Source of the DNA: Albugo candida
Lineage: Eukaryota
DNA length: 64,000 nucleotides
Assembly (NCBI GenBank): GCA_040437565.1
Contig: JBDOQK010000003.1
Coordinates: forward strand, 310,001-374,000
Reading direction: 5' to 3'
Both the position numbers and the translations under genes were made by a program. Within the stretch, counting starts at the first letter, position 1. Each line of letters opens with the position of its first letter. This document shows, in pieces, positions 1 to 64,000 of this stretch. Under the pieces are notes generated by a model. It did not search any database, was not told where the DNA came from, and worked only from the letters and a program-made list of their open reading frames with translations.

Positions 1-130
1 GCTTTGATAGGCAGCTTTTTACCTACTGCCCACGATAATAATAAATGTAACAAACTTTGCCAAGTATTTATTCCTCAAAAATAGTAGCCAGCAGTAGAAC
101 GAATTCGTTCTCCAATCAAATAGTTGATAA

Positions 131-2308
131 ATGACGGAAATCACAGCGATCAGTGACATTGCGACTGCTATAATACACGATGCAGTCACTGAGCTAGTAG
201 AATCGATTGTTCAAGATGTGAGTGTCACGAACGATTTTAAAGACGCATCATTGATAACACAAAGCGATGAAAAGCTTTTTGGCTTTGAGTCTGACCAGAA
301 AGTGGTACTTCTAACGTCCCTGTATTCATACGACAAATTTGTGGACGTGACGGTAGAAGAGGTTATGAGCACAATAGTGTCGTCAATTTTGAGAAACTCG
401 GAAAATTGGACTTCCGCTTTAGTAACAAGTGAGCATGGCACAGAAGGCGAATACTTGAAAGATTCGAGGCAGTGTGATGTTTCATTTGTTAAGAAAGTAC
501 GCTCAGAGACGAAGAGATATGAAGTAGCTCAAAAAGCGAGTCTAAATGATACGTGGCAGGAAGGTACCACCACAAATCAACGTCTCATTAAAGGACAAGT
601 GGATAGCGACGATATGTGTGACCCAATTGAAGATACACAATGTCCGGCTGAAACGATGGAAGTAAATTTGCCCAAAGTCACGCTATACGAGAAATCTTCG
701 TCTTTACTGGTTGATATCTCACTCAGCTCAACAGATTCCGACGATTCTGACTCATATGACGACGCAAATGCGAGTGATAATGCGTCAGCATCACCGATTT
801 CCATTTCCCCGCGTTCATGTTACTCCGACGATTCATTCCCTTATTCAGACTTCATAGATGATAAAGTACAATATCAAGCAAGTTCATATCTTCCTGGAAT
901 CCCTGAAATCAGTTCCAAGGCGCTTCATATTGCTGTGAGCACAAAATTGGGTAAATATACAACATTTGATAGTCGCTACACTCCCAGCGATTCAGACACA
1001 AATGATTCCGTTTTAACGTCAAGTGATGGATCATTTTGTGTCTCTTGTGGCAGTAGATCGAATATCGAAGAATTCGAGGTCGAAGCATTATCGGAGATGG
1101 TACCAGGTATCATACCTCATGAAGTGGGTGATGAAATCAAATTAGTAGAGCCCATGGAGTATACTGAGCGCAGACCAACCATTAAATCAAGTTCGGATTC
1201 AGTCAGTGCTGATTCTATCTTTCCGGATCTTGGAAACTTGCATATCACCAGATATCTGCGGTCAAAAAGCTATGCTCCTACCTCTGCTCCTGTTTCTAAT
1301 TTTCAAAGGAAGGAGGAAACCAATACATCTATCACCGAAACGATAACTGGAGAACAACAGTCCAAACTCACACCCGGGTGTTGTGTTTCAACAAGATATG
1401 GGCTAGGAACTGTGGTAGCATGCGGCCAGGAACAGGGTACTTCCGTCATTCGACTACAATGCAGCACCTTGCCGATGTTGATGTACTGTCGAGACACCAG
1501 CAATATTCACGTGATTCCCGCTATCCGAAATGATTTGGTCATAACGCCGGTCGGAGAAGGTCACGTCATTGATTACATGAGCCGACAAAGGACGTATCTG
1601 GTACAAATTGGCAACGACGCTAATGTATCGGGCAAGAAAAGACTGGAGCGAATTTTTTTCGAGACGGAGATAAGGCGTCAAGAATCAGGGCGACGCAATA
1701 TTATGCCGTCTCGATTCGTGCCGACAACATTCAGACAAAAAGCAAGCGATTGTAAAAGCATCGAAGCAAGAAATCGTTCTCAAACGTGTGTGCAAAAGCC
1801 GAAAGCTACAGTTGATGATCGGTCTCATTCTGGGGACAAAGCGTACGACGAGTCGATCCAATCGAATTTCCTGTCGGGTGCATTCCGACGTGCTGTGGCA
1901 GCATCGTCGGAATTATCCAACTCCACTATAAACTATGTGTCAAAATGGAATCTAGTTGGCCAATACGTGCAAACAAAGTACGGCCAGGGCACCATCAAAA
2001 GTTATGATCAAATGGAAAAAATCGTGCAATTGGAGCTCGCTAGTGATGGGAGTGTCATATCCATGCACGTCGATGATATTCAGAATCAATTGAAAGCTCT
2101 CATCGGTATGGAGGTGCAAACTACCAAATTTGGCGCAGGTAAAGTGATAGCGGTGCGCGCAGCGGATGCCATTTACACTGTTTTATTGCACGCGAAACCT
2201 GCTGGAAAGCAAAGCGACACTGTTTACGTCCACGAAAGCGATTTATGTAAAGCAAAACGCTCATCAATTGGGAACTTGAAATATCCAAAGCTAAAATTCT
2301 GGAAGTAG
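131..2308 (+). CDS. Hypothetical protein, acidic/Ser-rich N-half plus four SH3/KOW-like 'VxTxYGxGxV' modules
   Basis: 725-aa single-exon ORF. Recurring motifs VSTRYGLGTVV, VITPVGEGHVI, VQTKYGQGTIK, VQTTKFGAGKVI. Confidence 0.75.
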   Translation: MTEITAISDIATAIIHDAVTELVESIVQDVSVTNDFKDASLITQSDEKLFGFESDQKVVLLTSLYSYDKFVDVTVEEVMSTIVSSILRNSENWTSALVTSEHGTEGEYLKDSRQCDVSFVKKVRSETKRYEVAQKASLNDTWQEGTTTNQRLIKGQVDSDDMCDPIEDTQCPAETMEVNLPKVTLYEKSSSLLVDISLSSTDSDDSDSYDDANASDNASASPISISPRSCYSDDSFPYSDFIDDKVQYQASSYLPGIPEISSKALHIAVSTKLGKYTTFDSRYTPSDSDTNDSVLTSSDGSFCVSCGSRSNIEEFEVEALSEMVPGIIPHEVGDEIKLVEPMEYTERRPTIKSSSDSVSADSIFPDLGNLHITRYLRSKSYAPTSAPVSNFQRKEETNTSITETITGEQQSKLTPGCCVSTRYGLGTVVACGQEQGTSVIRLQCSTLPMLMYCRDTSNIHVIPAIRNDLVITPVGEGHVIDYMSRQRTYLVQIGNDANVSGKKRLERIFFETEIRRQESGRRNIMPSRFVPTTFRQKASDCKSIEARNRSQTCVQKPKATVDDRSHSGDKAYDESIQSNFLSGAFRRAVAASSELSNSTINYVSKWNLVGQYVQTKYGQGTIKSYDQMEKIVQLELASDGSVISMHVDDIQNQLKALIGMEVQTTKFGAGKVIAVRAADAIYTVLLHAKPAGKQSDTVYVHESDLCKAKRSSIGNLKYPKLKFWK

Positions 2309-2363
2309 TTGTTCTCCAGCGCTCCTCATCGTATTTCTTCCCGGTCGCAAGAGCTCATGCGGT

Positions 2364-4626
<2,263 letters not shown>

Positions 4627-4674
4627 GACAGTATAGCGCGATCCATGGGACCTTCTTGTCAGTATATTAATTTA

Positions 4675-5387
4675 TTACGTGTATCTTACACCTCCCATGA
4701 ACGTGCGCGGGTCCGGTGCGCTACCGTTAAACTCGGCACCAGAGAAGTCAAATCCTGGATTTTCTTCTTGAAAGCGCTCGAGCATGAGCTTTTTCTTTGT
4801 TTCTTCTTGCTCGAGAGGATCCATCTAAAGGACGCATACAATGTGGACGATCAAAACTGTGCATTGAAAATAGCAATACGAACCTCGCCGTGCCCGACAA
4901 AAACGCTCGACCACATTAGACCTTTTTTCATTTTTTGTAGATTGATACAAAGTTCTCCTTGATCTTATAAGCCAAAAGTGATATAGATCATAAGCATGGT
5001 GAGAGGCAACGACGATTTATCGCTGTTCTGTTCACTTACCGAGCATCCAATAGCTCTCGGCAACTATTACGGAGCTGGTAAGGTTATGCTGCAAAGAACA
5101 ATAAACGCACTGCATATTATAAATGTGACATAGAGCACTCGTCTACGTTGAGAAATTTGTCTGTGCAGCCGCGCAAGCCTAAGGTGACATGTGTGGAGGA
5201 GATATCGCATTGGATTTGAGAAGCAATAATGCCCGGTGGTGGTCTGATGAAGAGATTGACTTCCTCAAGAGACTGTTCCCACTCGTAGATGATCTGATCT
5301 ATATAGGTATTGGTGTCAGCAAATTGCATGCACAAATAAGAAATCGAGTATACTTTGATGTTTATATACGCGACGATCAGCACTCAT
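4675..5387 (-). CDS. NUDCD2: NudC domain-containing protein 2 (CS domain co-chaperone)
   Basis: [11 protein letters not shown] | intron | [23 protein letters not shown]; last exon [40 protein letters not shown], the typical NudCD2 C-terminus. Confidence 0.92.
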
Positions 5388-5769
5388 GTCGTTGTGACGC
5401 TTTGATGTGAATGTACTGAATGCGGCAAAATGGGTCCAGAGTTCACATTGGCAAGTACGGCCGATAGGGTACAGAGAATCACACGTTACGCTACCAGAAT
5501 CTCTGTACATCAAAGCAATACAGGTCTCATATTCTTGCTTATTATGTGCAAGCCTATCGATGTGTGAGAACCTGGCAGGTACACACACTGAGGATGCTTT
5601 TACATGAGCAAGTCATTGACTGACTCATTGAGCTAATTCTAGTGTGGTGTACATTACTGATGTTCACGGTAAGCCACTCATTTGAGCACCGGCTAGTAAA
5701 AGAAATATCGCGGCAAGTAGAAAGTAGCCGGGAAACCACAACAATCGATTCCATTATCGTCGTTGTAAG

Positions 5770-7207
5770 ATGGCACGCGGTAAAGCCGATCGTCAACTGA
5801 CCGTCGGCAAAAAGCTAAAAATCATTGAAGAAGCAGATGAAACTGGTCTGATGTCTGCAACCGCGCAAAAGTATGGCGTTAAAACAGGCCAAATTCGCGA
5901 CTGGAAGAAAAATATCGATCGATTGCGCGCTACAGATCCTTCTCGATTAGTATGTGCAAGCACAATACAACGTGGCCATTTGGTTTTCAATGAGACGTAT
6001 GCGCAGTATTGGGTTGGATACAATAAGTACTGCACAAACAATACCAATTATGATGATCTGAAATCGGCATTGCATGTCAATTACAAAGACATTTTCAGAG
6101 ATGGAATCAGTATGTAATAAACAAAACTTTCGATTTATTTGGCATAAAAGTTCAAATTCATTGGGTATTGTAGTATCGAACACTAATTTTATTTTGGTGT
6201 AGATACACTAAGCTTCCCAACAACAATAGACCCGACTACAGATTTCGTGTTAGAGTGTCCAAGCTGCAGTAAGCCAACGCTCTGATTGTTATGTTTGTAA
6301 GATGACATAATTGTTGAACTTGCAGGCGAATATTACGAATTAGATGAAGTCAAAGAAGCGTACCGCAAAGATTTGCAAACTGTTCGAGAGCAACTGCGTG
6401 GATTTTTTGATGCGAAGCCGTTCTTGACCAAATATTTATACTTTGTCACGCGATTGGACTTTTATATACCAGATTCACTCAATGAGTCGAGAACAGATAT
6501 TGATCTACAGAAGCATGCACAGGAACCGCAAATCAAGATGGAAGCCATTGACGGATATATTTCCGTGTATGTTGCAATATGTGGCAATGGTTCTGTCATG
6601 GTACCTATGTCGGTGTTCCCACCTACAGAAATTTGGCATTGGGAACGAAAGAAGCGCGTCAAGCTCCGACATGCACACAGCGTACATCGAACAAAATCAA
6701 ACGATCCTCAAGAAGCGCTCCAATTCTTCTCTGTTGTACGTTCATTCAATTTCCGCACGTTGATTATATGTATTTCACGAGTGGCTGTTTACATGCAATT
6801 AGACATGGAAGAAGTTTTACGATGAAGATGCAAAGTACAGCGATAAGTTTGCATTTTTGTTAGATGCTTCTTTGGAGGAATTTCGCTCCAACGAGTTTAC
6901 GGAAGGCGTTCAACAACTAGACGGATATGGAAAGTACTGGAACACTTTTCTTACAGTGCGCAATCCATTGAGAATATCCCACTATGAGCATATTTTGTCG
7001 ACCTTTGTGATCGAAGAATGGCGCAATATTTTACAGCTGAAGAAATCGAGCCAGCCAAATGACTATAGAAAGTGTGTCGCTTTCTGGTTCTACACAGCAT
7101 GGGAACATTTTGCTGGTGATCATGCTCGGGCAGCTTTTCGAAGCTGCAACATGTTTTTAGAGAATAAGAGCGCATGGAGTGCAGGACATGAAACTACTGT
7201 TGTATAG
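5770..7207 (+). CDS. Pogo/CENP-B-like transposase-derived gene (N-terminal HTH plus degenerate DDE_1 domain), 4 exons
   Basis: HTH-type N-terminus LTVGKKLKIIEEADETGLMSATAQKYGVKTGQIRDWKK. DDE_1-like blocks ISVYVAICGNGSVMVPMSVF, FAFLLDAS, VAFWFYTAWEHF...RAAFRSCNM. GT-AG introns at 6110-6202, 6269-6301 (or -6325) and 6736-6802 give one open frame of about 414 aa. Confidence 0.7.
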
Positions 7208-7532
7208 TTCTGACGTATGCGCGGATTTGTTAGAGCATCCCAGACGATTTTGTTAATATATTCAGTGCTGGTTGGCCTGAAACTCTGTGTCAATGCTTGG
7301 CTTCAGTGTGTTTAATCAGCTTGCACCAATCCGCAAAATACATCCAGCGTCATATTGTGCGTTACTACAATGGCGATGCATAGTTGAATGCAATGCGTAC
7401 ATCATCGCTTGGATCAGGAACACGTCCAGTGACACTGTGCGTTCTACCTTTGATATATGCTTCTTCTACATCAAATTTGATAGTTTCATTGAGAGGACCA
7501 GCTATGTATGCTTGCTTTCCTGCTTGGTCTCT

Positions 7533-9080
7533 TTACAGCTGCCCCAATAGTGTTGTCACATCTTCAACGGTGAGATCGTGTTCATTTTTGGCAAGGATCA
7601 ATCGAATTGCATCTTGTTCCGAGCCTCCATTGGAAATGTTCGATACTGATCCGAAATTTTCCTTCAATTGTGACTGACTTTTGTTGATCCAATCCATATA
7701 CTTGACGGATTGATCAGGCGTGAGAATAGAGTGAATGGCGTTTGTGTGCTTTTCCACCGCGGTAGCTCGTTCTTCTAAATTTGTGTTCAGTCTGCTAAGA
7801 TAAGCCTTGTAAAACAAGGAGAATGCTAAAGTAAGTGTGATCCAAGAGTCTGTGTGAGCCTTACCGCCACGAAAGCCATCCTTCTGCGTTCTGGTTTGAG
7901 AGCGATCGCTTCTTGTGATCTACGAACCGGAAAAATGTCTGAAGACATAGATTATCAAAATGAAAGCATTTCCTACGTGTAGAGAAATCGGAGTTTCTCA
8001 TCTTGCTCATATGTGAGCCCAAGATCAGCAACCAAAGCAGGCCAAAGCGCGTCCTTCCTAAGAACGCTACTTGTCCCTGGTTTCTTATCGCTGTCGCTGG
8101 CACTATTCACCTTTCCATTTGATGCATTTGTCACCCGTCCCTCATTAAAGAAGGATTCGTCTTGAATGCTCAGCCACAAAAGAAAGCGACAGTAGGGTGG
8201 TAATAACAAATTGTCAAGTTGGCGAAAGTTGTAGTCTTTGATCGCTTTGCGTTCCTAATTTCCAAAAGTGATTTGAGATTGAGAGCGAAAAAAACCCTCA
8301 GAGTTCCTACGAGGCTGTTGGGTCCAAACCGATTCTGCAATAATTCGACCCCTTGCCGCAGTTTTTCTTGTATCTCAGCCTAAAGGCAAGCTGAGAAAAA
8401 GATCGTTTTCAGAAGAACAGAGTCACTGACGTCGTCACACTCGGCTTGCAGTTGATGTACTAGAGATTGAATCAAAGTGGAGCGAACATTTTCAAGTGCT
8501 TGATCGGCATTCTCCAAATGATTTGCTCGTGTCACATCGATACTTTCAGTCAGTTGCTCCACCTGTAAAGCAAACGAAAATGGTAGAGACCCTTATAGGG
8601 CCGTTTGAAACTTTACTTTTTCTTCCAATAATTCCAAATATTGTTTCTTCCGTCTTCGGCTTTGGCGCGCAGATTCCCTATTTCTCGCCAATCTGTCCGC
8701 AGCAACGCTCAAGTTCTACTCGTCATTGCTTAGGCTCCGTACCGTCGTTGTCGTTTTTCATCAGTAGCTCGCTTTGAGCTTTTTCCATCGCTCGAAATTG
8801 ATTCATCATGTTTCTGTAGTTCATCGCCGTCTTTTTCTTCGAAACTCTGCAGAGATGATGTTCTTGTAAGACCGAGAGCATTGCTTCCATCAGATGAGTT
8901 TAGTGCGTTGGCAGTTTGTGCGACAGCAAGCAAATCCGATCCGTAAACTTTTCCATCAGTATCACGATTTCCATTTCCTACTAAAGTGGTGCTACCATCA
9001 TGGAGTAAGAGTTTTTCTTTCGTTAGATCCACAGACAAAAAGTAGCTCAATAAATTGTCATCTTCGTTCGATAATTCCAT
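7533..9080 (-). CDS. bZIP transcription factor (multi-exon)
   Basis: Spliced basic region DEKRQRR|LARNRESARQSRRRKKQYLELLEEK (N-x7-R); downstream exons continue to the stop at 7533. Confidence 0.88.
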
Positions 9081-9158
9081 CACTATACATGTATACTTCT
9101 GTTACATGTTACTATACATCCATACAAAGTATTCAAAAAGACAATTCAATAGGAAGTT
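9081..9158. promoter_or_regulatory. Putative minimal bidirectional promoter between bZIP and R3H genes
   Basis: 78 bp between divergent ATGs. Contains perfect palindrome TATACATGTATA (9084-9095), a second ACATGT and a repeated ACTATACAT. Confidence 0.45.
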
Positions 9159-10437
9159 ATGGAAGACATCTTGCGCACGGAATACGAGAAAATGTATATC
9201 AGTACGAACAAATTCGATCGCATCACTGAAGAGGGGGAAGATCTTTCTCGTCTTTTCAAAAAAAACATCCATCTCAATGAAGGTCAGTTCCCTCTCTACC
9301 AAAATGCTTGCTAATTGTCTGAAACAGGTCACAAGCTGAGGTCTCTTCGGCTTCCTGTACGCGCTTTACCATACATTCTGAGTATGAATCAAGCGCCCAG
9401 TGGAAAAAGAAATCAAAAGCGTTGGGCGAACGGTACACAGAGCGTTTTTAAGCTTTATTGAGATTGAACTTTTGTCGTAGACTACCACATTGAAAATTCG
9501 GAAATGTTGGGGAATAATGTGGAAGAATTAATGCAGCATCTTCATATACAAGTGAATTGGAGGTCTATATTTGCAAGCACTTTGGAGGCATTTTATACTG
9601 ATGATAAGGCCTTGAGAAATTAGATCTAATTTTCAACAACTTGCCAAGGATCGAGCATTGCAGGACGCGTTTCTGGAAGCAAAAGTACACCCAAAGCCTA
9701 TCTCAACCAACTGCAGAAACAAGAAGACTGGCTACTGGAATGGTCCGTCGTAAAATCAATGATTTATTTTGAAGCGCAGAAAGAATCTTAAGTGAATCCT
9801 GCTGATGTAGAAGCTGAGTACATGTTTCGTCGAATGGATCGCCGGGCACGTGCCCTATTGTCGAAATCAATCATATCATTTGGATCATTCTTAGAAGCGA
9901 TGGAACACACTATTCTTCATTTTGTGAAGGTATACAACCACTGCTTAGTATTGAAGAAATCACAGATAGTTTGAGATTGTAGTGGCGAGAAGCTCCTTCT
10001 GACCTCGAGCTTATGCCAGCATTGCGTAAAATGCTGATATCTCCACTCGAAATCACCGAAAGTGCATTCAGCGTGAGATCTCTACGTCTCTCACTTCCAA
10101 ACTCTCCTTTCCATCGTCTCTTGGTGCACGCTCTTTGTCAGTTTTATGGACTCCAATCAAAGAGTAGGTCTACGCTGAATGCTAGCTTCCAATGAGGCTA
10201 AGATGTCTCAATATAGCTGAGCAAAATCAAGAGAAAAGCTTCAAGACAATCGTCGTCTTGCAACCACAGACTGAAAAGATGGAGAAACTCAACTGTACCG
10301 CCATATCATTATGTCGCTTTTTGCTCGAGACTCGCGTCCCCCATCACGAGAATAACAAAGAAGACTCTATGGAAGTGTCCACAAGAACGAGCGAATGTAG
10401 CGATGGTTATTGCGTGATGGAATTCCCAGAAACTTGA
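9159..10437 (+). CDS. R3H domain protein (R3HDM4-like, R3H-associated N-terminal domain)
   Basis: Spliced exons give SGKRNQKRWAN, FRRMDRRARALL and the R3H motif SPFHRLLVHALCQFYGLQSKS. Confidence 0.8.
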
Positions 10438-10509
10438 ACGTGTTGACAAAAATGAGAAAATGGAATTGTGGTAATAAATACGATGTTTGCTGTTGCGCTG
10501 TAAATCCTT

Positions 10510-13500
10510 CTAAAAATCGAGGGTTGCCCGCATTTCATCCCGACTGTATCTTGCGCTTTCGTCGAAAGAGTCTTCATCGTTGGTGGTCTGTGGACGAGTG
10601 AGGACTTTGTTCGTGGTCGTAAAGGCATGAACCCAATCCAACATATCTTGACGGGATTTGGCTTGGAAGCGAATTTGTTGGGTTGTGACGGATATCGTAA
10701 AGGCTTTTGATTTGGTATTCACAGCGTCGTAAACAATTTCCAGCGTCGAGTCTCCGATGGGGAATATTCCTCTTGGCTCAAGATCTTCTTGACGTCTATA
10801 GTACTTGAGCACCCCAGACGGATCGATCTCACACCATCGCTCTTGCGCCCCACGAAGCGACAGATTTCCAAAAAGTCCTTTATCTTGAGCACGACGAGGA
10901 TGTTTCATGAGATTCCCTTTCTTCGTTACAATTGTGTCGGTATGTGCCACAGGCAATTCACTCGGTTTGATGGACTCCTTGGTCAATGGTTTCACAAACG
11001 TAGCCTCCTTTTCAATGGATGCTTTACGCGATGCGCGAACGCTAATTCGGTGAAAGGACAATCTTCGACTTTCGGTCGGAGCTACAAAGGTGCGTTCTTC
11101 TTCTACTCGAGCAGCCAAAGATTTCAAGTCGTTCTTGAGTTCGTCCCGATGCCTTTTAAGTTCCACAATGTCTTCACCACTCGATGCCTTTGATATTGAG
11201 CTTTCAAGAGTAAGCTGTTGACGCGATATAATTGGAGTGAGACAAAGTACATCTCGATTGTAGGAAATAAAACGCACCAGCTGTGCTTCGATATCGCTCT
11301 TTGCGACACGAAGATCCTTCTTGTTGGAACCGGAAAGATGACGATCCAGAAGCTTGAATGAACCTCTGGATCCACGCATTCTCGACAGGCTGAAAACTCG
11401 TTTTGTACGAGTTTCTGTCGCCGATATTCGATCGATATTTCCGTCATTCGACATTGATAAACATTCTACTCTCTTTGTACTTTGATCATGAGCTTCTTCA
11501 CTGACATGATCGGAATCGAATGGGATGGATAATGCTCGTTGACCCAGAGATCGTGGTGGTGGAAGAGAGTGCCTATATCTGCTAATTCCATCAGAAGCAC
11601 TCCGTGCTTTCGATATATCTGGTCCTAGCCATGTCTTAGTAAGCCGATTATATTCATTCTCAGCCGATCTCATCTCATCTTTGAGCGATATGCGAAGTCT
11701 GCTTAATTCCGAGACTCGTTCTGTATCGTTGGTCACTGATGCTCTTGCCAGTTGCTTCACTGTGTCGTGCTATAAGCAGATGTGCAGAATAATTTGAGAA
11801 TCAAAGCTAGATGAAATATTGGAATCCTTACCAAACTTGAGCGTAACTGAGAGATTCTGTTCCGAATAGAGTTGCAATACAGCTGTTCATCGTGAGCCTT
11901 ATATGGCTCTAATGACTCTGAATCATGGATAATGGCATCACCGGTAGATAGTGGCGTATCATCGTCGGAAGTAGGAGTCTCTGCTGTCTCTTGTACATAT
12001 ACGTTCGATTTGATGCTGCTGATAGACATGAGTTTACGATCGCAATCTTTTTTAATCCGATGATCAAACTTTTCCACAGCCAGTCGAGGCGGATCATTGA
12101 ATGTTTGCATCTCTGCCAATGCCATCTTGAGCTCCTGTTTCAGTTGTATTTGTTGCGGTGTTGGTAGACCGGTGTCATCGTCAAATCGGCTTGCATAAGA
12201 GACTCTTCTTCCCCTCGACAAAGGATTTCGCTACAAAACAAACCATTTGATGAGATTGTCACGAATTTATATACGACATCGCTGTACCAGTTGTTCACGA
12301 AGTTTTTCGATTTTCATTTCGAGAAATACCAGACGAGGTGCTTTTCTACCGCTTATAATGTCAAGCAATTGCTTCGACGTTGTGTCGATAGCATTTGATT
12401 TCTTCTTTAATTGCTCAATTTCCGCTTCGACTCGCTTGACTGTTGAATTCTCCCATTTCAGCTGTGATTTCAAATCGTGGTTTGCCTGCGCAAGTTGTTC
12501 TTGTATCGTGACTCCAGCAGCAGTCTTCAAATTCTGTACATCCATTTCAAAAGCCGAATACGCAAACTCTTCCAATTCCGTACTATGCTCTTTTTGCTCA
12601 TCTTTGTTGCGATTTGCTTCAAGTACAGCCCTCTCCAAAGTAGAACGCTCTTTTTTCAGAATGGATTGCATTGCTCTCAAGTGTTCATACTCTGCCGACA
12701 TCGCCTCCACTTCCGCAGTTAGCGTCTTGTTTCGTTCCATCAGAATGACAGCTTTGTTTGTTTCGGCGGACTTGACTATCCCTTCCTTTTCTCGACTTAA
12801 AAGATCGATATAGTCAATGTGACGAGTTTCTTCACTTGTCAATTTCTTCGCATCTTCCCGTAGAGACTCCAGCATTCGACTCCAAACATCGATTGCTTTG
12901 CAGACAACATTTTGCGTCCCTGCCAGTTCTTTGAGACGATTCTTCATCGTCCTTTTTTGAATTTGCCACATTTCGATCTGCAACTCAAAGAATACTGAAG
13001 TTTGCAAATATTCGAGACGGAGAGATTGCTCTTTAGCGGCTGCAGCTCTTTTCTCTTGTTCTCCTGGCGCGGTTGCCTTGGATTCGCTCGCCACTCGACC
13101 CTGATGAGATAATCGTCAGTAGTCTCGACCAAAAATGTTCATGTCTCTCATACCACAATGCCTCGACTGACATCGGCAAACTTGATTCGCACTGGTCGAG
13201 GAGCTCGATTCAGTGTTTCAAGAACCTCTGCATAGGTGTATCCATTCAATGGAAGATGGTCAATCGCTGTCATCCGCATACCAATGCAAATACGACTAAG
13301 TGAAAAAGAATTGTGAGTTGATACCTCATGATTGCACGAAAATCCCTACATTGTTCATACTTTTCAGGTTTCATGCTCCAATTGTACAGTTCTGCTGGAC
13401 TCGGCATCCCATTTCGGAGCTGAGTAGATACTTCTCGTCAGATAGAGATTCATCATATTCGATAGCACACCTTGTAGAAATCGGCAATATAAACGGTAAG

Positions 13501-14353
13501 GTCTGTAAACATGGCTCCAGGCTCTGAAGTGATATGTTTCAGGTTCAATCCCAATCGTCCGACTCCAAAATTTACTTCAATTTCACGGATAAAGTTATAG
13601 CCATAACCTGATCGAAAACATTAAATTCAGTTGATACAGAAAATTGACTTGTAACGAGCCTGTCTTAACGGGGGGTCGGATCCATTGAGACTCTCCTGTT
13701 GGAGACACGAAATATCTATGTCCTGCAAGAGTCCGACTCTCTCGCACACACCATCCGGGTGGCAGCACCAGTACTTCACCAGAAGGTAATATGGACGCAT
13801 TTTCGCACTTTGTTCTAATCCAGCATCATACGACATTAAGACTCGTCCAGAAGGTGATTGATCAATGGTTCACGCACAGAATTTCAACTTGCTCGATGAT
13901 TTCTTCGTCGCTGATTGTAGTAGAAGCATGTGCAATTTCATCGTTTGTAGCCGCTTCAGACGAAAATATCATAGCGTGGCGTTCTTCAACGGGTGATGAA
14001 ATCCCAGACGATACGGAATTCGCTTTTGATGGCCGCACGTCGCCAGATTTGCATGTTAAACTTTGTGTTGTCTCGGTAGGTGACTCTGAGTGTGAATTTG
14101 GCTGTACAACGGACGCTCGATCCCATAAAGCAGCATACTTTGTATTGATGACTGTGTTTGACCCATCGGATAATTTTCTCTTATAAATGTGGCCGTATTC
14201 TTGCTCGACATCTCGTGCTGTGAATCTCTCGAGAATGTTGTCACTCCGACTACGAGATCGCATATACTGACTCAAACTGACTATACTTGTGGACGATTCT
14301 TGGAATGTAAGTGGAGATTTCCAATCTACACGTTCATACTCGATAGTAGACAT
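10510..14353 (-). CDS. Large multi-exon protein: PDZ-like domain, coiled coils, C-terminal PH domain
   Basis: PDZ-like IGMRMTAIDHLPLNGYTYAEVLETLNRAPRPVRIKF (about 13160-13290); coiled-coil ORF 12267-13094; PH domain KKGNLMKH...AQERWCEI...LKYYR...FQAKSRQDMLDWVHAF. Confidence 0.75.
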
Positions 14354-14901
14354 GAAGCAAAGCGGCGATCGAAGAATTCGAAACTCGCTCGATTGACTAC
14401 TTCGTTCTTGGGTCAGCGTTTATGTGGTATACGGTACTCTGTAGGTGGAGCTTTCTTGGTATGTCGTTTGTTCTGGATAATAGCTCAATGTAAGTAATTG
14501 CTATACTTTACATCTTGCGAAAAGGGAGCCTAATATGAAAGAATCAATTTGAGATGGCCTCCTAGACCTTTTCGCTTAAGGATTGGATCGTATAGCTGTT
14601 GTAAAGTGCCTGGCTAATGCGATAAAATATGCGTGGACGCAAGCTCCATAGCGCACAATATCTTTTCATAGAATGTGCGTTGGTTTAGATAGCGTAGTGG
14701 TGAATTAGAGTTAAAAATGTATTTTTGTAAGTGTACAGATGTGCGCTCCTTTTGATCAAATTGCCTTACGAGAGGAGAACACGCAAACACTTTTAAATAT
14801 GTTGGTCGCCTCGCCACCTTCTCGCATAATCACAGCTTCGTTCGCGAAAGCATTAGATTGGTTCCTGTAACCTAACGCATGGTAGCTAACCATTAATTCT
14901 C

Positions 14902-16987
14902 ATGATGGAGCCAACAGCAAAGCCACGCGACTTTCTTGATTTTACACTTTTTCTTGAGAAACATCGCTACTTGCCTCAGGTTTCTTACATAACATTTGAT
15001 TCAGCAGAGCGCTTAAACTATTCTTATAGGGAAGATTTTCTAGAGTCGGCGCAATGAAGGAACAAGATATGGAGAACTTGTTACGCGGTAAATTGCTTCC
15101 CATGTGGAGATGGGCGTTTGCAACTATTAAAAATGAGTCGGATACAAAGGTATGGCTACAATCTTTGGCGAGAAGTGTTTCTAACTGATTGTTCTCGAAA
15201 GCTTATTAAACGAAATATCGACGTCGCAAGGAAGCAGATACAGAGTTACCGAGGAGAACGTGATGCTGCTAGGAACGAACATCTTCGACTGGATGCTCGA
15301 AAAAAATATTCAAAGGATTGTTTGGATAAGGAAAATAGAAAGCAGCAGGAATTGTTGCAGAAGCTGACTGCATTAGAACAAGAGAAAACGCGAAAACTTC
15401 AAAAGGCTCAGGAGAAGAAGGAACAAGAAATATTGTGTCAGTCAAATGAAAATTGCCGGTTGACGTATTTGAATACCATAAGAGATCGATTATATGATTG
15501 TGGAAAGTGGCTGAGAAAGAGTTCTGACTCGCTTTTGGACCAGCCAGATAATTTACAGCTATATGATTATGGAGCAGATTCAGTACTGAAAAAAATTATG
15601 GCTTTGCGGGAATCCGCTTTGAATGATTACGCAGCAGAGAATGGGAGTGTAAAGTTTACGATGATCGAGGTGAGGCAAGCTACATCAATTCACTGGTAAT
15701 TGTGCTCCCACAACACAATCACTGTAGGACTTTCGGTCAAGAGATTATAAAAGTGTATTGGATGCGCTAATGAAATTGGTGGCTGCTGACCGGATCGGTG
15801 ATGAAAAATTGTGTCCTTCTGAGGGTACTGATAATGCTCAGCACTGCGCCAAAGAAATCATAACGATCTTGACAAGTGAGAAGACGATCCAACAAGTACA
15901 AGATCTTCTGTGTGACCTACGGAAAGAACATATATCCAATTATTTGCAGACTGAGAGGATCTACTCACAGGCAGATATGCTGTATGAGAAAATTCGGCTG
16001 GAGAATGAATCCGCGAGTAGTGATAATTACAAATTATCCCTTTATGCTTCTTCGGAAGCTGACGGCGCCGAAGTACCATCTCAAACCAGTGGCGATGCGT
16101 TGGACAGGCTGAGCCAGTTGGAGCTGCTTAAGAGTGTCACATCAGCAGTACTGCAGCGTACGAGAGAGCTGTACGATCAAATTGTTTTGCAAGTAGAAGG
16201 TATTCGTCAACGTAAATCAGATTTGGATCAGCAGATAGTAAAAGTGAGAACGTATCAACAAAGAGAGCGAGAAGCTGTATGTAGATTACAGTCCTATCAT
16301 GCCGAGAATCAAGCTCTTCTCCACAGTATTCAGCAAACCCAACAAAAGAGTAGCGAATCTGTCTGTGAAGTTTTGATGACACTCTCCGACAAGGCAGCAG
16401 TTCATGGTCGATTAACTCGCTATCGTGCACTCTTGCAGAAGGAATCGAGATATTTCTCCAGTGTCCATCTTTCGGAGCAGCAAATTGTTGTACTGAGAAG
16501 TAAAGAAAGCACCAAAGTTTTTTTGCCGCGAAAAGCATTGTACATAACCCAAATACAAAATGAGTCAGAAACGGCAACGAAGCAATCACACGTCACACTA
16601 CACGACGTGTTTCAATCACTTGGAGTTCCATATTTCGGAAATTGGATGCTTTTATTTGAATATCTTGAGAAAGCGAACATGAATTCTTCTTTGGTACAGG
16701 AATTACATTGGATGCTGTCTCGGTTGGAAAATGAATTTATTTCGGATAAAACTTCTGGCCAGCAAGATGGCTCCCATCATGCGCGACAGATACTTGCTGA
16801 AGTATCCTCAATCTGCCGTCACATGGAGAGTGTAACCACACCGGTACTTTTATCTTCCTTCCAAGTCGCAACAGCGACAGTAGATCAAGGCATTCCTGCT
16901 CTCCAAAACGCTATAACAACATGGGCAACAGAGCCGGCGTGGAATGTCAATTTATCTATGGAAGATGGAAACGCAATCAGAAACTAG
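14902..16987 (+). CDS. HAUS5: HAUS augmin-like complex subunit 5 (AUG5)-like
   Basis: N-terminal MENLLRGKLLPMWRWAFATIKNESDTK|LIKRNI resembles the HAUS5/AUG5 N-terminal signature; coiled-coil body; C-terminal AITTWATEPAWNV resembles the HAUS5 'WWEQPA' motif. Confidence 0.65.
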
Positions 16988-17154
16988 TACGATAACTCCC
17001 GCAAGAGTATTCTATAGTAGATTCCATCTGATCATTCACAGAACTAATTGAAAATGTAAATGTACGATTGCTTCTTGCAGCTCGCCTTCTACTCGCAAGA
17101 AACTGAACTAATTCGTTATAACCGATATGCTCGCATTGAAATATCTTCAGCGCA

Positions 17155-20100
17155 ATGAAAGTGGTAAGAGCTCTAATTCTTATAACTTCACCGCACGGGC
17201 TTTATAACTCACTATCAATGACTGTGTTAGATTCCTCTTACAAATGTGGCCGAAGGAAATAGCTATTTCCTTCATTTTGCGGGCTATGATATCCTCATTG
17301 ATTGCAAAATGCGATCAACATCATCGGCTTTTTTTCGAAATGCGCAGTCGATTCGATTGATTCTTCCGGCAATTCAGACAATAGCAATTAGAACTTTGGA
17401 TTTCATGCTCATTTCAGATGCATACAGTGTTCTTAATCTCGCTGTTTTGATGACGCACTTTGGATTTCAGGTTGGAGACAAATAGTTTGTGTATTATGGG
17501 CGGGTTTGTAACGTGAGTGCAGGGAGATGTATACATGACGGAATTGACATTGAAAACGGGTCGTTTGATGGTTGATGAGATGCTGGATTTGATAGACACG
17601 GGAGTTGATGTTGCATTCATTCTTTCACAACCCATCGACGCTAATGGAAGCGATTTGAGCACTTTGAATCCATGCCAAGTAAGTCGAGATTCTCTGTATC
17701 GGATATCACGCAATGATGTTGAGGATGCGTACAAAAAAGTACGACTAGTGGGATTCTGTGAGGTGAGGAATGCTGCTGAGAAGTCTTACTCGAGGCTAAG
17801 TTGTGGGTACATCAAGGTGATCACTCTTCCTTATGGCTTACAAATCACAGCTTCAAGCTCTGGATTTAGTATGGGATCGTGCCTTTGGACCATCTGTAAT
17901 GCGAACGAAAAGCTCACTTATATCCCTGCAGCTTCGGCCGATTTGAACTGTCATGCAAAGAAGATTGATGTTGCATCCATGGGGAGAACGGATACAATTC
18001 TTTTATCAGATTTGAGAGTCAATCGTGATCCATTGAGCACAACTGACAAGATGATGGAGAATTTGTTAAATAGCATCAGTCGGATACTAGATCAACGAGG
18101 GATAGCTTTGATTTTGACAACTCTTTGCACCATCAACTTTGATTTGATTGAGACGATATATGCGCTGCTGTATCGTAAACAACAGAGTATACCAATCATT
18201 CATCTTTCATCGCGAGCTGAAGAATTCATGGAACTGACAAATGCTGGCGCCGATTGGATGTCTGAGAAGCGCATTGACAAGTTGCTTGCAGGAGAAGAAC
18301 CATTTTTAATCAGGCACCTGAGAAAGAAAAGAATACTTTATCCTCTTCGTTTCGTCACTACGGAAGCATTGGCAGAGTTGAATGTTCGTCTTTTGCTTTT
18401 ACGTGCGTATCGAAATTCTTTGCGTATCAGCATAGTTCGTAGAATGGAGGGGTTATTTTCGCAACACATGCTTCCCTGTATTCCGAAAATGGAGCCAGAT
18501 TGTTGAGGAAACTTGCACAACATGAACGGAATGCCCTACTCTTAATTGGTAAATATCCTCTTACTGGAGCCGTAGTCTAATTTGAGACACCATGTAGATC
18601 CATACGAAGATCATAACAATGCAATATTTTCGGGCATGAAAATGGAGATCATCAGCTGTCCTTTCGACCCAAGATTAAATTGTGGTGACGCAAATCAATT
18701 GCTTGCTCGATGCTGCCCGGAATCGCTGATTGTACCAGAAGAGTATACATATGAAATTACAGCCAAAGATGATGACACGAGCAATAAAAACGTGAATGAC
18801 AGCAGTAGCGACATCAACGAGCGAGAAAGCTCGCGATTCTCACGAGTTTTACCGCTTCGATTGCTATTGACCTCAATCAGTAGGCAAAAAAGCGAATTAG
18901 CGACATTTCAAATGAAATTGTTGAATCCTATTACCATCGAGAAAAATATCAAGTTTGTGGATGGACTTCTCGATGCCCAAGTAAGACTATTGGCACTGTC
19001 TGATTTGCATTAACGATTGTTGCTGTTTCAAGCTGGCAGCTCAAGTACCATTAACTGAAGTGGCTGGACGAGCAGTCGGATATTTGTGTGGAAGGCTTGA
19101 AGCTGAACGTGACACATTTATCGTCAAATCTCCAGGGATCGCATCGTCTGGCGAGCATGTCGAAAAACTGCTTATTGGAGAGAAGCGAAAAGCAGACATT
19201 TGCTTATCACCGCAAGCTCATCCGTTGGAACACAATTTTGGTATCNNNNNNNNNNNNNNNNNNNNNNNNNNNNNNNNNNNNNNNNNNNNNNNNNNNNNNN
19301 NNNNNNNNNNNNNNNNNNNNNNNNNNNNNNNNNNNNNNNNNNNNNCTAGTGGGATTCTGTGAGGTGAGGAATGCTGCTGAGAAGTCTTACTCGAGGCTAA
19401 GTTGTGGGTACATCAAGGTGATCACTCTTCCTTATGGCTTACAAATCACAGCTTCAAGCTCTGGATTTAGTATGGGATCGTGCCTTTGGACCATCTGTAA
19501 TGCGAACGAAAAGCTCACTTATATCCCTGCAGCTTCGGCCGATTTGAACTGTCATGCAAAGAAGATTGATGTTGCATCCATGGGGAGAACGGATACAATT
19601 CTTTTATCAGATTTGAGAGTCAATCGTGATCCATTGAGCACAACTGACAAGATGATGGAGAATTTGTTAAATAGCATCAGTCGGATACTAGATCAACGAG
19701 GGATAGCTTTGATTTTGACAACTCTTTGCACCATCAACTTTGATTTGATTGAGACGATATATGCGCTGCTGTATCGTAAACAACAGAGTATACCAATCAT
19801 TCATCTTTCATCGCGAGCTGAAGAATTCATGGAACTGACAAATGCTGGCGCCGATTGGATGTCTGAGAAGCGCATTGACAAGTTGCTTGCAGGAGAAGAA
19901 CCATTTTTAATCAGGCACCTGAGAAAGAAAAGAATACTTTATCCTCTTCGTTTCGTCACTACGGAAGCATTGGCAGAGTTGAATGTTCGTCTTTTGCTTT
20001 TACGTGCGTATCGAAATTCTTTGCGTATCAGCATAGTTCGTAGAATGGAGGGGTTATTTTCGCAACACATGCTTCCCTGTATTCCGAAAATGGAGCCAGA

Positions 20101-21186
20101 TTGTTGAGGAAACTTGCACAACATGAACGGAATGCCCTACTCTTAATTGGTAAATATCCTCTTACTGGAGCCGTAGTCTAATTTGAGACACCATGTAGAT
20201 CCATACGAAGATCATAACAATGCAATATTTTCGGGCATGAAAATGGAGATCATCAGCTGTCCTTTCGACCCAAGATTAAATTGTGGTGACGCAAATCAAT
20301 TGCTTGCTCGATGCTGCCCGGAATCGCTGATTGTACCAGAAGAGTATACATATGAAATTACAGCCAAAGATGATGACACGAGCAATAAAAACGTGAATGA
20401 CAGCAGTAGCGACATCAACGAGCGAGAAAGCTCGCGATTCTCACGAGTTTTACCGCTTCGATTGCTATTGACCTCAATCAGTAGGCAAAAAAGCGAATTA
20501 GCGACATTTCAAATGAAATTGTTGAATCCTATTACCATCGAGAAAAATATCAAGTTTGTGGATGGACTTCTCGATGCCCAAGTAAGACTATTGGCACTGT
20601 CTGATTTGCATTAACGATTGTTGCTGTTTCAAGCTGGCAGCTCAAGTACCATTAACTGAAGTGGCTGGACGAGCAGTCGGATATTTGTGTGGAAGGCTTG
20701 AAGCTGAACGTGACACATTTATCGTCAAATCTCCAGGGATCGCATCGTCTGGCGAGCATGTCGAAAAACTGCTTATTGGAGAGAAGCGAAAAGCAGACAT
20801 TTGCTTATCACCGCAAGCTCATCCGTTGGAACACAATTTTGGTATCGATAAGATAACGTACGAAGACAGCTGCAGTATCATCCTCGGCACAGTTGATGAG
20901 GAAAAGTTGTCAAAAAGAATCACTGCTGTACGTGCTGTGTGTGTATGACGATGGAGATATTTTCTGAAGCTTCATTCTTTCACAGCGCGATCCATCGATT
21001 CAGATTTTTATTTCGGAGCTCGGACACGTCGATACTCCAGAAGTTTTGATGAATCTGCCAGGCTTAGACGCAAGAATCACATTTTGGAAGAACGAACATA
21101 AAACGTTGGTGGAAGCCGAGAGCGAACAAGTGCGCGAATTGCTGACATCATATATTTTGGCTCAATTATCGGTCTTAAAGCAGTAA
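17155..21186 (+). CDS. INTS9: Integrator complex subunit 9 (inactive MBL/beta-CASP); the internal duplication is an assembly artefact
   Basis: LDFMLISD, VYMTELTLKTGRLMVDEM, ITASSSGFSMGSCLWTI, ADWMSEKRIDKLLAGEEPF, ISCPFDPRLNCGDANQLL. No HxHxDH motif. Confidence 0.85.
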
Positions 21187-21286
21187 TGAAAAGTTGTAGC
21201 GCTCAGCCTCATGCTTTATAAGCATTCTGTCACATTTCCACCGCTATTACTCGTTGAAAAAAACGCCAATCACATGCGATCTTTGA

Positions 21287-22929
21287 ATGGCGACGATCGC
21301 TACAAGGAATACGATGGCCACGAATGCACGCTTCTACACCTTCAAAGCATGCAATGAAGTAGGAATTGCTTGGTCTTATCGCAAACGACGAGTTGCTGCC
21401 GCTTTTCTTTCTTCTCGAGCATTTTCGGGTCGAAAAACGCAACATATGAAAGCCCGTACCTTGCAACTTGGAGCAATGCCATACAAAACATGCAATACAC
21501 TCGATATACGATACAACGCGAAAATGTATCCAGATGCGCACCCGGATATTCCCTTTACCGATTTTGAGATCTTATTCCTTGGAACGAGTGCAGGCTCACC
21601 ATCTGTTCGACGAAATCCATCATCAATTTGTCTTCGACTCTCTCAGCATAACTGGATGTTTGATTGTGCAGAAGCTAGTCTACGACAGCTCATGAAAAGC
21701 ACGATACGCGTGCCGATGACAAACAAGTTCTTTATCACCCATTTGCATGGCGATCATTTGTATGGCTTACCAGGGATACTTTGTACGCTGGATAACCATC
21801 ATAACAACGGAACACCTGGAACGAATAATCGATGTGAAATCGCAGTGTATGGTCCAGTTGGGTTATACGCTTACCTGACGACTGCTTTGTCAACATCCCG
21901 TACGCGTCTGAATAATTTACAGGTTACAGTGTATGAATTGGCTCTGAAGAAAATTCCTGAGCAGACTTCTGCATTTGAAAAGTACATGCGAAACATTCCC
22001 AAGCACCCAGTACGCTCTCGTAGTAACAAGCAACAAGTATCGAAGAGTGATATCTCTCTGCTTAGGCGATACGTAAAGAGTTCATCTATGCGGATCATGA
22101 AAGTAAACCAGTATGGAAGGTCTATGATGATGGCAATGTGCATGTGAAAGCTGGAATGTTAAAGCATACGATAGTCAGCTTCGGGTACTCTTTGACAGTA
22201 TGTATCAACTAATCAACTCAAACGAATGTGCTTTGCTCAGATATGTCATTGAAGAGTATCAACATCCGGGCAAACTGCGTGCCGATCTGGTGCTTCAACG
22301 AGGTTTGCCACCTGGGCCGTTGTACAAATCACTGAAAAATGGAAACAGCGTAAGACTACCCAATGGAGATGTGATAGAACCAAGTCAGGTGAGTCGCCAG
22401 TTGGCATGACATTTCTTTTCCCTTACTTCTGCCAGGTAGTTGGCCCTCCCGCACGGGGACGGAAGGTTGTGATTATGGGCGATACGACCCATTCTGAAGG
22501 AATTATCGATATTGCTCGAAATTGTGATGTAAGGAGCTCTGTACACGGGAAACATTGACTCGTCTAATACTGAAGTTGCCCCTTTATTGTATAGGTACTG
22601 GTTCATGAAGCAACACTGAATCAAACGATGGTCGCAGAGGTATGCAGCAGTCGTAGATGCTTCAAGATGTATCATGATTCTTGTACTAGGCGACCCAAAG
22701 AGGGCACTCAACCGCACTTATGGCAGGACAGTGCGCTCGAAACGTCAATGCGACAATTCTTGTGCTTACACATTTCAGCCATCGTTTCCGGCATTGGAGC
22801 AAAGCTGACTTTGGCTCCATGACAACGCACGGCTTGGTACAAGAAGCGCAAGTATCGTTCAAACGGCGTGCTGTGATTGCTGCTACAGATTTTCTTCGTC
22901 TGATTGTGCCAAAACACCCTCACAGATAG
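21287..22929 (+). CDS. Ribonuclease Z, short form (ELAC1/Rnz-like) with N-terminal extension
   Basis: ILFLGTSAGSPSVRRNPSS, WMFDCAE, FFITHLHGDHLYGLPG, GLPPGPLYKSLKNG flexible arm, VIMGDT, VHEAT, GHST, LVLTHFSHRF. Confidence 0.92.
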
Positions 22930-23250
22930 AGAGCACGAAACCCATAGATACATGTCAATGTCCATGCTTTCTGTAGAGACAGCTTTGGAGCTGTGTTGGA
23001 TGAATCAAGAAATTGTTCACATTACAGCTGAAACAGCGGCGTCATTTCTCGATATTCTTAATTCTTTGCCTACTGGTTTCATCCTTCGTTGAGCTTGCGG
23101 TCGTTTCCATCGTCATTTCAGACAGCTCAGCAGCTATTATAAGCTCGATAGCAAACTGCTCCATCATATGCATTTGTACCAAGCTTGTGTATTTCAAATG
23201 CATCCTGTGTTGGTATTCGACTGATCCAATGCTTGCGAGATATATTCTAA

Positions 23251-24886
23251 TCAGATTAGTCCAACAGGAGACGACATTTTCTGCGGTGGCAATTCCAAGT
23301 CGATCAGTTGTGGCTCTACCGACGATTTATGTGCAGTACTCATCGAATGATCAGTGTCCTTACTAGACACGCCGAGTAGAGCAAAAATTCGGAACGCTTT
23401 TGCAACAATAAGAGCCTTCTTGTCATGCTTGAGCTGGATGTACCATCAAAGTGCTGTTGTTAGCGAAAACTCTCTATTGTGCAAGAATTGGATTACCTCA
23501 AGTAATGTTGAAGCATGTTGCTGGAAATACGCAGTATAAGCAGCACATCCGGGAGCATCCAATAACGCCAGCACGACAAATAGAGATTTCAGACGAACCT
23601 CCAGAAGCGGTCAGCGAGAATATAGAAAAGATCAATTCAAATCTCATACCTGCCACACGGGATCGCTGCATTTTTCTAGTAAAATAGAAGCAATCGTACC
23701 GACATTTAAATTTCGAGCCAAAGTGATAAATCGTTTGACCTCAGATGCAGGAGGTGCACGAGCTATACCGCCTGAGGTACACAGTTTGTCGATCAAACCT
23801 CGTTCATAACTACTACAAAACGTGTAAGATCGAAATGACGCACGAGCTGGATTCAGATTGTGTATACCTTTGTGCGTCAGTATCATCGTCATAGGTCACC
23901 TTTGGAATCAAAACATCGCAGTCCACAGGGGCACTACCAAGAACATCGTTATCCGCTAAGGAACATGCCATTGACTTTTCTAAATTGCGACAATCCCATC
24001 TCTCTTTAGCTTCCAAGCTCATTTTTACGAAGCTCTCCATGGTTTTGCTCAGTTTAGATGTGTTCTCATTGTATACGGATACATTTGACTTATTTTCTAT
24101 CCCGTTGATACTTTGCGATTGCCACCATCCATTATGTGTGGGGTTTCTAGTACCAACTTCCACTCCATTGGAAAGTGAAGAATGCTTAGCACCGACTGGT
24201 CTATTGTTTGGCTCAGTAAGGCTCCCGGAGACAGTATAATTTGGTGTGACCGAACTACAAGGTCTTGCAAATCCAGGTTGAACGCCGGTTAGCAGCATTG
24301 GGGCATTATCATGCGCTAGCTTGCAAGGAGAGGTAGTATCTCTCATCGCTGAACTTGATACTTTCCGAAAACCAGCACAGCTCCATACTCCTCTCGTCGC
24401 TGATGAAGCCTCAATTTGTGCCAAAGAGCTTTCTTGATGAATGGATGATGTCTTCAACGCAGTCCGCTTTGGTGGTTGTCGGTCGTCATCGTTCATGTAC
24501 GCAGAATAGCCCTGACACGAAGTATCATACTTGTAAGTGCCATTCAATGCAGTTGACGCATTCATTGCGAGTGTATTCGCCTGGAATGTATGATCGTATT
24601 TGTTTGAGACTTGTGAAATCGCAGGAAAGGATTTTCTGCCATAAATTGACGGTGGTGAATCAATTGCTCTTGTTTCTCCAGAACTCCCATCAGATACTGG
24701 AGATAACGTAGTTGACCGCGGACTTAACGACACGGAGGAAATTGGAGAGTTGGATCGACGAATTGGGTCGGGATTAATAATTTCCTAAGGTCAAGAATTA
24801 GTATTTGTGAGAATTTTCATGCTCAAAGACCAAAAAAGTACCGCGGCCAAAACTCGAAGTCGGAGATATTTCTTTTCGTCGTACAT
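23251..24886 (-). CDS. Protein with disordered N-terminus and tepsin/MTV1-like VHS/ENTH-like domain (ends approximate)
   Basis: YERGLIDKLCTSGGIARAPPASEVKRFITLARNLNVGTIASILLEKCSDPVWQ|VRLKSLFVVQALL resembles the second folded domain of tepsin/MTV1. Confidence 0.55.
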
Positions 24887-26613
24887 GCTGCTAGCTATCG
24901 ATTGCGTGTCTACAAGACAAGGAATGTGCAATTATTGCATTCAAGGCCTTTTCCCAGTGGATGATTGCATACCTAAATACTTTTCAATCTCATAATGACT
25001 TTGATAAATTCTGCTGACGAAGACTTGATGCCCCTCATGCATACAATACTAAAAGTAGATCACTTATTTCTTACGAATGTGAAAGCCAAATTAGATATAA
25101 CGCACATGTATCGCTTCCATTGCCTTCAATTTCACATTCAGATTTGATTTTGCTAGCCGTTCAAGCAAGTACTCGGCAATCCTCTCTGCGTCCCGACAAC
25201 TCGCATGTGTTCGTTCTATGGGAATATCATTTGAGGTTTTGTGTTAACGCTCGAGTCAGTGCGCTTTCTATTGATTCGTACGTCCTATTTGCTCTAATAA
25301 ATAGTTTGGAGCTGTACTATCATGGATGCTTGTCGCCTCAACCAGTAAGTGTCGTAACATCTCCTACAGACTTTCAGAAATGATGAGTATTACATCACGT
25401 TCTGTGAATCGGTCTATCAGGTTTCAGTTGGGTACAGCGTAAAGAAAGTACATAAACGTCATATTGGAAGATCATTTTGCGCTCCGAGGCTTTTACATGN
25501 NNNNNNNNNNNNNNNNNNNNNNNNNNNNNNNNNNNNNNNNNNNNNNNNNNNNNNNNNNNNNNNNNNNNNNNNNNNNNNNNNNNNNNNNNNNNNNNNNNNA
25601 CAGCGTAAAGAAAGTACATAAACGTCATATTGGAAGATCATTTTGCGCTCCGAGGCTTTTACATGTGTTTAGGACCTCATGATCAGTTTCATTGGAGGAA
25701 AGCTGACTATAAAGACATCAGTCTACCTTCTCTTTCAGTCATATGAAAGGCACCTTGGATGAGCCTTGACGAAAGGATATTTTTCGCACATTCGACCCTG
25801 ATCCCTACTTCCACCGCTTCGAATTGACCGATTAGAACACGTCATCACCAAAGTTTTACTTCCTCTCATAAATGACTTTGTCCAAATCACGCGCACGCTT
25901 CTGCTGACTTTGTTTGTTTCTCAGTGTAAGATACGAGCATTTTCATCCTCGAATTTCGCTTGAGACAATGCTTGACAACATAAGAGGCTGTAACTTTGTG
26001 TGTAACAAAGCTGCGCACATTTAGCAATTGCCGGATCTAGGGCGCTGCCGTATCCAGCCACAGCTGGCCGTCAGCAGCCACAATGGATGATCATATCCTA
26101 GCGTGTTCGAACTTGTAACTAGAAGTGGATACCTGCAAATTATCCGGTGAGCCTCTGAAATCTCTTCGTATAAGCGCTGCACCTTGACTTTTCTATCATG
26201 CACTTGACATGCCAACCTTCTACATTTACTTCTACATCGATCATTCGACTGACCAAAAATTATCTACTTTCTTCATTTAAAAAATAAGAATGTAAATTTG
26301 TGATCAGGCAATCCAGGATCGAGAGTATCTGAGAAAGCTTGAACCAGCCATAGTATGGTGCAGAAAACATCTCAAGAGACAAGCCGTCTAGTAAATCAAT
26401 CGGGACTCGTTCTCGATCAAACAAGTGCACGCTAATAGAAAAATCTGCGGAGCTGAACGCTGTTTATATCTTTCTATTGGTGTCTATACGCTCATCAAAA
26501 AATGATAATCGGAGTTCTGAATTGCTAACGCGTAGCTTTCAGCATAAGTAATACCTCAAACACAAAATTCTATCTTAAGAGTTTGTCTCGACCCCTTCAA
26601 AAACTAGTCGGTC

Positions 26614-27655
26614 ATGTTTGACATCTCGCTACTCAAAGAACCACTAGAAGAGGCTATCGAGGAAATGCTTCGTGCAGCTGATCGGTCCATTAGCTGGCAC
26701 ATTCCTGATCGAAACGACCCTGCTTTGAAGCATCAAGGCGAAGGTTCACGTCGGCTGTATCAGCAACTGCCCGGCCTGTATGAGTCAGCAATTACGGAAC
26801 TCTCAGACAATGTTGATTTATCAGACGATCCTGCATCGACGGGTCGATTTCGCCTTCTGTTGCACGAAGATAACACATTTGAGTACACTTGGAAGTTACT
26901 TCGAAGTGGAAAGGCTCTGATGAAATATAACCTCCAAATCACCGGAGACTGGTCCAAAGCAGTGATGAATCGAGATCTTTTAGGAAATGAGGATCAACAT
27001 CTGTCTCTGAAGGCGAGGAAGCTGAGATTCAAGCGCTCTTCGGATTATGGTCAGTGATGGGCTCCTTCGTACTCAATCTCATTGTTCCGCATAGACAAAG
27101 AGAATAAATCGTGGAATATCACGTTGAAATCTTTGACACGAAATGGCTCGGATTGGGTATCTACTGCCGAGGTCGAAAAAGAAAATTGCGTTCCTGCATT
27201 CATTTTCAGCTTTTTGTATAAAGAAAATGGGTCACTGCACAGCTTCGGGTCAGCATCACCGCATCAATTTCTATCCAACTCATCTTCTTGCAGAGTTTTG
27301 GCCGGACTGACAAAACGATTAGGAAACAAGCTGGGTTCGCCTCTTGATGTAATGACCGATCAATGGCTACCCAAAAAATCAGTTGTACTAATACTGACGC
27401 GAAGAATTGGAGGAAGCCCCGTCCGTGAATTCAATCCGTATCGATGGTACGTACGTCCTGTAATTGCTAGCAAATTCCGTCACATATCGCCATACTTGTA
27501 GTCTCGCCGAAACTCTCAAGAAATTGGCAACTGAGAGCTGATTGTGAGTACAGTGTGGCTTTTATTATAGGATTTTTTATAATAATGAATTTCGATAGTA
27601 CCAAGACCGCACCTCATTTGCATTCTGTCGCTAGCTCTTTGCGTACATGTTTAGA
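26614..27655 (+). CDS. Hypothetical protein (multi-exon; 3' end uncertain, could be joined to the next gene)
   Basis: Consecutive ORFs 26614-27057 and 27082-27501 joined in frame by a GTCAGT...CATAG intron. No recognised domain. Confidence 0.55.
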
Positions 27656-27728
27656 TGGGATGCTACCTGATAATCTACGAAATGACCCTGCCGCCTTTCG
27701 TCAGCATTGTATATAATTTTATTCTAAC

Positions 27729-30155
27729 ATGCAAGACGCAACACGACAAACTGATCTCGCATTCATCCTTTTTTTATCAATAGTAGAAGCACAGAAAAGT
27801 CGTTTACAGCAGGAAAAAAACTCGTGGCGATTCGGTTTGAACTATCTCTTTGAAACTTTAAAACAACACAAAGAATGGTACAGTCGAAATCAGCAATATG
27901 TGCAGCTAAACAAAGATCTCAAACGTGCGGAAGCACATGTCACCAGTATCCGATCGCTGTACGTATGTGAAGATTTAAATCGACAGGAAAATGAAAATAA
28001 TTGATTCATTTACACAGCTTATCAGAAACGGTATGCAAATTGGAGCTGGAAGCCGGCTTACGGGAAGCCGAATTGGAAGGACGAGTGGGTGCTTATAAAA
28101 CCATGTTTGAAGTCACAAGAATCATCTCCAAATTAAGTCGTCCACTAGTGAAGCTTCAGGTCTTCTATACTGCCTTACATTCTGTTGCATCATTAACTGT
28201 TGCTGGAAGCAGATTTTGAAGCCGAGTGACTCATCGATCTCGATTTATTGTGACACATTTGTGATTGACATTGCTCTCTCACAAGGCGAGGTACGTGCGG
28301 AAGATAAGTTCAAGTTGTGATAGCTGATTTTCTTAATCAAAAGGGGCTTTTAGAATCGGCATCTCTCACGACAGTCCAAAAAGGTTGATAGCGATGCTCA
28401 TTTTTAGTATGCCTGTTATTATGGATGTTCGCAACTGTTTCGTATATAGATCAATTCAAGCAATATCCAAAGCGTGATGACGAACTGATGCACTCATTAA
28501 AGCTATTGGCTGCGGGTGATAGCTCCGATTTCATGGTCAGATTACGACTGACTCGTTCAAATAGCGTAATTCCATCTTATTTTGATTTTCAAGTAGGAGA
28601 AAGTCGAAAGGCTTATTAATCGAGCGGAGTTGGCTGTCAAACACACAGACGGTGATTGGGTGTGGAACGTCACTATTCTTGCTAACAGCCTGTTGTACAC
28701 TTTCAGTCAATTTGGAACAATTGGAAGAAGACGTATTTGCCAAATTATCACGATTAAGCAAGACTCAAGTATTGCTCTCTACTCGTTTATTGCAAATACT
28801 TATCCTTGGTGCTGATCTAGTACTGGGACGTGAAGAGGGCTGTAGACGGAATACAGCTTCAATTCCGCGATCCATTCTGTTGCCTAGCGGTGTTCGAACG
28901 ACCGAAAAAGCGCACTAGATTTGATGACGTATCCAAGAATTTTGATAATATGAACAGCACCTCAGCTGATTCGAATGATGGCACAATAACTCCATCAAAT
29001 AGAAAGGGTACATCCACGTCATCACCTGAAAATGCTCTCGATCATGGCGAATGGAGTTGCACGATCAGTTTTATCGAATGGAACGGTGAAGTCGCCTTTC
29101 ATTTCTCTGGCGATAGACCGCTATTCATGGTGGGTGGACAAGCACGTCGCTTGGCAACTGAAGCGTTGGGATCCACAACTGAAAACGAAATCAATGTACT
29201 TGACGAAACTGTCTATAATCAATTTCTAAACTGGACGGATCTGAATGGAAAAAAGGCCGTGGTACCTCTACTTTATTTCTCTGGAGATTCCAGTCAATGC
29301 TTTGTGTGCCCCTCAGCGAGTGATGCTGCAATGCAGCAGGAATTCATACTAACCACTAGAGAAATCTCAGATGGGTTACAAGTGGAATCATTTCCACTTC
29401 TGGTCTCAAGCCTTTTTCTTTCTTACTCATCAGCGAACTCATCGTAAACTTTGTACATAGGTGACCAACACAACAGAAACAAACTTGGCAAGCATACTTG
29501 AAGTTGTATCGCAAAATCTATTTTTTCATTCCGTTCTATTGAGCATGTTTGGATCACCCAACAACTTATTTGGTCATCGCGTATCGCAAATGGATGATCG
29601 CGTTATTCGAGGTATGTCGGTTGAGCGCACAAATGCACTTCTCACACCATTCTATCTCAAGCAATGTTTAGGGTGGATGTCCAGGCTCCCCATCAAGTGA
29701 CTTTGAAAACGTCCGATTTTCTTACACCCGGGAAACATTTTTTGATTGACTTTCACCTCAAGTCCGATATGACAATCGATACAAATATCAAATTCAATGA
29801 GCCTGCAGATTCTCCGAAAGGTAGCGAAACACCTGCCGATGAAGCCGAGTCTACGATTGAGCAGCAACGTCAATGCTCACCGGATCTTGAATGCCTAAAT
29901 TCTATTCTTCAGAAAATGGCTTTCGCTTGCCACTCCGTCCCACTGTTGTTGTACCACGCAATGGTCAAAGTACGAGATGGTCAGTCAAAAGAGTCGATAT
30001 TGAGCACACTTTTAGAGAGAGAAACATCGATAGAAGAAATGCAGGAAACTCTCACACCTCGCACACTTGACACGGAAGAGTTTGAAGACGCTGATCTGTC
30101 AGCATCTATCAAACTAGAAGGAGAAGAGGCGATACTGGATGACATGATGTATTAA
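27729..30155 (+). CDS. Mediator subunit 1 (MED1)-like protein (multi-exon)
   Basis: FYCDTFVIDIALSQGE, ELMHSLKLLAAGDSSDFMEKVERLI, LASILEVVSQNLFFHSVLLSMF and KMAFACHSVPLLLYHAM follow the order of conserved Med1-domain blocks. Similarity judged by eye only. Confidence 0.5.
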
Positions 30156-30207
30156 ATAAAATATCAATTTGATGCTCTCATCGAATTTTTTCCTTTGATC
30201 AACCTTC

Positions 30208-31734
30208 TCAACCAAAATACAAGTAGATCTTTATTCTTGAAGCCAGTTGACACATGCTGAGGGAAAGTGTACTTTGTGTGTCCAGATTGAGATTTGATGC
30301 GCACCGCAAGAGATCCTCTAGATCTGCCTGCCCAATTGTTTCTTCAGTGAGGCCAACCTTGTGGCATGTCATTTCACGTCGTTCGCCAAATTGCTTTTCC
30401 AAAAAAGAGTGAAATAAGTCACGTTCTGATTTCGTCCATCGATGTCTCCAAATACTATGGAATGTCAATGTCTGCCCAGAGAGACGGAACAACTGCTTCT
30501 TTCCGGATATATACGCTTCCTGTTCGTTCAATCTTTTCATAGTTGTCGCTCGATAACTGGGACTAGTTCCGACAAGGCGCTGAACGAGATCATCCAAAGC
30601 TCGGTTTCGCACAGGTACCAGCTTGATGGAACCTCGACACTGCGGGCAGGATAACGATGTGCGAAACCAGTTCCCCACGCAGAAGCCGCAGAACGTATGT
30701 GAGCAATCAAGTGTAACACTTCGCTGGAAGTATTCTAAGCATATTGAGCAAATCAGGAAGCGCTCATCATCTTCATTCTTCAGCATGTGATTCAACTCCT
30801 TTATGCAATGTCGCCCACGTTTGCGCGTTGGATTTTCACAACATTCGAGAGTCTCTTCAGCTTTTTCTGCTTGCAAAATTGTGGACTCATTCCCATCTCG
30901 TTTCTTTTCATACCGGTTGGATGGAGCTGTGGTAGTATTGATGATCCTTGGCGACGATAAGAAAGATGGTCCGTCTTGACGGTCGGCAGAAATCGCAGCA
31001 ATATGATTGTTATAAGAGTTATCTGTTTCCAAATTACGAGAATCCTGCGCTGTACCATCGATGGATGTCCATTGATCTTGAACGGAGTCGTTGTTCACAC
31101 GAGCAAATACGCTCAAAATGATTCGCGAATACCGCTCATCGGCAAAGGAGATACGCAGTCGGACAGATTGTCTTGCTACGACAGATGAAAGTAAAATATC
31201 ATCTCCATCAAACAGCCGTTTAGAACTTCCTGTCGTTACTTGCTCTCCATTAATACTTGTTCCATTCAGAGAGCTTAGATCCTGTAAGATCCATTTTATC
31301 TCTGATCCCTCATTCAAAGATGTTTCATGATGAGAATTGTGATTGGATTGACAAGGATAGAATTCGATCTCTTCGTCTTGAGATGTTTTGAGTGTCTGCG
31401 ATGGGAATATCCGGACGTGGAATTTGCTCACTGTTCTCGTTTGCTCAGAGGTGAAAATGCTCAATTCACACTTTCTGCTTCGACCAACTGTAAATGAATC
31501 CAAAAAGGAGATTCTGGCGAGCGGTACTGTCGTTTCGGGAAATAAGGCTAAGGGACGCACATTCCGACTCGGAATGGTGTTTGGAATATTTCTCGGTGAG
31601 TCATAATAAGGAAAATGCGGCGTTCTCGGAGATCCATATGACGCTCTATCAGAATGCGATACATCCTCTGGCCAAACATCAGCTTCAGTAATGACTGGTC
31701 GATCCCGAAGTGCTTGATCATTCTGCTCGTGCAT
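30208..31734 (-). CDS. FHA + RING E3 ubiquitin ligase (CHFR/RNF8-like)
   Basis: FHA motifs TVGRSRKC, VSKFHVRI, LQDLSSLNGTSING; C3HC4 RING CSICLEYFQRSVTLDCSHTFCGFCVGNWFRTSLSCPQCR. Confidence 0.92.
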   Translation of the reverse strand: MHEQNDQALRDRPVITEADVWPEDVSHSDRASYGSPRTPHFPYYDSPRNIPNTIPSRNVRPLALFPETTVPLARISFLDSFTVGRSRKCELSIFTSEQTRTVSKFHVRIFPSQTLKTSQDEEIEFYPCQSNHNSHHETSLNEGSEIKWILQDLSSLNGTSINGEQVTTGSSKRLFDGDDILLSSVVARQSVRLRISFADERYSRIILSVFARVNNDSVQDQWTSIDGTAQDSRNLETDNSYNNHIAAISADRQDGPSFLSSPRIINTTTAPSNRYEKKRDGNESTILQAEKAEETLECCENPTRKRGRHCIKELNHMLKNEDDERFLICSICLEYFQRSVTLDCSHTFCGFCVGNWFRTSLSCPQCRGSIKLVPVRNRALDDLVQRLVGTSPSYRATTMKRLNEQEAYISGKKQLFRLSGQTLTFHSIWRHRWTKSERDLFHSFLEKQFGERREMTCHKVGLTEETIGQADLEDLLRCASNLNLDTQSTLSLSMCQLASRIKIYLYFG

Positions 31735-34700
31735 GTTTGGCTCGCGCACGTTTATGCTAGAGTTAGAACCGGTAAAACCGAATTTAAATGATGCACGATA
31801 CTAGAAACAAGAAATGTCAATCATTGAAGCAGGAATGTTTGTGAATTTATTTCAATTTCAATCATCGTTGGTGCATTATTGTATATTTACTTAAATATAG
31901 TACCAGAAAATACCCATCCTTCAGTAATCATTTCGGTTGTCTCAGACGAGCACATCGGCAACATGTCGTTCACACGAGCATGTGTATCAGAGCGAATCGA
32001 TTTTCAGAGCTTCTTGCGGGCTTGTTTATGTGAAAAGCGGGGTTGAACTTACAGCGTAGTGATTTGCGCTGATTGATCTCAAGACTGCTACTACATTCAA
32101 ACATGCTCTTTTAGACCAGAAAAGGATTGGTAGCATGCGATGCTTCTTTGCTTCTTAAGCCGTTTAGATATTTAGAAAGTAAATTCAAGGTTTGAGAGCG
32201 TCAAGTGTCATCGATAAAACTAGGTGATGAAGGTGATTGAATAGAAAATATTGGATTGTCTACAGATTTGATATCAGCATTCCCAACACGATGAAGGGAT
32301 GCGTCAAGATTTTATCCGAATCGCCTTTTTTATGCTGGTCCATTGCCTGAGCAAATGCCCCCATCTACGATCACTCGACTCTTGCCGAAACAGAATAACG
32401 AATCATAATCAGGACTGGAATATTCAAGTCCACATTCCAGACACACAGCTCCAACGCAAGAAAATCAAACGGGTTTATAAAGCGATCTGAGCCCTCATGC
32501 ATGATGTCTGATTCTCCAAATGCATGTGCAGCACCTCAATTAACATCGACATTTAGTGTGCGATACAAAAGTATAATGTAGCCAATGACAGGTGCAGTGA
32601 TCTCTTGAATATGAAGCATGAGCGCCGATATTCTCCTCGTGATACACCAAAAAAAAGACTTCATGCTGCATCACCCCATAAAGCTCATCCTGTCTCAGTG
32701 TCTTCTTTCGCTCCCATCGATACACTTCAACAAATGATTAGTCTTCTCGCGCAAAATCTTTTCGACTCGGCCCAAATTATCGGAGATTTTTTGTTAGCTT
32801 ATGCTCTGAAAACAGCGGACTCTCCAATATCATCGAAAGATTCTTTCCTCGCAAGCTATGATGTGACACTAATGAGTAAGCATCTTCTTCCCNNNNNNNN
32901 NNNNNNNNNNNNNNNNNNNNNNNNNNNNNNNNNNNNNNNNNNNNNNNNNNNNNNNNNNNNNNNNNNNNNNNNNNNNNNNNNNNNNNNNNNNNGTCGTTCG
33001 CCAAATTGCTTTTCCAAAAAAGAGTGAAATAAGTCACGTTCTGATTTCGTCCATCGATGTCTCCAAATACTATGGAATGTCAATGTCTGCCCAGAGAGAC
33101 GGAACAACTGCTTCTTTCCGGATATATACGCTTCCTGTTCGTTCAATCTTTTCATAGTTGTCGCTCGATAACTGGGACTAGTTCCGACAAGGCGCTGAAC
33201 GAGATCATCCAAAGCTCGGTTTCGCACAGGTACCAGCTTGATGGAACCTCGACACTGCGGGCAGGATAACGATGTGCGAAACCAGTTCCCCACGCAGAAG
33301 CCGCAGAACGTATGTGAGCAATCAAGTGTAACACTTCGCTGGAAGTATTCTAAGCATATTGAGCAAATCAGGAAGCGCTCATCATCTTCATTCTTCAGCA
33401 TGTGATTCAACTCCTTTATGCAATGTCGCCCACGTTTGCGCGTTGGATTTTCACAACATTCGAGAGTCTCTTCAGCTTTTTCTGCTTGCAAAATTGTGGA
33501 CTCATTCCCATCTCGTTTCTTTTCATACCGGTTGGATGGAGCTGTGGTAGTATTGATGATCCTTGGCGACGATAAGAAAGATGGTCCGTCTTGACGGTCG
33601 GCAGAAATCGCAGCAATATGATTGTTATAAGAGTTATCTGTTTCCAAATTACGAGAATCCTGCGCTGTACCATCGATGGATGTCCATTGATCTTGAACGG
33701 AGTCGTTGTTCACACGAGCAAATACGCTCAAAATGATTCGCGAATACCGCTCATCGGCAAAGGAGATACGCAGTCGGACAGATTGTCTTGCTACGACAGA
33801 TGAAAGTAAAATATCATCTCCATCAAACAGCCGTTTAGAACTTCCTGTCGTTACTTGCTCTCCATTAATACTTGTTCCATTCAGAGAGCTTAGATCCTGT
33901 AAGATCCATTTTATCTCTGATCCCTCATTCAAAGATGTTTCATGATGAGAATTGTGATTGGATTGACAAGGATAGAATTCGATCTCTTCGTCTTGAGATG
34001 TTTTGAGTGTCTGCGATGGGAATATCCGGACGTGGAATTTGCTCACTGTTCTCGTTTGCTCAGAGGTGAAAATGCTCAATTCACACTTTCTGCTTCGACC
34101 AACTGTAAATGAATCCAAAAAGGAGATTCTGGCGAGCGGTACTGTCGTTTCGGGAAATAAGGCTAAGGGACGCACATTCCGACTCGGAATGGTGTTTGGA
34201 ATATTTCTCGGTGAGTCATAATAAGGAAAATGCGGCGTTCTCGGAGATCCATATGACGCTCTATCAGAATGCGATACATCCTCTGGCCAAACATCAGCTT
34301 CAGTAATGACTGGTCGATCCCGAAGTGCTTGATCATTCTGCTCGTGCATGTTTGGCTCGCGCACGTTTATGCTAGAGTTAGAACCGGTAAAACCGAATTT
34401 AAATGATGCACGATACTAGAAACAAGAAATGTCAATCATTGAAGCAGGAATGTTTGTGAATTTATTTCAATTTCAATCATCGTTGGTGCATTATTGTATA
34501 TTTACTTAAATATAGTACCAGAAAATACCCATCCTTCAGTAATCATTTCGGTTGTCTCAGACGAGCACATCGGCAACATGTCGTTCACACGAGCATGTGT
34601 ATCAGAGCGAATCGATTTTCAGAGCTTCTTGCGGGCTTGTTTATGTGAAAAGCGGGGTTGAACTTACAGCGTAGTGATTTGCGCTGATTGATCTCAAGAC

Positions 34701-35225
34701 TGCTACTACATTCAAACATGCTCTTTTAGACCAGAAAAGGATTGGTAGCATGCGATGCTTCTTTGCTTCTTAAGCCGTTTAGATATTTAGAAAGTAAATT
34801 CAAGGTTTGAGAGCGTCAAGTGTCATCGATAAAACTAGGTGATGAAGGTGATTGAATAGAAAATATTGGATTGTCTACAGATTTGATATCAGCATTCCCA
34901 ACACGATGAAGGGATGCGTCAAGATTTTATCCGAATCGCCTTTTTTATGCTGGTCCATTGCCTGAGCAAATGCCCCCATCTACGATCACTCGACTCTTGC
35001 CGAAACAGAATAACGAATCATAATCAGGACTGGAATATTCAAGTCCACATTCCAGACACACAGCTCCAACGCAAGAAAATCAAACGGGTTTATAAAGCGA
35101 TCTGAGCCCTCATGCATGATGTCTGATTCTCCAAATGCATGTGCAGCACCTCAATTAACATCGACATTTAGTGTGCGATACAAAAGTATAATGTAGCCAA
35201 TGACAGGTGCAGTGATCTCTTGAAT

Positions 35226-37430
35226 ATGAAGCATGAGCGCCGATATTCTCCTCGTGATACACCAAAAAAAAGACTTCATGCTGCATCACCCCATAAAGCT
35301 CATCCTGTCTCAGTGTCTTCTTTCGCTCCCATCGATACACTTCAACAAATGATTAGTCTTCTCGCGCAAAATCTTTTCGACTCGGCCCAAATTATCGGAG
35401 ATTTTTTGTTAGCTTATGCTCTGAAAACAGCGGACTCTCCAATATCATCGAAAGATTCTTTCCTCGCAAGCTATGATGTGACACTAATGAGTAAGCATCT
35501 TCTTCCCGAAAATAGTGGGAACTGCATGATGGCGTGGACTCCGGAGTCCTTACCTCGTCACTTCCACGTCACTGTTTTGTACTTCTATGCTGAGGTTCTG
35601 ACACATAAACGAGAATGGTTGCGCGCCAAGGTACGCTTCGTGAACAGCGGAATACCTATTATATCACCAACGCGTTTTAGAGACACTACCAACGCGCATT
35701 GGAGGTATTAGTTTCCTGTGAATTTGCCACAGGGACTCAATTGCAAGCTCGAACCGAAAGGGAAAGACTCAAATTTAAAATGACCAAATGTATGGTAGAA
35801 TTGGGAGAAAACCAGAAAGCAATCCAAGCGGTATGAGTGTCGATTTTTATCACTTGATCGAGCATGAAGCTTGTTGATTCAGGTGAGTGAAATTCCGATA
35901 GAATTCCGGAATTTAGAAATGCATATAATGCTTGGGAGCTTGTATCGCTCGAGCGGCCTTTTTCATAAAGCAAAAGAATATTACCAGGCTGCACTTTGGT
36001 GAGAAGCGGGCTTTATTGATAATTAGTCGATAACAAACTATCCTGATTGTAGTCAGAATCCATATGCCTTCGAAGCCACGATTGCACTGGCCGAGATAGA
36101 TGGATCAAGTGCATCAATGTCGAAGGAAGAAAAAATACTCCCGATTGAGAACTTTTATTTGTCTACTTATACCATAGATCCGACTCAATCTGAGTCAGAT
36201 ATAGACAACCTTGGCTGGCTTCATACGCTGGCTCTTGCACATTTAGCTTCAGAGCGTGGGCAGTTCCAATGTAGGTGTTCTTTATGAAGTTTTATGCAAC
36301 TGTCTTGACAAGATCGGTGTACCAGTGGCTCTGACAAATTTGGATCTTCTAGAAGAATGGTTTCCAGAGAATCTCCATTGTACTTTGTACCGCGGTAAGC
36401 TAGAAATGGATCGAGGCCTTTTATTCCAAGCATATTCAGCGTTTGGCAAAGTACGTGACCTCCTTACATATAATCGTAACGACTAAATGACACACTTAGG
36501 CCCGACAGATAGATGACCTGAATCTGGCTTTCATGGATCACTACGCCAAAAGCTTGCGCAGAAATGATGCCAAAGTCCAGCTCTGCAATTTGGTCCAAGA
36601 TTTATTCCAGATAAGCGATGAGGCTGCCATTCCTTGGCTTGCTGCCGCTTATTACAGCGAACTCAAACAAGAACTTGACACCGCCTTACATTTTTCCGAA
36701 CGCGCCATTTTGATCGACTCACAATATTTTGAAGCCCATCTATTTCGCGGAACCTTACAACTGCAGTTGAATCGCGCCGAGGAAGCATTACTTTCATTCA
36801 CAGCTTGTTGCAAGCTGAAGAAGACACTCGACGCATTTGCTGGAATGATTAATTCTTACTGTGAATTATGCTTCAATGGGAGTAATCGATATAAAGAAGC
36901 GTTGGCAACAGCAAAATCGGTGGTCAGACTGTATCCACATAATGCGCAAAGTTTTGTGCTTCTTGGAAATGTTTTAATGCTCCGAGATGAAAATCGCTCT
37001 CACGCTCGACGAGCTTTTCAGCGCGCTTTGTCACTCGACAACACCAACCGTAACGCGACTTTCGGTATTGTCGAGCTGTGCATTGCTGAGGAGGATTATA
37101 CGGCTGCGCTTGGACGGTAAGCGACGTTTACCTCGTCTGTGTGAGTTCGTTACGTGTATAACGCTATATAGACTTCATGGAATGGCTAACGAAAGTGCAA
37201 GTGAGGAGATTTTCCTGAAATTGGGCAATATCTACACTTTGAAAAAAGCGTTTCCAGAAGCAATGGAGCAATATAATAACGCGCTAAGCATAAATTCGTT
37301 TTCTAGTGCTGCTATTAGTGCGCTGAATCGCTTGGATGAACTTATGCAGACGCAAAATTCCGACCTACCGAACATTCTCGAACAAGCAATTGATTCCAGT
37401 AACCAAGGCGACAGCATGGATCCCTCTTGA
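35226..37430 (+). CDS. ANAPC7: Anaphase-promoting complex subunit 7 (TPR)
   Basis: LLAQNLFDSAQIIGDFLL, YAEVLTHKREWLRAK|RHYQRAL, LKFKMTKCMVELGENQKAI, IPIEFRNLEMHIMLGSLYR, MDHYAKSL, multiple TPRs, ending ALNRLDELM. Confidence 0.85.
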
Positions 37431-38476
37431 ATGACTACTTCTTGAAGGTCAAGCGGTTGATACACTGGCGGCTAGTAACGGCATATCATTTATGGCAGAA
37501 ATCTTCAAATAACAACATTATATAGACTGATATTGAGCTACCCCACTTGCTTTCGATATTGTACACCGCGAAATTCAAAAATAGCTTCTTCAGTGTTACA
37601 ATTTCTCGCATGCTGTCTGGATGTATGTCACACGGCGACTATGATACGAGCCAGGGAGGTCACATTTGATTTTTCCATTGCGGTACTGCAACACATTGGA
37701 TCGTACGCTTATAGCTGGCGGTATGATGCAGTGCGTTTTGTATTCGTTAATCTCAATAATCTTAACACATCTCGCTGGTATTGAGAGCGTACAAGATTGC
37801 GTCGTCGCTTTTTGAATGGCTATCAATGTCTCCAGCCGCCATGCTAATGTCCCACGAGCCTTCTTAGTTTTAGTGGAAAAAGTGTAGAGGCTAAACGGGT
37901 TCGAATTCGGCATATCCGATATTCCATAGGTACATACAGCGCGTACATCGTCATCTCTGATTTTTGCAGGTGGAAGAATATCTTCCAAATCTTCCGCTTT
38001 CTGCCAGTTCTAATCCCAAGTTTGCAACATGTATTTATTAACTCGACATACTGTAATTAAAAAAAAGTTGTCGGGATATCAATACCCTATATTTATAGTT
38101 AAATATGGAGCTGTGATAGATTCTTCGGACGTTTACGTGAAGAAACGAGAAGCTCAATACAGATCGGTACGTGCGATAAGTCAACTCAAGGACTTCGAAA
38201 GCATCGAGCGCATTGAAGAATATGCTTCTGCTGATCCTTACAGAAGCCATGATGAAGAGCTGCTACTCATTGGACGCATTCAAAGAGCCATAAGAAAGTA
38301 TACATAAATATAGATCGCTGATATCATATAATATCCATTCTATGCAATTGAATCTACCAGTATTCGATATTACTTTTACATTATTACGCTGTAAATGACA
38401 ATCTTTGTAGTTATTACTCAAATAATTTTAGGCTTCCAATTTTTTCGAAGCATTCGAAAAAAACCCAGCACACGAA

Positions 38477-40347
38477 ATGTTTTCTCTACAAAAGCATTAT
38501 GCCACACGATACATCCGTCAACTAAATCCGTTGCTTCGACAATACAGCTCGGACAAACTCTCTATTCTAAAGCAGCTCGAAATTAAAGAAGAAAATTGCG
38601 GCGTGTATGGCGGGGAATGGTTCGGGAATGGACCAATACTTGATTCTATCAATCCCGCGGATAACACAGAAATTGCAAGCGTTCGTAGTGGTAATCACAA
38701 TGACTACCAGAAAGTCATTGAAGCAATGAATGCGGCTAAACCGCTATGGGCGCAAACTCCAGCACCACTCCGAGGAGAAGTTGTCCGACAAATCGGTGAC
38801 GAAATGAGACGAAACAAAAACGCACTGGGAGCAATAATTGCGCTGGAAATGGGAAAAATAATGGTTGAGGTACTAAACAATAGAGAAAATCGATCTGTAA
38901 TGCCGTATCAATAGAGTCATTGCATTCTGTAGGCTCTTGGAGAAGTACAGGAAGCAATTGACATTTGCGATTTTGCGGTTGGATTGAGCCGAATGCTGAA
39001 TGGATCTATAATTCCTTCTGAAAGACCCGGTCACTTCATGATGGAGCAATACAATCCTTTGAAAGGACATGTTGGAATTATTACTGCGTTTAATTTTCCA
39101 TGTGCCGTACTGTTCTGGAATGCCGCGATTAGCTTGGTTTGCGGCAACACGCACATTTGGAAGCCTTCCGAGTCACTTTCATTGACTTCGATAGCTTGTA
39201 ATAAAATCATTACCAGAGTGTTAGAAAGAAATGGCTTCCCAGGTGCTATATCGTCATTGATATGTGGCGAGTACGTAAATATACATAAGTCGATAACTCG
39301 GAGTGCTGATTCACTCGGGCATTTAGAGGTTTAACAATCGGGGAAGCACTAATTCAGGATCAACGTGTCGAGCTGGTTTCATTCACGGGATCTACACAAG
39401 TCGGACGACATGTAAATCAAGTTCTGGCAACGCGATTCGGGAAAAGCATACTTGAACTGGGAGGGAATAATGCGATGATTATTGACAAGGATGCAGATCT
39501 TGAGATGGCTTTACGAGCAACCTTGTTTTCAGCCGTTGGGACAGCTGGACAGCGATGCACATCATTGCGTCGACTATATCTTCATTCGGACATTTATCAG
39601 CCTTTTTTGAAACGACTTGTTTCAGCCTACAAGAAAGTCCGCATCGGAAACCCTTTGGAAGATGGTGTACTGTGTGGGCCTTTGCATAACAAAGAGGTCT
39701 GAAGGTTCGATTTGGTACCTTGAAGTATCTGATTATGTTGACTTGCTTTTCAGGCTGTACAAAAGTATCTGGAAGGCGTACAAGCGATTAAGAAACAAGG
39801 AGGAGAGGTTCGCACAACTCTCACCATCTGAAAAAAATTAAAGCCTTCCACGTGTAGGTGCTTGTCGGAGCAAAAAAAGTCAAAGGCGGGGGAAATTTTG
39901 TGGAGCCAACCATTGTAGCCATTCCGCATGATGCGCCGATTGTTCAGGTGAAAACGTCATCTTTTCCCTGCATAATGTGCTCATATTTGCATTCACCGAC
40001 AGCAAGAGATCTTCGCTCCGATTTTGTACGTCATGAGCTTTCAGTCGCTGGAAGAAGCCATTCAAAAAAATAATGCTGTACCACAAGGCCTATCTTCCTC
40101 GCTCTTTACAGCTAATCAAGCCGCCATTTTCAAATGGACTGGACCGGGTGGGTCGGATTGTGGGATTGTCAATGTCAATATTGGGCCAAGCGGCGCTGAA
40201 ATCGGAGGAGCCTTTGGCGGTGAAAAGGATACCGGAGGCGGTCGTGAATCTGGAAGCGATGTATGGAAGCAGTACATGCGTCGATCTACTTGCACTATCA
40301 ATCATAGCGATGATCTTCCGCTAGCTCAAGGAATTGACTTTAGCTAA
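38477..40347 (+). CDS. ALDH7A1: Aldehyde dehydrogenase family 7 (antiquitin / alpha-aminoadipic semialdehyde dehydrogenase)
   Basis: [96 protein letters not shown]. Confidence 0.96.
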
Positions 40348-40541
40348 TCGGAAGCAAGAAATTTAATGTTGGAAGCTCCGTCTACGTTTAAACAGCACCA
40401 GAAGCCGCTGACGTCCTTTGGTATAAGGTCGTTAGGTTGTAGCACCGTAGGAGAGGCGAATAACGAGGATTCCCGAATTTACCTTCAACGACAAGTTGTT
40501 ATCTTTTTCCTATCGCTGCTACAGTTCTGCGTCACATTCCA

Positions 40542-41303
40542 ATGAGTTGCTGTCCAGCGTCAAGCCTTCCTCCTACAGACCCGAACATCGGAATCGGATG
40601 TGTGAAAAAGTACGGCCAAACAACAATTTATGTCACGGGACCGCCTAAAGCCAAAGCTGGACTTTTAGCCCTACCTGAGATATTCGGTCTTGAAAGCGGT
40701 CGTATACGAACGGATGCTGATCGTTTGGGAGAACTTGGATACGCTGTTGTCCTGGTGGATTTGGCGGATGGGGATTATGTGAAAGAGGTTGACGATACAT
40801 TGCAAGGATGGCTTAGAAAGCATCCTTGGGATTCGACCATGAAGAATCACCTACAAGACGCAATGGAGTATCTACAAGGAGAAGCGCATGTGGAGCGCAT
40901 GATGAGTTACGGCTACTGCTGGGGAGCTTGGGTCGGTGCTCATCTATCAGCGATGGAAGCTTCCCCTATCCTTGGTCATGTATCTTTTCATCCGTCCTGG
41001 ATTGTTGAAAATTATTTGAATGGAGAAGGTGCCGTGAACGAGCTCGCAAAAACGATCAAAGTTCCGCAGCTTCTTCTATCTGCCGGTGATGATCCTGACT
41101 TTATACGACACGATGGAGCCGTTCACAAGATATTGTCCTCTATCGACAAGATCGGACAACATTGTGAAATTTTAGACTTTCCAGAGATGAAGCACGGTTG
41201 GGTCACTCGTGGTGATCTCAACGATCCTGATAGTCGGGATGCGGTCTTCAGAGCATGGCACAAAGATGCTCTTCCTTTTATTCAAAAGCTCTGTCCTGTC
41301 TAA
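40542..41303 (+). CDS. Dienelactone hydrolase family protein
   Basis: Single-exon 253 aa; MSCCP start, PEIFG, nucleophile motif GYCWGA, SFHPS, AGDD, MKHGWVTRGD. Confidence 0.92.
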   Translation: MSCCPASSLPPTDPNIGIGCVKKYGQTTIYVTGPPKAKAGLLALPEIFGLESGRIRTDADRLGELGYAVVLVDLADGDYVKEVDDTLQGWLRKHPWDSTMKNHLQDAMEYLQGEAHVERMMSYGYCWGAWVGAHLSAMEASPILGHVSFHPSWIVENYLNGEGAVNELAKTIKVPQLLLSAGDDPDFIRHDGAVHKILSSIDKIGQHCEILDFPEMKHGWVTRGDLNDPDSRDAVFRAWHKDALPFIQKLCPV

Positions 41304-41701
41304 CATTTCAATTCAAAGTCTTAGCAAGTTGTATTGTCTAACAGCAATGGAGCTGTGTTCATTCCTTTAATTTGCAATTCTTGGATTACCGCGCATTACA
41401 AATCATTTATGTTGATTTTTGCACGCATTAGCTTATCTGATGTTCCCGACCATACACGGAGTCCTTCAAACAGACTAGCAGCGCAAAAGCTAAACCCATC
41501 GTGCAAAGGGTTCGTAGATGCCGATCAGATGGTCACAATGTTTGAAAGGATGACAATTTGTCAATATGACACCAATAGCATTGTCGGTTCTGGCTGCTTG
41601 AGTTGAGTCAATTTACAGCATTCATTCATCTGTGTTCAGTTTGCTTTCGAACTCATGCCCTTCCTTTACTCAGATCTGATCTTATCAATTCATAGAGTCA
41701 G

Positions 41702-42555
41702 GTTATTCATAAGGGTTTCATTATTCAGCCCTCACCCTCCATAAATTAATGGCCATCTTGGCCTCTGGTTGGTCTGAATAGATGCAGCTGAATAAATACA
41801 ATAAAATCAGGAAAAAAACCGGTTTCTGCAATTTTGTACAACTTGACCTACTGCTGCAGGTGTTGCTGGTGTTGTTAGTGCTATTGGTCCTTCTATTGCT
41901 TCTTGAAGGCAGTTTTCGATATATTGTTTTGTTTTCTACAATGCCGACATGTTCGGCGATGCACAGGAGCATCCAAAGCAGCAGTAGCATGGTCAAACTT
42001 CGATGGAAGTCGCTGCGTTGAGCTCGATGGCCTACCACGCGTGCGCACTTGCACAGGATCGCGAATTTCTGTCTCTGGTATTGCCAATATATACTCTAGC
42101 AGCACACGCTTGAGATGATTGCAAGCATCCTCATACTCATCAGCAATCCTATTCAGTGCTATCTCAATTCCAATTGGCATGGTCCCAGTATGAAGTGGCA
42201 TTGGCTATACCAGCCACCATAGCCGATCAAAAACCATCAACTGACAGTGGTATCACTTGTTGAAGAGAAGCATAGGCGCAAGGAGAGCCCATTGACGATG
42301 TCAATAAGCCTACATTCAAATTGAAGTTGCACTTAATTGCAGGAGATAAAAGACTGATTATTTAATCCGCTGCATCTATTCTGACCAATCAGAGGCTTCG
42401 CTTATCATTAATTTATGGAGGGTGGGGGCTGGATAACATCTCCGCAATTTATCCTCATTTATTCTGTTATATTTCTTTAAACCAATCAGAGGCCACTAAG
42501 CTATTAATTTATGGAGGCTAAGGGCTGATTTCAGAAAAAATGGGGGCTGAATAAC
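41702..42555 (-). mobile_element. Non-autonomous MULE/Mutator-like deletion derivative with terminal inverted repeats
   Basis: Left TIR about 41702-41800 (cagccctcaccctccataaattaatgg...gcctctggttggtctgaatagatgcagc) is the reverse complement of about 42356-42437, with a second copy at about 42455-42555. Internal minus-strand remnant IRDPVQVRTRGRPSSSTQRLPSKF...CRHCRKQ plus MGSPCAY (SWIM-like), typical of a MULE transposase C-terminus. Confidence 0.75.
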
Positions 42556-45478
42556 GATTCCCTAGTCATAATGAGAGAAATGACGCTGGAATGCTCGTCG
42601 ACGAGTTTTGAAAGAACATTCCGGCAGTGATTCAATACTGATACACATTCTAAAGTATAGCACAATACTTTTGGCTCCATCGTGATCAATCAAGGTAATG
42701 TGCGTCCTTCCGATCAAGGCACTATCAGATGCACTTTTGGTTCCGGAATGCAGTGTTAGGGTGGTGGACATTACCCGGTCGCACTAGATAAAAATCTTCG
42801 CAGCGCTTTGCTCTTAATAACTGTACAAGAATCTAACCAACAAGTTCCATTCAACAGTAATGCGATTGTGGTGTTCATTCACATTTTGCTCATTGGCAAA
42901 TGGACGACATTTTTCAGTCGCTTGTCGTCTGCGTGCACACAGCTCAAAATCACCTTTGAGGCTTAAGATTCTTAATTGAGAAGCAGAACCGATCACAAAA
43001 GAGCTGATAAATCGTCGTTCACTGGCACATTGGTAGCAATTTAATGTATTTGCGCAGGAAATAGTAAAATTTTATGTTTGAGAAGAATCTATGGTACAGG
43101 AAAGCAGGACAATATCAATTGCATTTTTTACAGACACTTTCGTGCTTAGCCGGGGAAGGAACTTGTCACCACGATCAAGCACAAGCTTTTGTTTCAATCA
43201 AAGCAACGATAGCGATTGCCTGAGTTACTGGTAAAGATACAAACTTTCTTCTGAAGGAATACCGATAGCATTTGCAGAAAAGTATCCAGCTTCATTGGGC
43301 ATTGCTTGAAACAAATGGATTTTCCCATAAGAAAATTGGTACCGAACTGGGACTCTAGACAAGCAACTTTGCTTGTGAAGTGTAGGGAACACCAGTTGGC
43401 TTATATGTTGCGAAGCTTTGTGTCGAGTGATCAGTGCCAACCGACAACAAACGTATTTCGATGAGATAATTGTCCAGGCTCAACTCGTCATATCTTAGTG
43501 CGACATCTATATAATACTCGCCGAGTGTTTCTCGACGTGTGCTTTTTTTGGAGCAGCCCGTTTAGCTGCAGTTCTGCAGTTTATGAGACGTAGGCAATAA
43601 ACTTGAGAGAATTGAGCGAAGATACCGAGTCTTGTCCACATCTCCAACAGCCTCAATGCCATTGACTTGATCTATATCGCTGCTGAGAACCCCTTTCTGA
43701 CCATGCTTCAGCAAAATGGGCATCACGAAGTTTCAAAGAGAGATTCTGAAATCCTCTGGGAGATTTTAGCCCATCAAATACCAACCCAAATTATTCATCA
43801 AGATTCTCGAATATGACCAAGAAAAATATTTCAATTCTGCTGGTAGTGGGTTGAGAAGCACATTGCGTGTAAGCAGATCGATTATACTTCACACCAAGTG
43901 CCAACGATGAAATGCCTTCACGATACGCATATTTCACCGCACTGGCCAATAATTTATCAAAGTAAAGCTCGGAAACGAAAAGGTCGCGTCGAGGATTCAT
44001 TGGAAGATGTCGCACTGAGAGTTCAATCTGCTTTTCTTCTCGTGTGCCGATCCAAGTGCTCAAATGGAATAGCCATATTTGCCGATGATTCTGCATGATT
44101 TTTTAGTCGCTTGTAATGATTACCACAGCCAAGACTAGACAAGCCGTCCTTGGGACTTTTTTCCCGCTTATCCAATGAGTTTCTCTGTGATGTTACAAGG
44201 TATAAGTCGGATAGTTACAAAAAGTCGCTGCTTTTATACAAATTTGCTTCCAAGCTGTGCAATCCAGCGTGAAGAAGAATCTAGTCGACCTAATCAACTA
44301 AGAATTGACCTTGGATGTGGTACCAGCTCGCCCCCTCCATGAATTAGGTTTTCCACACCCACTCAGCATAATCTGACGCGACCACTAGCACGTCTGTTCA
44401 TTTTTACAGATAGTAAGAATATCCGAAGTAAATGGTAATGAAAGAATTCAAAACGCCCGTCACAATCCATCACACCAATGGTTTAATATGTGAAAAGTGA
44501 TGTTCATATCGTATTTGCCTGATTGTCGGACAATTCCTATTACAACTTTAAACTGTAAAAATCATGAGCATCTCATTGTGCAATACATTAGTAGAGCCGA
44601 TTTGAACATTGTTTCATTCATTGATAAACTTCAAAGTCACCCAGATGAATAGCAAGATTGTCGTTATCTCATACCTCCAAGTGTTTCCATTTCGATTCTT
44701 TTTTCTAGACCAATTCGATTGAGGTTGACTCAGTTCGTCGACCTTTTAATTACAGCAGTCATGCATGATGTACAAACACGAATCCATCGTGTATTTGTTA
44801 TCTTTTGTAGCTTTGTAAAAAGCTGTGAATATCCCCTCAAATTGCTCTACAGGTGTGGAGCATATCGATATGCGTGGATATGGATAAATACGAGGTGTCA
44901 ACAGCAGAGAAATATCCAGTTGAAGCTGTAAGAACTTCTGATTCGAAATGTTGAGTCTATGCGATCTGAAGAACACACGTAAATGACGGTTTTCTTTAAG
45001 GATCGCCTTAGTGACGTGGATACGACAAATTTCGGCGATGGCTCGATAGCGGAGCTTCTGACAATGACTGATGGGTACATTCGTCTCGGGCGCTGCTTTT
45101 TTGGTACACTAATGTTACTTATGTCGTTATTTGTGTGATTATGATGCGTACCTAAGGAAGGCCAGCTTTATATCACAGCATCTCAATCCATTATCAGTGT
45201 CTACCTTGGATACTTCCGAAGATGAACTCGATGATCGATGCTGCAAGTACGATATCAGCAAAAATAGCGTGTTCCTAGTGTTCCTAGACTCATTTGTTAC
45301 ATACAAGTCAGTGTGGTGGATATCTCACTTTATTGACAATTGTTGCCGAAACGAGACATGTGTTTTCTCTTTTAATTTCTCTATGAATTAAACTATGTAT
45401 ACACATTGTTTGACGGTTCTTTCGTGGGATCAGTCGAAGGTGTCTATATTACTAGAATTAGACTAACTGACTTCTCTA

Positions 45479-45769
45479 GATGTGTTGGATTTTATTAGAA
45501 AAGCGGGGGAGCAGCGTTGGATTGATTGTTAAGCAGAACTTATCTCAAAGTTCTAAAGGAAAGTAAGGGGATACAAAGTTGTAATGTATCAGATAACTAA
45601 GGAACATGTGTTGTAATTCATTGGGAGCGCAAGAGAAAAGGTAGGACTATATCACCAAACAAAGGAAGACGTGCTGGACTTTATCGAAAAAGGAGGAGAT
45701 AGTGCTGGATCAACTCTTATCACAAACCTAAAGAACGTATATCACGAAACCAAGGAGATCAAGGATTAG
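45479..45769 (+). pseudogene. Decayed gene fragment with about 21-aa (63-bp) repeats
   Basis: One frame reads DVLDFIRKAGE...MYQITKEHVL*FIGSAREKVG LYHQTKEDVLDFIEKGGDSAG...VYHETKEIKD* with internal stops. Confidence 0.55.
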
Positions 45770-46094
45770 ATACTACACGACATGGGAATCATGAGGATTC
45801 TCTGTCGAGAAAGCTCTACTCGTGCCGTTTTTTATTTATTTATTCCTTTATGAGTATGATTCTTTTGGGTGCATCCTATATTAGCGCATAATTTGAGAGG
45901 GTTTCCTGGCCTGTCCAGGTCCTAACTTCCCCACAGTTGGTCTTGTTAGCACTTTCAGAACTTCCCTCAGCCTGCTACAAGCATCTATTCTAATTTGAGG
46001 TCGCTATCACCGTGCCTGCAGCCGATAAAAGTATACAGGTTCCCTGTACTTGCTATATAGGGTTTCAAATGATGAACGTTCTTGCATGTCCTAC

Positions 46095-46157
46095 TATATT
46101 ATAAAGCAGGTCTAGAACTTTCACTTCCCAATACGCTCTCGACTACTCACACCAACC
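46095..46157 (+). promoter_or_regulatory. TATA-like box, oomycete Inr and short leader directly upstream of the inverted repeat
   Basis: TATATTATAAAG (46095-46106), TCACTTC (46121-46127, fits YCAYTYY), leader ending CACCAACC at 46157. Confidence 0.55.
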
Positions 46158-46540
46158 TGAGGATGATCCCTCGGGCTTATGTGCAAGACGCTTCGTTAAT
46201 TTATCCATCACAACACTACCATCCTTGATCACTTTTAATAATTGTTCTTTACTCATACCTGATCATAAACAAATCATTAGTTTTGGCTACGATTTGATAG
46301 GAAATATACTGCATTACCGTTGTGAGTTGCATGTAGCATATCCTCAAAAAACAATACAGCTGACCCAGCAACCTTTCTAAATTCTTCTGCATCAGCCGCT
46401 GACTGGCTTTGCTTATCGTGCACGACCAAAGATTTAACATCCTTTGCGTCATTCCCTGACTGTGTTTGCTTACTCAACACTAGGTGCTGCTGACCCGAGC
46501 GAAGCAAAACGAATGCGACAATTGACAAACTTCGTGACAT
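46143..46540 (-). pseudogene. Inverted copy of a small, probably secreted protein gene (2 exons)
   Basis: MSRSLSIVAFVLLRSGQQHLVLSKQTQSGNDAKDVKSLVVHDKQSQSAADAEEFRKVAGSAVLFFEDMLHATHN|GMSKEQLLKVIKDGSVVMDKLTKRLAHKPEGSSSGWCE*. Intron GTAATG...CTAAT...ATCAG; hydrophobic N-terminus. Confidence 0.6.
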
Positions 46541-46826
46541 GATTTGAAATCTTTGGTCGTGCACGATAAGCAAAGCCAGTCAGAGGCTGATGCAGAAGAA
46601 TTTAGAAAGGTTGCTGGGTCAGCTGTATTGTTTTTTGAGGATATGCTACATGCAACTCACAACGGTAATGCAGTTTATTCCCTATCAAATCGTAGCCAAA
46701 ACTAATGATTTGTACATATGATCAGGTATGAGTAAAGAACAATTATTAAAAGTGATTAAGGATGGTAGTGTTGTGATGGATAAACTAACGAAGCGTCTTG
46801 CACATAAGCCCGAGGGATCATCCTCA
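46158..46826. repeat. Long inverted repeat (arms 46158-46441 and 46541-46826, 99-bp loop); candidate hairpin-RNA locus
   Basis: Arm 1 begins tgaggatgatccctcgggcttatgtgcaagacgcttcgtt; arm 2 ends aacgaagcgtcttgcacataagcccgagggatcatcctca. Only a handful of substitutions and one 2-bp indel; no N gap nearby. Confidence 0.95.
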
Positions 46827-46877
46827 ACACCACCAACTTCCGATTCCAAAAAGAAACATCTTCGCTCGCGACTTTGA
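46541..46877 (+). pseudogene. 5'-truncated sense copy of the same gene carrying the probable native C-terminus
   Basis: DLKSLVVHDKQSQSEADAEEF...HN|(intron 46665-46725)|GMSKEQLL...GSSSTPPTSDSKKKHLRSRL*. An in-frame TGA lies just upstream and there is no ATG at its 5' end. Confidence 0.6.
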
Positions 46878-49800
46878 GGGTCTAGTTGAAAGACATCCGA
46901 GCTCTTGCAAAAGTTCGTGTACTCCATCAGTAAAGAGATTTATCCCTTTTTATAATTTAATGTATCCATTTTTGTGATTATCATACTGCGGCATCTAGTC
47001 CATATTCCATGAATCTGAATGAAGTACTATTAAGGTCACCAGATTGGTCCGGGATCTCTCCAAGTAGAAGATAGTAAAGTAGTTTTACAAGAAGCAAACG
47101 GCAGTGGCATTGTCCGCAACCGCTACGCTTTTAATTATTTCCTCCCCGAGCCTGTTGAATTCCTCTTCTGGCATGATTATCAATATGTTGCGTTTCATTT
47201 CTCTCATGGAAGCTTTGTTCAATTTTATATTTTTTTCATGCTCACATAATCCTCCTTAGCTATCTACTTTTAATTCCCTTTCAATGTCGTCTTCTAGTGC
47301 GGTTTCCAGCTGCACCTAGCTTATTTGCTCCACTTTTGTCTTCGATATATTGATTGGAATATAGCACAATTACTACAGAATAGCAATCCTATTGATAAAA
47401 AACCCTACACGGAAATATGTCAAGAAATTGTTGCGTTGAGATCTACTCATTTGAGTTCTACTTGAGCTACGAGCGGCATAATAATGCTGCTCGATCCCTT
47501 GGTCGTTTGAGGTGAACTGTTTTAGCAGCCTCGAACCAATTTTTTGGAAGTGGAAAGCTTTGGCTAGCAGAGCGTTTCATTATACTTCTGCTAGGCTTCC
47601 ACTCCATATGTGCCGTCTCTTATAACCTGCGCGTGGCGACTGCTGTTTCACCCGCATATTCAAATGTTGAAAAATCGGGGCATTTGATTTCAGCGGGGTA
47701 CTTGACGCATCCAATGTATTTGGATCACGCAGATATTACATTCGTGTTTTGATTGAAATCGGATCAAAGAACCAATTGCTTTGTGGAACTTCCATCTTAG
47801 CTTCCATCCGCGATTCCTTCTATTTTTAAAACTAATTCACAACTACGGATGAGGACACCCGACATAATCTTCAGGTTTTGTATGAATTCAAACAATCAGA
47901 ACGATGCAAACTCAATTATATGCTCGTGATACAACTATCAGCAATGTACATTCTGGGCTCACCATCTTCTCGTCGGAAACAGACAGGTGCGAAACCAGGG
48001 TAGAAAGTAGCCGATGCGAGACATATCCGCAGGATCAGTTTTCAGACGCAAGGATCAGCGTTCAAGTACGTACAATGTGCATATCACCGTGATCAGTCCC
48101 ACAATATAGAATAGATTCATAATCGAGCGCGAGATTTCCGATCTTGGCTTGCAAAGGAGTTCTAGTGAATGCACAACTTACGTAAGTAGAGTCGAAGAAT
48201 TCTGAATCAAATTGAACGTGCACTCATATCAAAACTTATCTTTGTTTTTTATATGAGATCGCAGACATGCAGGGTTTGTTGTAGCATACTAGAGCGCTTC
48301 GACAAGAAAACAAGCATAAATGTGCGCAGCCATGAACGGCGTCCAGCATTAGGCATTCTGCTTTTTTAATTTGTGAAAATCAGTGACATGTTGAACGAGA
48401 CAGCGAATCGATGTATTATGCTCGCTTTTCAGCCAGCGTCATTTAGTCTTTGTATAGATCATGAGGTCAATGCACTTAATCGGATATTGCATCAACAGCC
48501 CATTATCATTTAGGCTATAAGTAGTACATTGAACTAAGTTGAAAGCACATATCTAACGGGCTGTGAATCGTCCGCTATTCGATGTGCCACTCTCCAATCG
48601 CAATGTCATTGAGCTGCATGTGTAGTCACAAGAACACCTTTAAAGTTCCACTTGCGCTCTATCTACCATCTTGTCTTCAATATTCTTTTCGTTTGATATT
48701 GCTACATGCGGCAGCAAGATCTTTGAAAAGAATGCTGTCTCAAAGCGATGCACGGGTGTATAAAATAATCTCATACCCAGTGTATATTGCAGTAGAACTC
48801 ATAACAACTCTGTATGGTCGTAAATGTCAGCGACCTGACTAACTACTGCTTTATTGATAATCGACCGGGCTGAAACTTACATGCAGCAATTTGTAGCCGT
48901 GTCAATATTGTGCATTGTTTCTCCTCCCTTTTGCGCTACACAGCGCTGTATCTCTTCAATGTAAGCAACACTTGCTGCTATGCCTAGAAGTCGTGATGCC
49001 AGTTTTGAAAGATCAGTGATATCAGAGAATAAAAGTGCGTAATTGATCGTGGCAGGTATTCTGATTCTAAGGAAAAGATTGAGTAGACTCAAATTCTATG
49101 TAGTCCCAACTTTATCATGACACACATGCCGAAGTGATCTATTTGGTTTGAGTTCTGATAGAGTAAAAGCCTCTTTGGTCCATGATGCCAGCTGAAGTCG
49201 ACAAATCTATCATCTCTCAAATCTGACTGGCACAGACAAGACAGCTTGTTCACTTACGAGAGCAAAGCCAAGATCAAGCTTGCACTGCTTCTGATACGAG
49301 GAAGAGAAATTCTGTGCCATCTGGTCCCGCCGTAGTGTTCTGGACCTGTGATATTCTTGGTCCGACGAGCACACTCGATAATACAGCATGATTATCTGTA
49401 GGGTATACAGCGGAAAAGAAAGTGGTAGTACCATACAACATTTCACTTGCGGACGCAACAGCGTCTCTCAAGCTGCAAAGTAATAAGCCCGAAGCTTCTT
49501 TGCTGACTTGATTGGTGCTTTGCTTCAAAGTGGTAATTCCAAATATATCTAGTTCCTCAAGGATGACATCAGCAGCAGAAATTTATAGCACAAAGATGTA
49601 TCTTGATAACTGATCGGACACTAGCTCTCATTCAGACGTACGACCATTTGACCAAGCCTCTAGGAGCACGATCCCCAAACTTCATCAATAGAAGAGAACC
49701 AAGCAGCCATCAATGATGGTGAGATGCAAAAAAACTGATGGCTCATGCTTTACCTAGTACCTTGTGGTGGATATATTACTCGCATCTTTTCCAGTAGCCC

Positions 49801-50176
49801 TGTTTTGCTATCTCTCCAGTATCTGGTTGTTATCTAAAACCCTTTCCAGATCTTTTTCTACTTGTATCTGTATCATTAAGGTATCTGCGTTTAAATCGAA
49901 CGACTGGCATAAAATAAATTTATTAATGCTTGGGTTTCACAATTCACACATGAATTTATATGCTTCCTGCGAAACCCGTCTACTCTTTTGCCTTATTTAC
50001 TACAACAGCTTCTAATTCGAGTTCATCGGTGATCCTCATGCTTGTGCAACATGAACAGATCGATTCATATTGTCCACGAAGAGCCAGGTCATCGTATGTA
50101 AACAGATAGTTTCGATACGTATGTGACTAGTCTGAATACTGTGTAGCCCACAACGATAGCGTAATGAAGAGGGTAT

Positions 50177-51843
50177 ATGTTTTCGCCGAATGGAAAGCAT
50201 ATTGCATCGGCCGCACCGTTCGGTCGATCGATCTTTCGATGTAAGCGATTGAATCTAATCGATCTCTCCCATCGTTTCGTATCACGCCCACAAAAACGAC
50301 GTCTTTTTACATTTCCATCGTACTCGCAGCCGCTTATCAAATCACATTCTGAGACCAAAGTGGTACCTTTTTCAGCCGACGAAATGTTCGATGTGGTCGC
50401 CGACGTCAATTCCTATAAAGAATTCCTTCCATTTTGTGTGGAATCACGAATTCTTCGAAAACCAAATGAAAATGTCATGGAAGCAATGCTTCGGATCGGA
50501 TTCAAGATATTTACAGAAGCGTATACTTCTCGTGTGATTATGAACAGGTGCGAATGGTCAAACTTGTGTCGAGGCCGCGAATTTTACTGTTGAGTTGATG
50601 GATAGACCGCATAAAATCAATATAAAATCTGTCGAGTCCCCAACATTCAAACGAATTGAGAGGTTTGAGATTGCGAGTGCAACTTTCATGCTCTGAATGA
50701 ATGTTTTCCGATAGCGAGTGGCGTTTCAAACAGCTGGATGATCCTTACTCGTGTCAAGTGCATTTTCGTGTCGTTTTTGAGGTGGCTTCTTTTCTCCACG
50801 CAAATGCGATCAAACTGTTTTTTGAAGATGTCGCGCGTACACAACTGAATGCTTTTATTGGGCGCGCTGGATGGAAATACAACAACGACCACGAAAGGAA
50901 TGAGGAGAAGCAGCGTCGAGAGCAAAATACCTTACTTAAAAGACAACTTGGGAGTAGCGAATTGCCTTCAAATGGTGCAACCTTTGGCTCTGAAGTGAAG
51001 AAAAATTCTCCGCATACTTTAGACGGACTTGTATCTATACAAAACGACGATGGTGCCAATCCAATTAAACGACCATCCCTGTCCAAACAAGCAATTGCAA
51101 GTATAAAAGCTACGATTTGTACGCGAGATTACGAGGTCTTGATGCATATTTTCGAAAAATATGCGGACGACAAAACTCGATTATACTTTGGGGGGTTTTG
51201 CAATGCTTGTCGATCACTTGGAGCTGATTATGAAACACTCAAGTCAATCAGTGAGGATACCGTATTAGCGGGTGCCGTTTTCTCAAGCTTTGAGACCAGC
51301 CGCGAAGTAAAAGACTGGCTAGACTTTGATGAGTTTGTCGTCGGTGTGTATCTACTAACAAAAGGCACAGTGGAAGAGAAAGCATTCAATCTCTTTCTGA
51401 CTGTTGACACCAGTCGAGATGGAAGGATTAGCAGAAAGGAGCTAGAAAACGCGATGCAGCGAAGAATCCACACCGTTCGAACAATTTTTCCAAAATTGTT
51501 GACTGATCAGGTTCATATGCAAATGCAACATGCTAACGTAACGAGTTTACCATCAACAGCGGAATCCATCATGTCGGAAGGCCTGAAACTGATCGAAACT
51601 TTAATGGAAGATATCGAAAAAGACATTCCGCTGGCCGTCAATCAGATATTCAGCAAGGCAGATCTTGATCGTGATGGATACATCACTGAGGACGAATGGC
51701 TTGTTGCATGGCAATCACATCCTGAATTAGTGGAATTGATGACCATTGACGGGATGCAGAAAATTGCTCAGTGGGCGTCCGTCGTGCAGCCTGACGAAAA
51801 CGAAGACTCCGCATTGGACACGAGGCTAACACATATCGATTAA
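50177..51843 (+). CDS. COQ10-like (START/polyketide cyclase) domain fused to an EF-hand (NCS/calcineurin-B-like) domain
   Basis: HSETKVVPFSADEMFDVVADVNSYKEFLPFCVESRI, MLRIGFKIFTEAYTSRV, two introns, EWRF...CQVHFRVVFEVASFLHANAIKLFFEDVARTQLNAFIGRA. The same exon continues into EF loops DTSRDGRISRKE and DLDRDGYITEDE. Confidence 0.88.
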
Positions 51844-51978
51844 TTGGATCAGAATAGATTGATATTTTGCAACAAACACTCGTCCATGTCTTAAAGCAGG
51901 GTACCGAGCAAAAAGAAAAGATTCAAGCGTTCAATCTGATTCATTACCAAAAGTGAACTTTTACAATGAAACAAAGTG

Positions 51979-54142
51979 CTAGTCTTGAGCTTGCTTCACT
52001 CGCCATTGCGTTATTTTGAGGTTTTGCAAGCGCATAATGCGACGGTAGAAAACCAAAAACCAGATGATCCCGAGCACACTGCAAATCACAGTCTCGACAT
52101 AGTATCCATCTTGGATGATTAAACACTCGCCTCCAGCATCTATACATGCTTGTCGTTCTCCTGCATCAGAACACGTTTTCGACCCAATTGATAAGATATC
52201 AGTGTGATTCGAGCCCCCAAGACACTCGCGTGTCGTCAGTTGATCCACAAATGCAAGACTCAGCGAATTCGGCCACTATAGAGAACATAAGATGTGAATG
52301 ATGGAACAATGATGCAGTCTCTACTCACCTTGGAACCAAGATTAGATATGGTATTGAGGAATGTCATATATGTGCCACCGATGGATGGATCACTGATTCG
52401 TGCGAAAAAGTTCATCTAAGCGATTTTTGCGTCAGAGGTTAAATCATCAATATCGCGCATTTCGTACCTGCGGTACAAACATCATATTTGCAGCGACTTC
52501 GTGCATGGCGCCACAGACCAGAATAAAAAGATAGTAGTAATAATGAACGCCTTCGTGTTGAGCCATAATTCTGGGCGTTAGATACACGATCAAAGCGTAT
52601 AGCAATCCCACACCAANNNNNNNNNNNNNNNNNNNNNNNNNNNNNNNNNNNNNNNNNNNNNNNNNNNNNNNNNNNNNNNNNNNNNNNNNNNNNNNNNNNN
52701 NNNNNNNNNNNNNNNNCAAGACACTCGCGTGTCGTCAGTTGATCCACAAATGCAAGACTCAGCGAATTCGGCCACTATAGAGAACATAAGATGTGAATGA
52801 TGGAACAATGATGCAGTCTCTACTCACCTTGGAACCAAGATTAGATATGGTATTGAGGAATGTCATATATGTGCCACCGATGGATGGATCACTGATTCGT
52901 GCGAAAAAGTTCATCTAAGCGATTTTTGCGTCAGAGGTTAAATCATCAATATCGCGCATTTCGTACCTGCGGTACAAACATCATATTTGCAGCGACTTCG
53001 TGCATGGCGCCACAGACCAGAATAAAAAGATAGTAGTAATAATGAACGCCTTCGTGTTGAGCCATAATTCTGGGCGTTAGATACACGATCAAAGCGTATA
53101 GCAATCCCACACCAAGACGCAGTTGGTAACCCCACATGAATAAGTTTAATGGCTTCTGTGGATCAATCAGCTTGCCTAAGAAAATTGGTATGATGATGCC
53201 CAAAGGCACCAGTATCGGGGATAGCAAAGCCAACTTTTCTTTTTTCAGTCCATATTCGACAAGTTTCAGTGATGCGACACTTTCAGCCGCAGCAAAGGCG
53301 ACTTTACTTGTCAGTAAAATGAGCGATAGTTGAAGCACGGAAGATAAACGCATTACTGATCCCATCTGCTTGTATGTCTCTTTGATACTCAGTCGTTGTT
53401 CTTCATCGTCCTGCTTCTCTTTCTTGAAAATCCACACTCCGATTGTCGTTACGAGCATGACCCATCCCCAAAAGCTCATAAAACCTGGCAATGTGACCAT
53501 ACCTTGATCTTGTGGAACACTTCGGAAATAAGCATTGCAAGTCGCGGGGTCATGAAACGCTAGAAAGCCAACGTACGCGGCAAAATAACCCAATGTTTGT
53601 CCTACCGAATTACAAGTGGAAGCATGACCCACATTTTCTGCAGAAAGCATAGTTAAAGCCCATCCATCCACAGCGATGTCTTGGGTCGCCATCATGAAAT
53701 ATAAGAGGAAGAAAAATGCAGTCAAAGCACCGACATGAGGTACGGAGTGTTCACCTTCACCCAACAGACTATCTGCGAAAAAGCTACCTCCAATCATCAA
53801 AGCTGCACAAATAAATTGAACGGGAATGAGCCAAGATTTTCGACGTCCAAAATGATGATGATAAGTGGAATCGACGATTGGCGCCCATAAAAGTTTGAGA
53901 CTGAATGGCCACGAGACGAGGCTGAAGGTTGCTTGATCCGAGTAGCTCACTTTCTCTTGCAATAAGAAGGGGATACTGGAGGAGAGGCCCATTGGGATAC
54001 CTTGCAGTGTGTACAATAAGAGCAATAAAGCCATCGAAGACCAATCACTGGAGCTTTTATTTGGTGGATTTATGGATGTACATGTTTCAGATGCACCAGC
54101 ATTGCTTTTTGTAACCTTGGAGGTCGCTCTCTTCTTTGCCAT
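51979..54142 (-). CDS. SLC33A1: Acetyl-CoA transporter 1 (MFS, SLC33A1/AT-1); spans gap 52617-52716
   Basis: LLLLYTLQGIPMGL, WPFSLKLLWAPIVDS, FGRRKSWLIPVQ, MATQDIAVDGWALTML, ISDPSIGGTYMTFLNTISNLG, C-terminal DGYYVET. Confidence 0.95.
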
Positions 54143-55445
54143 TTTTGGCCTTACGAAATGTCAACACGTATGTAAAATCGCTTGTACTATTATTGCTATT
54201 ATTAATAGTAAAATAGNNNNNNNNNNNNNNNNNNNNNNNNNNNNNNNNNNNNNNNNNNNNNNNNNNNNNNNNNNNNNNNNNNNNNNNNNNNNNNNNNNNN
54301 NNNNNNNNNNNNNNNNATTATTGCTATTATTAATAGTAAAATAGACCCTTTGGATATATCTGGTTCGCGAGGAGGCTATATATGTATTTTATGAGGCATT
54401 TGTCGAGCACATCAGCTTGTAGATTGAAGCAAACAGGTGCAAGCGATATGTAACTTCGCGTGGGACGGCCTACAATACAACGCATTTCAGGGGCAGTCGA
54501 CGAATCCACATAAAAATAATCGATGATACCGGAACCTATTATAAATCTCATTATCAAAGATGGAAATGTAGTCGCCATATCGGAATTCTTCTGGTGGAAG
54601 TGGAGTATGATGTCCTTACATCATAGTGTAATCACCAAGCATACGAGAAAAAAAAATACCAATAGCGCAGTGCGATTTTAGATTGAATCGATAGTTGCCG
54701 CCCTTGCACGTCGCAACCCTACCATTCCAATCAATGCGATACCGGATATTACAAAGTTACATGAGCCATACTCATTATGTATAGCAGTCAAAGTGAAGAC
54801 CTTGATTGGACTTGGTACACTCTTGAAACGATATGTAAACGCCTAGAAGCTAGTTTGGAATTGTGGATGTTCTCGATGATACTTCAGATGGACCTTCACT
54901 GATGCCACCATTTTTCACCTATATTGAGACCATTTCAGCATGGTCATTGATGCAGTTTTTTCTTCGATAGGTGAAAGTAATCAATTATCAGCTATAATGA
55001 TTGCTTCCTACGGAGATTACCTCGGGCAATGAAGAATATTGGCGCGCATCTTCATCTGCAAAGTGCACTTGCGTATCAGAATCAATTTATCGAGCTAGCA
55101 ATGTCGTGGGAACGTGCAATAGAATGAAAGTAGATCCATCGACAAACCAGTTCTCATACACGCGATCAACGCCTCCATCCGGCAACTTCTAGTAATGAGG
55201 TTGTATAATAATATCAAATCAACACGAAACACCACTTCACTACTCAAAATCGCCCTTGAACCCTCAGAAAGGGCTGCAATGCACTGGTCGATTCTACGGC
55301 ATCGCAATGAGAACATGAGACAAGAGAGTAGAGCTCTGTAACTAAATCAAATGTTACGGATGTGTAAGTCATTAAGTGATGAAACATCACATTCCCCAAT
55401 AGCTTTGGCAAGTCGATCGAAGGTAGCCGAAAGCATCAAATCAGG

Positions 55446-56826
55446 ATGCGCCAAATGCAGAAAATTCCACCCTCAATATCCAATCAAAATAGTCTAAATG
55501 AAGAAACTTCATCGAAAGCGACCGCATCGCATTATCGGAACAATACTCTGATAATAACAAATCGTCTCGAACGAGCGCATCGAAGAGTTTTAGTGACTCA
55601 CCGATACTTTGTTCATCAGCATCTAATGCAAAAGCATGATTCAAAGAGATTTGACGACATTTCTGACAGTGTGATTCAATTGAAAGAGCTCAGCAGTCCC
55701 TCAACATCTTGTTGCCAGCACAAAGTTCTATTTGTCAAAGACGACTTGATCCATAATTCTGTCAGTGGAGATCAATCATTGAGATTGGAGGAAGATTCTT
55801 GCATAGAAGCTGAACCTATAAATCAAATCTCTCGTCGCATCGTCCAGAATATATCGTTTGTGACGGGCGCAAACGAATTGGATGATGTAAGCGGTTTTTG
55901 TTGCTGGTTTGAGTAATAATTTTTCAATCTGTACCTGATAGATTCTAACGTACAAAAATGAAAAAGTGTTGCAGGATTCCGTAGTGTTTGTGCATAGTCC
56001 GAACAAAGAACCAGCTTCTCCTTGCTCTCCTATCACACAATTGGAACTACCATGCAAGGAGGAAGAAGCTTTCTTGAGTGTGCATCCAGGCTTTACAACT
56101 ACGAAAGAAGTTGGTATGGTCGCTCAATGCTTAAAAAAAGCCCTTCATGTTTTGAATGGTCACATAACAAAGTCGGGTCCTTGGAACCTGAGCGTATTGT
56201 GCTTGTGTGCTGCAGAAAGTGTTCAATTTGGCATCAACTTTTTCCAAATAAAATCAACCGAAAAGATGTGCAGCGTGGAATTCGTACAGGAAATCGGAGA
56301 TGAATCCAAATTTGTATGCATTTCTGACTGGCTGCTCGACAACTGGGAGTATTTTGCGAGCGAATCGTGGGCAACTGTGGACGACGTAATGAATCTTCCA
56401 TTTGAGTGGACACAGTCACGTGAGAGTCGAAAGTTTGCAATCTCAGTCACTGAAGCCAAGACACTGATGAAAGAGCTGAATACGGATCTACATCCTGAAA
56501 CACTTTATGAGATTACACGCGAATTGAAAGACCACTGCCGCCATTCAGGTAATCGGGCACGATTCCTAGAGCAAGATCAGTCTGGATTTCTAAAAGGTAT
56601 CAAGTGGATGTTGCTGGATTCTGATGAGATTGCCCGGTTTGCGGTATTCATACTTTTGCAATTTGCAGAAGACATGGACAAAGACGATAACAAGGAGCTA
56701 TTCCAAACCACATATATGCAAAATACGTACAAGCTTGCGGTAAGCAGCCTTGCACAAAATGAAGACAGCGCATGGACACAAGATCTGGCCCGACAATTGT
56801 TGGCGTCCAATTTGTTTCGCCCGTAA
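55446..56826 (+). CDS. Hypothetical protein with KA1-like domain and helical C-terminus (2 exons)
   Basis: ORFs 55446-55916 and 55966-56826 linked by a GTAAGC...GATAG intron. VQFGINFFQI...SVEFVQEIGDESKF resembles a KA1 fold. Confidence 0.6.
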
Positions 56827-56993
56827 TCGCTCATTTGAAGCTCTATTGTTCGCAAGATAATCCACTGATCGAGTATTTTCGTAATGGATCACAAAAAAAC
56901 TCAATGCAGAAAAAAATTCCAAAATGACAAAATGACAAAAAAATGGATCAAAAAACGTATGCGGCACGGCGTACTCTAAAAAAAGAAGGCTTT

Positions 56994-58052
56994 TTAATCA
57001 TCTAATCCTTGGAAGAATGCGGGTCGACGGACCCAAGAACGAGTCATTACTTCGGTGTCAGTTGCAAGCCGAAAGCTACCGTCACCTTCTCGAATATATG
57101 TCGGATTCTTCGGCTTGGATATATCTTTCACAGCAATTTTCCATGTCGGAGGTGTTTCAAAAGACTTTTGAAAAGATTTCTGGAAAGCAAATTTCCTCTT
57201 CGTCGCGTAATTTTGCATCGCTGTCGCTTCTTTCGGGTACATCTGATCGCTCTGTGTATTCTTACCTAGTCGGCGGGTCAATGGAGGATATCCTTCAAAC
57301 TCATCGTTGAGGAAAAAAAAATCGGGATTTCGGAAAGCCTCCTCTTGCTCCACGCCAAGTAGAACCTTCATATCGTCCTCATCCTCCAATGCTTCTTCGT
57401 CTGATGATTTCACATCAACTTGACTCTGTCCTTCCGATTTGGTGACTTTTGCTGCTTTTTCTCTTGCATCGCGAACACGTTGTTTTAGCTCAGGAAGATC
57501 CATGCCTAATTCTTCGGTTCCTTTGAAATAAATGATGGCCTCAATTTGAGCCTTCGGAATGTTGAATGCACGTGCCAAATTGAGCGATGTCCATTTCATT
57601 GGATCTTCCAAGAATAATCGAATGACCTCGTCTTCGATATCCTCATCAATGGTGGGATCTCCGAGCTGCTCACGAAAAACTTCAGCCCATTCCACGCTGT
57701 CTTCATCTTCATAATCATCGTTGGAATCGTCGTCGTCATCTTCATCGTAATCATCATCATCCACTTCTTCCTCATCTTCTTCATCGTCGTTTTCATTCTC
57801 AAACATTCTATTACGACCTTTTCTATCTCCTTCATCGTCATCCAGAAGCGATGTGAAACGTGACGAGGAAGAATAATATTGTATTCTAATCCCACGATAT
57901 CCTATCAATTTGGATGGCAAGCACATAGGAGGTGCCACGGCCAATGAGGATGTTAAAAACAGATTTCGTTGATACCTCAAAGTGCGAATTTTCGCCATAC
58001 GGAACTGGCAAGAGGCTTCTATCGTGCGACACACTCGTGCTATCATTTTCAT
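56994..58052 (-). CDS. Mitoribosomal protein mS45 (Bot1p / plant GCD1-like)
   Basis: Arg-rich presequence, acidic tract, IRLFLEDPMKWTSLNLARAFNIPKAQIEAIIYFK, and C-terminal IREGDGSFRLATDTE. Confidence 0.65.
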   Translation of the reverse strand: MKMIARVCRTIEASCQFRMAKIRTLRYQRNLFLTSSLAVAPPMCLPSKLIGYRGIRIQYYSSSSRFTSLLDDDEGDRKGRNRMFENENDDEEDEEEVDDDDYDEDDDDDSNDDYEDEDSVEWAEVFREQLGDPTIDEDIEDEVIRLFLEDPMKWTSLNLARAFNIPKAQIEAIIYFKGTEELGMDLPELKQRVRDAREKAAKVTKSEGQSQVDVKSSDEEALEDEDDMKVLLGVEQEEAFRNPDFFFLNDEFEGYPPLTRRLGKNTQSDQMYPKEATAMQNYATKRKFAFQKSFQKSFETPPTWKIAVKDISKPKNPTYIREGDGSFRLATDTEVMTRSWVRRPAFFQGLDD

Positions 58053-58170
58053 GCCACTAATTCCAATCGCGAGATATTAATATTAATACCAGTAGTACCG
58101 ATCTATCGATTTGAACCAATGACATGAAAAATCATCGACAGGTCCGACAAAGTGACGCGAAACCGCAAGG

Positions 58171-60192
58171 ATGGCCCAGTTTCTCACTATTCTGTATAAA
58201 AATTCTCGATATCGTCGCCTTGTCTTTGTAATCATCCTGTCAGTAACAACGATATGGCTCTGTATTTTCAGTGGATCCCCAAAGCGATATATATACGCAC
58301 ATCCTAGGCTCAATACAATTGATTTACATCCGAATGCACAGGAAAAGGTACGAAACCTTTGGCGAAAAGATGAAATGGAGTGTGTGGGATGGAGAGCCAC
58401 TCATACATGTGACCCATACGGTTTGAGGGATACGTACAAAGATCTTTCATGCGATCAGATGCTTCCACGTAGCGCAGGATATTGCGAAATTCGTAATCGC
58501 ACATCTGGCCAAGTGCACCACGTCATGCGATCCACATGCTTAGGATGGGTCTGGAATACACGAAGGAAGATACAGTGTAATGACGCATTGGGGTTCACAG
58601 AGTTTAGCATTCGTGCGGCACAAGATCCATCCCAAAAGTTTGCTTCAATTGAGGAAAATGTCGATACGTTTATGCAGTTTTCAAATCCTTCACTTACAGA
58701 CAGCGTTTTGAAACAAATTCGTTCAAATGGCGATGATACAAAAACATACTCAGTACCGATAGAGATACAGTATGGAGTCGTCATGGTCGTTTATCCAAGA
58801 ATTGTTGCCGGTGTTTATGGGATCGTACGGATGCTACGAGATCTTGGCTGCACCCTACCCGTCGAAGTTTGGTATCACCCTCGCGAAATGACCGCAGAAC
58901 ACTCCGTTCTGATTCATCTTTACTCTCATTACAATGTACTTATTCGCGTGATCGATCAAGAAGACATCAAGACTTTTGCAACCAAATCGTATGTCATTTT
59001 TCATAGCACCTTTGAAAACATTTTGTTTCTTGATTCTGATAATATTCCTGTTCGTGATCCGACGTTTCTTTTTCAATCCAAGGAATTTATCGAGTATGGT
59101 GCAATATTTTGGCCCGATTTCTGGCATCCACGTACTGAGACTCCATTCAACATTCACAGTCAGAGCGTTTTATGGGAAATTTTGGACATGCCGTACATCG
59201 AGATGTTTGAGCAAGAAAGCGGCCAAATACTCATCAATCGCCGTCGACATGAGAAAGCACTTCATAAATTATGGACATATACTTTTAACAAACCCGACAT
59301 GCTTGTAAAGCTCGATTTGGTGTATGGAGATAAAGATCTGTTTCGACTGGCTTGGATCAACACCACCAGCCCATTTTTTATGATTCCACACGTGGTACGA
59401 CTAGGTGGTTTATACAGCGTGGCTGAAGACTTTTTCTGCGGTTTGGCTATGGTACAACATGATCCAGACGGCAAGATTTTATTTTTACATCGTAATCAGG
59501 TCAAGTTGAATGGAAGGTCAGATCAGAAAACTGTTCTCACCCATATCCAGACGTTTGCAGGAAAGTTTGAAGAAGAGCATCGTGTTCAAGCGCACGTACA
59601 GAACTACAGAGTAAAGTGTAAGTTTCATCGACTTGGGCAAACCAGCTGCTTCCATTTGGAATCGAAGACGCTTGGCAATAATGGTGATCTGATCCAGATT
59701 CTTCCATTTTCTTCGACAGGATTTGGTGATATTGAGCAACACGCAATCGAGCGCTCGATTGAAGGCAGGAAGCTGCTTAGTAGAGAAGAAGAGAGTCTAA
59801 TGATGAAAATTGAGCAGTTCGATGTTAATGGGAGGTATATAGGCGGTGGTGGTCGCATCGCTTCCAGACTAGTGCTTTTATGGTGTCTGATAGTGGCCTT
59901 ATTGCTCACTATTTTGCTTCTTTTGTGGATGAAGCAGTCAAAACGGTGGATCTGGACACATCCTTCGTCGTCTTTGCCTTGGAAAATGCAGCATGTAGAA
60001 ACTAGTACTACCGCATCTTCTCGGCCATTTCAGTCGACGAACCTAATTCCCCGGAGGCAATCATTCCCCGCATCGGAAGTTGGTGACCAAAGCATTCGAT
60101 CAGCATGTAGCACAATACAACATAGCAGCGTTGCTTCATGTCTTCTTTCAAAAAAGTCTAGGCCTCGACAAAAGAGCGAACATGTGCTGTGA
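58171..60192 (+). CDS. GT71 alpha-mannosyltransferase (MNN2/MNN5-like, Mannosyl_trans3)
   Basis: N-terminal TM anchor, Cys-rich CVGWRATHTCDPYG domain, LRDLGCTLPVEVW, FLDSDN, GAIFWPDFW, EQESGQ, YGDKDLFR. Confidence 0.92.
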   Translation: MAQFLTILYKNSRYRRLVFVIILSVTTIWLCIFSGSPKRYIYAHPRLNTIDLHPNAQEKVRNLWRKDEMECVGWRATHTCDPYGLRDTYKDLSCDQMLPRSAGYCEIRNRTSGQVHHVMRSTCLGWVWNTRRKIQCNDALGFTEFSIRAAQDPSQKFASIEENVDTFMQFSNPSLTDSVLKQIRSNGDDTKTYSVPIEIQYGVVMVVYPRIVAGVYGIVRMLRDLGCTLPVEVWYHPREMTAEHSVLIHLYSHYNVLIRVIDQEDIKTFATKSYVIFHSTFENILFLDSDNIPVRDPTFLFQSKEFIEYGAIFWPDFWHPRTETPFNIHSQSVLWEILDMPYIEMFEQESGQILINRRRHEKALHKLWTYTFNKPDMLVKLDLVYGDKDLFRLAWINTTSPFFMIPHVVRLGGLYSVAEDFFCGLAMVQHDPDGKILFLHRNQVKLNGRSDQKTVLTHIQTFAGKFEEEHRVQAHVQNYRVKCKFHRLGQTSCFHLESKTLGNNGDLIQILPFSSTGFGDIEQHAIERSIEGRKLLSREEESLMMKIEQFDVNGRYIGGGGRIASRLVLLWCLIVALLLTILLLLWMKQSKRWIWTHPSSSLPWKMQHVETSTTASSRPFQSTNLIPRRQSFPASEVGDQSIRSACSTIQHSSVASCLLSKKSRPRQKSEHVL

Positions 60193-60279
60193 CAGTATTC
60201 TAAAATCTCATCAAATGGGACAATAACAAAAAGTATATTCCTTTTGTTGTTGAATTTGCCTGATAATCGACTTTTGAGC

Positions 60280-62088
60280 TTATTGCTCTGCTTGCCTCCA
60301 CTCATCGCGAACTTTGACGGGAAGTTGCGTTTTCTTACAAAATTCCAACTGCTGTTTGCTATCAATGTACAATTTTGCAGGTGGGGCGAAACCATTAAAG
60401 TCTGATCCAGCCGCACAAGTGTACGCGCCCATGCTTGGAAAACAAATCCACTCGCCTACACGAAGTTGTGGCATCCTTACGTCTTTCATTATACAATCCA
60501 TTCCGTCACATGTGGGACCCCAAATGCTTGCAAGATGGAAGTTTTTACTTTCTACTGGTTCCGTTGTGAGCACAACAGGTTGAATTTCTGGGTGATCGTA
60601 TATGAGGCAATTGAACGACCCATACAGCCCGTCATTGATAAAGTACATGTAGCTCGATTCCGCGGTCTTCTGCAGGGACCTTTCCAAAATTGGAGCAACT
60701 TTCCGTCCAATGACACATACCGCAAGCGTGTGTGTGGAAGCAGCAAAGAAACGGCCCGGCTCGGAAATGACTTGAACATGACCTGAGTCTGGAAAGTACG
60801 TTGCGAGCGAACTTGCAAGCTCTTGCGCGCATTCTTCGAATGTGATAGGACCGTTCTCCGTTCCGGGAAATCCACCACCAATATCTAACAACTGAAAGGA
60901 GAAATCCAAGTCTGCGCCAATATCAAAAGCCTTACGAGCACGTTTAATTGCATCAGAGTAGGCAGATACGCTATAACATCNNNNNNNNNNNNNNNNNNNN
61001 NNNNNNNNNNNNNNNNNNNNNNNNNNNNNNNNNNNNNNNNNNNNNNNNNNNNNNNNNNNNNNNNNNNNNNNNNNNNNNNNTGTGGAAGCAGCAAAGAAAC
61101 GGCCCGGCTCGGAAATGACTTGAACATGACCTGAGTCTGGAAAGTACGTTGCGAGCGAACTTGCAAGCTCTTGCGCGCATTCTTCGAATGTGATAGGACC
61201 GTTCTCCGTTCCGGGAAATCCACCACCAATATCTAACAACTGAAAGGAGAAATCCAAGTCTGCGCCAATATCAAAAGCCTTACGAGCACGTTTAATTGCA
61301 TCAGAGTAGGCAGATACGCTATAACATCCACTTCCCACATGAAAACTGACACCAACAACTTCTAAATCAAGTCTTTTGGCATGAGTGAGGATGGATGGAA
61401 CGTCGTGCAACATGGCGCCAAATTTTGTTCCAAGACGACAGATTGCTTTTGTATCGTCGACGTAGAGACGTAAGACGAGTCTAGCGTCAGGATTGGTCGC
61501 TTTGATTTTATCTAATTCGTCGTGAGAATCAAACGTCATAAGATTCACTGATTGGGTCGCAGAGTATCGAATATGTGATGGTTGCTTGCACGGATTTGCG
61601 TATATAATATCCTCTGAACGCACTCCAAGACGCAAAACCGCTTCGATTTCAGCGCGGCTGGCGCAGTCAAAACCACATCCTAGACGAGCCAACGTGTGTA
61701 AAAGCTGTTGATCAGGATTGCATTTGACAGCGTAGAACGGCTTGACGAGTGGCAAATATTTTTTCCATAATTGATATCTCTTCGTCAGCGCGTGGAGATC
61801 CACAACATAAAATGCATCTTCTTGGCCGCATTGAACTCGTTGCATCACTTGAGAGATGATAGAAGGATTCCACTGCAATTCTTCGATTGACGTATTTGTA
61901 ACTTCGAATGCATTGTGACTATGCTTGCTAGACCAATTACTATGACTATTGCAAATGATTGGTAGAATGGCGCACTGACCGCCTGAAATAGTTGACAGAT
62001 TGCATCGTGTATGACCAAACCTCGAAGCCAATTGGGATTGTAGTTTCCAAACCCGTGGGAAGAACGATTTGTGACGGACGACGATCAT
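60280..62088 (-). CDS. ODC1: Ornithine decarboxylase (about 486 aa after removing the 348-bp gap plus duplication artefact)
   Basis: AFYVVDL, PLP-lysine PFYAVKCNP, GFDCAS, IIYANPCK, KFGA, GVSFHVGSG, LDIGGGFPG, EPGRFF, INDGLYGSFNC, WGPTCDGMD, MGAYT...FNGF. Confidence 0.97.
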   Translation of the reverse strand: MIVVRHKSFFPRVWKLQSQLASRFGHTRCNLSTISGGQCAILPIICNSHSNWSSKHSHNAFEVTNTSIEELQWNPSIISQVMQRVQCGQEDAFYVVDLHALTKRYQLWKKYLPLVKPFYAVKCNPDQQLLHTLARLGCGFDCASRAEIEAVLRLGVRSEDIIYANPCKQPSHIRYSATQSVNLMTFDSHDELDKIKATNPDARLVLRLYVDDTKAICRLGTKFGAMLHDVPSILTHAKRLDLEVVGVSFHVGSGCYSVSAYSDAIKRARKAFDIGADLDFSFQLLDIGGGFPGTENGPITFEECAQELASSLATYFPDSGHVQVISEPGRFFAASTXXXXXXXXXXXXXXXXXXXXXXXXXXXXXXXXXXCYSVSAYSDAIKRARKAFDIGADLDFSFQLLDIGGGFPGTENGPITFEECAQELASSLATYFPDSGHVQVISEPGRFFAASTHTLAVCVIGRKVAPILERSLQKTAESSYMYFINDGLYGSFNCLIYDHPEIQPVVLTTEPVESKNFHLASIWGPTCDGMDCIMKDVRMPQLRVGEWICFPSMGAYTCAAGSDFNGFAPPAKLYIDSKQQLEFCKKTQLPVKVRDEWRQAEQ

Positions 62089-64000
62089 CTGCCGCTTGAT
62101 GGGACACTGTCAATTTATTACGACAAGAGACACTGATTGCACAGCCACAGCAATTACGTGTACGCTACATCACAAAGTGCATAGTATTAGCCGTTGCGCT
62201 CAGCCAAAATATGGAAAAATTACTAACATGAATGTATTCCCTGATCTATGCAGCCGGAGCGATAAACACGATGCAACTGGATTTAGTGCTAAAAAGAAAA
62301 GAATTGAGTCGCAACTTGCGATCCGTCGCAGGATCTCCAAAAAGGTTTTTTGTAGGTTTCGATTTGGAGCAAAGCGAACACAACGTCCGTTCACTCGGCT
62401 CGATTTATTAGCAAGTATTTATATATCTATGATGGTGGACTCACAGAGAAATACTCTACACTCAGTGATGCACACGTAACTTGTGCGTAAAGGATAGCAC
62501 ACAGCGCTTTATGTCCGCGTTTTTGCCACCAATCGAGCTATACGCCTGTAGTGTAGCAGTATACTATTGAGCACCGTAGCCTGCAAATCAGTGCACGATT
62601 TTCCTACCAAGATAAAGGATAGCTCCGTTTCTCTCGAATAATCATCAGATGCGACGAATGTTAATGCTATGACACTTCGACTTTTTTTCGAAATTATTGC
62701 TGTGATAAATGAGTTCATTTGAGACTGATCAAAGTATAGAATTCAGCTAGAAAGATAGATGAACCTGTAGGATCTATGAATCTGACTAATCTATTGGTCG
62801 CCGGATAATCCGTTCGAAAGAAGTAGGAAGCGCATATGAAAAAAACAGGACGTCCTTCTCCAAGCACAAAACAAGCTTGACTTGCGTCTTCATTTATCAA
62901 GACTACTAGTGACTACGACAGATTATCGTATCTCGCTCTTTTCGGTCGTCCCACGTTCTTCTTCTTCTGCGATTGCGCCTGATGTAAACACGATCTATCT
63001 TTTTCTTTTCTTGTCTTTGGATGTGCTTTCTCATTGTTCCCGAATCGCGAACGAATGCGATATATTGGAGGTAATTTAAAGGATTAATAACACCTGGAAT
63101 GAGGTTTACCTTACACTAAGCAAAGCAAAATGGATTCCATACTTGACAACTTGTGCTTACGCATGAGCGCTTTAAGTCTAGAAGAGAAACTAAGTCACAG
63201 TGTGAGCATAATCAATGCGCGTCATGTAAAAGATGGTTTCATCCTTCCGAGCAGCATTAATTGAGCAAAGAGAGAACTATCCTACCGCGAACTAGATGAC
63301 CTTTTGTTAAGTGTTCTTACATACAAAAAGGATCTTATCATAACGTCACGTCAGCTACGAGCGCACTCCGATCCCCCCGTACAATACGGTGCATTGTCTG
63401 AGCTTTCTACCTGACGTCTCCGAAGAGGCTTTTCTATGAGTGATACAATCTTCCGTAATATATGTTTTCATAGCATTCTGATCATTCTTCGCACTGATAT
63501 AATGCTGCTTCATAAAGATGCGTCTTTGCTCAGAAGCTGAAAGAATGTTATCAAGGAGGAGCTGCCTCGGAATGTGGACGATGTGAGCATAGTTGTAAAT
63601 TAGGCGAATGGATAAAGCAAAGTACATGTTTATTTCCAGGTAGAGCACGCTGCAACGCAATGTACTGGCGCCAGCCTTTTTAAATTAGCCGATCATCGCA
63701 CTTTGCTAGTAAGATTCAAATGTAGTATGCTTCCATAAAGTACATCGAGTTCGTAGACGTCTTTCTTCCCTGCGCATGTGCTTTTTCTTGCTCCCTCTAT
63801 TACAAATGCGATACTCGCATTTTTACCTTGAGACATGTTTTTTTGAGAAGAGAAATCTACTGAACTTGACAGACTTGGAGAAACGCAATGATCATCAAAT
63901 GCGGCAGTACATGAGGCTAACGAGTATTCAACCCTTTCTAGTCCTTTGCAGCGCCTGATAATAGGTGCGATTGCCCATATTCTTGGTCCATAGCTGCCTC

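What the first reader, a model, noticed from the sequence alone, without database searches (positions are those of the whole stretch)
46095..46877. Natural hairpin-RNA locus made by in-place inversion/duplication of a secreted-protein gene behind its own promoter
Seen in sequence: the order is P - rc(B) - rc(A) - B - C. P is a TATA box, an Inr (TCACTTC) and a leader ending in a Kozak-like CAACC. A is exactly 99 bp: the first 33 codons, including the ATG and a signal-peptide-like stretch. B is about 285 bp of intron-containing coding sequence, and C is the C-terminus (TPPTSDSKKKHLRSRL*). Re-inverting 46158-46540 would put the ATG right after CAACC and restore P-A-B. Inference: the native promoter now yields a transcript folding into a ~285-bp near-perfect stem, the same layout as an engineered RNAi hairpin. 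It could feed Dicer-like/AGO machinery (known in oomycetes) to silence alleles or paralogues of a candidate effector, or supply cross-kingdom siRNAs. This parallels the inverted-duplication model for the birth of plant MIRNA/hpRNA genes.
Basis: partly seen in the sequence, partly recalled or inferred. Interest (0 to 1): 0.88.

Follow-up and report, generated by a model that had tools for sequence, protein, structure and literature searches.

The report
Inverted gene-fragment repeat in Albugo
A small orphan gene of the white-rust pathogen Albugo candida has an upside-down copy of its own body sitting just in front of its start codon, so RNA made across it would fold into a long hairpin; the DNA structure is real, but nothing yet shows that it is transcribed or makes silencing RNAs.

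Summary
Window 46158-46441 and 46541-46826 are inverted copies (276 of 284 aligned bases identical, one 2-nt indel) around a 99-nt loop that holds an ATG plus 33 codons. It is the only long inverted repeat in the 64 kb. Contigs from two public DNA runs of two studies reproduce the loop and both outer joints, so it is not a misassembly. The organism is Albugo candida.

The only complete ORF (ATG, exon 1, 59-nt GT..AG intron, exon 2) is on the minus strand. Both public gene models lie there and read into the supposed promoter P. A 92%-identical relative starts MVQI-MSRS. That fits the DNA just outside the right arm abutting the 6-nt leader. It does not fit P or the right arm.

Best reading: a ~281-bp inverted copy of the gene body was inserted 6 bp upstream of the ATG of a minus-strand orphan gene. 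Either strand folds at about -525 to -552 kcal/mol. Transcription, small RNAs, secretion and any trans target are unshown. Natural inverted-repeat siRNA loci are already known in Phytophthora. Interest is moderate to low.

The parts
46095..46157 (+). 'P' of the finding: TATAAA (46100), TCACTTC (46121), ...CAACC (46157). More likely the 3' flank of the minus-strand gene than a promoter.
   Evidence: Strings seen. Motif frequencies (TATAAA 43, degenerate Inr-like 7-mer 199 in 64 kb, both strands). Both public gene models place minus-strand exons here.
46158..46441 (-). Left arm, the resident gene body. It holds the distal part of exon 1 (46318-46441 of exon 1 46318-46540), a 59-nt GT..AG intron (46259-46317) and exon 2 (46258 down to the arm's end at 46158). 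The ORF ends 4 codons later at TAG 46143-46145.
   Evidence: P0001 residues 1-75 are 100% identical to 46540-46316; exon 2 matches at 46262-46191.
46442..46540 (-). Loop: ATG (46540-46538) plus 33 codons, with a signal-peptide-like N-terminus MSRSLSIVAFVLLRS. It is 111 nt (46436-46546) if the weak 6-nt ends are counted as loop.
   Evidence: A 171-nt contig covering 46406-46576 is present in both DNA runs.
46541..46546 (-). 6-nt leader CAAATC directly upstream of the ATG. It is shared, as Q-I, with the relative P0002.
   Evidence: (the P0002 alignment starts at 46546).
46547..46826 (+). Right arm: a 5'-truncated inverted copy of the gene body (from codon ~35, with a 61-nt intron copy at 46665-46725). 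No ATG. Inferred to be the inserted copy; the base at 46827 may belong to it.
   Evidence: In-frame TGA at 46535-46537. Inference of insertion.
46827..46877 (+). 'C' of the finding: 16 further open codons (TPPTSDSKKKHLRSRL*). Probably read-through into the native 5' flank of the minus-strand gene, not a real C-terminus.
   Evidence: translation. No protein holding this tail was found. The minus-strand reading ending at 46828 is ...LVV.
46949..46954 (-). TATAAA on the minus strand, about 120 nt outside the right arm. A possible remnant of the native promoter region; weak evidence.

Best explanation
This is a real, single-copy inverted partial duplication in the Albugo candida genome. The resident unit is a small lineage-restricted ORF or gene on the MINUS strand: ATG at 46540, exon 1, a 59-nt intron, exon 2, stop at 46143. 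A ~281-bp inverted copy of its own body (from about codon 35 to the arm's end, intron included) was inserted 6 bp upstream of its ATG. The likely cause is one fold-back or template-switch event during replication or repair (inferred).

Consequence (inferred): a transcript from the gene's native upstream side, right of 46827, now carries an antisense copy of the coding body in its 5' leader. It would fold into a ~280-bp stem with the ATG and the first 33 codons in the loop. Such a stem should block scanning and translation, and it is a substrate for Dicer-like enzymes. The most likely outcome is cis-inactivation of this orphan gene, with siRNA production as a by-product. An evolved trans-acting or cross-kingdom regulator is less likely.

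Shown: the DNA structure, its presence in independent read sets, the strand of the complete ORF, and the folding potential of both strands. Inferred: which arm is the copy, the mechanism of origin, transcription, and dicing.
For: Structure:
- Arms and loop as.
- It is the only strong inverted repeat in the window.

Independent DNA. Logan contigs of X3 and X2 (two studies) each give:
- a 735-nt contig over 45600-46187 (P plus 30 nt of the arm);
- a 171-nt contig over 46406-46576 (loop plus 36 nt on each side of the 99-nt loop);
- a 15121-nt contig over 46797-47400 (30 nt of the arm plus C).
- Arm contigs have depth 179.9 against 117.6/130.8 for the flanks in X3, and 41.5 against 36.9/35.6 in X2. 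That is above one copy and at most two, so there is no multi-copy family.

A second assembly. CCI11796.1, on an 833-nt contig, reads in one exon from arm exon 2 into P (33 + 13 residues). This bridges the 46157/46158 joint.

Strand:
- The only ATG-started ORF with A and B contiguous is on the minus strand.
- Both public models are on the minus strand.
- The plus-strand copy lacks a start.

Which arm is the copy. P0002 (92% identical over 89 residues) begins M-V-Q-I-M-S-R-S.
- Q-I is the 6-nt leader 46546-46541.
- The minus-strand reading of the DNA ending at 46828, just outside the right arm, is ...L-V-V. A GTG start there would give M-V.
- The window's own right arm gives ...Q-R-F and P gives ...T-P-T.
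- My rough estimate of a chance fit of [start codon][Val] in one of three registers is about 0.01.

Folding: plus strand -524.8 kcal/mol (z -41.6), minus strand -551.7 kcal/mol (z -39.2). In each case 0 of 20 shuffles did as well.

Context:
- Albugo has DCL, RDR and AGO homologues.
- In Phytophthora, inverted repeats were the most active small-RNA sources per Mb, and a 714-nt inverted repeat gives heterogeneous 21-nt siRNAs (passages of PMC3804510).
Against: - The 'which arm is the copy' argument rests on 4 residues of one relative, known only as a protein.
- The outer joints are covered by only 30 letters on the arm side in the Logan contigs. That is one short of the tool's 31-letter bridging rule. 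It is what a k=31 graph gives at a repeat edge (inference).
- Those contigs cannot phase the loop's orientation relative to the flanks.
- The ORF may not be a real gene. There is no Pfam hit. The Atlas model is poor, pLDDT 0.49. The two public models disagree on the 3' exons and their frame. 29 ORFs of 80 aa or more occur in 12 kb here, most surely noise. The 8% amino-acid divergence from P0002 is about what neutral DNA would give.
- The last 9 nt of P and the first 9 nt of C match 7 of 9 in direct orientation. A simple template switch does not explain this.
Confidence: 0.55

Rival explanations
1. The ancestral gene was P-A-B-C on the plus strand. A and B were inverted in place with B duplicated. 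The native promoter P now drives a plus-strand hairpin RNA that feeds RNAi.
For: - A TATAAA and TCACTTC about 20 nt apart, and a leader ending CAACC, lie just left of the arm.
- The plus-strand copy stays open for 16 codons after the arm.
- The plus strand folds at -524.8 kcal/mol.
Against: - It needs two events, or one complex event. Re-inversion gives P-A-B-B-C.
- The motifs are common words, and a TATAAA also lies on the other side on the minus strand.
- 16 open codons are expected by chance roughly half the time (my estimate).
- No protein with the C tail was found.
- The relative's residues before the Met (V-Q-I) do not match P (T-P-T).
- Both public models use P as minus-strand exons.
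Confidence: 0.12
2. Whatever its origin, the locus is a used hpRNA gene. It is transcribed and diced into 21-25-nt siRNAs that regulate a target in trans (an allele, a paralogue or a host gene).
For: - The stem is intact (97%) and present in at least two further read sets.
- The RNAi machinery is present in the genus.
- There is precedent in Phytophthora inverted-repeat loci.
- hpRNA loci that silence young genes are known in Drosophila simulans (abstract of PMC10317233).
Against: - No trans target was found. There is no other copy in the window. The only homologues are P0001, P0004 and P0002. No 90-99%-alike contig appeared in the two whole DNA runs (table 1).
- Arabidopsis ago1 mutants showed no change in Albugo laibachii pustules (passage of PMC7297541). 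This speaks weakly against cross-kingdom RNAi in the genus.
- 97% arm identity can be kept by inter-arm gene conversion without selection.
Confidence: 0.08
3. The 669-bp unit 46158-46826 is a foldback or MULE-like non-autonomous transposon with ~280-bp terminal inverted repeats. It inserted with a ~9-bp target-site duplication, and the 'gene' is a chance ORF.
For: - The flanks next to the two arms match 7 of 9 in direct orientation (ACACCAACC | ... | ACACCACCA).
- Long terminal inverted repeats with a short interior are typical of such elements (recalled).
- The ORF has no known family.
Against: - There is no other copy in 64 kb.
- Arm depth is only 1.15-1.5 times that of the flanks in two genomes.
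- No transposase or RT domain was found in 10 neighbouring ORFs.
- The duplication is imperfect.
- P0002 shows loop plus left-arm sequence contiguous with the outer right flank. That fits an internal duplication, not a whole-unit insertion.
Confidence: 0.07
4. The region is non-coding and the ORF, intron and signal peptide are chance. The repeat is a neutral fold-back duplication of intergenic DNA with no consequence.
For: - ORFs of this size are common here (29 of 80 aa or more in 12 kb).
- The two gene models conflict.
- There is no family and no confident fold.
- The region 41.6-50 kb has no recognised domain.
Against: - The ORF is kept open with the same start in a relative at 92% identity.
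- GT..AG boundaries that keep the frame are retained in both arms.
- Of the 3 clear coding-part differences between the arms, 2 are synonymous (my reading).
Confidence: 0.15
5. Assembly artefact (chimeric or palindromic read, or mis-joined contigs).
For: This assembly does contain artefacts. 100%-identical direct repeats end or start at 6 of the 7 runs of 100 N.
Against: - Those artefacts are direct, 100% identical and touch N runs. This repeat is inverted, 97% identical and far from any N; the nearest N run is at 52617.
- The loop and both outer joints recur in the contigs of two other runs.
- They also recur in a protein model from an 833-nt contig of another assembly.
Confidence: 0.02

Closest known systems
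Inverted-repeat siRNA loci of Phytophthora (e.g. pin-IR2758, a 714-nt inverted repeat giving heterogeneous 21-nt siRNAs; Fahlgren et al. 2013, PMC3804510, passages read)
   Same: An oomycete genomic inverted repeat of a few hundred bp, predicted to give a long near-perfect hairpin RNA.
   Different: Small RNAs were sequenced for those loci and none are shown here. This one is in Albuginales, derives from the adjacent gene itself, and holds that gene's start codon in the loop.
Birth of plant MIRNA/hpRNA genes by inverted duplication of target-gene sequence (abstract of bioRxiv 10.1101/682591 seen; the original 2004 model is recalled, not read)
   Same: An inverted partial duplication of a protein-coding gene, with arms still near-identical to the parent. 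This would be the proto-stage.
   Different: In that model the hairpin is a separate locus acting in trans on the parent or its paralogues. Here the copy sits in the parent's own leader, so parent and hairpin are one unit and no other target is known.
Drosophila hpRNA endo-siRNA loci (abstract of PMC10317233 seen)
   Same: Long hairpins derived from young genes, processed by the siRNA pathway.
   Different: Those have demonstrated siRNAs and trans targets (selfish X-linked genes). None of that is shown here.
Engineered intron-containing hairpin RNAi transgenes (abstract of PMC9263138 seen)
   Same: Promoter - arm - spacer - inverted arm layout with a ~280-bp stem.
   Different: This one is natural. 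The spacer is the gene's own 5' coding end, not a spliceable intron. Per that abstract, such inverted-repeat transgenes are invariably methylated in plants and self-silence at the transcriptional level, which warns that an inverted repeat need not stay expressed.
Fold-back or template-switch inverted duplications with a spacer (replication/repair by-products; recalled general knowledge)
   Same: A local inverted copy separated from its template by ~100 nt, with two new joints and a single copy.
   Different: No clear microhomology is seen at the joints. There is only a 4-of-6 match at the inner joint.

Membership tests
hpRNA / inverted-repeat siRNA locus | Long inverted repeat able to form an extended dsRNA stem | tested here: met
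   276/284 identity with a 99-111-nt loop. MFE -524.8 kcal/mol (plus strand) and -551.7 kcal/mol (minus strand), z about -40.
hpRNA / inverted-repeat siRNA locus | One transcript spans both arms | tested here: inconclusive
   No listed holder is on record as RNA. The two runs guessed to be RNA gave contigs only at 45600-45930 and 45600-45757.
hpRNA / inverted-repeat siRNA locus | 21-25-nt small RNAs from both arms and not from the loop | not testable with these tools
   No small-RNA data were reachable. Searches for Albugo small-RNA work listed no Albugo sRNA-seq study.
hpRNA / inverted-repeat siRNA locus | Dicer-like, Argonaute and RDR present in the organism | not tested
   Taken from the literature for the genus Albugo (passages of PMC4791657 and PMC6284064). 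Not checked in this genome, which is not held.
hpRNA / inverted-repeat siRNA locus | A complementary target other than the locus itself | tested here: not met
   No other copy in the window. The only homologues are P0001, P0004 (this locus) and P0002. No 90-99%-alike contig in two whole DNA runs. The whole genome and host genomes were not searchable.
Albugo 'CCG' effectors | Secreted protein with a CX2CX5G motif (abstract of PMC10087428) | tested here: not met
   No cysteine in the 97 residues of A+B.
Secreted protein | Cleavable N-terminal signal peptide | not testable with these tools
   MSRS + LSIVAFVLL + RSG looks signal-like by eye. No predictor was available.
Foldback / MULE-like transposon | Terminal inverted repeats flanked by a target-site duplication | tested here: inconclusive
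   Terminal inverted repeats are formally present. The flanks match 7 of 9 in direct orientation. Over 100 nt, P vs C similarity is not significant (264 of 2000 shuffles scored as high).
Foldback / MULE-like transposon | Several copies in the genome | tested here: not met
   No copy elsewhere in 64 kb. Arm depth is 1.15-1.5 times that of the flanks.
Assembly artefact | Joints absent from independent data | tested here: not met
   The loop contig and both outer-joint contigs occur in X3 and X2. CCI11796.1 from another assembly crosses 46157/46158.

The most novel reading that the evidence does not exclude
The locus is a newborn, self-targeting hpRNA gene caught at the proto-stage. The gene's own promoter transcribes antisense arm, ATG loop and sense body as one RNA, which is diced into siRNAs. 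The arrangement is fixed across A. candida isolates. That would make it a gene-derived hairpin siRNA locus in Albuginales and a natural example of a gene silenced by an inverted copy in its own leader; my literature searches listed no such case in Albugo. A bolder variant that is not excluded: recombination between the arms flips the 111-nt start-codon cassette. It would then join either arm and toggle between two 3' ends (...GWCE* on the minus strand...TPPTSDSKKKHLRSRL* on the plus strand). The k=31 contigs cannot phase the loop.
Probability: 0.15. Interest if true: 0.6.

Novelty: new member of a known kind. Interest (0 to 1): 0.33.

Why it matters
If transcribed, this would be a clean natural case of how a hairpin-RNA locus is born from a gene by one local inverted duplication, in an obligate plant pathogen where endogenous small-RNA biology is almost unstudied. 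It is directly testable with one small-RNA library and one long-read check.

As it stands it mainly shows three things:
- The structure is genuine, not an assembly error.
- The two public gene models across it are unreliable. They disagree with each other and read into flank DNA.
- The promoter and effector story built on it is not supported.

A single-copy orphan ORF with no known target limits the biological reach.

Tried and rejected
- Own-genome search: no genome is held for this window, so genome-wide copy number and paralogues could not be searched.
- RNA evidence: no RNA holder is listed. The two runs guessed to be RNA (X17, X20) gave one contig each, at 45600-45930 and 45600-45757, and nothing on the hairpin. 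This is a part without cover and not evidence either way.
- X2's arm contig (46547-46826) differs from the window at 3 places (46584, 46757, 46785), and each change is the left-arm letter. I first read this as inter-arm gene conversion. I dropped that because the assembler may have merged the two arms into one mosaic path. In each run only one arm contig is listed.
- Two exact-pattern scans of JGI metagenome contigs with 26-nt probes from the loop and the arm found 0 matches each.
- The exhaustive HMMER search gave a second hit, P0003 (1069 aa, E 1.7e-8, 8 stretches, 29% identity). Its sequence is a tandemly repeated kinase fragment, and the E-value comes from summed repeats. I rejected it as spurious.
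- ESM Atlas: no usable feature hit. Structure rows come from a poor model (pLDDT 0.49) and match only short helical bacterial proteins below the naming bar.
- Rfam (E up to 0.1) on 44000-48500: 0 matches. tRNA scan of 40000-52000: 0.
- Pfam on 10 neighbouring ORFs: no transposon domain. One sub-threshold PIH1 hit (18.7 bits against a cut-off of 24) and the START-like domain of the next gene.
- Supplementary files of the papers were not opened. Small-RNA locus tables in the supplements of PMC3804510 might hold closer analogues.
Full report
**1. What is there**

- The left arm is 46158-46441 and the right arm is 46541-46826.
- Between them lie 99 nt (46442-46540) that read, on the minus strand, as ATG plus 33 codons.
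- A global alignment of the arms gives 276 identities, 8 mismatches and one 2-nt gap over 284/286 nt.
- The six bases next to the loop agree at only 4 of 6. Homology probably stops at 46435/46547, which would make the loop 111 nt.
- Each arm contains a GT..AG gap that keeps the reading frame (59 nt at 46259-46317, 61 nt at 46665-46725). The 2-nt indel and three of the mismatches lie inside it.
- Of the three clear coding differences, two are synonymous and one changes Ala/Glu (my reading).
- The window-wide scan lists 3 inverted pairs. Two are this locus and the third is a weak 78-nt pair.
- blastn of 46000-47000 against the window finds nothing but itself.

**2. Is it real DNA?**

The scaffold has seven runs of 100 N. 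At six of them a 100%-identical direct repeat ends or starts at the N run, so this assembly does contain artefacts. The hairpin is of a different kind: inverted, 97% identical and far from any N.

The stretch 45600-47400 is held by 20 listed runs from 15 studies, 16 of them with half or more of its sampled words. I laid four runs. The DNA runs X3 and X2 come from different studies, and each gives the same three contigs:
- 735 nt over 45600-46187;
- 171 nt over 46406-46576;
- 15121 nt over 46797-47400.

The middle contig carries the loop with inverted arm sequence on both sides. The outer two join P and C to the two ends of the arm. Each holds exactly 30 arm letters, one fewer than the tool's 31-letter bridging rule. 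That is what a k=31 graph yields at a repeat edge (inference).

Arm contigs have depth 179.9 against flanks of 117.6/130.8 in X3, and 41.5 against 36.9/35.6 in X2. That fits two partly merged copies and no multi-copy family.

The protein CCI11796.1, predicted on an 833-nt contig of another assembly, reads in a single exon from arm exon 2 into P. This bridges 46157/46158 independently.

Limits: the contigs cannot phase the loop's orientation. X2's three 'left-arm' letters in its arm contig may be an assembler mosaic.

**3. What organism, what gene**

Exon 1 (75 aa) finds 2 proteins among 2 candidates:
- KAL0591974.1, 'hypothetical protein [Albugo candida]' (127 aa, on a 1.01-Mb contig, 100% identical);
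- P0002, an unnamed 91-aa ORF from a 16.2-kb Logan contig, 92% identical.

Exon 2 plus C finds only KAL0591974.1 among longer proteins (1 of 9 candidates, through exon 2 alone). Among similar lengths it finds only CCI11796.1 (1 of 1). No protein carries the C tail.

The exhaustive search adds only a spurious repetitive kinase fragment. Pfam finds nothing and the Atlas model is poor.

The 97 residues of A+B contain no cysteine, so the CX2CX5G motif of Albugo CCG effectors is absent (motif from the abstract). The N-terminus looks signal-like by eye, but no predictor was available.

This is therefore a lineage-restricted orphan ORF. Its status as a gene is plausible but unproven. 29 ORFs of 80 aa or more occur in this 12 kb, and the two public models disagree on the 3' exons and frame.

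**4. Which strand and which arm**

The only ORF with ATG, A and B contiguous is on the minus strand. Both public models are on the minus strand and use P as exons. The plus-strand copy has no start, and an in-frame TGA lies just upstream at 46535-46537.

The relative P0002 begins M-V-Q-I-M-S-R-S. Four readings can be compared:
- Q-I equals the 6-nt leader CAAATC (46546-46541).
- The DNA immediately outside the right arm, read on the minus strand and ending at 46828, is ...L-V-V. A GTG start followed by GTG would give M-V.
- The window's own sequence upstream of the leader, which is the right arm, reads ...Q-R-F.
- The end of P reads ...T-P-T.

In the relative, the outer right flank therefore seems to abut the leader directly, and about 281 bp (46547-46827) are missing. 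I read the right arm as an inverted copy of the gene body inserted 6 bp upstream of the ATG.

This needs one event with two new joints.

The argument rests on four residues of a protein whose DNA I could not fetch. I estimate the chance of a fortuitous fit at about 0.01.

The 7-of-9 direct match of the two outer flanks remains unexplained. It keeps a transposon-like insertion alive as a minor rival.

**5. How it would work**

Either strand folds into the same stem:
- -524.8 kcal/mol for 46122-46880 on the plus strand (z -41.6);
- -551.7 kcal/mol for 46900-46100 on the minus strand (z -39.2);
- 0 of 20 shuffles did as well in each case.

In the favoured layout, the gene's own upstream region lies right of 46827, and a TATAAA lies on the minus strand at 46954. 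It would transcribe antisense arm, leader, ATG, loop and sense body as one RNA.

Such a 5' stem should stop ribosome scanning and offer a Dicer substrate. The expected effect is inactivation of this gene in cis, with siRNAs as a by-product (inference).

The promoter-like words in P are common (43 TATAAA and 199 matches to a recalled Inr-like 7-mer in the window). They do not discriminate between the two layouts.

Albugo has DCL, RDR and AGO homologues (passages read).

**6. Comparison and novelty**

- In Phytophthora, inverted repeats were the most active small-RNA sources per Mb. A 714-nt inverted repeat gives heterogeneous 21-nt siRNAs (PMC3804510, passages).
- Inverted duplication as the origin of MIRNA/hpRNA genes is known in plants, and hpRNA loci are known in Drosophila. 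I saw abstracts only; the original plant model is recalled.
- Arabidopsis ago1 mutants did not change A. laibachii infection (PMC7297541, passage). This is a weak point against cross-kingdom RNAi in this genus.
- My literature searches listed no Albugo small-RNA sequencing study and no description of this locus.

If active, the locus would be a new member of a known kind. Its unusual trait is that the copy lies in the parent gene's own leader, with the start codon in the loop.

**7. Verdict**

| Question | Result |
|---|---|
| Observation | confirmed |
| Artefact | excluded, about 0.98 |
| Hairpin potential | real |
| Transcription and small RNAs | not testable here (no RNA holder listed, no cover on the locus) |
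| Interest | 0.33 |
| Boldest reading not excluded | a newborn self-targeting hpRNA gene, or an invertible start-codon cassette (about 0.15) |

Noticed in passing
window 3015-3506, 25434-25665, 60733-61328; also 17745-18044/19346-19645, 30378-30677/32993-33292, 52218-52517/52717-53016: Six 100%-identical direct repeats (66-300 nt) each end or start exactly at a run of 100 N. These look like unmerged overlapping contig ends or misplaced contigs in the scaffold, so they are assembly artefacts. The seventh N run (54217-54316) has none listed.
   Followed up: partly
window 46143-46145: The stop codon (TAG, minus strand) that ends the left-arm ORF after ...GWCE is a Gln in the public model CCI11796.1 from another assembly. 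This may be a strain polymorphism that lengthens the ORF. The contigs of runs X2 and X3 carry the window's letter.
   Followed up: partly
window about 45450-45930: A 481-nt contig from a run guessed to be RNA (X17) covers this ORF-free stretch just left of the locus and ends at 45930. A second such run (X20) covers 45600-45757. This is possibly an unannotated non-coding transcript or a long UTR. There is no Rfam match.
   Followed up: no
window 41721-41798 / 42359-42436: A second, weak inverted repeat (78 nt, 83%, 560 nt apart) lies in the same gene-poor stretch.
   Followed up: no
window 41600-50100: About 8.5 kb around the locus has no ORF with a Pfam family. It lies between a dienelactone-hydrolase gene (40464-41303, +) and a gene with a START-like (Polyketide_cyc) domain and EF hands (50168-51843, +). 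It is a gene-sparse island in an otherwise compact genome.
   Followed up: partly
window 46149-46157 and 46827-46835: The 9 nt on the outer side of each arm match 7 of 9 in direct orientation (ACACCAACC / ACACCACCA). The pattern is like a target-site duplication and is not explained by the template-switch model.
   Followed up: partly
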